Shown piece after piece: positions 1-64,000 of a stretch of DNA of 64,000 bases (its first letter is position 1; each line of letters begins with the position of its first letter). Position numbers and translations under genes: made by a program. The DNA comes from Alloascoidea hylecoeti (taxonomy: Eukaryota), in the NCBI GenBank assembly GCA_001600815.1, contig BCKZ01000001.1, positions 1,583,389 to 1,647,388 of the forward strand, in the 5' to 3' direction. The notes beneath the pieces were generated by a model. It had not been told where the DNA came from. It did not search any database and saw only the letters and a program-made list of their open reading frames with translations.

Positions 1-361
1 GGCAGAAATATTATCTCGACAGATCATCGAGAGAAGAAATGAAGAAAGTTAGAAAAGGCATCGATGTTTGAGTTGTTTTCAGAATTATTATTTAGAAAAA
101 TGATGAAATATTATACTACTTATTTACGTTCATATTCATGTTTAAAATTTGATTTAAGATTTTCAATTAGTTAAATATATATTACATTACTTTCATTATT
201 TAATTTACATAACAATACAGCTAGTTTCAAAATATAACATTAAAGGTCAAATAAGAAAAAACATTAGGTAAAGTCGAATGAACTATTAGATCAANGGGTC
301 AATTATAAGATAGATATAAATAAAATAGGAGTAATAGTTATTCCAAGATAACAGAAGAGNC

Positions 362-1150
362 TTATTCCAATGCTCTGTTGCATGCATATGCTTCCTCTCC
401 ACGTTTAAGACTTAGTAAAGGTCTAACATCGGTAACATGATTCAACCCTTTTAAAATGGGAATCAAATTTAGTAATTCAGAATCTGTGTGGTCATTAAAC
501 CAACCTTTGATTCTGATGGAATTATCTTTGTTCATTGTGCAAGTTTTAAGAGAATCGTCGACGATTATGACTTTGCTGAGGTCAGGCTCAACGGTCGAAA
601 TATCTTTAACATAATTTTTGTTCCTTGGGGATAAATATGAGATCAAGTTACAATCGTTGCGATATAACCTTTTAGTAAATTGGGTTCCTTCCCCTTCGAG
701 CCAGTCAATTATTGGGTCGGCATATTGCTTTAAAGAAGCTGTGAAGATGACCAAATTGTACCACTGAGACACTTGCTTCAGAAATTCATCGCAGTAAGGT
801 CTCTTGTAGACATGATATATACGGGATGAGTTGTTGTCCAATTTCACCTCAATCATCCGCATCTGGGACTGGGAAGCACCAATTTGAATGCGGCTTTCTT
901 GTAAAAGCGAATGAATTAGGGTCTCGTCAAGATCAAGAATCAATGTTTTACGATAAAGCGGACGGAAAAATAGGTGCCGGGGAGGTACCAGCATTAGGAT
1001 CGATTGCATCATCTTTTGGGAGATGACTTTGAATGGGTTGGCCTCACCTGAGGATTGTAATTCGTAATCAATAGTAACGGTCATGATAATATTAAATAAA
1101 TAATAAGGAAAAGTAAGTGTAATATTTCTAGGAGCTAGAAATACACTCAC
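362..1150 (-). CDS. NEM1: Nem1-like HAD/FCP1-SCP family phosphatase, left-arm copy; true 5' end probably in an upstream spliced exon
   Basis: KTLILDLDETLIHS (DxDxT motif), KRPYCDEFL, FTAS..YADPIIDWLE and C-terminal DVRPLLSLKRGE resemble yeast Nem1. The ORF track start is GTG, so the start is uncertain. Confidence 0.75.
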   Translation of the reverse strand: MSVFLAPRNITLTFPYYLFNIIMTVTIDYELQSSGEANPFKVISQKMMQSILMLVPPRHLFFRPLYRKTLILDLDETLIHSLLQESRIQIGASQSQMRMIEVKLDNNSSRIYHVYKRPYCDEFLKQVSQWYNLVIFTASLKQYADPIIDWLEGEGTQFTKRLYRNDCNLISYLSPRNKNYVKDISTVEPDLSKVIIVDDSLKTCTMNKDNSIRIKGWFNDHTDSELLNLIPILKGLNHVTDVRPLLSLKRGEEAYACNRALE

Positions 1151-1623
1151 TCCATGCCCTTTCCTATATGGGCATTAGTCAGGTATAAGCTTGTTCTAGG
1201 TTTGGATGTTTGCATAAACTCTCGAAAATACCACCAGAACACTCGAAAAAGTCCGTCTCTTTGATACAGACACCATAATTAAGATTATCCAAAACAACAT
1301 GTGAAGCATGCGGTATGTATTATATCCCTTCTTTTAATCTCCACCTTACGTTCCATAAATATAGTTCTTTCACTAGGTTTTAAAGACCTCCTCGATTATT
1401 CTAATTGAAAACATTGGACTAGATGCTCAACCAAGATTAAAAGAAGGGATATAATACATACCGCATGCTTCACATGTTGTTTTGGATAATCTTAATTATG
1501 GTGTCTGTATCAAAGAGACGGACTTTTTCGAGTGTTCTGGTGGTATTTTCGAGAGTTTATGCAAACATCCAAACCTAGAACAAGCTTATACCTGACTAAT
1601 GCCCATATAGGAAAGGGCATGGA

Positions 1624-2412
1624 GTGAGTGTATTTCTAGCTCCTAGAAATATTACACTTACTTTTCCTTATTATTTATTTAATATTATCATGACCGTTAC
1701 TATTGATTACGAATTACAATCCTCAGGTGAGGCCAACCCATTCAAAGTCATCTCCCAAAAGATGATGCAATCGATCCTAATGCTGGTACCTCCCCGGCAC
1801 CTATTTTTCCGTCCGCTTTATCGTAAAACATTGATTCTTGATCTTGACGAGACCCTAATTCATTCGCTTTTACAAGAAAGCCGCATTCAAATTGGTGCTT
1901 CCCAGTCCCAGATGCGGATGATTGAGGTGAAATTGGACAACAACTCATCCCGTATATATCATGTCTACAAGAGACCTTACTGCGATGAATTTCTGAAGCA
2001 AGTGTCTCAGTGGTACAATTTGGTCATCTTCACAGCTTCTTTAAAGCAATATGCCGACCCAATAATTGACTGGCTCGAAGGGGAAGGAACCCAATTTACT
2101 AAAAGGTTATATCGCAACGATTGTAACTTGATCTCATATTTATCCCCAAGGAACAAAAATTATGTTAAAGATATTTCGACCGTTGAGCCTGACCTCAGCA
2201 AAGTCATAATCGTCGACGATTCTCTTAAAACTTGCACAATGAACAAAGATAATTCCATCAGAATCAAAGGTTGGTTTAATGACCACACAGATTCTGAATT
2301 ACTAAATTTGATTCCCATTTTAAAAGGGTTGAATCATGTTACCGATGTTAGACCTTTACTAAGTCTTAAACGTGGAGAGGAAGCATATGCATGCAACAGA
2401 GCATTGGAATAA
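1624..2412 (+). CDS. NEM1: Nem1-like HAD/FCP1-SCP family phosphatase, right-arm copy; 5' structure uncertain
   Basis: Identical to the left copy. Branch-like GACTAAT (1594-1600) plus TAG (1608-1610) indicates a splice acceptor just upstream. First in-frame ATG is 1690. Confidence 0.8.
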   Translation: MSVFLAPRNITLTFPYYLFNIIMTVTIDYELQSSGEANPFKVISQKMMQSILMLVPPRHLFFRPLYRKTLILDLDETLIHSLLQESRIQIGASQSQMRMIEVKLDNNSSRIYHVYKRPYCDEFLKQVSQWYNLVIFTASLKQYADPIIDWLEGEGTQFTKRLYRNDCNLISYLSPRNKNYVKDISTVEPDLSKVIIVDDSLKTCTMNKDNSIRIKGWFNDHTDSELLNLIPILKGLNHVTDVRPLLSLKRGEEAYACNRALE

Positions 2413-2927
2413 GNCTCTTCTGTTATCTTGGAATAACTATTACTCCTATTTTATTTATATCTATCTTATAATTGACCCNTTGATCTAATAGTTCATTCGA
2501 CTTTACCTAATGTTTTTTCTTATTTGACCTTTAATGTTATATTTTGAAACTAGCTGTATTGTTATGTAAATTAAATAATGAAAGTAATGTAATATATATT
2601 TAACTAATTGAAAATCTTAAATCAAATTTTAAACATGAATATGAACGTAAATAAGTAGTATAATATTTCATCATTTTTCTAAATAATAATTCTGAAAACA
2701 ACTCAAACATCGATGCCTTTTCTAACTTTCTTCATTTCTTCTCTCGATGATCTGTCGAGATAATATTTCTGCCATCAATTCATTGTTGATTGGATTCAGA
2801 AAGGAAAACACAGCTCAAGAAATGTTGATTGGGTATACTATTTACATGAATTGCATGTGTTCACTATTAATATTCCTTATAGTATTTGATAAAAATATAT
2901 ATATGTACAGGAAAGTAATGCTATGGT

Positions 2928-5606
2928 CTATTCAGATACATCATCATCTTCATTAAAATATAGCAATTCATTAAAATTTTCATTTACATCACAATAAGTA
3001 CATGCCTCATTAACATTGTTACTTTTATTGTCCTCACTACAGTACTTATCAAATCCCAATAATGATTCTCTGAACTCTTCAGTTAAATCCTCATACTGTG
3101 ATCTTTTATTTCGAATGATTTCTTCAGCACTATCTCTTTCGTAATCAACTTTTGTTATTCTTTTCCATATTTTATAACAATAGAACTTTAAAGATTTTAA
3201 ACCTCTTAAATACCCATGATCTGATTCACATGGATGTTGTGGTGGTTCAGTATGTGTTAAATTCATATCATTTTTATTCATTATATTTTGATAATCAACA
3301 ACAGATTGTGCAAAATCAATAATTTTCAAAAATATTTTATCATTATTATTAGTTTTTGACTTTGAATTTGAGTTTGAGATTGAATCATAATATAATAATA
3401 AACTTGATCCATACATTCTATAACCTTTTAAGCTTTTAATAATATTTTCTAAAATTTCTAAATCATTTAGTAAATTTGGTATTCCAATAATAATTGATAA
3501 TTTGTTTCTACCACGATAAAAAAATCTTAATAAACAATCTTCAAAATGTCTACCAATTTTTAAATTTCTACCCCAATATTTATCTCTTTTAATATATGAT
3601 TTATTAAATTGATCCCAAATTTTTAAACCACATACTCTGATACCTAATTTCCTACTTGTTGTTTGTTTACATTTAATCCTTTGTGAAATTTTTTTAGAAG
3701 GTGTAGCATATATTCCATATTGTCTTGTTCCCATTTTTAAATCAAGTATTGTAGGTCTTGAAAATTTTGATGTTAAATCTTCAAGAAGAATAAATTGTTC
3801 TAATGTATCTGAAATAGCATTTGGTGAAAGCTCTCGTGTTTGTACTCGCTGTGGTGAAGTTGAAACCGAGTCTGCTAGACTTAAACTCAGGTCAGAAATC
3901 ATTGAGTTACTCATTAACTGTGTCATGTGTTTCTCATCATCCATTTGGAAAATTCTTCCTCGATCTCTTTCCCCGCTGATACTTGCAGTTTCTTCACTTG
4001 TTGATGTTAAAGAGGATATCTTCATCCTTCCTAGTTCGGAAACACTAAGCCGTTGAAACTGTCGTTCATTACCAGTGATTGATTTAAAGCATGAGTTTCT
4101 ATGATTACGTATTTCAGCTAAAGGAGATTTCATGGTGAAGTTGGATCTAGATGTGGGACTAGGGCTATTTTTTGGTAATGAAGCGTCTGTTCTTAATCGT
4201 GAAGGTATCCAATTTTGAGCTCCATTATCACCAATAGTTGAAAGTTGTACATCATCAATTGGGGCTATATCACTCATAGAAGCTGATTTTGAGGAAGAAT
4301 GACAAAATGTACTTGGATGAGGTCTTGATATAGGAGCAAAAACTTGAGATAAAACTTCTGTTTGAAAATCAGTATTAACTCTTGTAAATCCAGTATTTGG
4401 TAATGATCTATTAAATGTATCAGATGAAAATGAATCAAGTGAGTGAAATGAAGAAGAATAATCAGTATTATTATTATTATTATTATTATTATTGTTGTTG
4501 TTGTTGTTGTTGTTGTTGTCGTTAATATTAAGTAATGATGATGGACTCAAAAAGGAATTCGAAGTTGATGGAGCTGATGATGAATAAATATTATACATAG
4601 AGTCAGGAAGAATATGTAAATTATCATCAATTGAAACTTCAGGAGTTCTAATTTTTCTTTTACCGAAACTTTTTAAAGATTTTATTGAAGAATTAATTGA
4701 ATTTATATCATCGTAAATGATATCTTCTTCTACTTCTATTACTTCATCGTCAGCATCTTCATATTCACATTCTTTATATCTAATATTTAGAGTACCGATG
4801 TATTTTGGCATGAATTGAAGTAAATTAGGATGATAAATTTCAATATTTTCATACCATTTATTTTCATTTTTTATCATTTTTTTACATACCGCTTTTTCAG
4901 AAAATTTAAAAATTGCAGTATGACCTCCAACTTTATGATTGAAATCTTCAAGTTGAACTACCAGAGGATATTGATGCTGAGATGTTGTGTTAAATGAGGA
5001 AGGTGAGCGGGTTTGTGTTAAAGGAATTGAAATTGGTTGTTGGGGATAATTATTTATAGTTATTGGGGCAGAACCAGTAGTTTCTCTCAACCTTATCTTA
5101 TCAGACACACCATCGTTTTGAGATTTGGAGGATAAAAACGGTTTATTATATGAGTTTGGAGTTATAGACTCCTGAGGGTTCCAGTGCTTATTATAAGTTA
5201 CTGACGATGATATTTCAGTATTGAGGGTGGGTTTTTTCGGTACATGGTTAGTGTTATTATCATTATATTCGGCCAATGATTTAGAAAGTGTGGAACTTCG
5301 GGATACTTGAGCCTTAGTTACTGGCAGCTTGGATTTGGAAATAGGGAAGTCCTTCAATTCAGGATATGACTCATGATCGTTGGTATACTTTACATGGAAT
5401 CCGTCCTGTCTTGATAAATCAGTTGATGGTTCCACTGCAAGTGTCGGTGACAACGGTAATTCCCCACCAATAACTATAAGTTCGCTATTATGTTGAACAG
5501 CACCATGAATATCGAGGGAAAATCCATCGTGATCTGGAGCATTTCTCAAAGATTTATTCAATTTCGCCGTATTCGAAACATTTCCCAAGAAAATTTCATT
5601 GTTCAT
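2928..5606 (-). CDS. KCS1: Inositol hexakisphosphate kinase (IPK family)
   Basis: HKVGGH, FILLEDLT, PTILDLKMG (PxxxDxKxG), YGSSLL and IDFAQ motifs; long S/N-rich insert typical of Kcs1. Confidence 0.92.
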   Translation of the reverse strand: MNNEIFLGNVSNTAKLNKSLRNAPDHDGFSLDIHGAVQHNSELIVIGGELPLSPTLAVEPSTDLSRQDGFHVKYTNDHESYPELKDFPISKSKLPVTKAQVSRSSTLSKSLAEYNDNNTNHVPKKPTLNTEISSSVTYNKHWNPQESITPNSYNKPFLSSKSQNDGVSDKIRLRETTGSAPITINNYPQQPISIPLTQTRSPSSFNTTSQHQYPLVVQLEDFNHKVGGHTAIFKFSEKAVCKKMIKNENKWYENIEIYHPNLLQFMPKYIGTLNIRYKECEYEDADDEVIEVEEDIIYDDINSINSSIKSLKSFGKRKIRTPEVSIDDNLHILPDSMYNIYSSSAPSTSNSFLSPSSLLNINDNNNNNNNNNNNNNNNNNTDYSSSFHSLDSFSSDTFNRSLPNTGFTRVNTDFQTEVLSQVFAPISRPHPSTFCHSSSKSASMSDIAPIDDVQLSTIGDNGAQNWIPSRLRTDASLPKNSPSPTSRSNFTMKSPLAEIRNHRNSCFKSITGNERQFQRLSVSELGRMKISSLTSTSEETASISGERDRGRIFQMDDEKHMTQLMSNSMISDLSLSLADSVSTSPQRVQTRELSPNAISDTLEQFILLEDLTSKFSRPTILDLKMGTRQYGIYATPSKKISQRIKCKQTTSRKLGIRVCGLKIWDQFNKSYIKRDKYWGRNLKIGRHFEDCLLRFFYRGRNKLSIIIGIPNLLNDLEILENIIKSLKGYRMYGSSLLLYYDSISNSNSKSKTNNNDKIFLKIIDFAQSVVDYQNIMNKNDMNLTHTEPPQHPCESDHGYLRGLKSLKFYCYKIWKRITKVDYERDSAEEIIRNKRSQYEDLTEEFRESLLGFDKYCSEDNKSNNVNEACTYCDVNENFNELLYFNEDDDVSE
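4467..4519. repeat. Compound (ATT)n(GTT)n microsatellite encoding the poly-Asn tract in KCS1
   Basis: attattatt...gttgttgtt seen directly; about 18 Asn in the translation. Confidence 0.9.
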
Positions 5607-5745
5607 TTTCTTATCATAAATTTTCTAAAGAATGCCATTATCATAAAAGCTAAATTTAAACCTTATGATCCTGTGTGCGTATATCTGAGCATAAGAAGAT
5701 GTAAACAAATTACCAAACCTCCGATTCCAAACACCTACAATTGCA

Positions 5746-6045
5746 ATGTCAAACCAGCCTAAGAAAACATCTAGTTCAGAACCAGGTCTTACATACTTTG
5801 AAAAACAGCGTGATTTATTAATCTCAGAAATTGCCATCTCAATGGATTCAGTGTTGAACAATATTAATGCATTGAATAGGTCCTTGGAAGGTGTTATACA
5901 AGTTGGAAAGGAATTCGATAGTGTTTCTCAATTATGGAGTAATTTTTATGATAGTATAGCTCAGGCTGAACAAATTAGATCACAACAACAAAGACAATCA
6001 GGAAATAATGAAAGCCAAGTGAATACTCCTAAAAGCAGAAATTAA
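5746..6045 (+). CDS. DAD1: DASH/Dam1 complex subunit Dad1
   Basis: YFEKQRDLLISEI..SMDSVLNNINALNRSLEGVIQVGKEFDSVSQLWSNF matches the Dad1 family pattern; 99 aa. Confidence 0.9.
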   Translation: MSNQPKKTSSSEPGLTYFEKQRDLLISEIAISMDSVLNNINALNRSLEGVIQVGKEFDSVSQLWSNFYDSIAQAEQIRSQQQRQSGNNESQVNTPKSRN

Positions 6046-6438
6046 CCCCAAAAAGTGTTTAGAATAGGAATGAATAGATATGATTGAAATTGAAATGTAT
6101 ATTTAAGTCTTGCTCGTTTTTTTTTAATGTTTAGCTATAACACTATTCGATTTTCTTTAATACCATATTTTATTAATTTGACGAATCGAATAGGCCAAGA
6201 AAACTGCGACCCGCCTTGAAGGAGATCAACTTAAATTACAAAGTTTTACGGATATGAAACCACTAGAACTAGTACTTAAATAAAAATTAAAGATATTATT
6301 ATATTAATCTATTAGAATTAACAATTATTAATTAAACGAACGGCACCAATCATCTCTATCTTTCAGAAACCTAGATAGGATAGTAAATAATCCCAACCTG
6401 ACATTAAACTCATACAAAATTCAATAGTGTTAGTTTAT

Positions 6439-6621
6439 TTAAAAGAGGAGGGCGATGGCACCAGCGACGGCAGCACCGGCAATACCGGCTGGGACGTATG
6501 TGTTGGCAGCACCACTTGAAGAACCAGTTGTGTTGGTAGCGTTTTTGGTGGCATTGCTGGAGTTGGCAGCAGAGACAGCGGCGACTGAGGCAAGGGCGAT
6601 AACGACGGCTTTGAATTGCAT
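6439..6621 (-). CDS. Small secreted/membrane stress protein, Hor7/Ddr2-like (60 aa)
   Basis: Signal peptide, then AANSSN, S/T/N linker and hydrophobic C-terminus AGAAVAGAIALLF, as in Hor7/Ddr2. TATAAAA lies upstream on the minus strand (about 6714-6720). Confidence 0.8.
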   Translation of the reverse strand: MQFKAVVIALASVAAVSAANSSNATKNATNTTGSSSGAANTYVPAGIAGAAVAGAIALLF

Positions 6622-7542
6622 TTTAAAAGTGTATGAAGAAGCGACTGAACCAAAAACTGTGAGAGATGATGATGACAGGAGAAAGAGAAAGGGAGAAGAG
6701 AGAAGGAAAAGGCTTTTATATTAATATTTGGTAACGTGAAGGCGTGATCAATTTGAGGCGACAATTTATTAGTATTTGTGTGACATTCTGCAATAATGTT
6801 AAACATTCTAAATTCTCAGTAAATTCTTAAGCGGCACCACGTATGCTCCTCGTACTGTGCTGGCTCGAGTCTGCCTGCCTCAAGCCTGTGTCGGTCCTCG
6901 CCTTGACACTTTTGCAACTGCAGTTGTATAATGGTCTCTGACTCTGCTGTCGATCGGCGTCGTCCTCTTATATTTTTACTTTTAATAGCAAGATTTGGCA
7001 TTGTCACTCAGGAGAACCTCAATGATCTCATATTAATTAATCTAATGCACAAAGTAACAAATCAACAATCTCCATTACCGTCGGCTTTATTCATTTTTAA
7101 CTATAATGACGACTTCATTTTTCATGATTCACGTATCTCTCTTCCTCCTAATTAGTGTAATTATAGATCAATCTAAAAATATTAATCTCAAGTGTATGTA
7201 TATAAAGCTGGCCAATTAATGCAGTCTTAGGCTCTGGCATGATTGCATTTACAACAAGCATTTGCAATCGCTTGAATTCCTCATGATCATGTTTTTTTGC
7301 ATTCACCTCCATCAAGAATCATAAATGAAATTTTTTGGAAATAGAATATATAATATTTACTTTATCAAGGACTTTTCCACTTTCCGAGAATTCCAAATAA
7401 AAAGCGTTAACACAATTCAAATATATTAAACTAGATCATCTTCTTGATCATTTATGTCTCATGTTTTGCGTAGATATTTAACCAACTTTAAATTTTGTCT
7501 TATCTAATATTACTCATCTTATATTATAATTATGCACTCTGA

Positions 7543-8473
7543 CTATTTTTTTCTTTCAATAGTAAAAACAATTTTTTTATTACTTTCAATAGAAACAAAA
7601 TCACAAGCAAGATAATTTGAGGTTGAAACTTTCGTCCCAAAACTAGTTTCCCAATCTTGAACATCCCACATTAGACCATTTGTTGAAATTATTGTTGGTC
7701 CATCAAGTGGTATTAATCCAACCGATGGACCTAAGATTCTTTGAGGTGTATGAATATAATGTTTTACTCCTTCTGATAATAAGAATGTAATAGATGATTT
7801 TGAAACTAATACCAATTGCGAACATATCGTTGATTGTGATAATACATATAATTGATGAAATGAATGAAATGATTGGTCTACCCTACCTCCAATACCTCCA
7901 ATTGCATAAATTATTAGTTCCTTATCTTCTTCTTCTTCTTCATTTGTTTCAATTTTATCATGATTTTTATATCTTTCAATAAATAATTCAATTACCTTAT
8001 CGGTTGCCTTTCTAAAATCGGTACTATATTGGCTTGGATTACGAATTACTTTTACTCCTTTTCCTTCATAATATTTCTTTACTTCTGGTTGTAAAGAATC
8101 CAAATCTCCCGTTATTATGTCTGGTAAATGATTTATCCGTTGAGATGGATTATCCTTGAAATGATTATAAAGATGGTTTGCTCCTCCATCAGCACAAACA
8201 TGAATAGATGCTAAAATACATCGTTAGAAATTATTCTTGAAAGTAAATAAAATAGGAGTTTTAAATACACATACTATTATCCCAAATTTTCCCAAAAGTT
8301 CCATCATCATCCATCGATTGATTTAAAATTACCAAACCAAATATATCCTTATTTCTTTTCCTAATATTTTGATCCTCTAGCATTAAACATTGCCCGGGAT
8401 CAATTATAAAAGCATCTGATGGAATATCAAATGTATATGATGAGTCTCTTTCAATTACTATATCTTTTGGCAT
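7543..8473 (-). CDS. THI80: Thiamine pyrophosphokinase; exons 8473-8275 and 8210-7543, intron 8211-8274
   Basis: GTATGT...TTCTAAC...TAG intron joins two ORFs in frame, giving ILNQ...HVCADGGAN...GDLDSL...QYSTDF...GGRVDQ...GLMWDV...STSN. Confidence 0.92.
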
Positions 8474-10610
8474 TTACTATTTATATATATTTTTTTGGAT
8501 TAGTCAATTGAAGGTGAGTTTCATAAGAATAACCGGTTTTCAGCAATCTTGTGAAACAATCCTAAGTTTACAGTTTAGGTTCTTCGTGAAAATTACCCGG
8601 ATGAAAAAGTTATGTATTAAAACAGCTACATCATTATTACAGTAATAATATTTAATTTTATTTTATGCTTTAGAAAAGGGAGTGGATAAATTGAGGTTTG
8701 AACTAGACACTAAGATTGATTAATAATGATATATGTAAGCTAGGGTACCTTTAGGCGGATTGTGCTAAGGACATAGGGCACAATTATAGATAGGCTGGAT
8801 CTAACACACAAGTACAAAATAAACTCAGTTACGTAGAAACGAAAATATTAGGCGTTGTTGGTGTAGGCCTTCACTTCCTCAAAACCCACATCTATGATCG
8901 TCTTGACAAGTGGTAATATCTGATGTTTTCTTGGAAAGTTTACTCAACAAATTTTGGACGATTTTAAGATTAGTAGATTTGGAGATTGCGACTTAGTGTG
9001 AGATAACTGATTATTTGGACAATTAAGGGTATAGTGCTTTAAATGAATGGCTTATAACTTCTTTATAACATTCAATAAAAGATCTTCCAAGAATCCTTTT
9101 AAAATTGGTAATAGAGCGGCGGTTAGTTTTCAGTATTCTGCATTTCTATAAAATCCAGCAAACAGTTGACCTTTATATTACAAATTTTTTTTAGCCTTTC
9201 ATATAATTTCCAATTAAAGTCTAAAAGTACTAGAAATTATGTAAATGTTGAAGAAATCTCTGCTATAAGCCTTTTGTTCTACTCATTGTTTTATATGTTC
9301 TTGACATATTTCTTCTCTTATCTCTTCATTTGTTCCTTTACCTTGACCACCGGTACCTTATAATTAAAAGCAAATCTTTTTTTTTACTTTCTCAAGTTTT
9401 TAGATATTATAATTCCCCAGTCAATCTCGTTTAATAGGTGACAAAATTTCCTTAGAATTAAGAAGAAATAGCTGATGTGCTGGGACACAAAAAAGAAAAA
9501 AAGATTCCCGAGGTAAATTCAAAAAACTGTTTATGGTTGGAAAATATCACAAACAATATCTAGAATTTTTGGTATTTAGATATCGAAGTATAATATAGAG
9601 CCTTAATGGTTACTTGAAAAAGAAAATAACTGTTGAAGCTATCATCATTAATAATTGTTTCTGACAGGAAATTAAGAGCCCTAACGAAACAAGAGCTGCA
9701 GTCGTCTTTTTACTCTCCTTAACAAATGTTTGTGTAAACATACATCTATTTGAGCCTTCACAATTTTGTAATTAGCAGTATGTAAATTTTATATCAAAGT
9801 TGAGAGGGAATTTGGAGAAAAGAGGATGCGAAAGGTTGAATTCTTATAATAAATGTTTTTGTAGTTTAACAAGCTTAAGGGAATTGAATGCTGGTATATT
9901 AAGCAATACGACTGGCTAGGGTGACTCCTAATCATAGAACCTTGAAGAGAAGCCAGTGTATTTTTATGAGCAACTCGTCATTATCTAGACAGATACAGAT
10001 GTTAATATGGTCGGGTCAATCATTTAATTAGATCTATCCATAATTATACCTAGTCGGGAGTGAACCGGTTAATTTGAGCTTTAACATATATATATACAAA
10101 CCCATAGTTATCGTTATCGATACATTTATAACTAAGATTACATAATTCTATGTTCCATTACGATTACTTTTTTCTTAGATTTTAGGATTTATCGGGATAA
10201 TATTTATTATTTGATTTACGTATATAATTTACAACCACCTATAGTTATAGCTGAATTTCACAACTTATAATTATGAGGATAAAAGTTGAAAAAAAATTAA
10301 TACAGTATTATATAACTTATAGTCTAGTCGAGTTGGAAGTTTAGAGTTAGAAAAACGACTATGTTTTATAAGTGTAAGTGTGAATAAAACTAATTATGAA
10401 GCTTAATTGCAAAAGTAGTTGTCTTCAAATATAACACGTTAAACATAAGATTAATGAATAAAGGTATACACCTAGACGTTATTAATATATTCCAGTTATA
10501 TTGCGTACACAATAGCAGTGGCTTCGCCCTCATGCTCTTGATCTTGGCATTGAAAAGTGGGAATATAAATACTAAATATATCCCAGCTATTACTTTTAAG
10601 CTTTAGTATC

Positions 10611-11966
10611 ATGAAATTAAGCACAACATACCTGATATTTGGGTTCATATCATTAGTACACTCTATAGATCTGGATATCACTGATGTAAGTTCAATTACT
10701 AAAGCAACGTCTATAATTCAAGATGGTCTTTTAAATTACTATATGGGCACTAAATACGGTGGAACCGTTGGTATGTTTTCTGATCCTTATTACTGGTGGG
10801 AAGCAGGAGCAGCTTTCGGCGGTATGATTGATAACTGGTATTTAACAAAAAATGATACTTATGAAGATTTATTAATGGAAGCTCTTCTTCACCAAACTGG
10901 TGATAATAATGATTATATTCCTGACAACCAAACGTATACTGAAGGAAACGATGATCAAGGATTTTGGGGGGTCTTGGCAATAGCTGCAGTTGAACGAAAT
11001 TTCACAAATCCGCCTTCTGATGAACCACAATGGCTATATTTGGCTCAAGCTGTTTATAATACAATGGCGGCAAGATGGGATGATGAATATTGTGGTGGTG
11101 GTTTAAGGTGGCAGATATTTACTTGGAATTCTGGTTATAATTATAAAAATACAATCGCAAATGGTTGTCTTTTCAATATAGCTGCAAGATTAGCAAGGTA
11201 TACTGGTAATGATACTTATGCGGAAACTGCAGAAAAAGTCTGGGATTGGATAACTAGTGTTGGTTATATTACTGAGGATTATGTTGTTTATGATGGTGCA
11301 AATATCGAAGAAAACTGTACGGATACTGTTGAATATCGATGGAGTTATAATTATGGAATGTATCTTTCTGCTTGTGCTTTTATGTATAATTACACTGAAG
11401 ATTCAAAATGGTTAACAAGAGTTGAAGGAATTCTAAATGCAACATCTGTTTTTTTCAAAGATAATATAATGTATGAAATTACTTGTCAAAGTGCTAACAC
11501 TTGTAATAATGATCAAAGAACCTTTAAAGCTATATTTTCAAGATTTTTAGGTCTAACAGCAACTATGGCTCCAACAACAAATTCAACAATATTTCCATTA
11601 TTTGAAACATCAGCAAAAGCAGCTGCTGCAACATGTACTGGTGGTAGTGATGGTGTTACTTGTGGACTTGATTGGACCAATGATACTTGGGATGGCTATT
11701 ATGGTTTAGGTGAACAAATGAGTGCTCTGGAAGTGATTCAACAACTATTAATAGGTGTGAATGATCCCCCATATTCCGCAAATACTGGTGGATCATCTAA
11801 TGGTTCAACTGAAGCTGGAGTTGAGTCAGGTACTGGCGTAAAGGGATCCAGTAAATTAAAAGATTATGGGGTTGATGTTTCTTCTAAAGATAAAGTACTA
11901 GCATCATTGTTGACTGGTTCTATGCTACTGATATGGTTTGTAATTGTAGGGTGGATGATATTTTAA
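10611..11966 (+). CDS. GH76 GPI-anchored alpha-1,6-mannanase/transglycosylase, Dfg5/Dcw1 family
   Basis: Signal peptide, YYWWEAG, TEGNDDQGFW, CGGGLRWQIF, YKNTIANG, NNDQRTFK, GLGEQMSALE and a hydrophobic C-terminus. DFG5 versus DCW1 cannot be resolved by eye. Confidence 0.93.
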   Translation: MKLSTTYLIFGFISLVHSIDLDITDVSSITKATSIIQDGLLNYYMGTKYGGTVGMFSDPYYWWEAGAAFGGMIDNWYLTKNDTYEDLLMEALLHQTGDNNDYIPDNQTYTEGNDDQGFWGVLAIAAVERNFTNPPSDEPQWLYLAQAVYNTMAARWDDEYCGGGLRWQIFTWNSGYNYKNTIANGCLFNIAARLARYTGNDTYAETAEKVWDWITSVGYITEDYVVYDGANIEENCTDTVEYRWSYNYGMYLSACAFMYNYTEDSKWLTRVEGILNATSVFFKDNIMYEITCQSANTCNNDQRTFKAIFSRFLGLTATMAPTTNSTIFPLFETSAKAAAATCTGGSDGVTCGLDWTNDTWDGYYGLGEQMSALEVIQQLLIGVNDPPYSANTGGSSNGSTEAGVESGTGVKGSSKLKDYGVDVSSKDKVLASLLTGSMLLIWFVIVGWMIF

Positions 11967-13006
11967 TCATAATATACCCAACTAGAATAATTATTTATAA
12001 TAATAATGATAAAAGATACCATTTCTTAGTTATCTAGATCTAGCTAGGAGTTCTAGGAACTTATAAAGAAATCAAAATTGGGATATAATAGTTATTTATG
12101 ACTTTAGGTTTTTGGAATCATATATTATGTTTTAAGCTTGAAATTTTCCGGGAGGTGAAACACAAACTTGTATATATATATGATGTTTATATTTAAGCTT
12201 AGATTAAATACAACTCAACAGTTATACACTTGAATTCCTCAATTCTTTTAGCTTTGTACTTCGGCCATAATCTGTACCATATATATGAAAGTTTCGTTCT
12301 CTTTCGAAATCTCCTTTAATACTATATTCATTAATATTCCTTCATTAGCTTATTTTTTTAATGTTAACAGGTGACTACTGAGCGGTTAGCAATATTTGAG
12401 CAACATCAACTAAGAAAATCTCGACATATTTTATCTAGATATATATCAAGCTTAAGTATTAATGAGCAATCAGATACTAGTGGACTTTCCAATTACCAAA
12501 ATCGTATTTAGTTGAATCCCACTCAGATTGGGATATAACAAAGATTCACTATCTTATGATCATTTATGGTAAGCCGATATACCCGTTTCGAGTCAGTTTG
12601 TATCATACTTGGTCTTGATTATACATATTTCAATAATACTGCATAAGATGGAGGTGAATTATTTTTCTATTTTAATTAGTTAATATTTTCAAACGATTAC
12701 CAACAACTGGTATTATATTGAGCAGCTCTGTAGAAACAGTATCATCAGAATCATTGACTGAAAAATGGATATCCTAAGCTTCTGCTTTGGTGTGGCAGAA
12801 GAATGAGCCTAAACACTCCGGTATAGAGCATATTTCGTTTGTTTGATCAATAGTATAGTCTATGGGATATTATATATAATATTTCGACAATATTAATATG
12901 GATGGATGTTCCTTCAAAAATCCTAAATTAGTGGTTAAGCCATTTCGTAGCCACACACAGAATTATAAACTGACACCTCCGTATTCACTCCACTTCACAT
13001 CTCATA

Positions 13007-15922
13007 ATGATTAAACTGCAGGTGCTACTCATCCCAAATCATCATCACGAGGATTTAATTAACACGTCATTTCCTACTGGTCGCGGAACGGTCTGTTATG
13101 ATGAGTCCCCATCGTTCCGCCCGCAACCAATGAAACTTCTACATTTAACAAATCCGTCATTGACAATGCTTCAACTCTGTGAAGATATATCAGTGAGATT
13201 ATCAAAGTATGCCATTTCCTTTAATCGACTATATATATATATAAGAATATAAACTCATAACAGTCCTTTTCTTCTTCTTTATTCTAGGAGTTTAAATATA
13301 ACGAGACTTCAAGATGATTCTGGTCGCGACTTAGATCCTTATATCACCGTCAATGAAGTATATGATATTGATTATAGTATAGTGAAAATAATACTACGGA
13401 ATAATCCATTTGAAAACAATTCCTCTAATAAATGGGGGACTAATGACAAAAATACTCCAGATAAAATGGAAACATCAAATTTAAATGCAATTTACAGATA
13501 TTCAGAGATAACGAATTCAAATAATTATAGAATTCAGAATGGTTTAATATCTCAAAAATCTCGAAATCGAAATCCACATCGGAATAGTATTTCGAAATCA
13601 CCATCTTATACTATTATAAGTAATGTTTCAAGATCATCACCTTATAGAAGAATTACTAAAAATCCAGAACAATTGAGAAGAATACCATTAATACATTCAC
13701 CCCCCAGAAAAATTAAAAATGGTAATAGATTTACAACTAATAATGAAAATTCTGGAAGTAAGCTTAATCCAATACAAATAAGGATTAATGGTTCTGAAAC
13801 TTCTGATGATATAACAGAGAAAATTACTTTAAACCATGATAACGATCAATCTATAATAATAACATCTGATGATTTTACACAAACAATAAGCAATGATATC
13901 CAATCTATACCTATATCGATTAGTCATGACACTAACAAAAGTCAGTCTAAAGTTAATCTAATAGAAACTTCTACTCAAACAAATGAAATCACCTTAATCC
14001 CAAAGAAGAATGCAATTATTCAAACAACAGAGATAACACCTGTTGTATTATTTGATACTTATACCCAAATGACTTCTCGAATCTCTAATACTGATCAGGA
14101 AAAGTCTGAAAATCAAAACTGTATTTTAACAATAGATGCTATTGTTCAAACTTATGAAGATGAAGAATCGAATGTTGAAATGGAAAATCGAAACATCTTA
14201 AAACTATCCGTGAATAATTCAATTAAAAATAATAAATTAATGACTATTGGGGATCAAACACAAAATCCTTCTGCTTTATCAATTACATTTAAATCTAGTA
14301 ATGATTCAACTACTTTAAATAAAGAATTAAACCAATTAAAATATGATGATTGTGATATAGTTAAAGCATTTAACATTTCTGGTTCAGATACAGATAACAT
14401 TCTAAATAATTGGGAATTGATTGGTATAGGAGATGAATTATTAAGGATTAAAAAAGGTCCATATGAAGCAATATTAATGCTTTCAAATAAACCTCAAGAT
14501 GTGGATATAGAAAATCAAAATCAAATTAATAATAATGCTATTGATAAAATTGAAAAAACATTTATTGGAAAAGAAAAAGATATTGAGCCAAGTAAACAAT
14601 CGTCAAATTTAAAGGAACTTAAACATTTTAATTCTACCCCACTACCATTTCCAGATGTACCGGATTCTGAATTAAATTCTATATCTTCATCTTCAAAAAG
14701 AAATTTAGAAACTCAATTTAAATCAATAGATAATTCCAATAATTGTAAAAGACGCTCATCATTACCAGCAACAAATAAATCGCAAATGTCATTAGAAGAA
14801 TTAGAAATATATGCAAAAGAATATAATTATAGAATGTCACAATTTTTACCAAAACCATATTATTCAAAATCGAAATTGAAATCATTACAAGAAAAAAATA
14901 TAAGTTTTGAAGGATCTAAAGATCAAAATGATAAAAACCAACAAGATGAGATGTCGATAATAAATTTTGAAAAGGTAAAGGAAAAGGAGAAAGAACAGAA
15001 AATACATGATGATGAATATAAAAAGGGAAAGAAAAGAATAGTTGAGTCAACCCAAACCAGAATAGAAAGAGAAAGATTATCAAAAAGTAAAGAAAGTTCA
15101 ACAAATAATAAATCAGAATCTTTGGTTGCAATGTTATTATCAAATGAAAAATCAAGTGATACTGTATTGGAAAGTGAAATTGAAAATGAAAAAGGTAAGT
15201 GGTTAAGCTTTCAACTAGTCACAGACGTAGATGTGGTTACAGATAACGATATAGATTCAGAAAATCCAAGATCGATTAAAACGAACGTCATATCCAAAAC
15301 TCCAGAAGTTGATCTTGAAAATGGAAATGAAAATGAAAATGACAAGAGGTTAAGCTTTCAGCTAAATACAGACGAGATAATTACAGATAACAGTAAAGAA
15401 TCAGAAAATCCAAAACCATTTGAGACAAACATCATACCCAAAACTCAAGAAGTTGATAATGAAAAACCAATAAATAAAGGGCCAAACTTTTCTACTGATA
15501 AAAAAATACCAACAGAAAAAGGAAAAAATATCAATAGTCCTAAAAAGCCTAAGAATTCTGTATCCGCTTCTAAATCTAGAAAGAATTCGTATTCAATATA
15601 CACTAGCAAAGCTTTTCCTCGTATACGTAAACTTCACAATGGGGGGAAACAAACAGATTTATCATTTCCAAATCTAATAATTGATAGCGATTTAACTACA
15701 ACGACTATCAAGAAACAAGAAGGAAACAAGAAACAAGAAGGAAACAAGAAACCATTACAATTTGTCGAAAGCTCACTCACACAACAGAGAAAAAGAAAAT
15801 TGCAAATAGAATTAGATAAGTTGAATGTTGATATGATTGATAACCCTCTTCGTTTCAAAAAACGAAAGTCTTCGGTTTCAAGTAAATCTGAAGAGTTTGA
15901 GAAAGGAAAATATGTGATATAA
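13007..15922 (+). CDS. Net1/Tof2/Dnt1-like nucleolar Cdc14-binding protein; exon 13007-13206, intron 13207-13287 (alternative acceptor 13263), exon to 15922
   Basis: Joining the 81-aa and 846-aa ORFs across GTATGC...TAG gives MIKLQVLLIP...KLLHLTNPSLTMLQLCEDI...ITRLQDDSGRDLDPYITVNEVYD...IVKIILRN, which parallels the Net1 N-terminal domain. The remainder is low-complexity. Confidence 0.75.
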
Positions 15923-17510
15923 ACTAATTGCAAATGATGAATGACAAATACTATATTGCTATTATCTACAATAATCAAGAATAAATGTGAATGCTGTATA
16001 TATACCGGTATATGGTTAGCTAATGATGAATAAATTACTCAAGCTGTATGTTTATATTTTATGTTTATATACAGCATGAATATGAAAATTATTAATATAC
16101 TAATAACATTATAAGACACCATTAATTAGCTAGTGGCAGGTATGGAATTATCTTTATCAATAGTAAGATATCCCTCATGTTTATACGGTAAGTGGGCTTA
16201 TTCGTGAATTAGATAGTTAGCTAAAAATCTAAGATTATTTAGCTATTCTATTAATATTAGTATCGCAAGGAAGAAAATAGAGAACTAATGAACGGTCAAT
16301 ATGTTGATTTAAATTCTAGCTAGCAACTTTTCAGTCAGGATATTAGCTGATAACTAACTATTGGGCACGTGATGGACTATAAAATATATGCACATACCCC
16401 TAGTTCTTGAACAAAATACTTTATTTCCTCTCTAAATTTGGCTTGATTAGGGAAGGCACTGTATCTTCAGTGTATTAAGTTGATATGTGAGTGTTTTTTG
16501 GCCCAAGGTAGACTGAAAAGTTCGGTGTCAGGGTGGTATAATCTTTTGTTTGAGTTACAGTTTAGGTGATTTGTTAGGTTACGCGGAAAAATATTAATTC
16601 GCCGATTACTAATATATAATGTATAATCCCACTTATCTGCTAGGATTAACGCCAAATAGCAGCCCACACGTGTCACACTAATGCTATAGCTATATTTAGT
16701 CCACTATATGGCTCAAATCAAGTAGAATACCTTTATGTTATGTTAATGGTCTCTATATATGGTAAAGTTAAAATAGATTCATAATTATATAAGGTAGTAG
16801 AAGCCTAAATCAATATTGAGTATTACTGACACTGACAGTAAGTTATAATTAAGTAATTACAGAATTTACAGTTGAGTCCTGCATGCTGTATTAATATTAG
16901 AGCTCCTAACAATATATCAATGCAATTGGTATTGCAATTGACCATGGATATCAATATAAAGGTATATTGGCACAGTATACCTAAAGGACCTTAACTTGGG
17001 TCAGTAGTTTAGACTATACATTAAAAAAAAATAAAAGGACATAAAAGTTATTGAACTAGAAAGCTATAGCGCTAAGCAATAGCCGTTTACGAATATATCA
17101 CAACGTTAACAGTAATATCTGGGATCCCATACACCCGACATAAATATAACGAGTTAATTGCATACAAGTTGTAACGTTAACTTGTTAGTTGGTAACTAGT
17201 GAACACGTTAGTTTAGAGTCTTTAGACCAGTAATCATACAAATCTAGAACAGCCAATAAGAATACTTATAATAACTAGAATTATGACATGATGATACGGC
17301 TTATTGTATCCCAAAAATCGATCCAGTTATAATTAGCACTAAATTACAACATAATAACAAACTTCAGTGAAAAATATGGGGAAAGACGATTTTAAATATA
17401 CAATATATATAAATATATATATTTTATTTAACATTTATAATGTAACAATGTGATTATAACTCTATATACTATTTTTAAATTTTAAATAAATTATTTTGTA
17501 CATTGATAAT

Positions 17511-18524
17511 CTAAGCCCAACCTAATTTAACAAATTCTGCTTTTAAAGCGGATCCTAATCTAGCAGGGGAAGGTTCGACAATAACACCAGCTGATGTTAA
17601 AGCAGCAATCTTCGATTTAGCATCACCTTTACCACCAGCAACAATAGCACCAGCGTGACCCATTCTTCTACCAGGTGGAGCGGAAATACCAGCAATAAAA
17701 GAACACACTGGTTTGGGCACCTTCCTTGTTAAGTTATATTCTTTTAAGAAATCAGCAGCATCTTCTTCAGCTGTACCACCGATCTCACCAATCATAATGA
17801 TACCTTCAGTTGCATCATCTTGTAAAAATAATGTTAAAGCATCAATGAAATTTGTACCTGGGAAAGGATCACCACCCATTCCAATAACTAAAGTTTGACC
17901 TAAACCAACTTGCGTTGTTTGAGCAACGGCTTCATAAGTTAAAGTACCAGATCTTGAAACGACACCAATTCTACCACGTTTATGAATACTGGAAGGCATG
18001 ATACCAATTTTACATTGTTCGGGAGCAATAAGACCCGGACAATTAGGACCAACCAGTCTAGTTTTTGATTGTGATTTAAGCATATCCGTAATACGTAGCA
18101 TATCATGTTGAGGAATACCTTCAGTGATACAGACAGCTAAAGGAATTTCAGCTGCAATAGCCTCCTCAATTGATTTAGCGGCAATTGAAGGAGGGACGAA
18201 GATACCAGTAGCAGTTGCACCAGTTTCCTTGACGGCTTCGGCGACGGTAGCAAAGACAGGTAGATCCAAATGAGTTGTCCCTGCTTTCTTTGGGTTAGTA
18301 CCACCAACGATCTTGGTGCCATACTCCAAAGCCTGGGTAGCATGGAAAGTAGCTTGTTTACCGGTGAAACCTTGGAAGATAACCTTTGTATCGGAGGTGA
18401 CAGCTAAATTCTTGATTGTGTCTGCGTATGAGGCCCTGGCAGCGGAGGAGCTGAACAAACGGGCAGACTTGGCGACAGACTTAACAGCAGATTTGGCGAT
18501 GTTTCCGGAAAGAGCAAGGGACAT
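17511..18524 (-). CDS. LSC1: Succinyl-CoA ligase alpha subunit, mitochondrial
   Basis: [39 protein letters not shown] (phospho-His); N-terminal presequence. Confidence 0.97.
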
Positions 18525-18605
18525 TTGGAAGAAGACGATGGAGAGATCTGGAAAAGAAACAGAAATGCGGATTTTGGAGGATTATAAGAGCGTAGAACAA
18601 GGGGG

Positions 18606-18612
18606 TCACGTG
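18606..18612. promoter_or_regulatory. TCACGTG E-box (Cbf1-type bHLH site) in the LSC1/BRL1 divergent promoter
   Basis: gtcacgtg seen. The same core recurs in two other divergent promoters (36541, 59831). Function is inferred. Confidence 0.45.
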
Positions 18613-18768
18613 GGTCGCTCCTTGCTGCCGGAAACCAGGAGACAAGGAGCAAAAGGGTGGACGGGTTATGTAAGCGATGATCCTTATGTAATCGTGTGAT
18701 AAGCAGGTGGACGGAGGAAACTCCCATTTCTCTGTTTGTGTCTGTTTGTGTTTGGAGTCCTCATAGCC

Positions 18769-20805
18769 ATGTCCCTGTCCACCAGAGCCATCAAAAGTCT
18801 CTCGATACGTGACGATGATAATGACGACGACGATGGTTTATCCTCATTTCGTTTCGACATAAGCACCACCATGAATAAATTATATCTCTCAGAAAATGTA
18901 GAAGTGGAGGAAGTAGACGAAGAAGAGTATCACTTTGGTCTTCAAAATAATTTAATTAATTTATCTGTTAGAGACAAAAATGATACTGACATGGATATTG
19001 ATACTGAAGAAGATACGACAAATGAATCATTTAACCGATTAAACATCTTTTCTCCAGTTCAAATAGCAAATGATAATAATAATTCGGTTTTAGATTTTAA
19101 TGATAATAGTTTTATACAAAGTACCCCAACTAATACTAAAAATAAAAAGACTCATGATTCACTATGGAAAAAATTAACAAAATCAAAAGAGATCCAATTG
19201 CAACAACAAATTTTAAATGATTCTGATTCTGATATTGAAATGTCTGAGCCAATATCAATAGATGATGATGATAATGTTGTTTCTAATCATCCAGTTATAG
19301 ATATTAATGATGAAGACGATAATGAATCTAAAATCCCCAAAACACCACAACATGAACAAACTTTAAAAAATACTGCTGTTCACACTCCAAGTCCATGGAA
19401 TGGAATATTAAAAACTGTATCTGTACCAACTAAAATGGGTGCAAAAGCTGCTATTCAACATTTATACCGTGAAAGATCTATACCTAATAGTCCTCTACTG
19501 ATTGAATTTCAGCCTAATGAAAATGAAAATAAAAGTGATGAGAAAGATCGAATTGATAGTGCTGATCAAAATGATATTGATAATGAAAATACAAATGTTG
19601 AATTAGATGATGAAGAGTTTGAGACAGCAAAAGATATTGATTTAATTGATGATTCTTATATTGAATCTCCAACAAGGAATAAGCATGTTAATAAGAAAAA
19701 TTTTAAATCTTCACATAGATCATTTCCTATAAAATCACCTTTAAAAAATAATTTAAAAATGATAAAATACAACAAAAAAACTCATTCAAAACCGGAAAAA
19801 AATATTGATAATTCAAAACTTCAAAATAATATTGATAATGATTATCAAAATGATTCACAAGATTTTTGGGATCCTGAGGATTCACAGAATTTTTCATTTA
19901 ATGAATTTGAAGAACCTGAATTACCATTACCAACATTTAAGTGGATTTTACAAAATGGTAATTTGCCATACATTATTTATTCATACATTCAATTATTTTT
20001 CAATATTGCAATTGGTTTTGTGATAATCTACATTATTATATCTTCATTGAAAACCTTAAGCAATGATATTTCAAATAAATTAGATTTACAAGCAGATGAA
20101 TTAACAAAAAAATCATTACAATGCTCAAAATATATTGAGCTTAATCAATGTAATAATAATCCAAGGCGATATAATATACCTGAACTTGATTCAAAATGTT
20201 TAGAATGGGAACAATGTGCGATGTTAAATGTTGATTTATCATTAGGTCGAGCTAAAATAACTGCTGAAATTATTGGTAATGTTATAAATAGTTTCTTTGA
20301 ACAATTTACAATCAAAACTTTACTCGTTTTAGGTATTGGTATATTTTTCGGAAGCTTTTCAAGTAACTATATTTTTGGTTTTTTAAGAGCAAGATCTTAT
20401 TATAATCATTTAAATCATCAAAGTCAACAAGATTCAATTAAAGGTAATAAAACTGATGATGATATACATGAAAGTACAAGAACTAGTATAAATCCTTTTA
20501 ATTCATTTATTCAACAAAGTCCTTCTCGTAGTATGATGATGCCGACAATGTCACCATTACCATCAACTCCTTTTCGTTTCAATAATAATAGAGCTTCAAT
20601 GTCGACAGGACGAATAAGGGGCTATAATCATAATAATACACCTAATAATCATGATTTTTTCGATTATGGATTCCCAAGAACTGAAAATAGATATGGACAA
20701 CAGCATTATATGCAAACTAATTATTCACCTTTTATTTCTCCTGTTAGACCACCTCCTAATTTTGGTTATAAATCAATGGGTACAAGGCAACAAAGACATT
20801 ATTAA
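18769..20805 (+). CDS. BRL1: Nuclear envelope protein, Brl1/Brr6 family
   Basis: PYIIYSYIQLFFN TM, C..Y..NQC...P.L...C.EWEQC four-Cys luminal domain, second TM ending FGFLRARSYY. First ATG is 18769 (the ORF track began at TTG 18736). Confidence 0.85.
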   Translation: MSLSTRAIKSLSIRDDDNDDDDGLSSFRFDISTTMNKLYLSENVEVEEVDEEEYHFGLQNNLINLSVRDKNDTDMDIDTEEDTTNESFNRLNIFSPVQIANDNNNSVLDFNDNSFIQSTPTNTKNKKTHDSLWKKLTKSKEIQLQQQILNDSDSDIEMSEPISIDDDDNVVSNHPVIDINDEDDNESKIPKTPQHEQTLKNTAVHTPSPWNGILKTVSVPTKMGAKAAIQHLYRERSIPNSPLLIEFQPNENENKSDEKDRIDSADQNDIDNENTNVELDDEEFETAKDIDLIDDSYIESPTRNKHVNKKNFKSSHRSFPIKSPLKNNLKMIKYNKKTHSKPEKNIDNSKLQNNIDNDYQNDSQDFWDPEDSQNFSFNEFEEPELPLPTFKWILQNGNLPYIIYSYIQLFFNIAIGFVIIYIIISSLKTLSNDISNKLDLQADELTKKSLQCSKYIELNQCNNNPRRYNIPELDSKCLEWEQCAMLNVDLSLGRAKITAEIIGNVINSFFEQFTIKTLLVLGIGIFFGSFSSNYIFGFLRARSYYNHLNHQSQQDSIKGNKTDDDIHESTRTSINPFNSFIQQSPSRSMMMPTMSPLPSTPFRFNNNRASMSTGRIRGYNHNNTPNNHDFFDYGFPRTENRYGQQHYMQTNYSPFISPVRPPPNFGYKSMGTRQQRHY

Positions 20806-21432
20806 TTAAATTTATAAAGAAATATAATTATAGGCATTAGCATTAACAAAAAAATCATTTTTTCGTGCGTACACTCTTAGACGCGTCAAGTCGTATCGTA
20901 TACGAATATCCAGTCCGATTCTTACAGGTGTAGGCTAACTGGTGGTTGCAATTTTACTCTTTTTAGATCTATATTGTATGGAGAATAGTTAATGAATTAA
21001 CTATTATTGCTAGCATATTATTCTTAATATTAAGCCTTCATATTTTATGTTCAATCCTTCAGCTTTCTAATTATAAGACTAATTACAAGACTAATTACAA
21101 AGAGATCCTAGGCATTGGGCTTTTAATAAATAAATTTTTAAAGAGATACTGTATATTGCAGAATCAATTCAGATAAAGCCATCTACCTATATTCATTTTT
21201 CACGTATGTATGTTAACATTGAAATTACATAAAAAGGAGTAACTATAACTATAACTATAACTATAAGGTCAATTATATAATTAAGAAAGAAATAGTCCCA
21301 AATAGTTTCATTACAGAAACAGGTAAATGGAAGAAAACGGTTAAAGTCGCGAGAGGTAAAGGAGATGAGCTAAATCTGGATTGGGTTTATGCAAATGTTG
21401 GTATATGCAAGGTGCATGCAAATAAGGTTAAA

Positions 21433-21526
21433 ACGCGATACTTTAAAGCTTTACAACACATAAAGTTACCCCTTGCAAAATCATATTAAAATCAAATATA
21501 TATATAAATTTATAAATCAAACGCGT
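21433..21526. promoter_or_regulatory. MCB-like elements (ACGCGA 21433, ACGCGT 21521) upstream of AXL2
   Basis: CGCG words are rare in this AT-rich DNA. AXL2 is a G1/S-regulated gene in S. cerevisiae. Confidence 0.45.
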
Positions 21527-21766
21527 ATATACTAAAGAAAAACTCCTCATCTTTATTTCCATTAATATTCTTTCTTTTTATCTTCTTCCCTTTAACATCT
21601 CACTCCTTTGTAAAAAATCTGTCTCGATCGTTTCTAATTTGACGTTTGTGCTGGACTCAAACTCTTATATATATTAACAGATTCATTACCAAAACGTTTA
21701 AAGATATTTCAATCGCAAATTAATTATCCAAGTTTTATCATCCATAGGAATCTTTTTAAATCAACA

Positions 21767-24730
21767 ATGACTGATAAATCGTTAATAATACGGCTATTAT
21801 TAATCTTCATGGGAATCTGGGAGGTAATGTCTGTACCAAATCTTACATTTCCATTTAAAAATCAACTTCCTCCTATTGCAAGAGTTGGAGAAAATTATTT
21901 ATATACTTTAGCCCCAAATACTTTTTCTTCAAAAAATGGAGCTATTACTTATTCAATTCAGAATAAACCAGATTGGCTTTCATTTGATTCCACATCACAA
22001 ACTTTTTCTGGTTATCCGACTATTTCTTCAAATACTGAAGTTGAAACTATCTGGTTTGATATTGTCGCCAGTGATAATGAAGGTAGCGCAACAGATAATT
22101 CATCTATTACAATTACTAGCTATTCTTCGCCATCTATCTCAAAATCATATTCTGTTTTATCTCAATTATCTTCTATTGGTTTAACTGATGGTTATAGGGG
22201 ATTAGTATTAGTACCTGGTCAATCTTTCGATATCCAATTTTCAAATCAAACTTTTGTTCCTTCAAGTTTAAATCATCCCATTCAAGAATATTATGGAAGA
22301 TCTCTAGATCATTCGCCATTACCCCCTTGGATCTCATTTGATTCTTCGTCACTTACTTTCTATGGGATAGCGCCAGCAGTTAATTCAGGTATTGCACCAT
22401 CAATTGAATACTCATTTGCGATGATGGGTACTGATATAAATGGTTACGAAGGAATTGAAGCTATTTTTAGCATAATTGTTGGTGCTCATCAAATAAGTAC
22501 AAATATTACATTACCAGTGTCAATAAATACAACAAGAAATGAATTTTTATCACATAATATTCCTTTAAATTTAGTATTTTCAGATGGTGAGAAAATAACA
22601 AAAGATAATATCACTAATATAATATTGTCCTCTCAAAACGAAACTTCTATATCTTGGCTTTCAGTTATTAATGATAATGATACTATTACAGGTATAACAC
22701 CATCATCTGAAGAAAAAATTAATTTTGATGTTAAAATTACTGACCTTTATGGTAATTCTATTTCATTACCTTTTCAATTGGCAATTATTGGTTCGATATT
22801 TGCCGTTACTTCAATCCCAGATTTGAATGTAACAAAAGGTGAATGGTTTAATTATACTATACCTTCAAGTTATTTATCAGATGATGCTGAAAATGTTAGA
22901 TTATCTTATAACGCTGACGATGATAGTTGGTTATCGTTTAACGATCAAAATAATACATTTTATGGTACTGTCCCAAAAGATTTTGCGTCAAAGGAGATTA
23001 TTGTTACGGGCACAAGTTCAAATGATCAAGAAACATTATCTTTTAAGGTTTTTGGAGTTTCGGCTTCGGATTCAACTTCAACCCCAATTGTAACACCAAC
23101 ACAAACTTCTTCTCGATCCTCTTCAACCACTACCAGTAGCAGTAGTACTACAGCAACACATAAAGCATCCAATAAACATTCAAACAATAAGAAAACGTTA
23201 ACAATCGCACTAGGTATCATCCTTCCTATTATTTTCATCGCGGTAGTATCGCTCATACTTTGGTTTTGTTGTATCAGAAAACTAAAAGATAATAAACATG
23301 ATGAGGAAGCTACAATTACCGATGGCCCGCTTGTAAATGAGAAATATATTTCATCACCAATTCTTACTAATCCAAGTAATGGTACTGCTGGTGGCTCTAA
23401 TCGATCTGAATTTTCAAATAAATCGCCTCATCAATTAGAAGTAATTAAATATTTAAATGATAGTACCGAAAAGATGATTAATAATTCAAATGATCAAGTT
23501 ATACATCATGAAATTAAACCTAGTGTTGGGTCAGGTAGTGATACATCAATATATCAAGATACGGTTGAAGAACTTTTTTTAAGTAATATTGGTAATAATA
23601 ATGCTAAACTTAATACTGAGGTTGATATAACACAACCTAGTATTGTTGCACCGCTTGATCTTAAAAATAAGCATATACCTGACGAGGAGCCTAATTATCA
23701 GCAATCTCCTGAACAAAAAGGCTATTCACCCAGGAGATCTTGGAGACAAATATTAGATTCAAGAAGCACTTGGCAACCAAGAGAATCCATGAATTCTCTT
23801 GCAACAGTATCAACGACTGAACTTTTCGGTATTAGAAAAGTTGATAGTAAGAAAGACTCATCACAACGAAAACAAAGTGAAAATTCTAGTTTCAGAGAAT
23901 CTGAATTTCTGGGTACAAATGTATCAGCTATTTTATCACCAAGAAATTCTGCTGGTACTTTATTGAGAGAAAATTCATCAGGCAATGTCAAAAGGTTAGA
24001 TAGCTATGGTAATATTATTGTATCCTCCAAGCAAAATTTAAGTTACGATATTATTCATAACCGTGAACTCACTGAATCTAGCATTGTACCAACAATTGAT
24101 ATAACTGTCGCGCCAGAAGATAGGGACCCAATTACTCCACCGTTGCCAATTGTTGTTAAGGATGAACATTTTGCAAGTAAAAGAATCTCTTATACTTCAT
24201 TTGATAATGAGAGCGTTGGTGACTATTCTGGCGATGAAATAGATACAACTGACCTTCATAAATATGGTGTTCCAATGGTAAAATCTAAACTTAAATCAAA
24301 ATATTCAGTTAATAATCTAGGACCAGTTAAAGAAGAATCTTTTTATTCACAAAATGTCACAAATACAGGATATTCAATAAGTTCTGATTCTACTGATACA
24401 CATAGCTATGCTATATTTGGAGAATCCGAATCTGATCTCGGAGTTAAATATGAAAACCATACACTAGTTAAAACCAGCGAGACTATGGGTGTACCACATT
24501 CAGAATCTAATGAGACAACAAATACAAATCAATCTGATACAATTTCTCCATTGAGGCAATTTAGTAATTCATTAAAGTATAAACAATCGAAAAATGTTTC
24601 GAGTGATAAAAATGCAAAGTTAGTTGACTTTAAAAATAAAGGATTAACAGTTAACAGTATGCAAGATTCATCGAAAAATTCAGATTTACCAGGAACCAGA
24701 AGTGTATCGACTGAGCTTGCATTCATATAG
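21767..24730 (+). CDS. AXL2: Axial budding landmark protein Axl2 (cadherin-like repeats, single TM)
   Basis: Signal peptide, FPFKNQLPPIARVGE, repeated PxWLSFD motifs, S/T stalk, TM ALGIILPII, C-terminal AKLVDF. Confidence 0.92.
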   Translation: MTDKSLIIRLLLIFMGIWEVMSVPNLTFPFKNQLPPIARVGENYLYTLAPNTFSSKNGAITYSIQNKPDWLSFDSTSQTFSGYPTISSNTEVETIWFDIVASDNEGSATDNSSITITSYSSPSISKSYSVLSQLSSIGLTDGYRGLVLVPGQSFDIQFSNQTFVPSSLNHPIQEYYGRSLDHSPLPPWISFDSSSLTFYGIAPAVNSGIAPSIEYSFAMMGTDINGYEGIEAIFSIIVGAHQISTNITLPVSINTTRNEFLSHNIPLNLVFSDGEKITKDNITNIILSSQNETSISWLSVINDNDTITGITPSSEEKINFDVKITDLYGNSISLPFQLAIIGSIFAVTSIPDLNVTKGEWFNYTIPSSYLSDDAENVRLSYNADDDSWLSFNDQNNTFYGTVPKDFASKEIIVTGTSSNDQETLSFKVFGVSASDSTSTPIVTPTQTSSRSSSTTTSSSSTTATHKASNKHSNNKKTLTIALGIILPIIFIAVVSLILWFCCIRKLKDNKHDEEATITDGPLVNEKYISSPILTNPSNGTAGGSNRSEFSNKSPHQLEVIKYLNDSTEKMINNSNDQVIHHEIKPSVGSGSDTSIYQDTVEELFLSNIGNNNAKLNTEVDITQPSIVAPLDLKNKHIPDEEPNYQQSPEQKGYSPRRSWRQILDSRSTWQPRESMNSLATVSTTELFGIRKVDSKKDSSQRKQSENSSFRESEFLGTNVSAILSPRNSAGTLLRENSSGNVKRLDSYGNIIVSSKQNLSYDIIHNRELTESSIVPTIDITVAPEDRDPITPPLPIVVKDEHFASKRISYTSFDNESVGDYSGDEIDTTDLHKYGVPMVKSKLKSKYSVNNLGPVKEESFYSQNVTNTGYSISSDSTDTHSYAIFGESESDLGVKYENHTLVKTSETMGVPHSESNETTNTNQSDTISPLRQFSNSLKYKQSKNVSSDKNAKLVDFKNKGLTVNSMQDSSKNSDLPGTRSVSTELAFI

Positions 24731-25184
24731 TAATTTTTTAAGATCAATTTGTTAGGTTTGTTGTTTTCTAGATTTCTCTTTTTTCTGTTTTTGGAAAATA
24801 TATTAATTATGATGATATTTTGTACATTCCTCTTTGGATACTCTTTTATATGACGTCCTCCAACTAGTACTAACGTTTTAATATAAATCAAATTATATTA
24901 TTAGTATATATTTTGCTCTTCGATATTAAATTAAATGTTTGTTAATTATATAAATTTTTTGTTGAATAATACGTATAAGCCATAATGTTTGGGTGTTTTA
25001 TTAAAAATTGTCTTTTTTACCTAATCGGGCGACGGAAGGGATATCCCTATTATGGAAGAAGAACGTGCACTATTCAACAGTGTGGACTCACCCACTAAAA
25101 CCCTCCCTGGAATTGAACCCACGCAGGTTACGATATTGAAATTGAGATAAAGTATAAGTATTCAACAACTTTTTTAATTTGGTA

Positions 25185-25862
25185 TTTTTTTTTCTTTACT
25201 TTATCATTTTATTATAAATTATAAAAATCTACAAAAAGGCCAAAACGTAAGTATAGAATTATTCAAAAGTGTTATACCTTGACGGTAGAATCAGTTTCCG
25301 TCGTTCAATATTTGCAATGAACAATAGCACCTGTGTCTATTTTGAGATCACATGAGTTGAATCTTCTGTTTACTCGCATCTGCTATAAAATCTCTGAAAT
25401 TAGGCTTATCTTTGTACGTTGGGCATATCTTTACCTAAGAAGTGTAAGAAAATTGTTGTTTTTTTTTGAAACTATTGAAAACATGATCTTCTGTTTCGAT
25501 CATTGGTTGTAGGCAAAGAATACACCTATTCATATTACTATTTTTATGATCACTTGAGGTTAGACTCCAGTGATGTGTGTAGTGTCGGAGATTTAATCTA
25601 TGAATAAAATCTACCGACCTGGCTCTTTCCTATTGATCCAGTGTAAGATCAGCCACCATTCTTCCAGTCCTGTGTGCTGCGTTCTTTGATTTGTCTAGTT
25701 GGCCAATTAGGAATGATCGGTTAATCATCCATTTGCTGATAGTATCTTGATGCCGCTCTTCTGAACGCTCCGATTTCTATTGGTTCATCATCATGAGTTG
25801 TAACATTATTGGTACATTCTAGAGGAGAAGATTTGGATACCACCTCATAAGCTGTATATTCA
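25185..25862 (-). mobile_element. Decayed 5'-truncated non-LTR retrotransposon (L1-like ORF2 C-terminus with A-tail), copy A
   Basis: Manual translation with stops/frameshifts: FRRAASRYY..PIIPNW...WWLILHWINRKEPG.VDFIHRLNL...RCILCLQPMIETEDHVF (zf-RVT-like CxxC..ETxxHxF). A9 tail at 25185-25193. Confidence 0.7.
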
Positions 25863-25867
25863 TCAAG

Positions 25868-26565
25868 TTTTTTTTTACTTAATTATATTTTATTATAAAC
25901 TATTTAAATTTATAAATATATTGTAAATGTATGTATAGTAATTATTTATTTTTATTCATCTTATCTGATGAAGACCAATATGTATAAATATGAATATATC
26001 ACCATTATTTGTATTTTAAATATAAACGCAGTTTTTCTCTTTTCATCATTCTCCTAATGGTTTGCTGGAATCATCATTTTCCATATTTTGATTGCTAAAT
26101 CTTCTATGGACTCTTATATTCCATATTATCTCAGAAATCAAACTCAAGTTTCTGATAATCTCATGATTCGTTATCGCCGGGTTTTGAATATCATTTTCTT
26201 GATTTCAGATTTATCAAATATATGCGATTCTGTTTCTATACTTGGTTGAAAACATAAAATACATTTGTCTAGTGATCCATTAATGTGATGTTTGGATTTA
26301 AAAAATATGAGAATAATTTCGTACGATGTATAAAATCCACTGATCCAGGATTTTCTTTGTTTATCTTTGCTAACAATTCCCACCATGTTTTCCAATTTGT
26401 TGGATCTCTATATTGAATCCGATGTTCCCAATTTGGTGTAAAAGGGACTAATGTGCTATTATAACGAGCGGCTGCCTGTATATCGTCATTTGTAAGTCCT
26501 GATCATCTTTGGTCTGTACATCAAGTGATGGTGAACTTACGCTATGGGAGATTTTCTTGTCTTGT
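25868..26565 (-). mobile_element. Decayed 5'-truncated non-LTR retrotransposon, copy B, starting just downstream of tRNA-Gly
   Basis: AAARYNSTLVPFTPNW...NWKTWWELLAKINKENPGSVDFIHR...KCILCFQPSIETESHIF, colinear with copy A. A9 tail at 25868-25876 with a 3' end similar to that of copy A. The 5' boundary is approximate. Confidence 0.72.
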
Positions 26566-26579
26566 CTCCAAAAAGAGAT

Positions 26580-26650
26580 TGCGTCAGCCCGGAGTCGAAC
26601 CGGGGGCTCTTCGATGGCAACGAAGAATTTTACCGCTAAACCACTAACGC
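26580..26650 (-). tRNA. tRNA-Gly(GCC), intronless
   Basis: GCGTTAG TGGTTTAGCGGTAAAA TTCTTCG TTGCCAT CGAAG AGCCCCCGGTTCGACTCCGGG CTGACGC A folds as a cloverleaf with anticodon GCC. T5 terminator at 26570-26574. Confidence 0.96.
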
Positions 26651-27149
26651 CCTGATACGTGTATTGCAAAGGAACAATCATGAAATCATCATTATTTTAG
26701 GTGTTCCTTCTAAGAATACACAAAAATAAGAATAGAAAGAGAGGTTTTTATTTCACTATATATAGTAGAGATTTCCTCAGAATTTAGTTTCTAGTTATAT
26801 AATTTAATTGGAAAATATATGAAAATTAAAAAAAAAAAAAATTGAGTCTATCTCTGAAATACATTCCACAGCTCTTGAACTAGCTAGTTCAGAGATATTG
26901 CATTCTACCACACATGTAATACCTTAATATGTTTATCACTTCTAGGACTTCTTCTATTAATAGCTTCTGGTTTTATCTATATAAACGTAGGATAAAGCCC
27001 ACTTTAATGGGAAGTCAGTTTTAATACACTTTTCCTGTTTAAGATCTTGATCGTCGTCTGTATCTGATTCCGCCAGTTACATCTATTGTAAGTTATTAAG
27101 TCATTAGTAGCTTACTTTACATGTATCGCTGAGTCTCCGATGGCTAGAC

Positions 27150-27665
27150 CGCATTGTGTATTAGCCGCAAAATAACTACTGAAACGGTACCAAAATTGAC
27201 AAATGAAGCGTTACAAAAACTGGTGGAAAACCCAGCAGGAGAAGATATCGAAAAAAGAATAAAAGACATGGAAGAAGAAAACATATCCAAATACTCGATT
27301 AAATCAATAAGCCAGAAGTGGTATAATAAAAACAAAATTATATTGAAACCAAACAGATGGATGCAGTTAATTCCGGAACTAAAAGATGAAAATTGGAAGA
27401 AATGGCGGGGATTTATGTTACTCATATGCTACATCATAATAAAAATGCAAAAAAATCTGATATTTGTAGCTTATGTCAACAAGGTAAAGATGACATATTA
27501 CATCTATTTGAAGATTGTTCAACAATAAGAATACTAAAGAAGATGATGTTAGGAAGAGAAAGAATAGGGATCAAATTATTGATGATAAATACAAAAGAAA
27601 ACAATATAGAAAAAAGTGGGGCTTTTATCAAAAAGGCACTAGAGCTAAGAAAAAATGTTATATTT
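27150..27665 (+). mobile_element. Decayed non-LTR retrotransposon ORF2 C-terminal fragment, copy C
   Basis: Overlapping ORFs 27154 and 27393 join by a frameshift: SIKSISQKWYNKNKIILKPNRW...DENWKKW / HHNK...ICSLCQQGKDDILHLFEDC (complete CxxC-H-C zf-RVT-like knuckle). Confidence 0.72.
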
Positions 27666-27679
27666 GCAGAGATCTTAGT

Positions 27680-28510
27680 TTTGATTTTTATGTTTTCTTT
27701 ATTTTACTCCAATACTACTTGCAATCTCCTTGCTTAAGCTCTGATCTGTTTGGTTTTGACATTATTCTTTCCTTTTCATATATCTTTTTGCTAACTAATT
27801 TTATAGATATCTTGTTTATTCCAAGTCTTTATTCGGTGATTTCTTTATAATTATTATACCTTTTGAAACCACGACCGGTTATGAGTACTAGTATCTATAA
27901 TCTTTGCTCACCTTTTAGTTTAGATTTTTATTTGAAATTCTTCCTTATAATCATCTACCATTAAATTCGTTTCTGAGTTAAAACTTAGAGTTGCATCAAA
28001 GAGCCATCCGCTAGAATGTCTATCCACAGAAATTTCACTTGGACCTATTCATTGTCAGGTGCTTGTAGATTTTGGCTACTTATTTCCCCGACTTCTGTGA
28101 AGATAATCTCACAAATTTAAGACTTTGCTAAATGTTTGACAACTAAAAGTCGTCAGAGAATTATTATAGGTTCAACTGCCGACAATTGCACGTTGTAAGT
28201 TATTTCTAAGCCATATTCTTAAACATCATTACTACGTAGTACGTATTAAAGTTTTCCAATTGTAACAATTCACTTCTTAGAATTTTGATGAGGTCCAGAT
28301 TGCTTCAGTTTTAATCGGTGAATTTGTGGGATGCTCTGACTTTGGAAACTATTTGAATCAAATGTAAATAAAATCAAATTTATCCTTATTTGTTTCATTT
28401 TTCTTGAAGAGGATTATTTGTTTATCGGTCTGATTATGTTTTCTCTTAATTTGGTAATCATGGGTGTATGGGATTATTTTATCAAAACAATTCTATGGGA
28501 AATTCAGGTA
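27680..28510 (-). mobile_element. Decayed non-LTR retrotransposon fragment, copy D, tail-to-tail with copy C
   Basis: INKISIKLVSKKIYEKERIMSKPNR-SELKQGDCK*YW aligns with copy C ISKYSIKSISQKWYNKNKIILKPNR..ELKDENWKKW. The extent towards 28510 (YLNFP, like the RT YLG motif) is tentative. Confidence 0.55.
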
Positions 28511-28792
28511 AAAAACTCGGTAATAATCGTAAAAAAAGAAGATAGAAAGGGAAGTCTGAATACCTAAGAATATAGTAAGCAGTGGTTTTTTAAAAAAAGT
28601 CAACGTGGTTAAGATACAATTGCAATTTATGCATATGTATAATATAAAACTAGTGTCGGAAATAATTCGTCTAACTTACGATGGTGTAACCTTGTATTTA
28701 ACCGGATGGTCACATGATCCGATGAAAAAGTAAGTTAACACTGTAACTTATAATTTGTACCCAAAGTCCAAACTAAAGATCAAAGTTGTAGG

Positions 28793-29511
28793 ATGACCCA
28801 AAGTGCAAAGATTTATTTTGGGAAGTTTGTCGTTAATAGTCAGGTATTATATTTGGTGCTGTTACGTTTGTTATTCATACATCTAACAAATTAACTCGTT
28901 ATTAGGTGTTTTATGTATGTTACAATTATGGGTTATACTATTATTTCAAATTTATTGACTTTTGAGGGTAATGAAAGAAAACAAAATATTCATATGGATT
29001 AGTTAATCTCAAGCCTATTCTACCGGGTCATGTAAGCATTGAAAAATATAATAAAGCAATAATTATATGGAGTGACTAATATAATTAGGTTCTTGTATGC
29101 CCATTACGAAAAGTCGAAAGATTAAAAGATCTTACTCCTATAGAATCACAAGATTTCTTCTCGACAATTCAATTAATTCAATCAAAACTTTATACAGCAT
29201 ATGAAGCAGATGCTCTTAATTTTACAATTCAAGATGGCCCAGCAGCTGGGCAAACAGTTCCACATTTGCATTGCCATTTAATTCCAAGACGTTGGAAAGA
29301 TCTACCAGATGTTGATGACATTTATGGGGAATTAGCTGGAGAAAAAGGTGATTTAGAAGAAGTTTTTAAAAAAGAGAAGGAAATTGGGCAAAAGCATAAA
29401 CTTGTTGTTGATGACGAAAGCCGTGAACCAAGGAGTATGAAGGAAATGGAAGACGAAGCTGAATGGTTGAGTGGTTTTTTTAAAGAAGAGCAAGACGCAA
29501 TTAATATTTGA
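28793..29511 (+). CDS. HNT2: Dinucleoside triphosphate hydrolase (Fhit/Hnt2); exons 28793-28843, 28906-28914, 28978-29031, 29089-29511
   Basis: Spliced product MTQSAKIYFGKFVVNSQ|VFY|KTKYSYGLVNLKPILPGH|VLVCP...IQDGPAAGQTVPHLHCHLIPR (HIT motif). Three phase-0 GT-AG introns. Confidence 0.92.
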
Positions 29512-30054
29512 AATCCCGGTGGATCTAGATCTAACCATTGTAATATTAATTGATTAATCTTGAATTTCTTATTTTAAGGGAAAAAACCCGGATTATAATA
29601 TATTTGTGATCTTCAGTGATTCTACACTCTAAAATCATAGAATGGCATCATTCAATAGATTCTGATTGAATCTGTTCATCTTCTCACAATGGCGTTAATA
29701 CACACACACACGTTATATGATGATTATATAAACAATAGTAAGGATATATAAAACACTTGCACATCAATTAGTATAGCGATGGAAAACATTTATAAGCAAT
29801 TGGTTGATCATTATTCTGCCATAACACGTAATTAAAGTTGTACTTATAAAATAGCTAATAGATCCTAGGTGAAAATATTATCGTCACCATCACCGACCAA
29901 CCACACATCAATTATTACAAATTTATATATTAAACACTAGATCATTATAAATAAAACATCTAAAAAAATAAAATATAAATTCATTATTTTCATTTTGTAA
30001 TTATATCATTTATCATTTATATATAAGCAAAACAGTATTGTGATGAAATCAAAT

Positions 30055-30645
30055 CTATTTATTAGCCTTGTTGAAGTATTCTAAGGATTTTGATGGTTCT
30101 GGCTTGATGGTGTCAGAACCCTTTTGCCAGTTAGCTGGGCAAACTTCACCGTATTTTTCAGTAAATTGGAAAGCTTCAACTAATCTAACACTTTCCTCAA
30201 CGTTTCTACCAACTGGTAAATCATTGATGGTGATTTGTCTTAAAGTTCCCTTTGGATCAATCAAAAAGATACCTCTGAGAGCAACACCTTCTTCCTCAAT
30301 CAAAACACCGTAGTCCTTAGATAAGGAATGGTTGGTGTCAGCCAAAAGAGGAATGTTGATTTTTCCGAGACCACCTTGAGCACGTTCAACATTAGTCCAA
30401 GCTAAGTGTGTGTATTCTGAATCAGTAGAAGCAAACAAAACTTGGGTGTTTAATTCCTTGAATTTAGCGGCAGCATCTGAGTAAGCGATGATTTCAGTTG
30501 GGCAAACAAAGGTGAAAGCCAAAGGAATGAAAGCCAGCAAGACCCATTGACCTTTGTATTGTTCAAGAGAGATCTCTTCGAAAACGCCATCAATGACGGC
30601 AGTCTTCTTGAAAGTTGGAGCTGGTTTTTGAACGACGGCGACCAT
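30055..30645 (-). CDS. TSA1: 2-Cys peroxiredoxin
   Basis: [24 protein letters not shown]; 196 aa. Confidence 0.97.
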
Positions 30646-30801
30646 TTTAATTATTGTGAGTTAATTTGGAGGAGTAACAAGGAGTAAAGGTCAATTCAAG
30701 GGAGAAGCACGGTTTTTATAGTTTTACGTGATTTCTAATAGAATTTCTACCGATTTCCAAGATTTGCTCTGGCCGCTTCTCCATTACTAAATATGCATTG
30801 C

Positions 30802-33800
30802 CTATTCGGGAAAGCCCGACAGGTGCGCCCGGGGATTCGGGTCTCTTTCTAGTCTATGCTCTAAAATAGCGACCATTCGCTCTCCAAAACGCTCCAAAAC
30901 AGCATCGTTCATCCTTCGCTCTTCAACATCTCCTCCCAGAAGACCCAGAGTCGACTGAATTTTCCCCTTCAATGTCTCCAAACGCTCCTGATTTTTGTAG
31001 AGGTGGTTGTTATAAAACGCTTGAAACGCATCCAATTGCGTCGTCAGCGAGTCAATCATCTCATCTCCTTCGAGTTCGGTATCCATCAAACCTCTTAAAT
31101 GTGTGCCAGTACTGGTTGGAAGTGTGTGTGTAGATGATGCTTGTTGGGTATTATTGGAAGACCCTGTAACTGCTGTAACCTTAACGGGACCCTGCTGTAT
31201 TTTCCTTGATCCTGATGCTTGTGATCCAGTTAGGTTCATATTAGTATCGGAATATAAATCATTCCTACATGTAGAATTTAATGTCATGACAGACTGTGAT
31301 TTTCCTAAAGAGCGGGAAATATCATCAGGTTTTATTCTCATTGGTGATGAATTTCTTAATACTCCCGATGTCTTAAGGCTACTCATTGATATCTTTTTAT
31401 GTAATTTACCCCTTGAAGCCTCGTTTATTACATCTGGGGTAACCACTTTTCGGATGGGTTTAGAGAGAGGACTCACATTAAATCTTCTTGAATTAAAACG
31501 TTTTAAAGTTAGTGGCGATGGAATTGGTGAAGGTAGTATAGGATCGTTGTAAATATTATCAGAAAGTGAGAATTCCCAAAGAAAAATACAGCCTGATGAA
31601 TCAGAAGTAATAAACGTTTTGCTTATGTTTTCATCCACCATCAAGGTATTTGAATCTAAATCTGATCTAGCGCTCGAATCGACATCTGATTCATCATTAG
31701 GAACTTCAATTTCAATTAATCCACATATAGTACCAGAATGTCCCCAACATGATGAAATTAAAGACCCTGTTTTATAATCATATACTCTAATACTTTTATC
31801 ATTCCCTGCTCCTACCAAATAATAACTGCCATTATCAAATAGCTGTGTAACGATAATATGATCTAATGTTAATAATTCTCCATTCTCATCTATACTTTTA
31901 AAACTTGTTATTAAATTACCTTCGGGGAAACTAAAAGTATGTATTTGTTTATCATTAGTTGTAATAATCAATTCGGAAATATCTTCGATATCGCAGTTGT
32001 AATTGGAATTATCATTATTTTTAATTCTTTTTTGATTTTCGAATTCATGAAGATAAATTTCAACAGGAGTTGATTTCAAAGAAATTAATTTCTCTAAAAC
32101 AAATATAAATTCTTCTCTATCATCTACTGGATCTTCCTTATTTTTTAATTTACATCTTTTATGTATTAATATTGTTCGATCTGCTGATGATGTTATAATG
32201 AACTTTTGATTTTTTGATACAATGGTTTTTAAAATATTCCCTTTATGCTCCATTATTGTTTGTAAAATATTCCAATTATTATGATTATTATTTGATTCTT
32301 TTGATTTTTCAAGTATTTGAATTGTTCTATCACGGCTTGCTGATATTATTAAATCTTTTGTTAAGTCATTAATATAACATAATGTTTTAATTTCTGAAGA
32401 ATGGGATTTTATCATAAATGTAACGTTTGCATTATCATAATCATCATATGAATTTTTATGATTAATATCTTTTGAATTAACATGTTCAATAAAGTTTTGT
32501 AAAGATATAATTTGTAATATGCCATATCTGTCTCCAACAATTAGTTTACTATCGTGAACCATTGCAGTACTCAATTGGTTAGCCATTTCTAATTCAGAAC
32601 TATCCGTAATAGACACCTGTAACGTCTTTAAATCTAAATCTAGTTGTTTAGCCAATGAACAGAAAGATATAATGCCTTCATTAGACCAAGTTATGAAAGA
32701 CAGGCAGTTAATATCTTTGGAACTAACACATTTATGGTTAAATAATGATTGCATTCCAATATTCCCATTAACAATACTTGAAATGATTATTTTAGACTGT
32801 GATAATGATAATATAGTTTCATTTTTTACTAATTGTGATGGGAACAAACATATTTCGTTGTTGCCTGTTAATACAATAATATCTCCACTTTTCAACATTT
32901 CAATTGCAATTATTCCTTGTGTGTTTTGTTGATTTCTTCTATATCTAGTCGGTGATTGAGGTATATCACGATCGCCATCATTGTAAGTAGATGAATTAGG
33001 GGGAGTGCCTGAAAACTCATTGTTGTTTTTAGTTGGTGATAATGATTTATAACGAAAAATCGAATTAGTAGAGCTTGATCTTATTGGTTTATTTGTTGCA
33101 ATCCGCGGAGTTTCCATAATCTCTTCGATATCTTTTGATATTATTGTTGCCATATCATTTCCAGCAAGCCAGTATTTTTTATTTATATAATCAATATTAA
33201 TTGATGATATAGACGTACCCACTACTGTTCTGCATTGTAGTTTCAGTGTATTTTTGGTATCATCTAAAAGACATAAATGTCCATTTTCCGTTGAAAGCAA
33301 TAAACATCCTAATTCTTTACCTTTATAATTCTCCATATCATCATTGATATTCATTAAACTGATAACATCAACAAATTTTTCATTTAACATTTCTCCCATT
33401 AAGAAATTTTTACCACCAAGTATATCAACAGTACTATTTTCTTTAAATAAATTCAATTTCCAAAGTCTTGAATGTCTAACACCGATGGTAACAATAGAAT
33501 CGTCACTACACCATTTCATTTGAATCACAGATGCAGAGCATCTATTACTTGAATGTAGTTGGACTTGGTGTGATGACAAGGATCGTTTACTTGTTATATC
33601 TATAGAGCTAGCGATTAACTTGGTGATCATCCAGATATGAATAAACCCATCATTCTGAACACCTAAGGATGCTAGAAATTGAGAATTTGGTGAAAATGCA
33701 ATATTTTTAATACCAAATTGATGTTGATGTATAATAATTAATGGAGATTTTGGACGTTTGGTGGAGTAAATCAAAATTCGAGGTTTATATCCAGTCTAAA

Positions 33801-34538
33801 AATTTCATGTTAAAATAAAAAATGATAAATGATAAGAGATATTACACTTACTTCTCCAACAGCTAATAATTTTCCATCCGAACTTAATGAAATACAACTT
33901 ATTGATTTCACTTTATCTCTTATCATAGATTTTGTAGGAGATTTACCTGGAGATCTATAGTTACCAGAAGCTGCGGTTAATGTATTACTATCTAGTTCAT
34001 TTTTTTCAGTATTATCCCACGTAAAAGGTTTTAAACCACCATTTGTAGGTATAGAATATGTATCATATGCATATGGTTGTTGTGAAATTTCCTTTTGTAG
34101 TTGATTATTAACACAAAAATATGTTTGACTTGAAATAGATTCATTCATTATCTCAGCGACGACAACACCAGCACCTAAAGCATATGCTATTGTATTATTG
34201 TAACTAGTAAAACATGATTTGGTTCGTGTTGAAGTCCCATAAACCCGCTTTGGATCCAAATTAGGAACCATTGTTGAAGATTGGGACAAGCTATATTTCG
34301 ACTGCTTCACTGAATTCGAAGATGATGATGCATATGGTTGATTTTCTCCCTTTATATTATAATTATTGGATATTGGTTTCGAGGGTTCCTCTTCTATTGC
34401 TGTTGATGATGAAACGAAAATATGATTGTTTTCTTTTATATCAACTCCAATGGTTTCAACAATAGCTTCACTCGCAGTATCACTACTACTTGCGATACAG
34501 GGTATAAATTCGCAGTGGCCATGATTAGACACTGTCAT
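30802..34538 (-). CDS. Large WD40-repeat protein, MAPKBP1/WDR62-like; exons 34538-33852 and 33795-30802, intron 33796-33851
   Basis: GTAAGT...TAG intron gives LSSDGKLLAVGE|TGYKPRILIY. Also LASLGVQNDGFIHIW, ISASRDRTIQ, TSSADRTI and a C-terminal LERFGERMV helix. Confidence 0.8.
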
Positions 34539-34704
34539 AATACAAGTATCGATATTTCTCGAAGGGTGGATGAGAGGTGAATATCTAGCAACGGCGATGA
34601 GAAATATAGCTGAAACGAACCTTATATGTATACTTATTTATCAATTTACAAATATAGAACATAATCCTTAATTTTATTGCTGATTTTAATTTTGTTTTAA
34701 GGAG

Positions 34705-34732
34705 TCGCGTTTTTAAACTACGTAAAACGCGT
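34705..34732. promoter_or_regulatory. Paired MCB-like elements (TCGCGT, ACGCGT) upstream of the WD40 gene
   Basis: Two CGCG motifs 170-190 bp upstream of ATG 34538. Confidence 0.4.
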
Positions 34733-35047
34733 ATCATCAAGCTAACTAAATCATAATCATTCACTAAATTGAATTTTTAGATGCAAACAATATTGGATTT
34801 ATAGTTTAGTCATAATTTACTACTTATTATTGGCGAATGTCGTCTTTAACGGCCGGCGAAAGATAATAAGAATGGCCGCACTAGATCCATTTTACGTCTC
34901 AGTGACTTCATATTGTGTCTTAATTTTTTATTCTAAAACCTCTTGATTGTTCAACTAAGTTTTATTCCTATGTAAACTTAACATTTCCTTTAAAATTGAT
35001 TTATTAATCACTCTATCTTATATCTATATATTCCCATTCACACATTT

Positions 35048-36458
35048 TTATGCATTAACCTCATTTTCATGATCATTTCTAATGTCATGAAGATCATTGT
35101 ATAGACGTCGATCATGATTATGACCATTACTATCTAGGGCTGTCCTACCACCTGTCAATATTGAACATAGATGTGACCATTTTCTAGAAATTGATCGTTT
35201 GATTATAATTAATCTGGCCATAGTTAATGGAATTCTGTGTGCTAAAAGAGCATTGAATTGTCTAACAATATCTAATTGAATCATCCCAATTAAAAGAAAT
35301 AAAGATAACGAAAAAATCAATTGAAATCCATTTATATTATGGGTTTGTAACTGGTAAAAGAAAAAATAAGATACTAGAGTCAATCGAAATAGAGACCACA
35401 TTAAACATATTTCAATATGATATCGAACTATAGCTAATCCTAACTGCAAGCCTAAATTGAACCAATTGATGATTTCATCTTCATTAATATTATCATTCCG
35501 AGTATCATTAGTTGCTTGTGCCGATTGATATTGTTGTCGGCCAGGTTGTAACCCAGATTGTAACCCAGATTGAATATATTGCAAGTTCTGGCCATTAATA
35601 TAATTAGAATTCGTTATTCTGGTAGAATATGTGCAATCGGCCAAATGTACTATCGGTGTGGGAATGACCGCTGTATTTAATTGAAGTTTAGCAAGAGCAG
35701 ATGGTGATAATAATAGTATGTTCTCTCCTAGCCCATCTGTCGACATTATCGCCTCGCTTGTAGAAAATTTCAGATCTAGACCCGAATCTTGGGATACATC
35801 GGAGGAGCTTGAAGCGAAAGATGGGATACTTATATGCCATGTTTTTGTTCCAAGAATCTCTTGTTGCACGATATACTTTTCTCCACTTATAGTTTTTATG
35901 ACATCAAACGTGCGACCTAAATAATTAACGGGGACTTTGTCTGTAGAACCAGAATTTTGGTTAATATATCTCTTTGCCACTTTTTGACTTCGTCTTATAA
36001 TTGGACCCGTTTGTGGCGTTACAATAAATAGTTCTGAAGAGTTCGAAATGGCAGAGTTGGATGGCGACGTAAGACTTGGGTCTTCGTCTTGAGATGAATC
36101 TAAATCTCGAGGTCTAGGTGTCATAATATGGAAAATAACAGGTTCATCCTTGATCAGAAAAAGTTAAAAAAAGTCTCATCAAACAAACAAATGAAAAGGA
36201 TCTTACTTCGGTTCCCAATATATTTTCTAGTTCGTTTTCATTCTGTAGTTCCCGACCTTTGTATATTAATCTAGATTTGGAGGCGACGTCTTCATCTATA
36301 GATAATATGTCTTGCTTTATCTTCAATACCGTAGACGCTGTTGAGATATCCAGATATCGTTCTTCTGCTACATTGTTATACGACAAAATGAAGAATTTTG
36401 CTTTAATAGAGGGGTTGGTTCCTAGTGAGCCACCTGAAGTGGAATGTACAAAGTCCAT
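35048..36458 (-). CDS. N-terminal ubiquitin-like domain membrane protein (Usa1/Herp-like, tentative); exons 36458-36207 and 36148-35048
   Basis: STVLKIKQDI...RLIYKGREL...LENILG|DEPVIFHIM completes a UBL fold across a GTAAGA...AAG intron (36149-36206). C-terminal hydrophobic segments. Confidence 0.65.
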
Positions 36459-36538
36459 GGGTATTTGCTAATGCAAATGACATGACTGAAAGACTCTGGA
36501 TCTGTATTAATACCATTCTTATGGGCCTGTTTATGTAT

Positions 36539-36548
36539 ATCACGTGAT
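36539..36548. promoter_or_regulatory. ATCACGTGAT E-box in the UBL gene/MSS51 divergent promoter
   Basis: Perfect RTCACGTG palindrome seen. Confidence 0.45.
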
Positions 36549-36775
36549 AATGCTTCAAACTACTCCTATACCTGAAAATACACGCTGACCAGTTTAATTA
36601 TATATAAAAAAACAGCCAAATTTATATATAGACCTCTTATATCAAATTTCTGATTATTGTATTTTAAACAGTTTTTTCATATTTTGTTACAAACTGTGGC
36701 AGGTTGATTGAAAATTTCTTAAAATTAAAATTTAATATTATGGGTTTAAACCAAAATTGAAAGAAGTTACACATA

Positions 36776-38092
36776 ATGATCACAAGAAAATTGGCAACAA
36801 GCACTAAATCATTAAAATATGCATTTATAACAAGACCTCTATCAACAGAAGTAAGATTTTCGCTAAAAGAAAAATTCCCATACCTTGGAAACCTTCTTTC
36901 GAGGCTTTTGGATCTGGGTGATCATTCGGTCCCTGAAGTTACACCTTGGGACAAAAGCACTCACAAAACTCTTCGAGATAGGGCAGCACATATACGGCAA
37001 GTTGGGAAGTGTCCAGTTACAGGGAAATTGATAAAATTTACCTGTCCTTTATCAGGAATTCCAACCCATTATTCGATAGACGATTGGAAAGCTGATAATA
37101 ATTATCATAAACATGCCATATGGAAAATTTTAAAGAAAGTAAATATTTATGAAAATGATATATTAAGTGATAGATATTTTCCTGAATTTAGATTTCCTTA
37201 TGAACAACAACTAGATCGAAGGGTTAATTTTATGAATTGGGATACATTTTTATACACTAGAAGCTTTTGGAATGTTGATAATGAACTTCAGTTGGCGGCA
37301 GTTACCAAACCTTTAAGTTATCCAATAACAATAGCAAGTGTTTTACATCAATTCTTTCCGTATAGTCTAAGTCCATCAGGACCTGCTACAGAAGAAGGTA
37401 TGAAGATTTCTTCTGAAGCTGCTATAGACCTAAACACACCTGGAAAACAGCCTCATCAAATTCTTATAATTGGTTCAAGAGCAGAGTCAAAACTTCCGGA
37501 TCTCGTTTGGAAACAATTAAATTACCTTTTCCCAATATCATCATTTGAAATAAATTTCATCGGTCCAGAATGCTTTTATTGGAAAAAAAAGAAACAATAT
37601 GTTAATAGTAATACACCTATAAAATATCAAATTGATCGAAAATTAACATTGATTTATCATACGTCATATTTTGATAATTCAGAGATTAATCTAAAAAATT
37701 TAATAAAAAAAAATATGTATATAAATTCAAATCATAAAAATTTTATATTTTTATTTCATCCAGATTTTACAAAAGTTAATGAAGAAGGACAAAATCGTTG
37801 GAAAAAGACAGTAAAAGAGATTATAAATTCTCAAATACCAACATATGTTACAGCATATAACGAAGAAAACATGAAAGAAATAAAAGATTGGCTGCTTGAA
37901 CATTATGGTAATAAAATGGATATATTAATTGAACCAACAAAGAATATTTTTAGTAGTACTAAATGGGAAATTTACGATGAAAATCCAACTAATGCTTATC
38001 AGATAAATCAGCAATTGTTTGCTTTCAAAGGAAGGAAGAAAAAGCATTCGAGTACTAAGAAACCAACGAGTTTTGATCTATGGGGGTCCTGA
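36776..38092 (+). CDS. MSS51: Mss51-family mitochondrial COX1 translational activator/assembly factor (divergent)
   Basis: CPVTG..IKFTCPLSGIPTH (two CPX motifs), NFMNWDTFLYTRSF, LSYPITIASVLH, GSRAE..LP..VWKQL, N.F.STKWE. Confidence 0.88.
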   Translation: MITRKLATSTKSLKYAFITRPLSTEVRFSLKEKFPYLGNLLSRLLDLGDHSVPEVTPWDKSTHKTLRDRAAHIRQVGKCPVTGKLIKFTCPLSGIPTHYSIDDWKADNNYHKHAIWKILKKVNIYENDILSDRYFPEFRFPYEQQLDRRVNFMNWDTFLYTRSFWNVDNELQLAAVTKPLSYPITIASVLHQFFPYSLSPSGPATEEGMKISSEAAIDLNTPGKQPHQILIIGSRAESKLPDLVWKQLNYLFPISSFEINFIGPECFYWKKKKQYVNSNTPIKYQIDRKLTLIYHTSYFDNSEINLKNLIKKNMYINSNHKNFIFLFHPDFTKVNEEGQNRWKKTVKEIINSQIPTYVTAYNEENMKEIKDWLLEHYGNKMDILIEPTKNIFSSTKWEIYDENPTNAYQINQQLFAFKGRKKKHSSTKKPTSFDLWGS

Positions 38093-39359
38093 GAATTCGA
38101 ATATAATGATTACCTATGTATATGTATTGGTCAATTAGTTTGGATTAAGATGATAAACTTTTCTAACTCTTTATTTGTAAATAACACATCACTGAATCTT
38201 ACATTCAAATACACCTTACATATTAATCAAAGAATATCTGTGTCCTAGGTTAATTTCGGCAATTGGATCAAAATGTTTCGATCCTATGGAGACTTCTTCT
38301 ATCGTCATGTCATGTGGGACAAATATCCTAAATATTTGGTAGAATGTTGAAGTTCAGTAGAAAATGGAATCATAAACCAAGTGCAGAATATTTATCTATT
38401 ATAATAAATGTTATATCATTTGGCTAACTTTTGGCGCGTATTCGTATATGTTGATAGCTTTTCAAATACTTTTTGATCTTTGTTTTTGCCAAAAGTATAT
38501 TATTATATATCAAAGATTAACCAGCATTCTACGGTATATATTGTGTCACATGACGAAAACGAATCATTTTGTTCCGAAATTAACCAGAAATAAAAGTTTA
38601 ATAAAATTTCAGACCAGCAATTATCACTATAATTTGATGAATATTATTATAAATAATAGTCATCTAGTGGCGGAAAAAAGTAGCACAAGTACTCTAATAA
38701 AATATATAAACCATGTTGTCATTTTGGCAATATGATTCTTATGGTTTGTAAGTGCTAATTGTATAATTGTAGTTATATCAGGAGATTCTTCAATAATTGG
38801 ACTTTGAAGGGCCTATTTTGTATGTCGTATTTCAGAGATAATTAATTGACACATTTTGAAGTTCGTTTGGTAGGATTTAGACATAAGTTTTGACAAGCAC
38901 ATTTGAGAACAAATTGACTAATTTCGAGAAATTCAAATGACAAGGGCTGAACAAAGTACTTATTGTTCCAAGGGGTTTTATTTTCTATTGTAGTTATTAT
39001 ATTACAGCCGTTGATTTGATTATATTGTACCTATCAGGAGTCGTCATCGCGATTATCTTTAAAATTTTGAAGACCTTAAGCTGTACCTAAAGATAAGTGT
39101 TTCAAGACTCAATCGGAACAACTAATAAGAAAATTTTGTAGAGAATTGTAGCTTTTGCTATTTTACATTTTGTTAAATCATAAAGTTTATAGCAATCGTC
39201 AATTTTATTATATAGGTATAAATTATAAGTTGAATTGGAAAGGGTCAAAAACGAAAAATCAAGAAATTTTTACAATCTGTAGAGATTTCACTCAATAACG
39301 TGTAAGCCTCTTGATATTTTATTTGAGAGTATATATAATCAAAACCTTAATCATTTTTG

Positions 39360-39951
39360 ACCGCTCGAAATATAAATGAAGTTACTCACCTAGTTGGTTG
39401 GAGCACGTCATACATAGGCTGAAACTGGGTTTGTAAAATATATCAAACCAGCTAGGGGAAGGCCAAAGTTTTCTTTGCGAAATCGCAGGGATCTAATATT
39501 AAAAGAATTACAAAAAGGTCCGATGCAATATTCGATTGTTACGGAGCGGATTCAGTTAAAGACTAATTCATAGGCATATCAAAGAAGTATTAGAACGGAT
39601 GGTGATATCCCTCATTCAAGCCGTTGAGGGTGGGATTCAACAAGACTATGTTCCATTCAACAAATCAAAAAACCCAAGAAAAAAATATAATGGAACACCT
39701 ATGCTGGGGGTGCGAGATCTCCGGACCCACTAATCCCATTGAGTAATAAGCTTGAAATTGGTTTAGGAAACAGGATCCCGGAGTTAGTTGTAATAAAAGG
39801 TGCTATCCAGAAGATCAAGAATCATTTTTTCAGAAATATTGCCAGAACTATGGGAACAGCTATGATAGATCAATTGCTCTTTCTCCAAGTCATTGGATTC
39901 ATGCCAAAACGAATAGAACAAGTTGCCTCCAATGATACTAAGACAAATTAA
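39360..39951 (+). mobile_element. Decayed, internally deleted Tc1/IS630-type transposase remnant
   Basis: ETGFVKYIKPARGRPKFSLRNRRDLILKELQKGP (39421 onward, GRP linker); frameshifted ARSPD.NPIE (about 39712-39743, compare SPDLNPIE); MPKRIEQV (39901, compare SMPxRxxAV). The order is correct. No TIRs were identified. Confidence 0.65.
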
Positions 39952-42900
39952 GGGACGTAATTTCTGCCTTATTTGGTAATATTTCCTTTAGAATTGGTTC
40001 TTTAATTATTTCATATTTATGAATTATATGTCTTTCAGAGTGAAGTAACGTTGCTCCGTATCATCTGGTCATCTACTGTAACATCTTATATATTTCTTCC
40101 AATCAGCCTTAAATTTCTTATATTAACTGGATAAAATTTGAAAAGATTCAAAATAAGGATTTATATATCTTAAACCGGTTAATTATTTTATTACGTCACC
40201 AAGGCATCGATTATAATTATCTTCGATCCACTTTTATTTGTATGGCCATGGTGTCGTACGAATAAGTACAAAAAACTTGTATATATGTAACATTTATTTG
40301 TATAGTTATTTTCTAGTCCGTACGAGTGATGCATTTGTATTCAGTTTCATATACTTTTCACTGATTATGTATGTTATAAGTATTGCTTAGTAATATATTG
40401 AAAGAGATAGTAATATCGATATCGATTTAATCATGAGTTTAAATCAATTAGCTGTTACTATTAAATTTCACAGTTGCATAACTCCATTTTATAATTATTG
40501 AAGGTGTCGTTATATGTTTAATCATAACCCGGGATTTTTAATAGTTCTCGGCCATGACGATGTGATAATAATACTAAAATCATGCAATTGGTTTTAATTA
40601 TAATTATAAAACTTCGAATCCAACGGTTTCAAGAATTCGATGGGTATCAATACGTATGGTCCTAGCTATCTATATAAATTATGTAATTTACGAAGTTACT
40701 TGGTGGAGTATTATATGTAAAAATCGGTTCTAAGTTTTGAAATTCGAAGCTATTTACCTCCACAGCAGGGATAATCTTCAATAATCAGAAATTCGTTGAT
40801 AAGAGAAGCAATAATAATTGTTCGATTGCAAATTCCAATTCTTCGTTGCTGAAGTCCTATATATTTATATAAATAACCACAAGGATAGTTACATGGGTAT
40901 AGAAATTTCACTGAATTAACCCTGCGTGAACTATACCCATATGCATATTCATAGTTATATATTTCCTTAGTTAGGATCAGAAGCCAAATTCACCCACTCG
41001 TTTACTAGTGATTCTCCAATTATGAGATTACGACATAGTAATCGGAAGGTTAAGTGCTGATCAATTGTAGCAATGCTTGGTGCCGTATTAAATCTACTGT
41101 CCTACAATGTACGGCTTAACATTAATCCTTACCAAGACCGTTTTTCTGTCATGCTAATCACGATATCTATACTCAATAATTCAGATACCATAGAATTGGA
41201 TCTTTCTGCTTATAGGCTATAATCCAATTATCCAAAACTCATACCAACGCTCTACAATTAATCTACGTACTTCTGCATAATCATGGATCTTTCTTCGCTT
41301 CCAATGCTTCCATCTAAACTTGCAATTCTTCTATGCACAACCGTTGGACTGCAAATCTGAAATTTCTATAGATCTATATCTTAAGCTTGTCTCTGATATT
41401 AATTTGATTATGAAAGTAAAGTAATTATAAGGTTGGCCTAATGGTATAATTATTTTACCGTATGCATATATTATTGCCAATCTCTAACATATTTTTTACT
41501 TTGGCAGTTTCTGGATGCTTCTAGAAACTCTTAGGATTTCATACCTAACTATATATACCTAGATAGAGAACCTTTCATCGGCTGTAATGGCCAATTGAAA
41601 GCTTAGAGTGTTTTCTGGTTAAGCTCGAGAAGCTGCTGAATTATAATTAGTGCTTCAAGATCAATATCTATAGATCCAGAGTTATAACTAGCTATATCCG
41701 AGTACAGTATCATATACCAATTAAAAGTCTTTTTTAGACCCCTAGATTTTGTCGAGAAGGAAATAATATTGCAATTGACAACCTAGATTGCGTTCATATT
41801 GTCGTAACTATGGTATAGCTTCAACTATTATAACAACATATCTATTACAAGGTGTGCCTCAATTTTACAAATACGTTGATATTTAGACTGTAATATTGTA
41901 ACTCCAATTACAATTACAGTTACATGTAGGCTAAATATTATATACCATCGAGAAATATTAGTATTAGCGTTCACAACTTCACATACAAAACCAGCATAGA
42001 ATGCCATATATGCCACTATGTAGATACAAGTAATATATAACTTAAGTTTTTAATTGAAGATATTGTTTTCAATGTTTTCAAACCTATGTCTATATAGCCA
42101 GCTATACCGTATATATATGGGGCATGTATAACATATTGTATAGTACTTAAATGATCTATAATCATGTAGACTCAATTATTAATACGTATTTAAAAATATC
42201 AATATATAACCCAAGTTGTATAATTGGAAGCCATTTAATGATAAGATCTAAAACTAGAATTTACTTGAAATTATCATTAGCTCTTAGTTGTGGTTTTTAT
42301 GATTTTGAGATTAACCAGAAATATATAATGCCAATAGGATTGTAAGAGAATGATAAAGTTATATTTAAACACGCACACAAATGATTACCTTTAAAAGGTT
42401 AGTTAGTAGTTACAGACTTGTTAGGAAGTGCGACCAATTTTATTTTTGCTATATATATAAGAATTTATAAAACTGTCGAGGATCGTATCTTTCCATTGTA
42501 GTTCTTATTTAGGGAATAGAGAGTTGCAATTGGAGTCCTTATATTGCTGCATATCAGTTATGAATTATCTTCGAGCATTATGTATTGAAATATTAACTGT
42601 ATATAAACATTGAGAGTATTTCACACAGCTTATTCGAGGATTTGCATCCGGAAATATCGATTTATTAGCTATATAATTATTACTTAGTCAAATTTTAAAG
42701 TATCAGATGTTTTTTTCTTGAATAAGAAAGGAAGCATATGAGCTACCTTTATCAGGTCAATATTCATTAAATTTGTATAGTAAATGATTATAAAATCGAT
42801 ATCATATATCCACAAATAACAACATCGATATCATGATCAAGTATATGATAAGTTAAAACAATGCATTTATTGCATATATAGCTATAAGCGAATATGATGA

Positions 42901-45900
42901 TCATGGTATGATTGAGCTACTGTAAACTAATTCAAAACCAAATTTAATGGTGATCTTGTTCATTCGTAGTTACTAATTGTATATGATATGCAAGGTACTC
43001 AAGGGTTTGAAAGTATATAATATATAAATAGTATCAAATTATATATATATTATGCTACTTCTGAGTTAATTATATGTATGCTATGATGTTATGTAGGTGT
43101 ATATTCCTAGTATGGGTATTTATCATCACTTTTATAATTAATAAATGAATTGATATATGGCTATTTTTTTTTAATATCCTTTTAAGCTGTCTTACTTTAA
43201 ATTTAAAACTTTTCAAAAAAAATAACGATTTTATAGATGTTCATCGGTCCAAAATATCTGAAGCTTTTATTAATATGTTTCATTTATTCATTTAAAAGTT
43301 TCATGAACATTTCTATAAATAGTCTAATCGAAATCATAGAATAGTGTCTCAAGTTTAATTGCGACAATTGCAAGTGTATAGCTAGGGTGGGACACAAATC
43401 GATATCTATTCAGCAGTAGCATTTTATATTGACAAAAAAATCAATATACCAAATCCAGACCCCTTTTAAGATCTTATTTTTTGTTCCAAGTTTATATTCT
43501 TTGAAAACGTTATTTAACAAAAAGTTAATTAAGGAATACCAAAACTTCAAGACAGTAATAATTAGTGTCTTAGGGACATTGCATTTTGTTGTATTTTAGG
43601 TAATCTAAAGAAGTATTTTTTCACCCTTTTTCCTTAGAAAATTGGTGACTCTAGAATATTAAAAATGAGATAGCTTTTAGTGGTAAGATATCTTTTTGGA
43701 TAAACTTCAGGATTATTTGGGACGATCGTATTTTATAATTATTTAGTAGAATTAAAAAAATTCTCCTTAATATTAATAAGTCTGGATTATAGACCGCGTA
43801 GTTAACGTATAGCAATTATAATTTTCATTTTTTTGTTAGTAGACAAAAATAGTAAATAAATGAAGTTAAGAATGTAAAATAAAGGTGGTGTTATTTTATC
43901 ACATCATTTGCATTATTTTGTTATCTCCCCATGCATACTGTGTATTTGTTAACTAATCATGCATACCCTTGTCCAACAAATAATTCTAATTATAATTATA
44001 AAGAATATAGGTTTTTTTTCAAGAAAAGTAGGAAATGAGGACCACAAAAGGAGGAGAAAAGTGAAGATAACGATGTTAAAAAATTTTCATATATTTCGGA
44101 AAATCTTTTTTGAATTTGCTTTAGAATTTCTTCATAATATAACGTTTTAGCAAAAAAGTTACTAATATTAATTGTATATGACACTTATATATAATCAAAA
44201 CGGATTTAAATTTTTCTAGAACAGAAATCGAAGCTTCATGGAACATCAGACTTCTGCATAAAATTATTAATTTCTACATTGGCATGTGCATCTGATATTT
44301 CTATGGTAAGTACCGACAAATTGCATATAAGATCTTCAAATAATATTATAATTATAAGAAAGAAAGTTAAATGGATGGCCATGGATATATAGTAATCAGA
44401 TGATATCATCAATATAATATCATGTATCTTCTCCTTCAATGGTCATCTTATTAATTTTAGTATGAATATCGATATTATCATGATTCATGATACTTTTAAT
44501 CAACATAATATGTTCAAATTAAAATATTTATGCGAATAATACTATATATGTTAAAATTGGACCACAATAATTAATATTAATGAACAATTAAATTATATTG
44601 TACAACAGATTCATAATTAAGCTTGTGATCACTGATCAGTCATATACTCATATTTATTATACCCATTTGTTATTGGCCGGAATTTGGAAATGCTTCTAGT
44701 ATAATTGGTTTATCATGAGCTGCAGTGTTCTATGTTAGGCCATGAAATATTCGATTAATATTGCAATTGTATATTTCATTCATTGTATTATTGCAACTGA
44801 TATAATACATTTCAAATTTAAACATGATACCTGGATCATCATATATCTTAATTATGAGAAACTTTACCATGAGATTTTATATATATGGATACATGTATAA
44901 TATAATTAGTTTCCTGAAGTACAAGATTAAAGCTTAAGTCAATTGATTATTTACATTAACTAGTCTATTCTGTTGTAGTTGTATATAAAATTGTTATACA
45001 TGTATATATAAATTTCAACCATATGCATATAGCTATATATATGGTATTATGGTGTAACTAGCCATGAAATACGAGATTTATTAACATATTATTATAATTA
45101 TGTTAATAATTATCAGAAGCTTATATTTTTCTTTTCGTTAATTATATAATATTAATGGGAGTTTACAATAAATTAAAGAAATTTATAAATGAAATTTCAA
45201 TCTCCTCCAAGTGCCAATGTTGTCCTCCAACTTTGAATATGATGACTATATAATAGTCATGGCTATATCATGATTTATCCGAGTGAGATTAATTATAAAG
45301 AGGCACTACAAACAGAGTTTAAGTTTTTCGGGTTATACATATTAGAAAGCCTTCTTACGTACATGGGGGTTAAGAACAATGGGGAAGATAGTTCTAGGAA
45401 AAAAGAGGGAACCGAAACTTTTATATTTGATTCGTCATGATCATTTTTCGTTTCTTTTTCTTTCTAGGTTTGAGTTATTCATACTTGAAACGTGGAACAC
45501 GAACAATTGCAATTTGAAAAACTCTCAATTGTAAAACAACCTAAATAGAATCATTGGCTCCATTTCCAAATAAAACCAGTCTAGATCTGTTTCATATGGC
45601 TTCTATAAACTTCCTATTTCTTCTATCGTGTGCTCAACTTGCATTGTTAATAATTTCTTATAGCCTATTAGTTGTATATTGATAGTATTATTAAATAATT
45701 AGTATATGCAACCGAATCAGCCATTGTAATAATTATAATTATAACTATATGTACCGGTATTAATTTATACAGTTCTAGGTCTCCACTAATTATATAAGCA
45801 AACAAAGAAATACTTGACTATTGAAATATTCAGGAATGAAATAATAAATATATGGCGTATTTTGTATGAAATACGAGAATCTAGGATAGTCTTCATAATC

Positions 45901-47614
45901 AACGGTAAATTTCTTCATATTTCTTAGGCATGGAATAGGTTTTAAGATCTGTAATAAAAAGGAATGATGAGTAATAGCAATATTTATGAGTTGATAGTCC
46001 GGTACTGGTGGACAAGTAGTGATATATGAGTTAATTGGGATTGAACCATGATAGTAGTAGCATTGCCTACGGTCGAAAGTTCAAGGTACAACATATTGGG
46101 TGTAGTGTCGTACCACATAACTTTGTATAAAAAATATATTACATTACTACTAGATATAAAATATGCATTATAATTATAAGTTAAATTTGTTCTGGAACTA
46201 TCGATCAGTTGAAGGTGTTATAATTAAATATTAATACTGTATTTAAAAATAAATGAAAAGATTGATAAACCCGATTGATCACTGTACGAACGTTTTCTAG
46301 AATTGTAATATTAATCTGATCAAAATATAGCATATTAGCAGCTATATAATGTAGATTGAAGTCTTATATATAATTATTATATAGTAGCACATTATAATTC
46401 ATATTTATGATCATGAGCTCCAGTTCGAAATTCATAACTTTTGAAATATTGAATTTGGTTAATGCTGGTTATAATTAGAGAAATTATTTATTGTTAGAAA
46501 AAACCTAGCACTTCAAGTGAATGTGAACTGGAGTAACCTGTTAGTCTGTATCAAAAATTCAAGTTTTTCTCAAAAAGTCCTTTTCAGTAAACTGTGGCTT
46601 ATAATCAAGGATTGTGATGATGTACTAACCATTAGTAATGATTTGTTCAAAAGTGACTAATCATATAATTGTGTAAGTTATACAACTGTTTAACATTGTT
46701 AGGTTAAATTCATATAATCAATTGCAATATTAATGCAATTCTCATTGATTATGATTACATTCTATAGTACTTCTTTTGAAACTGGTTATAATTACAAGCA
46801 TATAATTGTCATAGCTAGTATCACTTTTTCCGATAAGAATTGAAATTTGCAATTAGTACGTGGGACAGATAAATCATGTTGCAATTGCAATTGAGGGACT
46901 TAACTTAAAGAAGAAAACAAGTATCCAATTGTAAATGTGATGTTTGAACCCCGGCTTTAACTAGGGTGTGATGAGAGGCTATGGTAACGTTGACGTTGGA
47001 TAGATCGGAGCACAGCTATCAATTGCAATTACTACCTACTACAAGGATGAAGTAGTATTTACCAGTAAAGTCGTCTAACCACAACGGCCACAGACATGTG
47101 ACAAGAAGCTGTTCCCGATGTTGTAATGGAAGATCTGATTGGTATGAAACTTGGAACAACCAAATGGAGGGCGGCATATTGGTGCATCCACAGGGCAGAA
47201 AACCAAATATTCCCAGTGAATTTCCCACGCGGATGGAGTTCAGATCGATGTGAAGGCGATCGAAATACTAATGTAAATTAATTATAATGTGACAATTACA
47301 TAAGCATGAACCATGAACTGCATTAAAATACCTGTCTGGACTGATGTTTCTACTTTAACCGCATCCGGCTGTTTTTGGTATACATCGACCGTTTACAGTA
47401 TTAACTCTGCAGTGCATCTCCTTGTCGAGTATTAAAATATGACAAATCATGCTACGTCTGTGGTCTAATAATATCTGTAGGTACTAATCATTCAGACATA
47501 CAGGCAAAAAAAAACAATTAAAACCTCTTCATTTCTCCTTTTCTCTCCTTTTTAAAAGTTCTTCTCGGACTGTTCATAGTATATTAACATTTTAAGCCTA
47601 CTGCGTTTTAAAAT

Positions 47615-49524
47615 ATGACCACCACCTTACAAGATTCAAACGAATATCGGGAGTCTGGCTCCTGTCTTTCTGCTATATCTTTAAAGCAGTCGGAATCAAT
47701 AAAATCAAATATTTCTACTACATCTTCGGAGTCCACTGCAAGTACAGCTGCCAGCTCTGTGTCGAGTCCTTCGTCTTTAGTCCCACAGCGTCACCCTTCA
47801 AACCATAAAGGCTCTCATACTGCGTTTATCCATAAACTTTACAAGTAAGTTAAAATTTGTAACCCTCAATGCATGGACCACGTAATTTCTAACTAATATA
47901 CTTATGCAGTATGCTTGAAGATGAGACAATATCACATCTTATATGGTGGACTAATTCAAATGATAGCTTTTCTATTAGCCCTGGAGAGGAATTCTCCAAG
48001 GTACTAAGGTGAGATATAGGTGAATTGTGTTAATCTGTGAACCTTGAACTTAACAAAATGTTTGGACATCGTCCTTTTTCTTTTTTTATTATTTTTAGTA
48101 AATATTTCAAACATACCAATGTCGCATCTTTTGTACGCCAATTAAATATGTATGGCTTTCATAAAGTTAATGATACGTCATTTTTGGGGCAAAATGCGAA
48201 GCACGATCAGGAGGAAAGCCATAATGCTAGTAAGAGAAATTCAAAAACCAATGATTTTAACCCACATTGGGAATTTAAACATAGTACTGGAAATTTCAGA
48301 AGAGGTGATACCGATTCATTGAAATGTATCAAGAGAAGATCATCCAAAACTTCGAAGAATTCCAACAATTCAAATAACAACTCAAGCTCTAAAAGTTCAG
48401 CTGTATGCAAAACCATAAATGATAGCAATATGAAAATTAAAGATATGGAGGCTGGGAATTCGGGCGATGATATAGATATGAATTACCACAAGCGCAGACA
48501 TTCTGAAATAGATGTGAGAATCACTGCATTGAATCAAAACTTTATTGTACTACGAGAGGATTACGTTAGACTTCAATTGAAATACGACATTGCGATTGAT
48601 GAATTGAAGCAAACTAATCTCGATATGATCCATTTACTGGATATTACTCAAAGGCTAGCGTCTAACCATATCCCAGAGGTATCTTCTCAATCATTAACAC
48701 GGGTACCATCAAGTGTTTCATCTGTAAGTGAAACTCGAAGTCCAGTATTAATGTCTAAAGAATTCCAACAGCCACTTATAGAACCTTCTATTGAAGCTGA
48801 GTTATCGGGGTTCAGAAATAAAGTGATTCAAAGAACTTTTTCAGGTAAAGGAACTTCTTTAGAACCATATCATTCTCTTTCTGCAATTAAACCATCTTTT
48901 CGAAAGGATGTTCAATTTTCAGGGTCTAAGCTTAAGCAAAGGAATTACTCTATATTTTGTGATCCACTTGCGTCGTTTCCCCAGAAGAGGCATTCTTCCC
49001 CATCTTCTATTAATCCAGCTCCTTCGGCATCAAACCCTATGAGGTCATTAAGCAATGATATGTCATCGAGGTTGTCTTCTGTGGGTATCTCAGACTCATT
49101 GTCGTCTGAATATCGGAGGCCGTCTTCATTTTCAACGCCATTTATGCACTCAAACGTACCATCAGCTCACAGGGGAAGCCCTCTAGTTGGTTCTTCAAAT
49201 CACCTTGCGCATTCATCTTCAGCGAGCTCATCATCTCCTTCTTATATTCCAATGGCAAGATCTTTATCACGGCCATCCTCGCTATTAGAGGAGCAGTTCT
49301 GTGAGTTTCCTGCTTCTAAGAGAATGAAAACTAGTAGTACACCATCGCTATTGGAGTCTGCTAATATAGGTAAGCACCATATTCCATTAAGCTTGAAGGT
49401 TGCCAGGGAAGCATGCATCATGCAATCGGGATATTCTCCAAGTGGCGATAATTTTAATGATAGTCAACAATTTAATTCATCTAGAAGAGACACCAGTGTT
49501 CAGGCCCTATTGAATAGGGATTAA
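47615..49524 (+). CDS. HSF-type transcription factor, Sfl1/Mga1-like; exons 47615-47844, 47910-48008, 48099-49524
   Basis: Splicing gives AFIHKLYNMLEDETISHLIWW...[31 protein letters not shown]...WEFKH. Coiled coil follows; C-terminal SVQALLN. Confidence 0.88.
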
Positions 49525-52500
49525 AACGAGGGTTATAAAGTTATTGAGATCTATCTATAGATTTTAGTCTATATTAAAGATGTATTATTTATTTTGGGGA
49601 ATTTGCATTCTTCTATCTTTGTGTTAATTTTTCTATTTTTTTTAAAAAGGCTCTTGCTCTAATGGTTTTGTGGTTTCTTATAATATTTATAAAGCTTTTT
49701 AAATTTGTACAATGTTTTTTGGTACCTTTTGTGTTGGTATGGATTTGTTCTGTACTGTGGGTTTGTGGAGTGGTTGTGGTATTTTATTTATTTCTTTTCC
49801 TTAATTTCACATCTAAAGAGCTAGATCAATCTTCTAAGAAAGAGATTGATTTAATGTTATTTCAGGATAAGTTTTGAATATCATTTAGATTTAGGGGGCT
49901 TTTTGGAATCGTTTTGAATCTAATTTTATATAACTAGTTAGGAGAGAAAAATAGTAAATTAAATTTAATAAGAACTAATATTGATGTGTGATGATTCTGA
50001 TGAATCTTAATGGCTGTGTGTGATAATCCCTGAACTGCTGATATTATTTTATAATGAGTGTGGCGAGATTATATATATATTATTTATTATGACAACTAAT
50101 TTTGGATTATACATTATAATTTATAATTAGTAACTGATTGATTAACTTTCAGTTTAATTTGAACGGGATATTTACCTAATTATTTTTGGCAAAATTGTCG
50201 TCAAGAATACTATACCCTAGGGCTTATTTAAATTTAATTTGTTGTGAATATTTCATTCTACCAAGATCAATCTCAAGGAAGATCGTGAGACAACAAACAC
50301 CCAACTCTTTCTTTATATTTATACTTCGCTTCACGATTGAAATAAGCTGAAAGCTTGCAATTACTTTTAAGCTTTGAGATTTTTAAATTTTTGCATTTGA
50401 GTTTGCAGTTGGTGGAGGATATTGATATAAATATATCTAGATGCATGCAAATGGCCCAAATAAGTAAATGACTATATCGATTACAACTATTACAATGTCA
50501 TAGTAGTACTAAGTATGTATATCTTAATAAATAGACTATGTACAGGCCGTCGGGTTCTTTACGTTATCTTAAACTTTATACTTGATTCATTAATATGTAT
50601 ATTAATATCTTAGAACTTTGATACTCAGCTAAGCTAAACAGCAAGAAGTTATAATAGTTTTTAAATTAAATTATTCAATTGAAGATGCTCATAATATAGG
50701 CTTATATTATATTTATAAGTTTATGTAATTAGTCTATTTGTACGGGCTCATATAACGTTTAAATACAATTCAAGGGTCGTCTCATAGATAAACTAATACT
50801 CGATCGCTCGTACCAGTTTAAGTCTTATATTTATATTTAGTTTTGTATTCAGTATTTCTACTTAACTTTTGTTACTTTTTAACTAAATGTTCTACTAACT
50901 GTTAACGAATAACCATTGGTAACCCCTCACTAATTAAACATTCTATCCTTATAAATTATACTTTATACATATAAGCTTGAGCGGTATAAAGCACTTGATA
51001 TTATAATTAATAATTGTGTAGCTGTAGATTTATTATTTTTAGCTAGCTGATTCTGTAGTACACTTTCCATTTTCAAAGTATTAATATGATTGATGTAAAA
51101 ATTGTTCGATTACATGCTAATTTAATTTTTAATTTATATTTATTACAGCTGCAAACACATCCTAGGGCTAGTTGTTTCACTAAAATTCAGGCTGGGTTCT
51201 CAACAATGTATAATTATATTATATATTGCCGCTATTATTGCAATATCAATGTAGGATCATCTTAACGTACAAGCATTGTCAGCACCATAGCTATCGTAGA
51301 TACAAAGTGTATGTAAGTTTCTTGGCCAAAGGAAAATCAGAAATCAAGACACACTTTTCAAAAATTTTTAATATTCGAAATAAAAATTGGAAAAAATATG
51401 AACCTGTGTGTTTTTACAGCGAGTCAAATGGAGAACCAGGTAAAATGTCTTCTTCAGGCGCTCTAGATCTATTATAGCAACTCTTCTTGCAGCTACACTG
51501 ATCGGCATTTTTGACCTTGAGCTTCAATCATTTCTTTTACTTGATCTTCAGTAATGCAAAGAATGATTGCAACAATTACGGTTACACCAGCTAATTAGTT
51601 CCTTGCTGAAGGCCATTTCATTTTTGTAGGTAGATCATCGACCAGGTTGTGATCTGATCAGTGAGCTTGAGTAAAGTTCCTCTTATGCTTCACCTCCTCC
51701 ACAAATTTAAGTTTTAGTTTCCTCATTTCTTTTCAGCGTCACACACTCGCTGATCAAATGGAATTACTTCCCATCAGTAGCTTTATAAAGTGTTATTTCA
51801 CCATCCGGGTCCTTTATTTTCAAGAAGGATGTTTTCCGCAAGGTCACTGGGGATAAGAAGTACGCTATTTTTTTAGTGCAAACTACTTTTTTATATTTAC
51901 ATGCTCATCAAGTAGGATGAATTATATTCACTATTTAAGCATGTAGTACGTCATTTATTCCTCTCCTCCTCTGTGATCTTTAGACCGTGAACTCTGGTCA
52001 TTTTTTGATTTAAAAATAACTACCTTATAGCTATAGGGAACAAGATCACCATTGACACATTCAAGACAAGTCACTAATTATTCTCCAAGAGGGCAACCGA
52101 GGAATATACGGATTTTCCACTAGAATCAACGCCTTTCTGGACTTTCCAACATCCCCAAGAATACAGTCATATGCGCTGTAGATATTTTATGGCTTGTATT
52201 TGTATTTGTCATATAACCATTTCAGCCACAATTTACTTTGCAGAGAATGCCAATCGAGAACCTGAGTTAGCTTGCAAATCATCTGATCATGTTTATCTAA
52301 AAAGATTGTGACCCATCGGTCGGCCACATAATAACCATTTGTTGTTATTGGTACCTATTTAGACCTGGTATATAAATAATATCAATGATGATACATGAAT
52401 TCTACATTGGCCATTTATCTACATTCTATTCGTATGTAAAAGAGTTGACACCTCCAGAAAACACAAAGCATCTGGTGAGAAACACAAATACAAATTCAAA

Positions 52501-53628
52501 TACAGATACAAACACAAACAAAGAGACTAAAAGTGAATAGGGAAAAAGAATTTGCCCTTTAACAGAGCTGCCGCGTTTGACCATTTTCCAATGAGCACAT
52601 TATAATCACCATATGTCATCTTCCTCAGAAGCCAAAAGTTTTTGCTTTGTTTTATGAAACTACTAGATGGGCGGAATTTTATTTAACCTATTCCTAAGGG
52701 AGAGCCTGGAACGGTAAAGGTTTTTGAATATTTTGTGTGATGGTATGCAATGCATAGATCAAAAGAACTTAAGTTTTACGAATTGCATTTTCCTTACTGG
52801 TGAAATCACCAATATTGTAATATCAACAACAATGTTACAGTTCATCCCAAGCCCTGAAATTAGTATCCTGATTCCCACAAGATCAGTAAATAAATAAGAC
52901 CAAAATCTAAACAAACTCCTTTAATTGTACTTTGGTGTTTAGTACTAAATAATAGTAAATATAGCTTGGCATAGTTTGAAAATGCATAGATACTAGATAG
53001 CATTAATGAGATACGCTCAAATAACAAGTGCTTCGTAAAACAACGAGATCTGGATATCAAAAGATTTTATTATCCTAAACTGCTCAACCACAGAAAGTTG
53101 TTTCATACCTAAGCTTTTATAATATATTAATCATATAACGAATGGTGCACGGCGGTATTAAAAGCCACTGAACATGAACAACTTTTAGGAAAATCAAAAA
53201 AATTGATCACCCTTCGCGGAAAATGTGACGACATTACCAAAATGACTTCATTTATATGCTAAAGGTAAAAAAAAGTTAGATAAATGGCGAATGTAAATCT
53301 TGTTTCAAATTAAATTTTGTACTTTGTCAAATATTTTGTCCCCATTTCTTAACTACATAGTACGTAATATATATTATGTACTATGCATCGTGTAGGTGGC
53401 CTATAGTTACGGAATAGCGTAATGTTTGCATATAATCATGTGCATAAATGAGGTGCTTACCACTACTAGATGAGTGCATGCATCTGAATACTGAGATATT
53501 ACCTCATAACGTAGTATATACAATTGCATACATATGATTGAAGACCTAGAAAAACGTTGATCACTTTCAGTGCCAAACATAGGTATTAGTTTTTTCATAT
53601 TTGTTACCCGGCACAGAAACTTATTATA

Positions 53629-56600
53629 ATGTTCTCTTCCCTTTATTCTTGGATTATCTCTCTAACTGATAATCATGAGCTAACAATGGAATTACGACTC
53701 TTTAGACTATCAATAAACAAGGATATCGAATCCTCCCAAGACTCGCAAGTAGAAATACCGCTTGAAATTGAGAACAAATACTCTTTATTATTCCTTTTTA
53801 GGAAAATAAAACAATGCCTCAGAATAGGCTCAAAGAGAAATAATAGTTGGCCTTTTCAGTTAATCTTTATATTGTCAACATTATTCTTGATTTTAGTACT
53901 TTATTCATATAGATTTTTAGGCTCGGAATCGACTACTTGTGATCCAGGACCACCAATAAACCCAAGATATATCAAAATTGACGGGTTTGATGCTAACCAT
54001 TCTAGGCTATCAAAAAAATATGATCTATTTCTTTATAGAGAAGATACAGAAGAGGATATTATACCTAAAGGAATTCCTGTCGTTTTCATACCCGGACATG
54101 CTGGCAGCTATCAACAAGGCCGTTCATTAGCTGCCGAAGCTGTAAAAACGTATCATGAAATATATGAAAATGATAAGATTAAACTACGCAATCCATTCGC
54201 TCAAAACTTGGACTTCTTCCTTGCGGACTTTAAGAACGACTTTTCTGCGTTTCATGGTCGAACTATCCTCGATCAGGCAGAATATCTTAATGATGCTATC
54301 AAATTTATTCTTACTTTATATAATAATGATGCAAACAAACCAGCAATTCTTCCACAATCAGTGATATTAATAGGCCATTCCATGGGTGGGTTAGTTTGTC
54401 GTGTGTTAATGACTACTTCAAATTATATACCTGGCTCCGTTAACACTATAATTACTCTATCTAGTCCCCATGCGATTCCACCAGTGACATTTGATTGGGA
54501 CACGATAAACATTTACGAAAAATGTAACAAATACTGGAGAGACTCATTTAGTTCCTCAATGCTAGATAATCCCTTAAGTAACCTTTCATTGATCTCGATT
54601 GCTGGAGGAAAACCCGATACGACACTTCCTTCTGATTACACCAGTCTCATTTCTTTAATGCCGGAAACTAACGGATTGACAGTTTTTAGTACCGGAATTC
54701 CAAAAGTTTGGACGCCAATCGACCACTTAGCAGTTGTTTGGTGTAATCAACTTCGACATGCTATTGTGACAGCTTTATTAGAAACCGTTGATAGACGCTC
54801 CCCCAGCAAAACTAAAAACTTGACAGAGCGAATGAGTATGTTTAAGAAAATATTTCTAAATGTAGTTGACAAAGAAATGAACAATGACACCCTTGATACT
54901 TTTCTTCAAATAGAAGATGGGTCAAACTACATCCCTGCAAAAGATCACCTTATTATGAAAGGCTATTCTAGTTCACAGAATATTAACCTTATCAAAATCC
55001 CCCAAACATCACAGACCGATAATAAACTTACGATACTATCAAATGTTAATTTTCAAGAAAATGACTCGTTGAAAGTGCTCATATGCAACCAAACAGACAG
55101 TCAGTCTATACCTGTCCATTTGACTCACATTAGGACAACTTCAGGTGAAACAAAAGTTATAGAGAGGAACCAATTTGATTCTGCTCAGGACACACGTAAT
55201 CTTGTTTGTCAAAATCTCAGAGAATTTACTATGCTTGCACCGAAGTCCTCAATGGATTCTCTACAATTGATACATACTTCCCCCAATGATGACACAAATT
55301 TCGGCATTCTAGATTTCAATGTCAACGATATTAAAAGTTTTGATTATGTTGCTATCGTCGGAGCGCTGGCAGAGAAATCAGACAGATTTCTTTTAGGAGA
55401 AATTTCACCTCTATCTAGAAACTCGATAGTAATCAAGGAGAATATATGGTCACTTTTAAGAGGTGTTAAATTATCGATTCCATCCAAAAGTATAAATACG
55501 GATATCAAAATTGATTCTTCCAAGAGTAATCTATTTGTTTACGATGTTGAGATAGCTCACAACTCGTCTTGCTCTTCTAGTTCCTTATTTTCACCATTTG
55601 CACGTCAATATATAAATTCACTACATGAGAGCGCTTATCACATTAACCTTGGAAAATACCCCGAACGACGAATTTCATTCGATGGAATGCCACCATTTGT
55701 GCCGTATTCAAAATCAACAGACAATAGTTTACACTTTCAAGTTTTTACTGACTCTCTAACCTGTGAAGAATCAAAGTTAACTTTTAGCATCAAACTCAAT
55801 ATTTTCAGCTCACTTGGACTTTTAGTCCTTAGATATAGACTTGTGCTAGTTTCATTCCCATTGCTGGTCGTTCTTTTGGTCTTTTTAATTCAAATTAACA
55901 CATATTCAACCAAAAGGAATTTTATTAGTTATGAGGAAGGGTTAAGCATTTTGTGTAATAGGTATCTACCTATAATTCTCATAACTCTATCTCTCACTTC
56001 CTGGCTTGTTTCAATAGATTTAATAAAACATTTTCTGTCGCTACTTGATGTTGCAAGTTCAGAATCTTTCAGAGATGTTTATAAATTGGGTTCGAAATAT
56101 TCAGTGAACAAATATTTTCTTGGTCTTGAAGATATTGGCCCACTATGGTTATTGGGTCCGTTCTTCTTTTTTGTTTCCATTACAGTTTCCACCATAATTT
56201 ACTTCGTAATTATAATATTACTTAAGCTCTTTTCCCGACTGTTATTGACGCTATTACGTCTATTTCCTAAAGGAACTCAAATCTTACAGTTCAATCCCGG
56301 CCCTACAAGTGCTCTAAAGACAACAACAGCACTGGTTGCTTTATCAATGCTATTGGTAATATGGGTCCCATTCCAGGTTATTTTTGTTATTGAATTTTTT
56401 ATTATTGCAATTACCTGTGTTCGATTATATACCATTGCTCAAGATAAGGAAGGTAATTACCATATTCCTCTTTTCAGGTCAGAAGAATCAACATATGTCA
56501 AGTTAGAACATTCTCTTCACTTTATGATATCTTTCTTAATGATAATGATTTGGGTTCTTTTTCTAAATATACCTATTACCGTTGTTTGGTTACAGAATTT

Positions 56601-56886
56601 ATCATTACATTGGTATACATCTTTTAGTATTTTAGAAAATATTCTTTCAATTGCTCCTATTATGCTTCTAGTTAACATAACGGCGATTAATGGAACGCTA
56701 TCAACAAAACCCACTGATACTCAACTTAAGATATTGGGACTGATAGTTATCTATATGGGTTTCTATGTATTAATATATGGGATACAGCACACTTTTTGGA
56801 TTCATTATATATTTGAGACTCTATGCTTTTGGTTATTCATAATTGAATTTGGGCATGAATATCTTCAAGAAAGAGCTGTAAATTAG
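53629..56886 (+). CDS. BST1: GPI inositol deacylase (PGAP1 family)
   Basis: GIPVVFIPGHAGSY.Q.RSLA, DFSAFHG, GHSMGG nucleophile motif, IDHLAVVWC; multiple C-terminal TMs. Confidence 0.95.
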   Translation: MFSSLYSWIISLTDNHELTMELRLFRLSINKDIESSQDSQVEIPLEIENKYSLLFLFRKIKQCLRIGSKRNNSWPFQLIFILSTLFLILVLYSYRFLGSESTTCDPGPPINPRYIKIDGFDANHSRLSKKYDLFLYREDTEEDIIPKGIPVVFIPGHAGSYQQGRSLAAEAVKTYHEIYENDKIKLRNPFAQNLDFFLADFKNDFSAFHGRTILDQAEYLNDAIKFILTLYNNDANKPAILPQSVILIGHSMGGLVCRVLMTTSNYIPGSVNTIITLSSPHAIPPVTFDWDTINIYEKCNKYWRDSFSSSMLDNPLSNLSLISIAGGKPDTTLPSDYTSLISLMPETNGLTVFSTGIPKVWTPIDHLAVVWCNQLRHAIVTALLETVDRRSPSKTKNLTERMSMFKKIFLNVVDKEMNNDTLDTFLQIEDGSNYIPAKDHLIMKGYSSSQNINLIKIPQTSQTDNKLTILSNVNFQENDSLKVLICNQTDSQSIPVHLTHIRTTSGETKVIERNQFDSAQDTRNLVCQNLREFTMLAPKSSMDSLQLIHTSPNDDTNFGILDFNVNDIKSFDYVAIVGALAEKSDRFLLGEISPLSRNSIVIKENIWSLLRGVKLSIPSKSINTDIKIDSSKSNLFVYDVEIAHNSSCSSSSLFSPFARQYINSLHESAYHINLGKYPERRISFDGMPPFVPYSKSTDNSLHFQVFTDSLTCEESKLTFSIKLNIFSSLGLLVLRYRLVLVSFPLLVVLLVFLIQINTYSTKRNFISYEEGLSILCNRYLPIILITLSLTSWLVSIDLIKHFLSLLDVASSESFRDVYKLGSKYSVNKYFLGLEDIGPLWLLGPFFFFVSITVSTIIYFVIIILLKLFSRLLLTLLRLFPKGTQILQFNPGPTSALKTTTALVALSMLLVIWVPFQVIFVIEFFIIAITCVRLYTIAQDKEGNYHIPLFRSEESTYVKLEHSLHFMISFLMIMIWVLFLNIPITVVWLQNLSLHWYTSFSILENILSIAPIMLLVNITAINGTLSTKPTDTQLKILGLIVIYMGFYVLIYGIQHTFWIHYIFETLCFWLFIIEFGHEYLQERAVN

Positions 56887-57986
56887 GGGAACACACATTT
56901 AGGACATATTTTTGAGGTTCATATCATATTTGATTTTTATTCAATACAGTATAACTATAAGTATGCATGTATATATAACACTATAGCTATAATTGTTTTC
57001 AAACGAAGTTCGGATATAATAATAATTTACCTTCATTTTTTGTTTTTCAATCGGGTGTCTCTAACTTTGGTACAGGAGATACAAACATGAAAGAAACGGG
57101 TCATTTCCTCTAGGCCAAAACCGGCACTAAAATTTCTGTAAGCCCGTGTCGATTATAGAGGCTATGAACAATTCCTTTCTCCTCTTCATAATATCTACGT
57201 TCAGTATAACTGCCATCAGTATAACTGTTTCAGGGAAACATTTCTTCGTTATGTCCGCTCAAAACTATAATTAGTTATGCTTCCTTTTAGACCTGGATGT
57301 TTTATTGAAAATTCCAAACATATCATATGTTTTTCTTTCATACTAGTTAGCACCTTCATATAATCGAGCAAGACTGCTGATAACCTCTGAAGCGTAGATT
57401 TTGACCTTTGAATTATGTGTTACAAGATAGTTAATTATAAACAGCATCAAAATGTTTTACTTCAGTAGGATAACAGTTATATACGCTAAAGGCTCGAAAT
57501 GTGTAGTTGCATGATATTTAAGAAAAGAAGAAATATGAGTAAGATCAGTTCATCTTTTCAAACAAAGAAAGAATTCTTGGATGATTTTTGCTCATGATGC
57601 CATATTTGTGGAGTTCTTCACCATGATTATTCTCTATATATTTAGCCGCTGAATTTATAATATCTGCCTTTAATTCATCAAGTTATATATTTAATCAAGA
57701 TTATACGTGTTAATTTATTCATAACGTTTTGCTTCTGTGAATTATTGTACAAGTTATGATTGATATCTAACATCGATAGTTGAGAAACTTAAAATACCAC
57801 ACATCATAACGTAGCTTCTAGATGAAATAGATTCGATGACTCGGAGACTATTATGGTGTACTCCAAAATTCGAATCCTTTTATTGCAATTGAAAACTCGA
57901 GACATAATTACTAGATTTTCCATTTAAAGTAGTACAACAATTATATAAACAGTTTTCATTACTTATGTAAATACGTAAATATCATT

Positions 57987-59715
57987 CTACATTCTATTAT
58001 TGTTTCTATCGGCAGTTCGAGGTTTAGCTCGTATGATATTGTCAACTCTCAACAAGACCTCAGCAGCTTCAGAAGCACTTGAAACAACAGCCCTCTTCAA
58101 TTTATAACTTTCGACAATACCTAGTTCTCTCATATCTGCGACAACGCCATTATCAAGGTCCAAACCGGATGTAGTCATACCATTATAAATAGCGGATCTT
58201 AACTTAGTAACCAGCTCGCTTGAATCAAAACCTGAATTATCAGCGAGAATGGTGGGTAATTGACGCAAAGCTCTCGAAAAAGCTTCAATAGCTAACGCTT
58301 TCTTACCTTCTTCATTTTGTGCCTGTTGTTCAACTGCTTTTGACATGAGCATTTCGGAACAACCACCTCCTAAAACGGTTCTGGTTTCTCTGACTGTCTG
58401 GGATAATACAGATAAAGCGTCATGTAAGGATCTTTCAGCTTCATCTAAGATTTGTTCCGTAGCACCTCTAAGGACAATAGTGCAAGCCTGTCCAGCGGCG
58501 ACACCAACAAATTTTGTCATAATGTCCTCACCAATGATGACCTCTTCAATCAAATCACAGTGTCCTAGCTTAACTAATTCGGGCTTATCAAAAGTTGAAA
58601 CAACCTCACCACCAGTAACCAATGCTAAACGTTCAACACCCTCAAAATCAGCATGTTCTATTGAGTTTATTTTAGAATCAGTAAATAATTGTTCAGGCCA
58701 GTTGTAAATCAATTGTCTATTGACAAAACAATTTATACCAAAACTTTTAATTTTTTCGACCTTATTCTTCAATTTCTCTTTTTCAGCCTTTTCTAAAGCA
58801 GCCAATTTACTTGTTGAATCGACTTTAAATTTTGCTCCAAAAATCTTTACCTTATCTGTATCCATAGGCGTATTAGCAATTAATATTTTAGCATTTGTTA
58901 TCTTTTTTGGCTGATTAACACCAAATCTTTTATTTAAAATGAAACCTTCATCCAAGAAAGAATCAGATAGTTTTCCACCAATAATCTTAATGATTTGAAT
59001 GTGATCAAGATTTGTACTACCTTTTAATCTCAAAACAGCATCAACTGCTAATTTTGAGAATTGTATTTTGTCTTGACTTAAGACCTTTGAAGACAATGTT
59101 GTTTTTGCAATATTGATTAAATCTTCACGGAAAAGATTAGGATCTTGAGCATGATCGACTGCCGCCTTTTCTAGAGCTGACAAAGCTGTTTTGCTAGCAA
59201 TTCTGAAACCCTCAATAATTGTTTGTGGATGGATCTTTTTATCAACCAATTTTTCGGCTTCACGCAATAATTCGGCAGACAGAACGGTGACAGAAGTTGT
59301 ACCATCACCAATTTCATCGTCTTGAACTTTTGAAATGTTGACTAGAACCTTAGCAGCAGGATTGTCCAAAGGAATTGCTTTGAGAATCGTAGCACCATCA
59401 TTGGTAACTAATGTTTCACCAGTTGAACCTGACTGTAATAGTTTGTCCATTCCTTTTGGTCCTAAAGTAGTCTTGACAAGGTCACCAACAGCAATGGCTC
59501 CAACAAAGGTTGAAAGACGGGCATTCTCTGCTCTTTCTTCAGTAACCTGATTTCCAAAAATATTAAGTGACTAAAAAATAACAAATTAGCATTCAAATCA
59601 AAGAATAAAATGAAATCGAAATCAATGGAAGGTTCCTAAAATCAGAAAAAAATGAGATTCAAGTCTGGACACCTTTAAATTTATTAGGATAAAGAATAAC
59701 GTAAATACACACCAT
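57987..59715 (-). CDS. CCT2: CCT/TRiC chaperonin beta subunit; ATG-only first coding exon 59715-59713, intron 59571-59712
   Basis: [59 protein letters not shown]. The intron reads GTGTGT...GCTAAT...TAG. Confidence 0.95.
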
Positions 59716-59829
59716 CTTGATATTGTTACTTATTAACTGCTTTTCAAAAGAAATCTGTGATATTGATGAAAATTTGTGAAAAAGATCCTTTTTCCAGATT
59801 CTGAAAAGATGTGTACAAAAGCATCATAA

Positions 59830-60044
59830 TCACGTGTCATCATACACCCCAACACACAAATATACAAATTGTGATGATATTTTATAAATCTTCCTTTAGT
59901 TATTGATTTTGGGGGATTTGAATCTTATAGAAATTTTCTGACAGTTTTTTTAAAGTATCAATTTATTTAAGGGCTTACTATAGTAGTAATTGATGCTTAT
60001 TGTCCCATATTCACACGTTCGTGAATTATAAGGTTAAGACGCGA
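59830..60044. promoter_or_regulatory. CCT2/PMS1 divergent promoter with TCACGTG (59830) and MCB-like ACGCGA (60039)
   Basis: Motifs seen directly. PMS1 is MCB-regulated in S. cerevisiae. Confidence 0.4.
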
Positions 60045-60075
60045 CTGAATATACTCATATTTCAACTTCTTCATA

Positions 60076-62829
60076 ATGTCATCCAAAATACAGGCAATAT
60101 CTTTGGGCTCTGTTCATAAGATAACTTCTGGACAAGTTATAGTTGATTTAAATTCGGCAGTGAAAGAGCTGGTGGAAAACAGTTTAGATGCTGGCGCGTC
60201 TTCAGTCGATATTCGTTTACACAATCACGGGGCAGATCTTATTGAAGTAATAGATAATGGTTCAGGAATAACAAAAGAGAATTATGATTCCATTGCTTTA
60301 AAACATTATACATCCAAACTAAGAGATTATGAGGACTTAAACAACGTACAAACTTTTGGATTCAGAGGAGAAGCTATGAGCTCACTTTGTGCTGTTTCAC
60401 AAGTTTCGATAATAACTGCGACATTATTGGAAACACCAAAAGCACACAAATTAGAATTTGATAATACTGGGAAAATAATTCGGAAATCAATCGTTTCTGG
60501 CTTGAAGGGTACTCATGTAACTGCTGCTAATTTATTTTCCACCATACCAGTTCGAAGGAAAGATTTCGTGAAAAATTCTAGAAGGGAATTTAATAAAGTA
60601 CTTGCATTGTTACAAGCATATGCTATTATTGCAACAAATGTGAAGTTTACCGTCTCCCATACTACTAAACCGAAGGATGAAAATAATAGGAATGGGAGGA
60701 CATCAACTGGAAGGAAGAGTGTTTTAATATCATCTAGAGGCAACACTCATATTTCAGATAACATTATAAACATTTATGGAGCTTCCGGGATGAAAGGTTT
60801 AACTTCTTTAGATCTGAAATTGACTATTCCAATATCCCGAAGATTTCGGCAATCACTTTTGAAAAATACAGCAATTGACACAAACGATCCTAATTCTATG
60901 ATTATGAATCTAAATGGCTATATATCAGAACCATCTTTCGGTCAAGGCCGTACATCAATTGATAGACAATTACTCTTTATTAACTCTCGACCGGTATCTT
61001 TGCCTCAAGTTACGAAGGTGTTTAACGAAGTCTATAAAATGTTCAATCATTTGCAATATCCTGTTATCATCGTTGATTTGAAAATGCAAGCCTGTTGTTA
61101 TGACGTTAATGTTACTCCAGATAAAAGGACAATCCTTATACACGAAGAAGCCAATTTTCTTGGAGAATTAAGAGAAAGTTTAATTCAATATTTTGAAAAA
61201 TTTGGTCATATTATCCCAAAGAGTGATAATATAAAGTCAAAGGGAAACATCAAACAATCCAGTTTGTTTGGTAATAGTTTGAAAGGGTTTTCTTTGACTA
61301 GTGATTCTAACATCAATACCGGAAATGGTGTTAAAGACATAACTCAAAATATAAAACAAATATATAAGAAAAGAGAGGAGTCACAAGAAGGTCTTAAAAA
61401 GCAAGAATACACTGAAAAGGAGGAGGAGGAAGAAGAAGAGCCGCGAACTGACCCTCATCACATTATGGATGACGATTATAACGAATCTACGCCAGCAACG
61501 TCAAGCATTCAACCAGAGACGTATTCGCATAAGAAGAACCGCAAATTATCATCGTCGGAGACATTAGAATCAGAAACTCCCACTAAGAGAAAAAGATTGG
61601 ATTTAAAACGAATTAATCTCTCTTCATTTAAAAATTTTGATGGTACACTTACATCTTCACATACTTCAGACCTTAATGAAGAACCTATTTATATTAATAT
61701 TGGTAATGTGGCAATTGAGGAAAATTCTCCTAGGAAATTGAGAAGATTTTTGCCGATAGGTTACAAACCACATTTGAGAGAAAAATCTATTGAAAGTCTA
61801 AGGTCGGATGAGGATGGAGATGAAGAGAGTGGGCCTGATAATATTATAGAAACTATATCCAACAATGATATTGAGCGGGAATATGACCACGATTCTAATT
61901 GCTCTTGCAGTCATAAAGAAGATACAGGGTGTTTGCCTTCATCTCCTCCAAAGAATAGTCATACTCCACTATTTGGAAACAATACACTAAAACAACGAGT
62001 GGATTGCAGCATAAACCTTTCCAAATCCTCAATTATTAACTCATTCAAAAAGCATTATATTAAAGAAATACTGGTATCCAATAATACAGAATATACAAAT
62101 ATAAACCAAGCGATTAAGATTTTTGATATATCACAAAGTGAAGATGCAGAGAATCAACTCTCAATGACAATCTCCAAGAAAGATTTCAAATCTATGAAAA
62201 TTGTTGGACAATTCAACCTTGGTTTCATTCTTGCAACTAAAAGAAGTGAAAAATCTCTTATAGCTAATCAAGGAATACATGATGATAAGAAGATGGACTT
62301 GTTTATTATTGATCAACATGCCTCTGATGAAATCTACAACTTTGAAAGACTCCAACGGGAGACTACATTTCGAAATCAACCTTTAGTTATTCCCAAGATA
62401 CTTGAATTGAGTCCTGCTGATGAGCTTATTATCACCTCTAATATAGATGTATTTCTTAGAAATGGGTTTCGATTGAAGATTCATGAGTCAAACCCACCAG
62501 GCTCAAAAGTAGAATTAAAGACAATCCCTTTCTCAAAAAATGTGATATTTGATGAGAGAGATTTATATGAATTGATTCATTTGATTTCCGAAAGTCATGG
62601 ATCAACATATTCGATTCGGTGTTCCAAAGTTCGAAAGATGTTTGCTTCAAGAGCATGTCGGAGTAGTATTATGATAGGAAAACATTTAAATAAAACTAAA
62701 ATGGAAACTGTTGTTGGTCATTTAGGGGAGCTAGAAAAACCTTGGAATTGTCCACATGGAAGGCCTACAATGAGACATTTAATGGAATTTAGTAAATGGA
62801 ATGAGTTTACAAAGGATACATTGCCATGA
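60076..62829 (+). CDS. PMS1: MutL-family mismatch repair endonuclease
   Basis: VKELVENSLDAG, DNGSGI, TFGFRGEA, DQHASDEIYNFE, ASRACRSSIMIG, PWNCPHGRPTMRHL. Confidence 0.97.
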   Translation: MSSKIQAISLGSVHKITSGQVIVDLNSAVKELVENSLDAGASSVDIRLHNHGADLIEVIDNGSGITKENYDSIALKHYTSKLRDYEDLNNVQTFGFRGEAMSSLCAVSQVSIITATLLETPKAHKLEFDNTGKIIRKSIVSGLKGTHVTAANLFSTIPVRRKDFVKNSRREFNKVLALLQAYAIIATNVKFTVSHTTKPKDENNRNGRTSTGRKSVLISSRGNTHISDNIINIYGASGMKGLTSLDLKLTIPISRRFRQSLLKNTAIDTNDPNSMIMNLNGYISEPSFGQGRTSIDRQLLFINSRPVSLPQVTKVFNEVYKMFNHLQYPVIIVDLKMQACCYDVNVTPDKRTILIHEEANFLGELRESLIQYFEKFGHIIPKSDNIKSKGNIKQSSLFGNSLKGFSLTSDSNINTGNGVKDITQNIKQIYKKREESQEGLKKQEYTEKEEEEEEEPRTDPHHIMDDDYNESTPATSSIQPETYSHKKNRKLSSSETLESETPTKRKRLDLKRINLSSFKNFDGTLTSSHTSDLNEEPIYINIGNVAIEENSPRKLRRFLPIGYKPHLREKSIESLRSDEDGDEESGPDNIIETISNNDIEREYDHDSNCSCSHKEDTGCLPSSPPKNSHTPLFGNNTLKQRVDCSINLSKSSIINSFKKHYIKEILVSNNTEYTNINQAIKIFDISQSEDAENQLSMTISKKDFKSMKIVGQFNLGFILATKRSEKSLIANQGIHDDKKMDLFIIDQHASDEIYNFERLQRETTFRNQPLVIPKILELSPADELIITSNIDVFLRNGFRLKIHESNPPGSKVELKTIPFSKNVIFDERDLYELIHLISESHGSTYSIRCSKVRKMFASRACRSSIMIGKHLNKTKMETVVGHLGELEKPWNCPHGRPTMRHLMEFSKWNEFTKDTLP

Positions 62830-62881
62830 TGATTTATATAAATACATATATTAAGGAGGTTTTAATCACTATTTTATCATG

Positions 62882-63976
62882 TCAAGCACAAACACCAACA
62901 CCTAAACCTCTAGTCCAATTATATGATCCCAAAGTAACAAGCACCATAATAAACGAAGTAATAATGGAAATAATAAAATACCTATATGCATATCTTAATT
63001 TCAATGTTGTTAATTCAACAACGAAAGTACTGATTGTAGATAAACCACCACAAAATCCATCACCCAAAGCACCCAAAACTTGGCAAGTGATTACATTAGT
63101 TACAAGTAGTGTTGATGACTTAGAGGCGGTTTTACCACGTTGTAATAAAATGAAAATGGCGAGTAATAAAGACGCCAAAACGTTAACAAAAAAGGTCCCC
63201 AGGGGAAATCCATGTATCTTTTTATTCCAATACTTTGAGACATAATATCTAATGAAAACGCCGAATGGATCCAACAAAGCTGATATTGTCCATTCTCTCC
63301 AACTGTGGATGCATACAGATAGAGCCAACAAGGCAACAGTAGAAAGAATACTTGAAATGATTAATATCATCTCTAACGGTCGGTAAATCTGTTTTAACGA
63401 AGGTAGAGATGGATCTATGCCTCGCATTAAATGTTTCCCCAACATCAAGCCAATTAAGGAAAGAGACATATGAGCAGCTAATGTAGCAATCCAATCCATA
63501 ATTCCATAGGCTCCATTTGGAAAGTTAAAGGGTTTGTTACTATTGTCAATGTTGGCAGCATATAGGAATGCCTCAGTCATCATGGAAGAAAATGTAGTTA
63601 TACTACCACAGAGCCCAGTTGTTAATCCCACATAAATAGGAATATCACTATTTGTATTGAATATTTGCTTCAAAAATAAAGAGCTTTTCTTGGGGACCGT
63701 TGATTCAATAGGTTTAGTATCTTGAAGCAGCTCCTTGAACAGAGAAGTATTCTGTATTAGTAGTCCCATTATAAAACTCCCTGTGAAGTTTGCCCAAATA
63801 ACGCCTTTTAAATAGGCCCCATCATATGTTGTTAACACGGTTAAACCTTTCCTAGCTAAAAGACCGACAATTCCAAAGAAGTTTAATGTCAACAATAACT
63901 TTATCTCTTTAACAACCCGATTGTTTTTGGAATGAGGGGGGTTGTTTGAACCTTCTTGGCTATTGTTATTAATCAT
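62882..63976 (-). CDS. FEX1: Fluoride exporter (two fused CrcB/Fluc domains)
   Basis: ANFTGSFIMG, GLTTGLCGSITTFSS, PLGTFFVNV, DGFCGGLSTISTF. Confidence 0.92.
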   Translation of the reverse strand: MINNNSQEGSNNPPHSKNNRVVKEIKLLLTLNFFGIVGLLARKGLTVLTTYDGAYLKGVIWANFTGSFIMGLLIQNTSLFKELLQDTKPIESTVPKKSSLFLKQIFNTNSDIPIYVGLTTGLCGSITTFSSMMTEAFLYAANIDNSNKPFNFPNGAYGIMDWIATLAAHMSLSLIGLMLGKHLMRGIDPSLPSLKQIYRPLEMILIISSILSTVALLALSVCIHSWREWTISALLDPFGVFIRYYVSKYWNKKIHGFPLGTFFVNVLASLLLAIFILLQRGKTASKSSTLLVTNVITCQVLGALGDGFCGGLSTISTFVVELTTLKLRYAYRYFIISIITSFIMVLVTLGSYNWTRGLGVGVCA

Positions 63977-64000
63977 AGTGTAATTATAAATTATATGCTT

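Follow-up and report, generated by a model that had tools for sequence, protein, structure and literature searches.

A single tRNA gene, tRNA-Gly(GCC), lies in the window (the whole stretch of DNA that was analysed, 64 kb), in line with the first-pass annotation; it is both the only tRNA and the only Rfam match in the entire window. Relics of retroelements are found on both sides of this gene, and one more lies elsewhere in the window (Table 1). A putative dead second tRNA at 25065–25135 (−) has an exact B-box followed by TTTT, but it was called by neither Rfam (E ≤ 10) nor ARAGORN (-ps80) and was set aside. At the -ps80 setting, ARAGORN made 27 calls in 64 kb, including 9763–9855 and 28112–28189, which is noise level and was not taken as evidence. 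The 'ORF-free' region at 38–48 kb contains 23 ORFs with no Pfam matches, and no repeats; a point-centromere motif was not found.

Table 1. Features of the tRNA-Gly(GCC) locus, the distant sixth relic and the candidate target-site duplications (TSD), in window coordinates.
Feature	Position	Strand	Description
tRNA-Gly(GCC) gene	26580..26650	−	ARAGORN; Rfam tRNA, 59 bits
T5 Pol III terminator of tRNA-Gly(GCC)	26571–26575	−	Sequence read directly
Relic B	25868..26513	−	5′-truncated LINE tail, downstream of tRNA-Gly and co-oriented with it
Relic A	25170..25846	−	Second 5′-truncated tail, sister subfamily, head-to-tail behind relic B
Relic E1	26707..26841	+	~135 nt 3′UTR and A14 tail; opposite strand to tRNA-Gly
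Relic C	27148..~27675	+	C-family ORF2 C-terminus (PNR, WKKW, CCHC); orientation of E1
Relic D	27709..27822	−	Short internal C-family-like fragment, 43 residues, PNR/WKKW region only
Sixth relic	9185..9475	−	C-family ORF2 end, E-type 3′UTR and A8 tail
Candidate TSD copy (i)	26514..26526	−	ACTTGATG..TACAG; starts 54 nt past the tRNA-Gly 3′ end
Candidate TSD copy (ii)	25847..25868	−	Directly after the tail of B, directly before A
Candidate TSD copy (iii)	25154..25169	−	Directly after the second A-run of A

Relic B retains the C-terminal remains of an ORF2 between 26502 and 26046, broken by frameshifts and followed by a 3′UTR of about 170 nt and an A9 tail (T9 on the plus strand, 25868–25876). Its 5′ end at 26513 depends on a candidate TSD and otherwise falls between 26513 and about 26552. 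The tail of relic A is also A9 (T9, 25185–25193), with an additional A6 run behind it (25170–25175). The homology of the two relics spans the region from the PNW motif to the CCHC knuckle (E ~1e-9 by tblastn of the window), with 44–52% protein identity and DNA that is roughly half identical. Their final 75–80 bp are 75% alike, and both end in A9 on their own strand.

On the other side of the tRNA gene, the 5′ end of relic E1 is about 56 nt upstream of the tRNA-Gly 5′ end, in a head-to-head arrangement. The A14 at its 3′ end (26828–26841) has no counterpart in the window, where no other A/T run reaches 12; it had been described as an orphan run, and is instead the tail of this fifth relic. Relic C has an internal deletion or frameshift near 27410 and is 3′-truncated, with neither 3′UTR nor tail. 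Its homology is proven from 27196, and its 5′ end could fall at any point between about 190 and about 545 nt from tRNA-Gly. Relic D is tail-to-tail with C and so is oriented oppositely to both E1 and C. It matches the database ORF P0019 (39.5% over 43 aa, E 6e-4), gave a further family match (56% over 25 aa, E 2e-4), is about 69% identical to C over 64 nt, and its similarity, judged by eye, may extend down to about 27685. Beyond it, out to 28510, no family-like sequence was found. The motif string PNW/PNR ... W-K-x-W-W ... CxxC-x9/10-H-x4-C is present in relics A, B and C, and a family profile matched only these three among 3,230 peptides from a six-frame translation of the window. Four ORF2 C-termini with a knuckle had been proposed; this holds for A, B and C, but no CxxC...H knuckle was found in the short relic D.

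The same annotation recognised no such fragment elsewhere in the window, but a sixth relic is present far from the tRNA gene. It is made up of the final ~30 ORF2 codons and the stop codon, an A9 run (9377–9385), a 3′UTR of about 185 nt, and A8 (9185–9192). The ORF2 end matches P0015 (78% over 18 aa, E 8e-6) and P0006 (E 1.4e-4), while the part at 9185–9370 (−) is a second copy of E1 (77% identity over 83 bp, 9185–9267, E 5e-10). Since E1-type sequence stands here directly behind a C-family ORF2 end, E1 can be linked to the C family: going by this one locus, the E-type sequence is probably the C-family 3′UTR, and E1 is probably an extremely 5′-truncated C-family copy. ARAGORN and Rfam detected no tRNA or other Rfam match within 17 kb of the sixth relic.

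Judged from their sequences, relics A, B, C, D and E1 are dead tails of non-LTR (LINE) elements from two related families, in agreement with the initial reading of them as LINE relics. This follows from the poly(A) tails, the truncated 5′ ends, the large number of copies and a C-terminal CCHC motif for which zf-RVT (PF13966) is the best Pfam match, though below the cut-off. The copies share a layout of ORF2 C-terminus with CCHC knuckle, a 3′UTR of ~170–185 nt and an oligo(A) end (A9 in A and in B, A14 in E1, A8 in the sixth relic; C and D lack 3′ ends). Their 5′ truncation is variable, leaving about 135 nt in E1, about 290 nt in the sixth relic, 646 nt in B and 677 nt in A, the 3′ ends of A and B being alike. 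Such 5′-truncated, oligo(A)-ended tails are what target-primed reverse transcription (TPRT) leaves. Of 11 sequences with a knuckle, five matched the zf-RVT domain at E ≤ 0.05 (E 3.5e-4 to 0.047; relic C, E 9.6e-4), and none of the 11 reached the curated cut-off of 27.5 bits (best score 21.6 bits). Among the 30 nearest ESM Atlas clusters, eight carried zf-RVT for P0013 and none for P0016. A PDB profile search gave nothing beyond TLP20 (E 0.31), and an AlphaFold2 model of P0016 from a 13-row alignment (mean pLDDT 41.5) was too poor for use.

Outside the window, the C family is represented by 14 further short database ORFs, spread over no fewer than 13 other contigs, and there is one B-like ORF (P0016) and one A-like ORF (P0018). 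Relic B is 76–93% identical to P0016 in three segments (E 4e-37), relic A is 87–100% identical to P0018 (E 6e-35), and relic C is 91% identical to P0020 over 74 aa (E 2e-41). P0016, P0018 and the 14 C-like ORFs are nearer to B, A and C, respectively, than A, B and C are to each other, which bears out the proposed division into A/B and C/D subfamilies. None of the window copies or the 16 database ORFs extends to the RT region, and neither an APE endonuclease nor an ORF1 was recovered; the L1-like affiliation proposed in the first-pass annotation is accordingly putative. A search for longer relatives of relic C gave no intact or longer sequence among 221 candidates, exhaustive phmmer searches returned short ORFs only, plus three unrelated long proteins with other Pfam domains (P0008, P0010 and P0012), and the relics gave no significant sequence match to full-length LINEs. 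A metagenome scan with the C-family profile produced at least 592 pattern matches, and only one of those listed passed tblastn; this was an ORF for a bacterial peptidase that lacked a neighbouring tRNA, and it was dismissed as spurious. Scans of viral contigs gave 0 of 41 and 0 of 22 candidates.

The cluster might have arisen by local duplication, with A and B produced by tandem unequal crossing-over between flanking repeats and C and D by inverted duplication, so that one or two events would suffice in place of five. The near-equal lengths of A and B, the similar short motifs that bracket them, and the tail-to-tail arrangement of C and D would be expected from such events. However, A and B are nearer to ORFs on other contigs (76–100%) than to each other (44–52% in protein, about half in DNA), which argues against a local tandem duplication. 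The bracketing motifs are much better preserved than the elements between them, C and D have diverged to the extent given above, and E1 is a separate tailed copy. Local duplication is accordingly considered improbable.

The bracketing motif occurs three times, in the order motif, B, motif, A, motif, and is a candidate TSD; copy (i) may also be read as internal to B. The local alignment of copies (i) and (ii) is weak (score 19, reached in 112 of 1000 shuffles), and that of copies (ii) and (iii) scores 27, a value reached in 23 of 1000 shuffles and to which the A-run contributes. If the motif is a TSD, a single insertion point about 54 nt downstream of tRNA-Gly may have received both A and B. 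E1 and the sixth relic yielded no TSD (shuffle fractions 0.71, 0.67 and 0.26). The proximity and common orientation of tRNA-Gly and B would also suit a template switch, in which the LINE enzyme jumped to a pre-tRNA, as in U6-L1 chimeras, so that the tRNA-B pair is a retro-copy and the tRNA no target. In S. cerevisiae, Zorro3 has been reported to switch templates to other RNAs (PMC7175516). The junction in a chimera is expected at the transcript end, so the non-tRNA sequence of at least 18 nt (53 nt if the TSD is accepted) between the T5 terminator and the first homologous base of B counts against this origin. It also leaves A, E1, C and P0003 unaccounted for, these being on the other strand or distant, and it is highly improbable.

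The positions of the relics resemble those of the tRNA-targeting elements of social amoebae. TRE5 elements of Dictyostelium insert 40–54 bp upstream of tRNA genes and are transcribed in the opposite direction, as is NLTR-B of Polysphondylium, which inserts 39–64 bp upstream, whereas TRE3 elements insert 40–150 bp downstream in the same orientation (PMC5911963, PMC5006619). E1 and C are on the strand opposite to tRNA-Gly, and B and A are on its own strand, downstream. A 5′ junction about 40–65 bp upstream in opposite orientation, like that of TRE5 or NLTR-B, is seen at E1 (~56 nt) and at a second locus, P0003 (~55–65 nt, its tRNA being inferred from a peptide). A TRE3-like placement, downstream and co-oriented, is seen at one locus, that of B and A (~54–80 nt), with the candidate insertion point 54 nt past tRNA-Gly. 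The relics share with TRE5 and NLTR-B the poly(A)/TPRT mode and an ORF2 C-terminal zinc finger. They differ in having a budding yeast rather than an amoeba as host, in being extinct, and in having at least one copy away from a tRNA.

P0003 is an ORF of 159 aa on a 3,915-bp contig. It contains 'KK..PPGVEPG', followed after ~20 residues by a C-family knuckle, and the antisense translation of the window's tRNA-Gly reads 'KK..QPGVEPG'. The top tblastn match of its N-terminal part in the window is antisense tRNA-Gly (26564–26632, E 0.77), and threading a cloverleaf through its degenerate back-translation gave no discrimination. P0003 reads, at the peptide level, as a 5′-truncated C-family copy placed head-to-head ~55–65 bp from an antisense tRNA. 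The tRNA loci seen with relics are these two, and because the window was picked for its cluster, P0003 is the sole independent evidence for targeting.

The first-pass proposal of tRNA targeting is thus upheld in part. Orientations and distances mirror those of TRE5 and TRE3, and P0003 adds a head-to-head copy, but the sixth relic has no tRNA nearby and relic D, discordant in orientation, speaks against targeting. One of the three C-family copies with a definable 5′ junction, the sixth relic, is not near a tRNA, so that association with Pol III genes is not near-exclusive. True tRNA targeting by this yeast LINE is, on balance, an evenly poised proposition.

Alternatively, the relics may have accumulated passively, through tRNA-blind insertion (for example, into accessible AT- or A-rich DNA), survival in a compact yeast genome only where they were harmless, and a first copy next to the tRNA whose tail and dead DNA then acted as a sink for more. 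The one relic of six that lies in another intergenic region without a tRNA fits this explanation, as do the orientation of D and the weak statistics of the candidate TSDs. Relic A begins 22 nt behind the A9 of B, and the E sequence at 9185–9370 lies directly behind an A9, which recalls the A-tract insertion of Zorro3 of Candida albicans (PMC1965478, PMC7175516). The descriptions of these elements in the same two sources have Zorro3 integrating into poly(A) tracts, with A-tracts on both flanks, and Zorro1 and Zorro2 in subtelomeric positions. Only relic A and the E part at 9370 can be read as such an insertion; E1, B and the sixth relic, unlike Zorro3 insertions, lack an A-run in the 5′ flank. 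Passive accumulation also does not predict the equal head-to-head orientation and ~56–60 bp spacing at two unrelated tRNA loci (E1 and P0003), or strand-consistent families on either side of a tRNA. It is a real possibility, though one judged doubtful.

Under the targeting explanation, the 4.2-kb intergenic region would hold the remains of five or more independent insertions from two related, now-extinct poly(A) non-LTR families that integrated preferentially beside tRNA genes transcribed by Pol III. This account of the cluster is given an even chance of being correct. Members of the C family would have inserted ~55–60 bp upstream, on the opposite strand with the 5′ end facing the tRNA, and those of the A/B family ~55–80 nt downstream on the tRNA's strand, with newer insertions at the same spot displacing older copies outward. 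The preference would not be absolute, because one copy (9185–9475) is away from any tRNA. An element protein that recognises the TFIIIB/TFIIIC complex would be the likely means, purely by analogy with TRE5-A, for which contact with TFIIIB has been shown.

The targeting of tRNA genes by retrotransposons is a textbook example of how compact genomes drive convergent evolution. We tentatively suggest, with confidence somewhat short of even, that position-specific integration at Pol III genes, on either side of tRNA genes, arose independently in a LINE lineage of a non-CTG budding yeast, with one family ~55–60 bp upstream and head-to-head, and its sister ~55–80 nt downstream and co-oriented. No report of TRE5- or TRE3-like tRNA geometry in any yeast LINE was found in the literature. 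Table 1 of a 2018 review lists non-LTR tRNA targeting for dictyostelids only and, for yeasts, LTR elements only, and its account of downstream insertion at tRNA genes confines this to dictyostelids (PMC5911963). If the suggestion is correct, a non-LTR retrotransposon aimed at tRNA genes, and an element of any kind aimed at their downstream side, would be known for the first time from outside the social amoebae, with only fossils left. The TRE5/TRE3 split of Dictyostelium would have been duplicated in yeast, TPRT elements would be able to find the Pol III machinery in fungi as well, and the question would move into organisms with excellent Pol III genetics. Should targeting fail genome-wide, the locus would be an ordinary graveyard of dead LINE tails.

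Among retroelements of yeasts, Ty1–Ty4 and Ty3 use the DNA upstream of Pol III genes as a safe haven, but these LTR elements depend on an integrase and show no poly(A) tail, 5′ truncation or downstream targeting. Zorro1–3 are yeast LINEs with an ORF2 C-terminal zinc finger, a poly(A) end and internal A-tracts; the C family likewise carries an A9 run, immediately behind its ORF2 stop codon. Ylli of Yarrowia and Ace, Bri and Can of Scheffersomyces are L1-type LINEs of budding yeasts that occur, like the relics, mostly as 5′-truncated poly(A) copies (PMC5014426, PMC8546629). They differ in that intact copies exist, none having been found here, and the passages describing them in those two papers make no mention of an association with tRNA genes. 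In the present host, both CTG codons examined in CCT2 (2/2) fall at conserved Leu positions; CUG is read as Leu, so the host, unlike Candida, does not belong to the CTG(Ser1) yeasts. The relics extend LINE fossils to a CUG-Leu budding yeast outside the Candida and Yarrowia groups in which yeast LINEs have been described.

The only RNA gene that ARAGORN and Rfam find in the 64 kb is a tRNA-Gly(GCC); the intergenic region around it, between an Axl2-like gene (ending at 24727) and a HIT-family gene, measures about 4.2 kb. The source is a budding yeast, and the window is AT-rich (G+C of 32%). Both CTG codons of the CCT2 gene (57990–59570, minus strand), the product of which matches S. cerevisiae Cct2 with 903 bits, fall at conserved leucines, indicating that the host uses the standard code and lies outside the Candida CTG(Ser1) clade, so that LINE relics in A. 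hylecoeti are somewhat unexpected. Among the 836 leucine-box codons in the 14 large ORFs of the window, 35 are CTG. The HIT-family ORF (29089–29508, plus strand) has no start codon, and a short ORF upstream (28975–29079) resembles the HIT N-terminus ('LVNLKPILPGHV'), which suggests, from the sequence, that there is an intron a few tens of bases long.

Coordinates of the tRNA gene, the retroelement relics and the repeated motif (numbering within the window)
Feature	Position	Strand	Description
Putative sixth copy	9185–9475	−	Order: stop codon, A9 run, ~185 nt of E1-like sequence, A8 tail
Motif (iii)	25154–25169	−	Immediately after the second A-run of A
Relic A	25170–25846	− (strand of tRNA)	Downstream of tRNA, head-to-tail with B
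Motif (ii)	25847–25868	−	Immediately after the tail of B, before A
Relic B	25868–26513	− (strand of tRNA)	Downstream of tRNA, head-to-tail with A
Motif (i)	26514–26526	−	54 nt past the tRNA 3′ end, where B would start
T5 terminator	26571–26575	−	After tRNA-Gly; read from sequence
tRNA-Gly(GCC)	26580–26650	−	ARAGORN, Rfam
Relic E1	26707–26841	+	~135 nt closed by an A14 run (26828–26841)
Relic C	27148–~27675	+	Upstream of tRNA; PNR ... WKKW ... CSLCQQGKDDILHLFEDC
Relic D	27709–27822	−	Upstream of tRNA; 43-residue match, PNR/WKKW part only; E 6e-4, E 2e-4

Relics A and B, read across frameshifts, share the order PNW ... (T/D)WK.WW ... KE.PGSVDFIHR ... C-x2-C-x10-H-x4-C, and in both the end of ORF2 is followed by a 3′UTR of about 170 nt and an A9 tail. 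Their similarity is far above chance (E about 1e-9), with a protein identity of just 44–52%, and their final 75–80 nt are 75% alike. C and D abut tail-to-tail and both have lost their 3′ ends; nothing family-like was found at 27830–28510. The first-pass annotation had described four LINE-like fragments with a CxxC...HxF knuckle. A, B and C carry a CCHC knuckle, and of the 3,230 peptides in a six-frame translation of the window its profile matches these three alone; D is a short fragment that lacks it. An exact B-box (GGTTCAATTCC, 25109–25119) followed 8 nt later by TTTT lies about 50–60 nt past the tail of A, within 25065–25135 (minus strand); this stretch could be a dead tRNA remnant, and gave no tRNA call by Rfam (E ≤ 10) or ARAGORN (even with -ps80).

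With the knuckle ORF of C as query, phmmer run exhaustively against 1.84 billion representatives returned 12 hits: the query itself, eight short ORFs (38–159 aa, 54–96% identity) and three long, unrelated proteins with other Pfam domains. Two word-index profile searches, passing 12 of 4,099 and 13 of 186 candidates, gained eight further ORFs. Of the outside ORFs, 14 belong to the C family and are spread over at least 13 contigs; P0016 is B-like and P0018 is A-like. The longest has 159 aa, so an intact ORF2 is absent from the record, and no reverse transcriptase or endonuclease part was recovered from the window relics or the outside ORFs. Support for a zinc-knuckle domain is consistent but stays below threshold: Pfam zf-RVT was matched at E ≤ 0.05 by 5/11 knuckle-bearing sequences (E 3.5e-4 to 0.047, all below the 27.5-bit cut-off), with members of both relic families among them; among ESM Atlas neighbours, 8/30 for the outside ORF P0013 and 0/30 for P0016 fell in zf-RVT clusters. 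The poly(A) ends, together with 5′ truncation to differing extents, are consistent with target-primed reverse transcription, and the relics are very probably real LINE fossils. In a metagenome scan for family copies, the sole match among those listed was bacterial and spurious.

The A14 run, previously taken for an orphan, belongs to E1, which is repeated at 9185–9370 (minus strand; 77% identity over 83 nt, E 5e-10). There the E1-like sequence stands directly behind a C-family ORF2 end, '..LLNEIDWGIIISKNLRK*' (78% match to the outside ORF P0015, E 8e-6). At this one locus, the simplest reading of the sequence is that E would be the 3′UTR of the C family; alternatively, it may be a separate element inserted behind the A-tract. 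If E is the 3′UTR, as the simplest reading has it, E1 would be a fifth, extremely truncated copy beside the tRNA and 9185–9475 a sixth, far from any tRNA. The C-family ORF2 end at this locus corrects the earlier remark that no such fragment was recognised elsewhere in the 64 kb. Just past the tail of E1, at 26876–26891, 16 nt (GAACTAGCTAGTTC plus flanks) form a perfect palindrome.

E1 and C run antisense to the tRNA and turn their 5′ ends towards it; the 5′ end of E1 (26707) is about 56 nt from the first base of the tRNA (26650). B and A share the strand of the tRNA and have their 5′ ends towards its 3′ end. Each of A and B is much nearer to an outside ORF (A to P0018, 87–100% identity; B to P0016, 76–93%) than to the other, which argues against a simple local duplication. 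A motif of 13–17 nt recurs at three sites around the pair, in the order that a double insertion at one site would give (motif–B–motif–A–motif). The alignment scores are weak (copies (i) and (ii), equalled or exceeded by 112/1000 shuffles; (ii) and (iii), by 23/1000), and copy (i) is alternatively readable as internal sequence of B.

This orientation and spacing resemble those of TRE5, found 40–54 bp upstream of tRNA genes in opposite orientation, and TRE3, found 40–150 bp downstream in the same orientation (PMC5911963; PMC5006619 agrees). In the sections available of a 2018 review of Pol III targeting, these two, NLTR-A and NLTR-B (39–64 bp upstream; PMC5911963, PMC5006619 agreeing) are the only non-LTR entries, the yeast entries are all LTR elements, and downstream insertion is stated to be confined to dictyostelids (PMC5911963). 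Among yeast LINEs, the available portions of the sources place Zorro3 at poly(A) tracts and Zorro1 and Zorro2 in subtelomeres (PMC7175516, PMC3956500, PMC1965478), and report no tRNA-gene location for Ylli or the Scheffersomyces LINEs (PMC5014426, PMC8546629). Exact term matching within one collection of full-text papers found no report of a budding-yeast LINE associated with tRNA.

A second, independent locus comes from P0003 (159 aa, on a contig of 3,915 bp). Of the 16 outside ORFs it alone reaches into flanking DNA, and so it is 1/1 of the informative ones. Its sequence runs '...LKKNGASPPGVEPGIFRC...', and the C-family knuckle follows after some 20 residues more; the antisense translation of the window tRNA-Gly reads '...SKKRLRQPGVEPGALRW...'. 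In both peptides, 'GVEP' corresponds to the reversed B-box and 'KK' to the reversed terminator. The best tblastn match of its N-terminal 96 residues in the window is the antisense tRNA (26564–26632; 39% over 23 aa, E 0.77). The remaining peptide differs, so that the putative tRNA of P0003 looks like a different tRNA gene. Read in this way from the peptide, P0003 would be a 5′-truncated C-family copy lying head-to-head about 55–65 bp upstream of a tRNA, arranged like E1.

The TRE5/TRE3-like geometry and this second locus favour a real preference of these LINEs for tRNA-gene flanks, which we regard as the best single explanation, with an even chance of being correct. Counted against targeting are the copy at 9185–9475, which has no tRNA, the opposite orientation of D, the undefined 5′ end of C and the thin statistics for target-site duplications. 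A serious rival, though a less likely one, is that the copies built up passively in a safe, A-rich sink.

Between 0.70 and 0.79 of sampled words from 24000–30000 were found in four sequencing runs from three studies, three of the runs being from one organism and one a wood-decay metagenome. The region 38100–48030, about 10 kb without an ORF of at least 120 aa and with G+C down to 26% at 42–46 kb, might be a regional centromere. Neither direct nor inverted repeats of at least 40 nt were found within it, none of its 23 ORFs of at least 60 aa matched Pfam, and it contains one exact B-box match (46037–46047, minus strand). Two NIF-type phosphatase ORFs, each of 270 aa (365–1174, minus strand; 1600–2409, plus strand), form an inverted pair. 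They are identical in their first 50 residues and are bracketed by single N bases (295, 360, 2414 and 2479); either the inverted duplication is genuine or the assembly has produced it.
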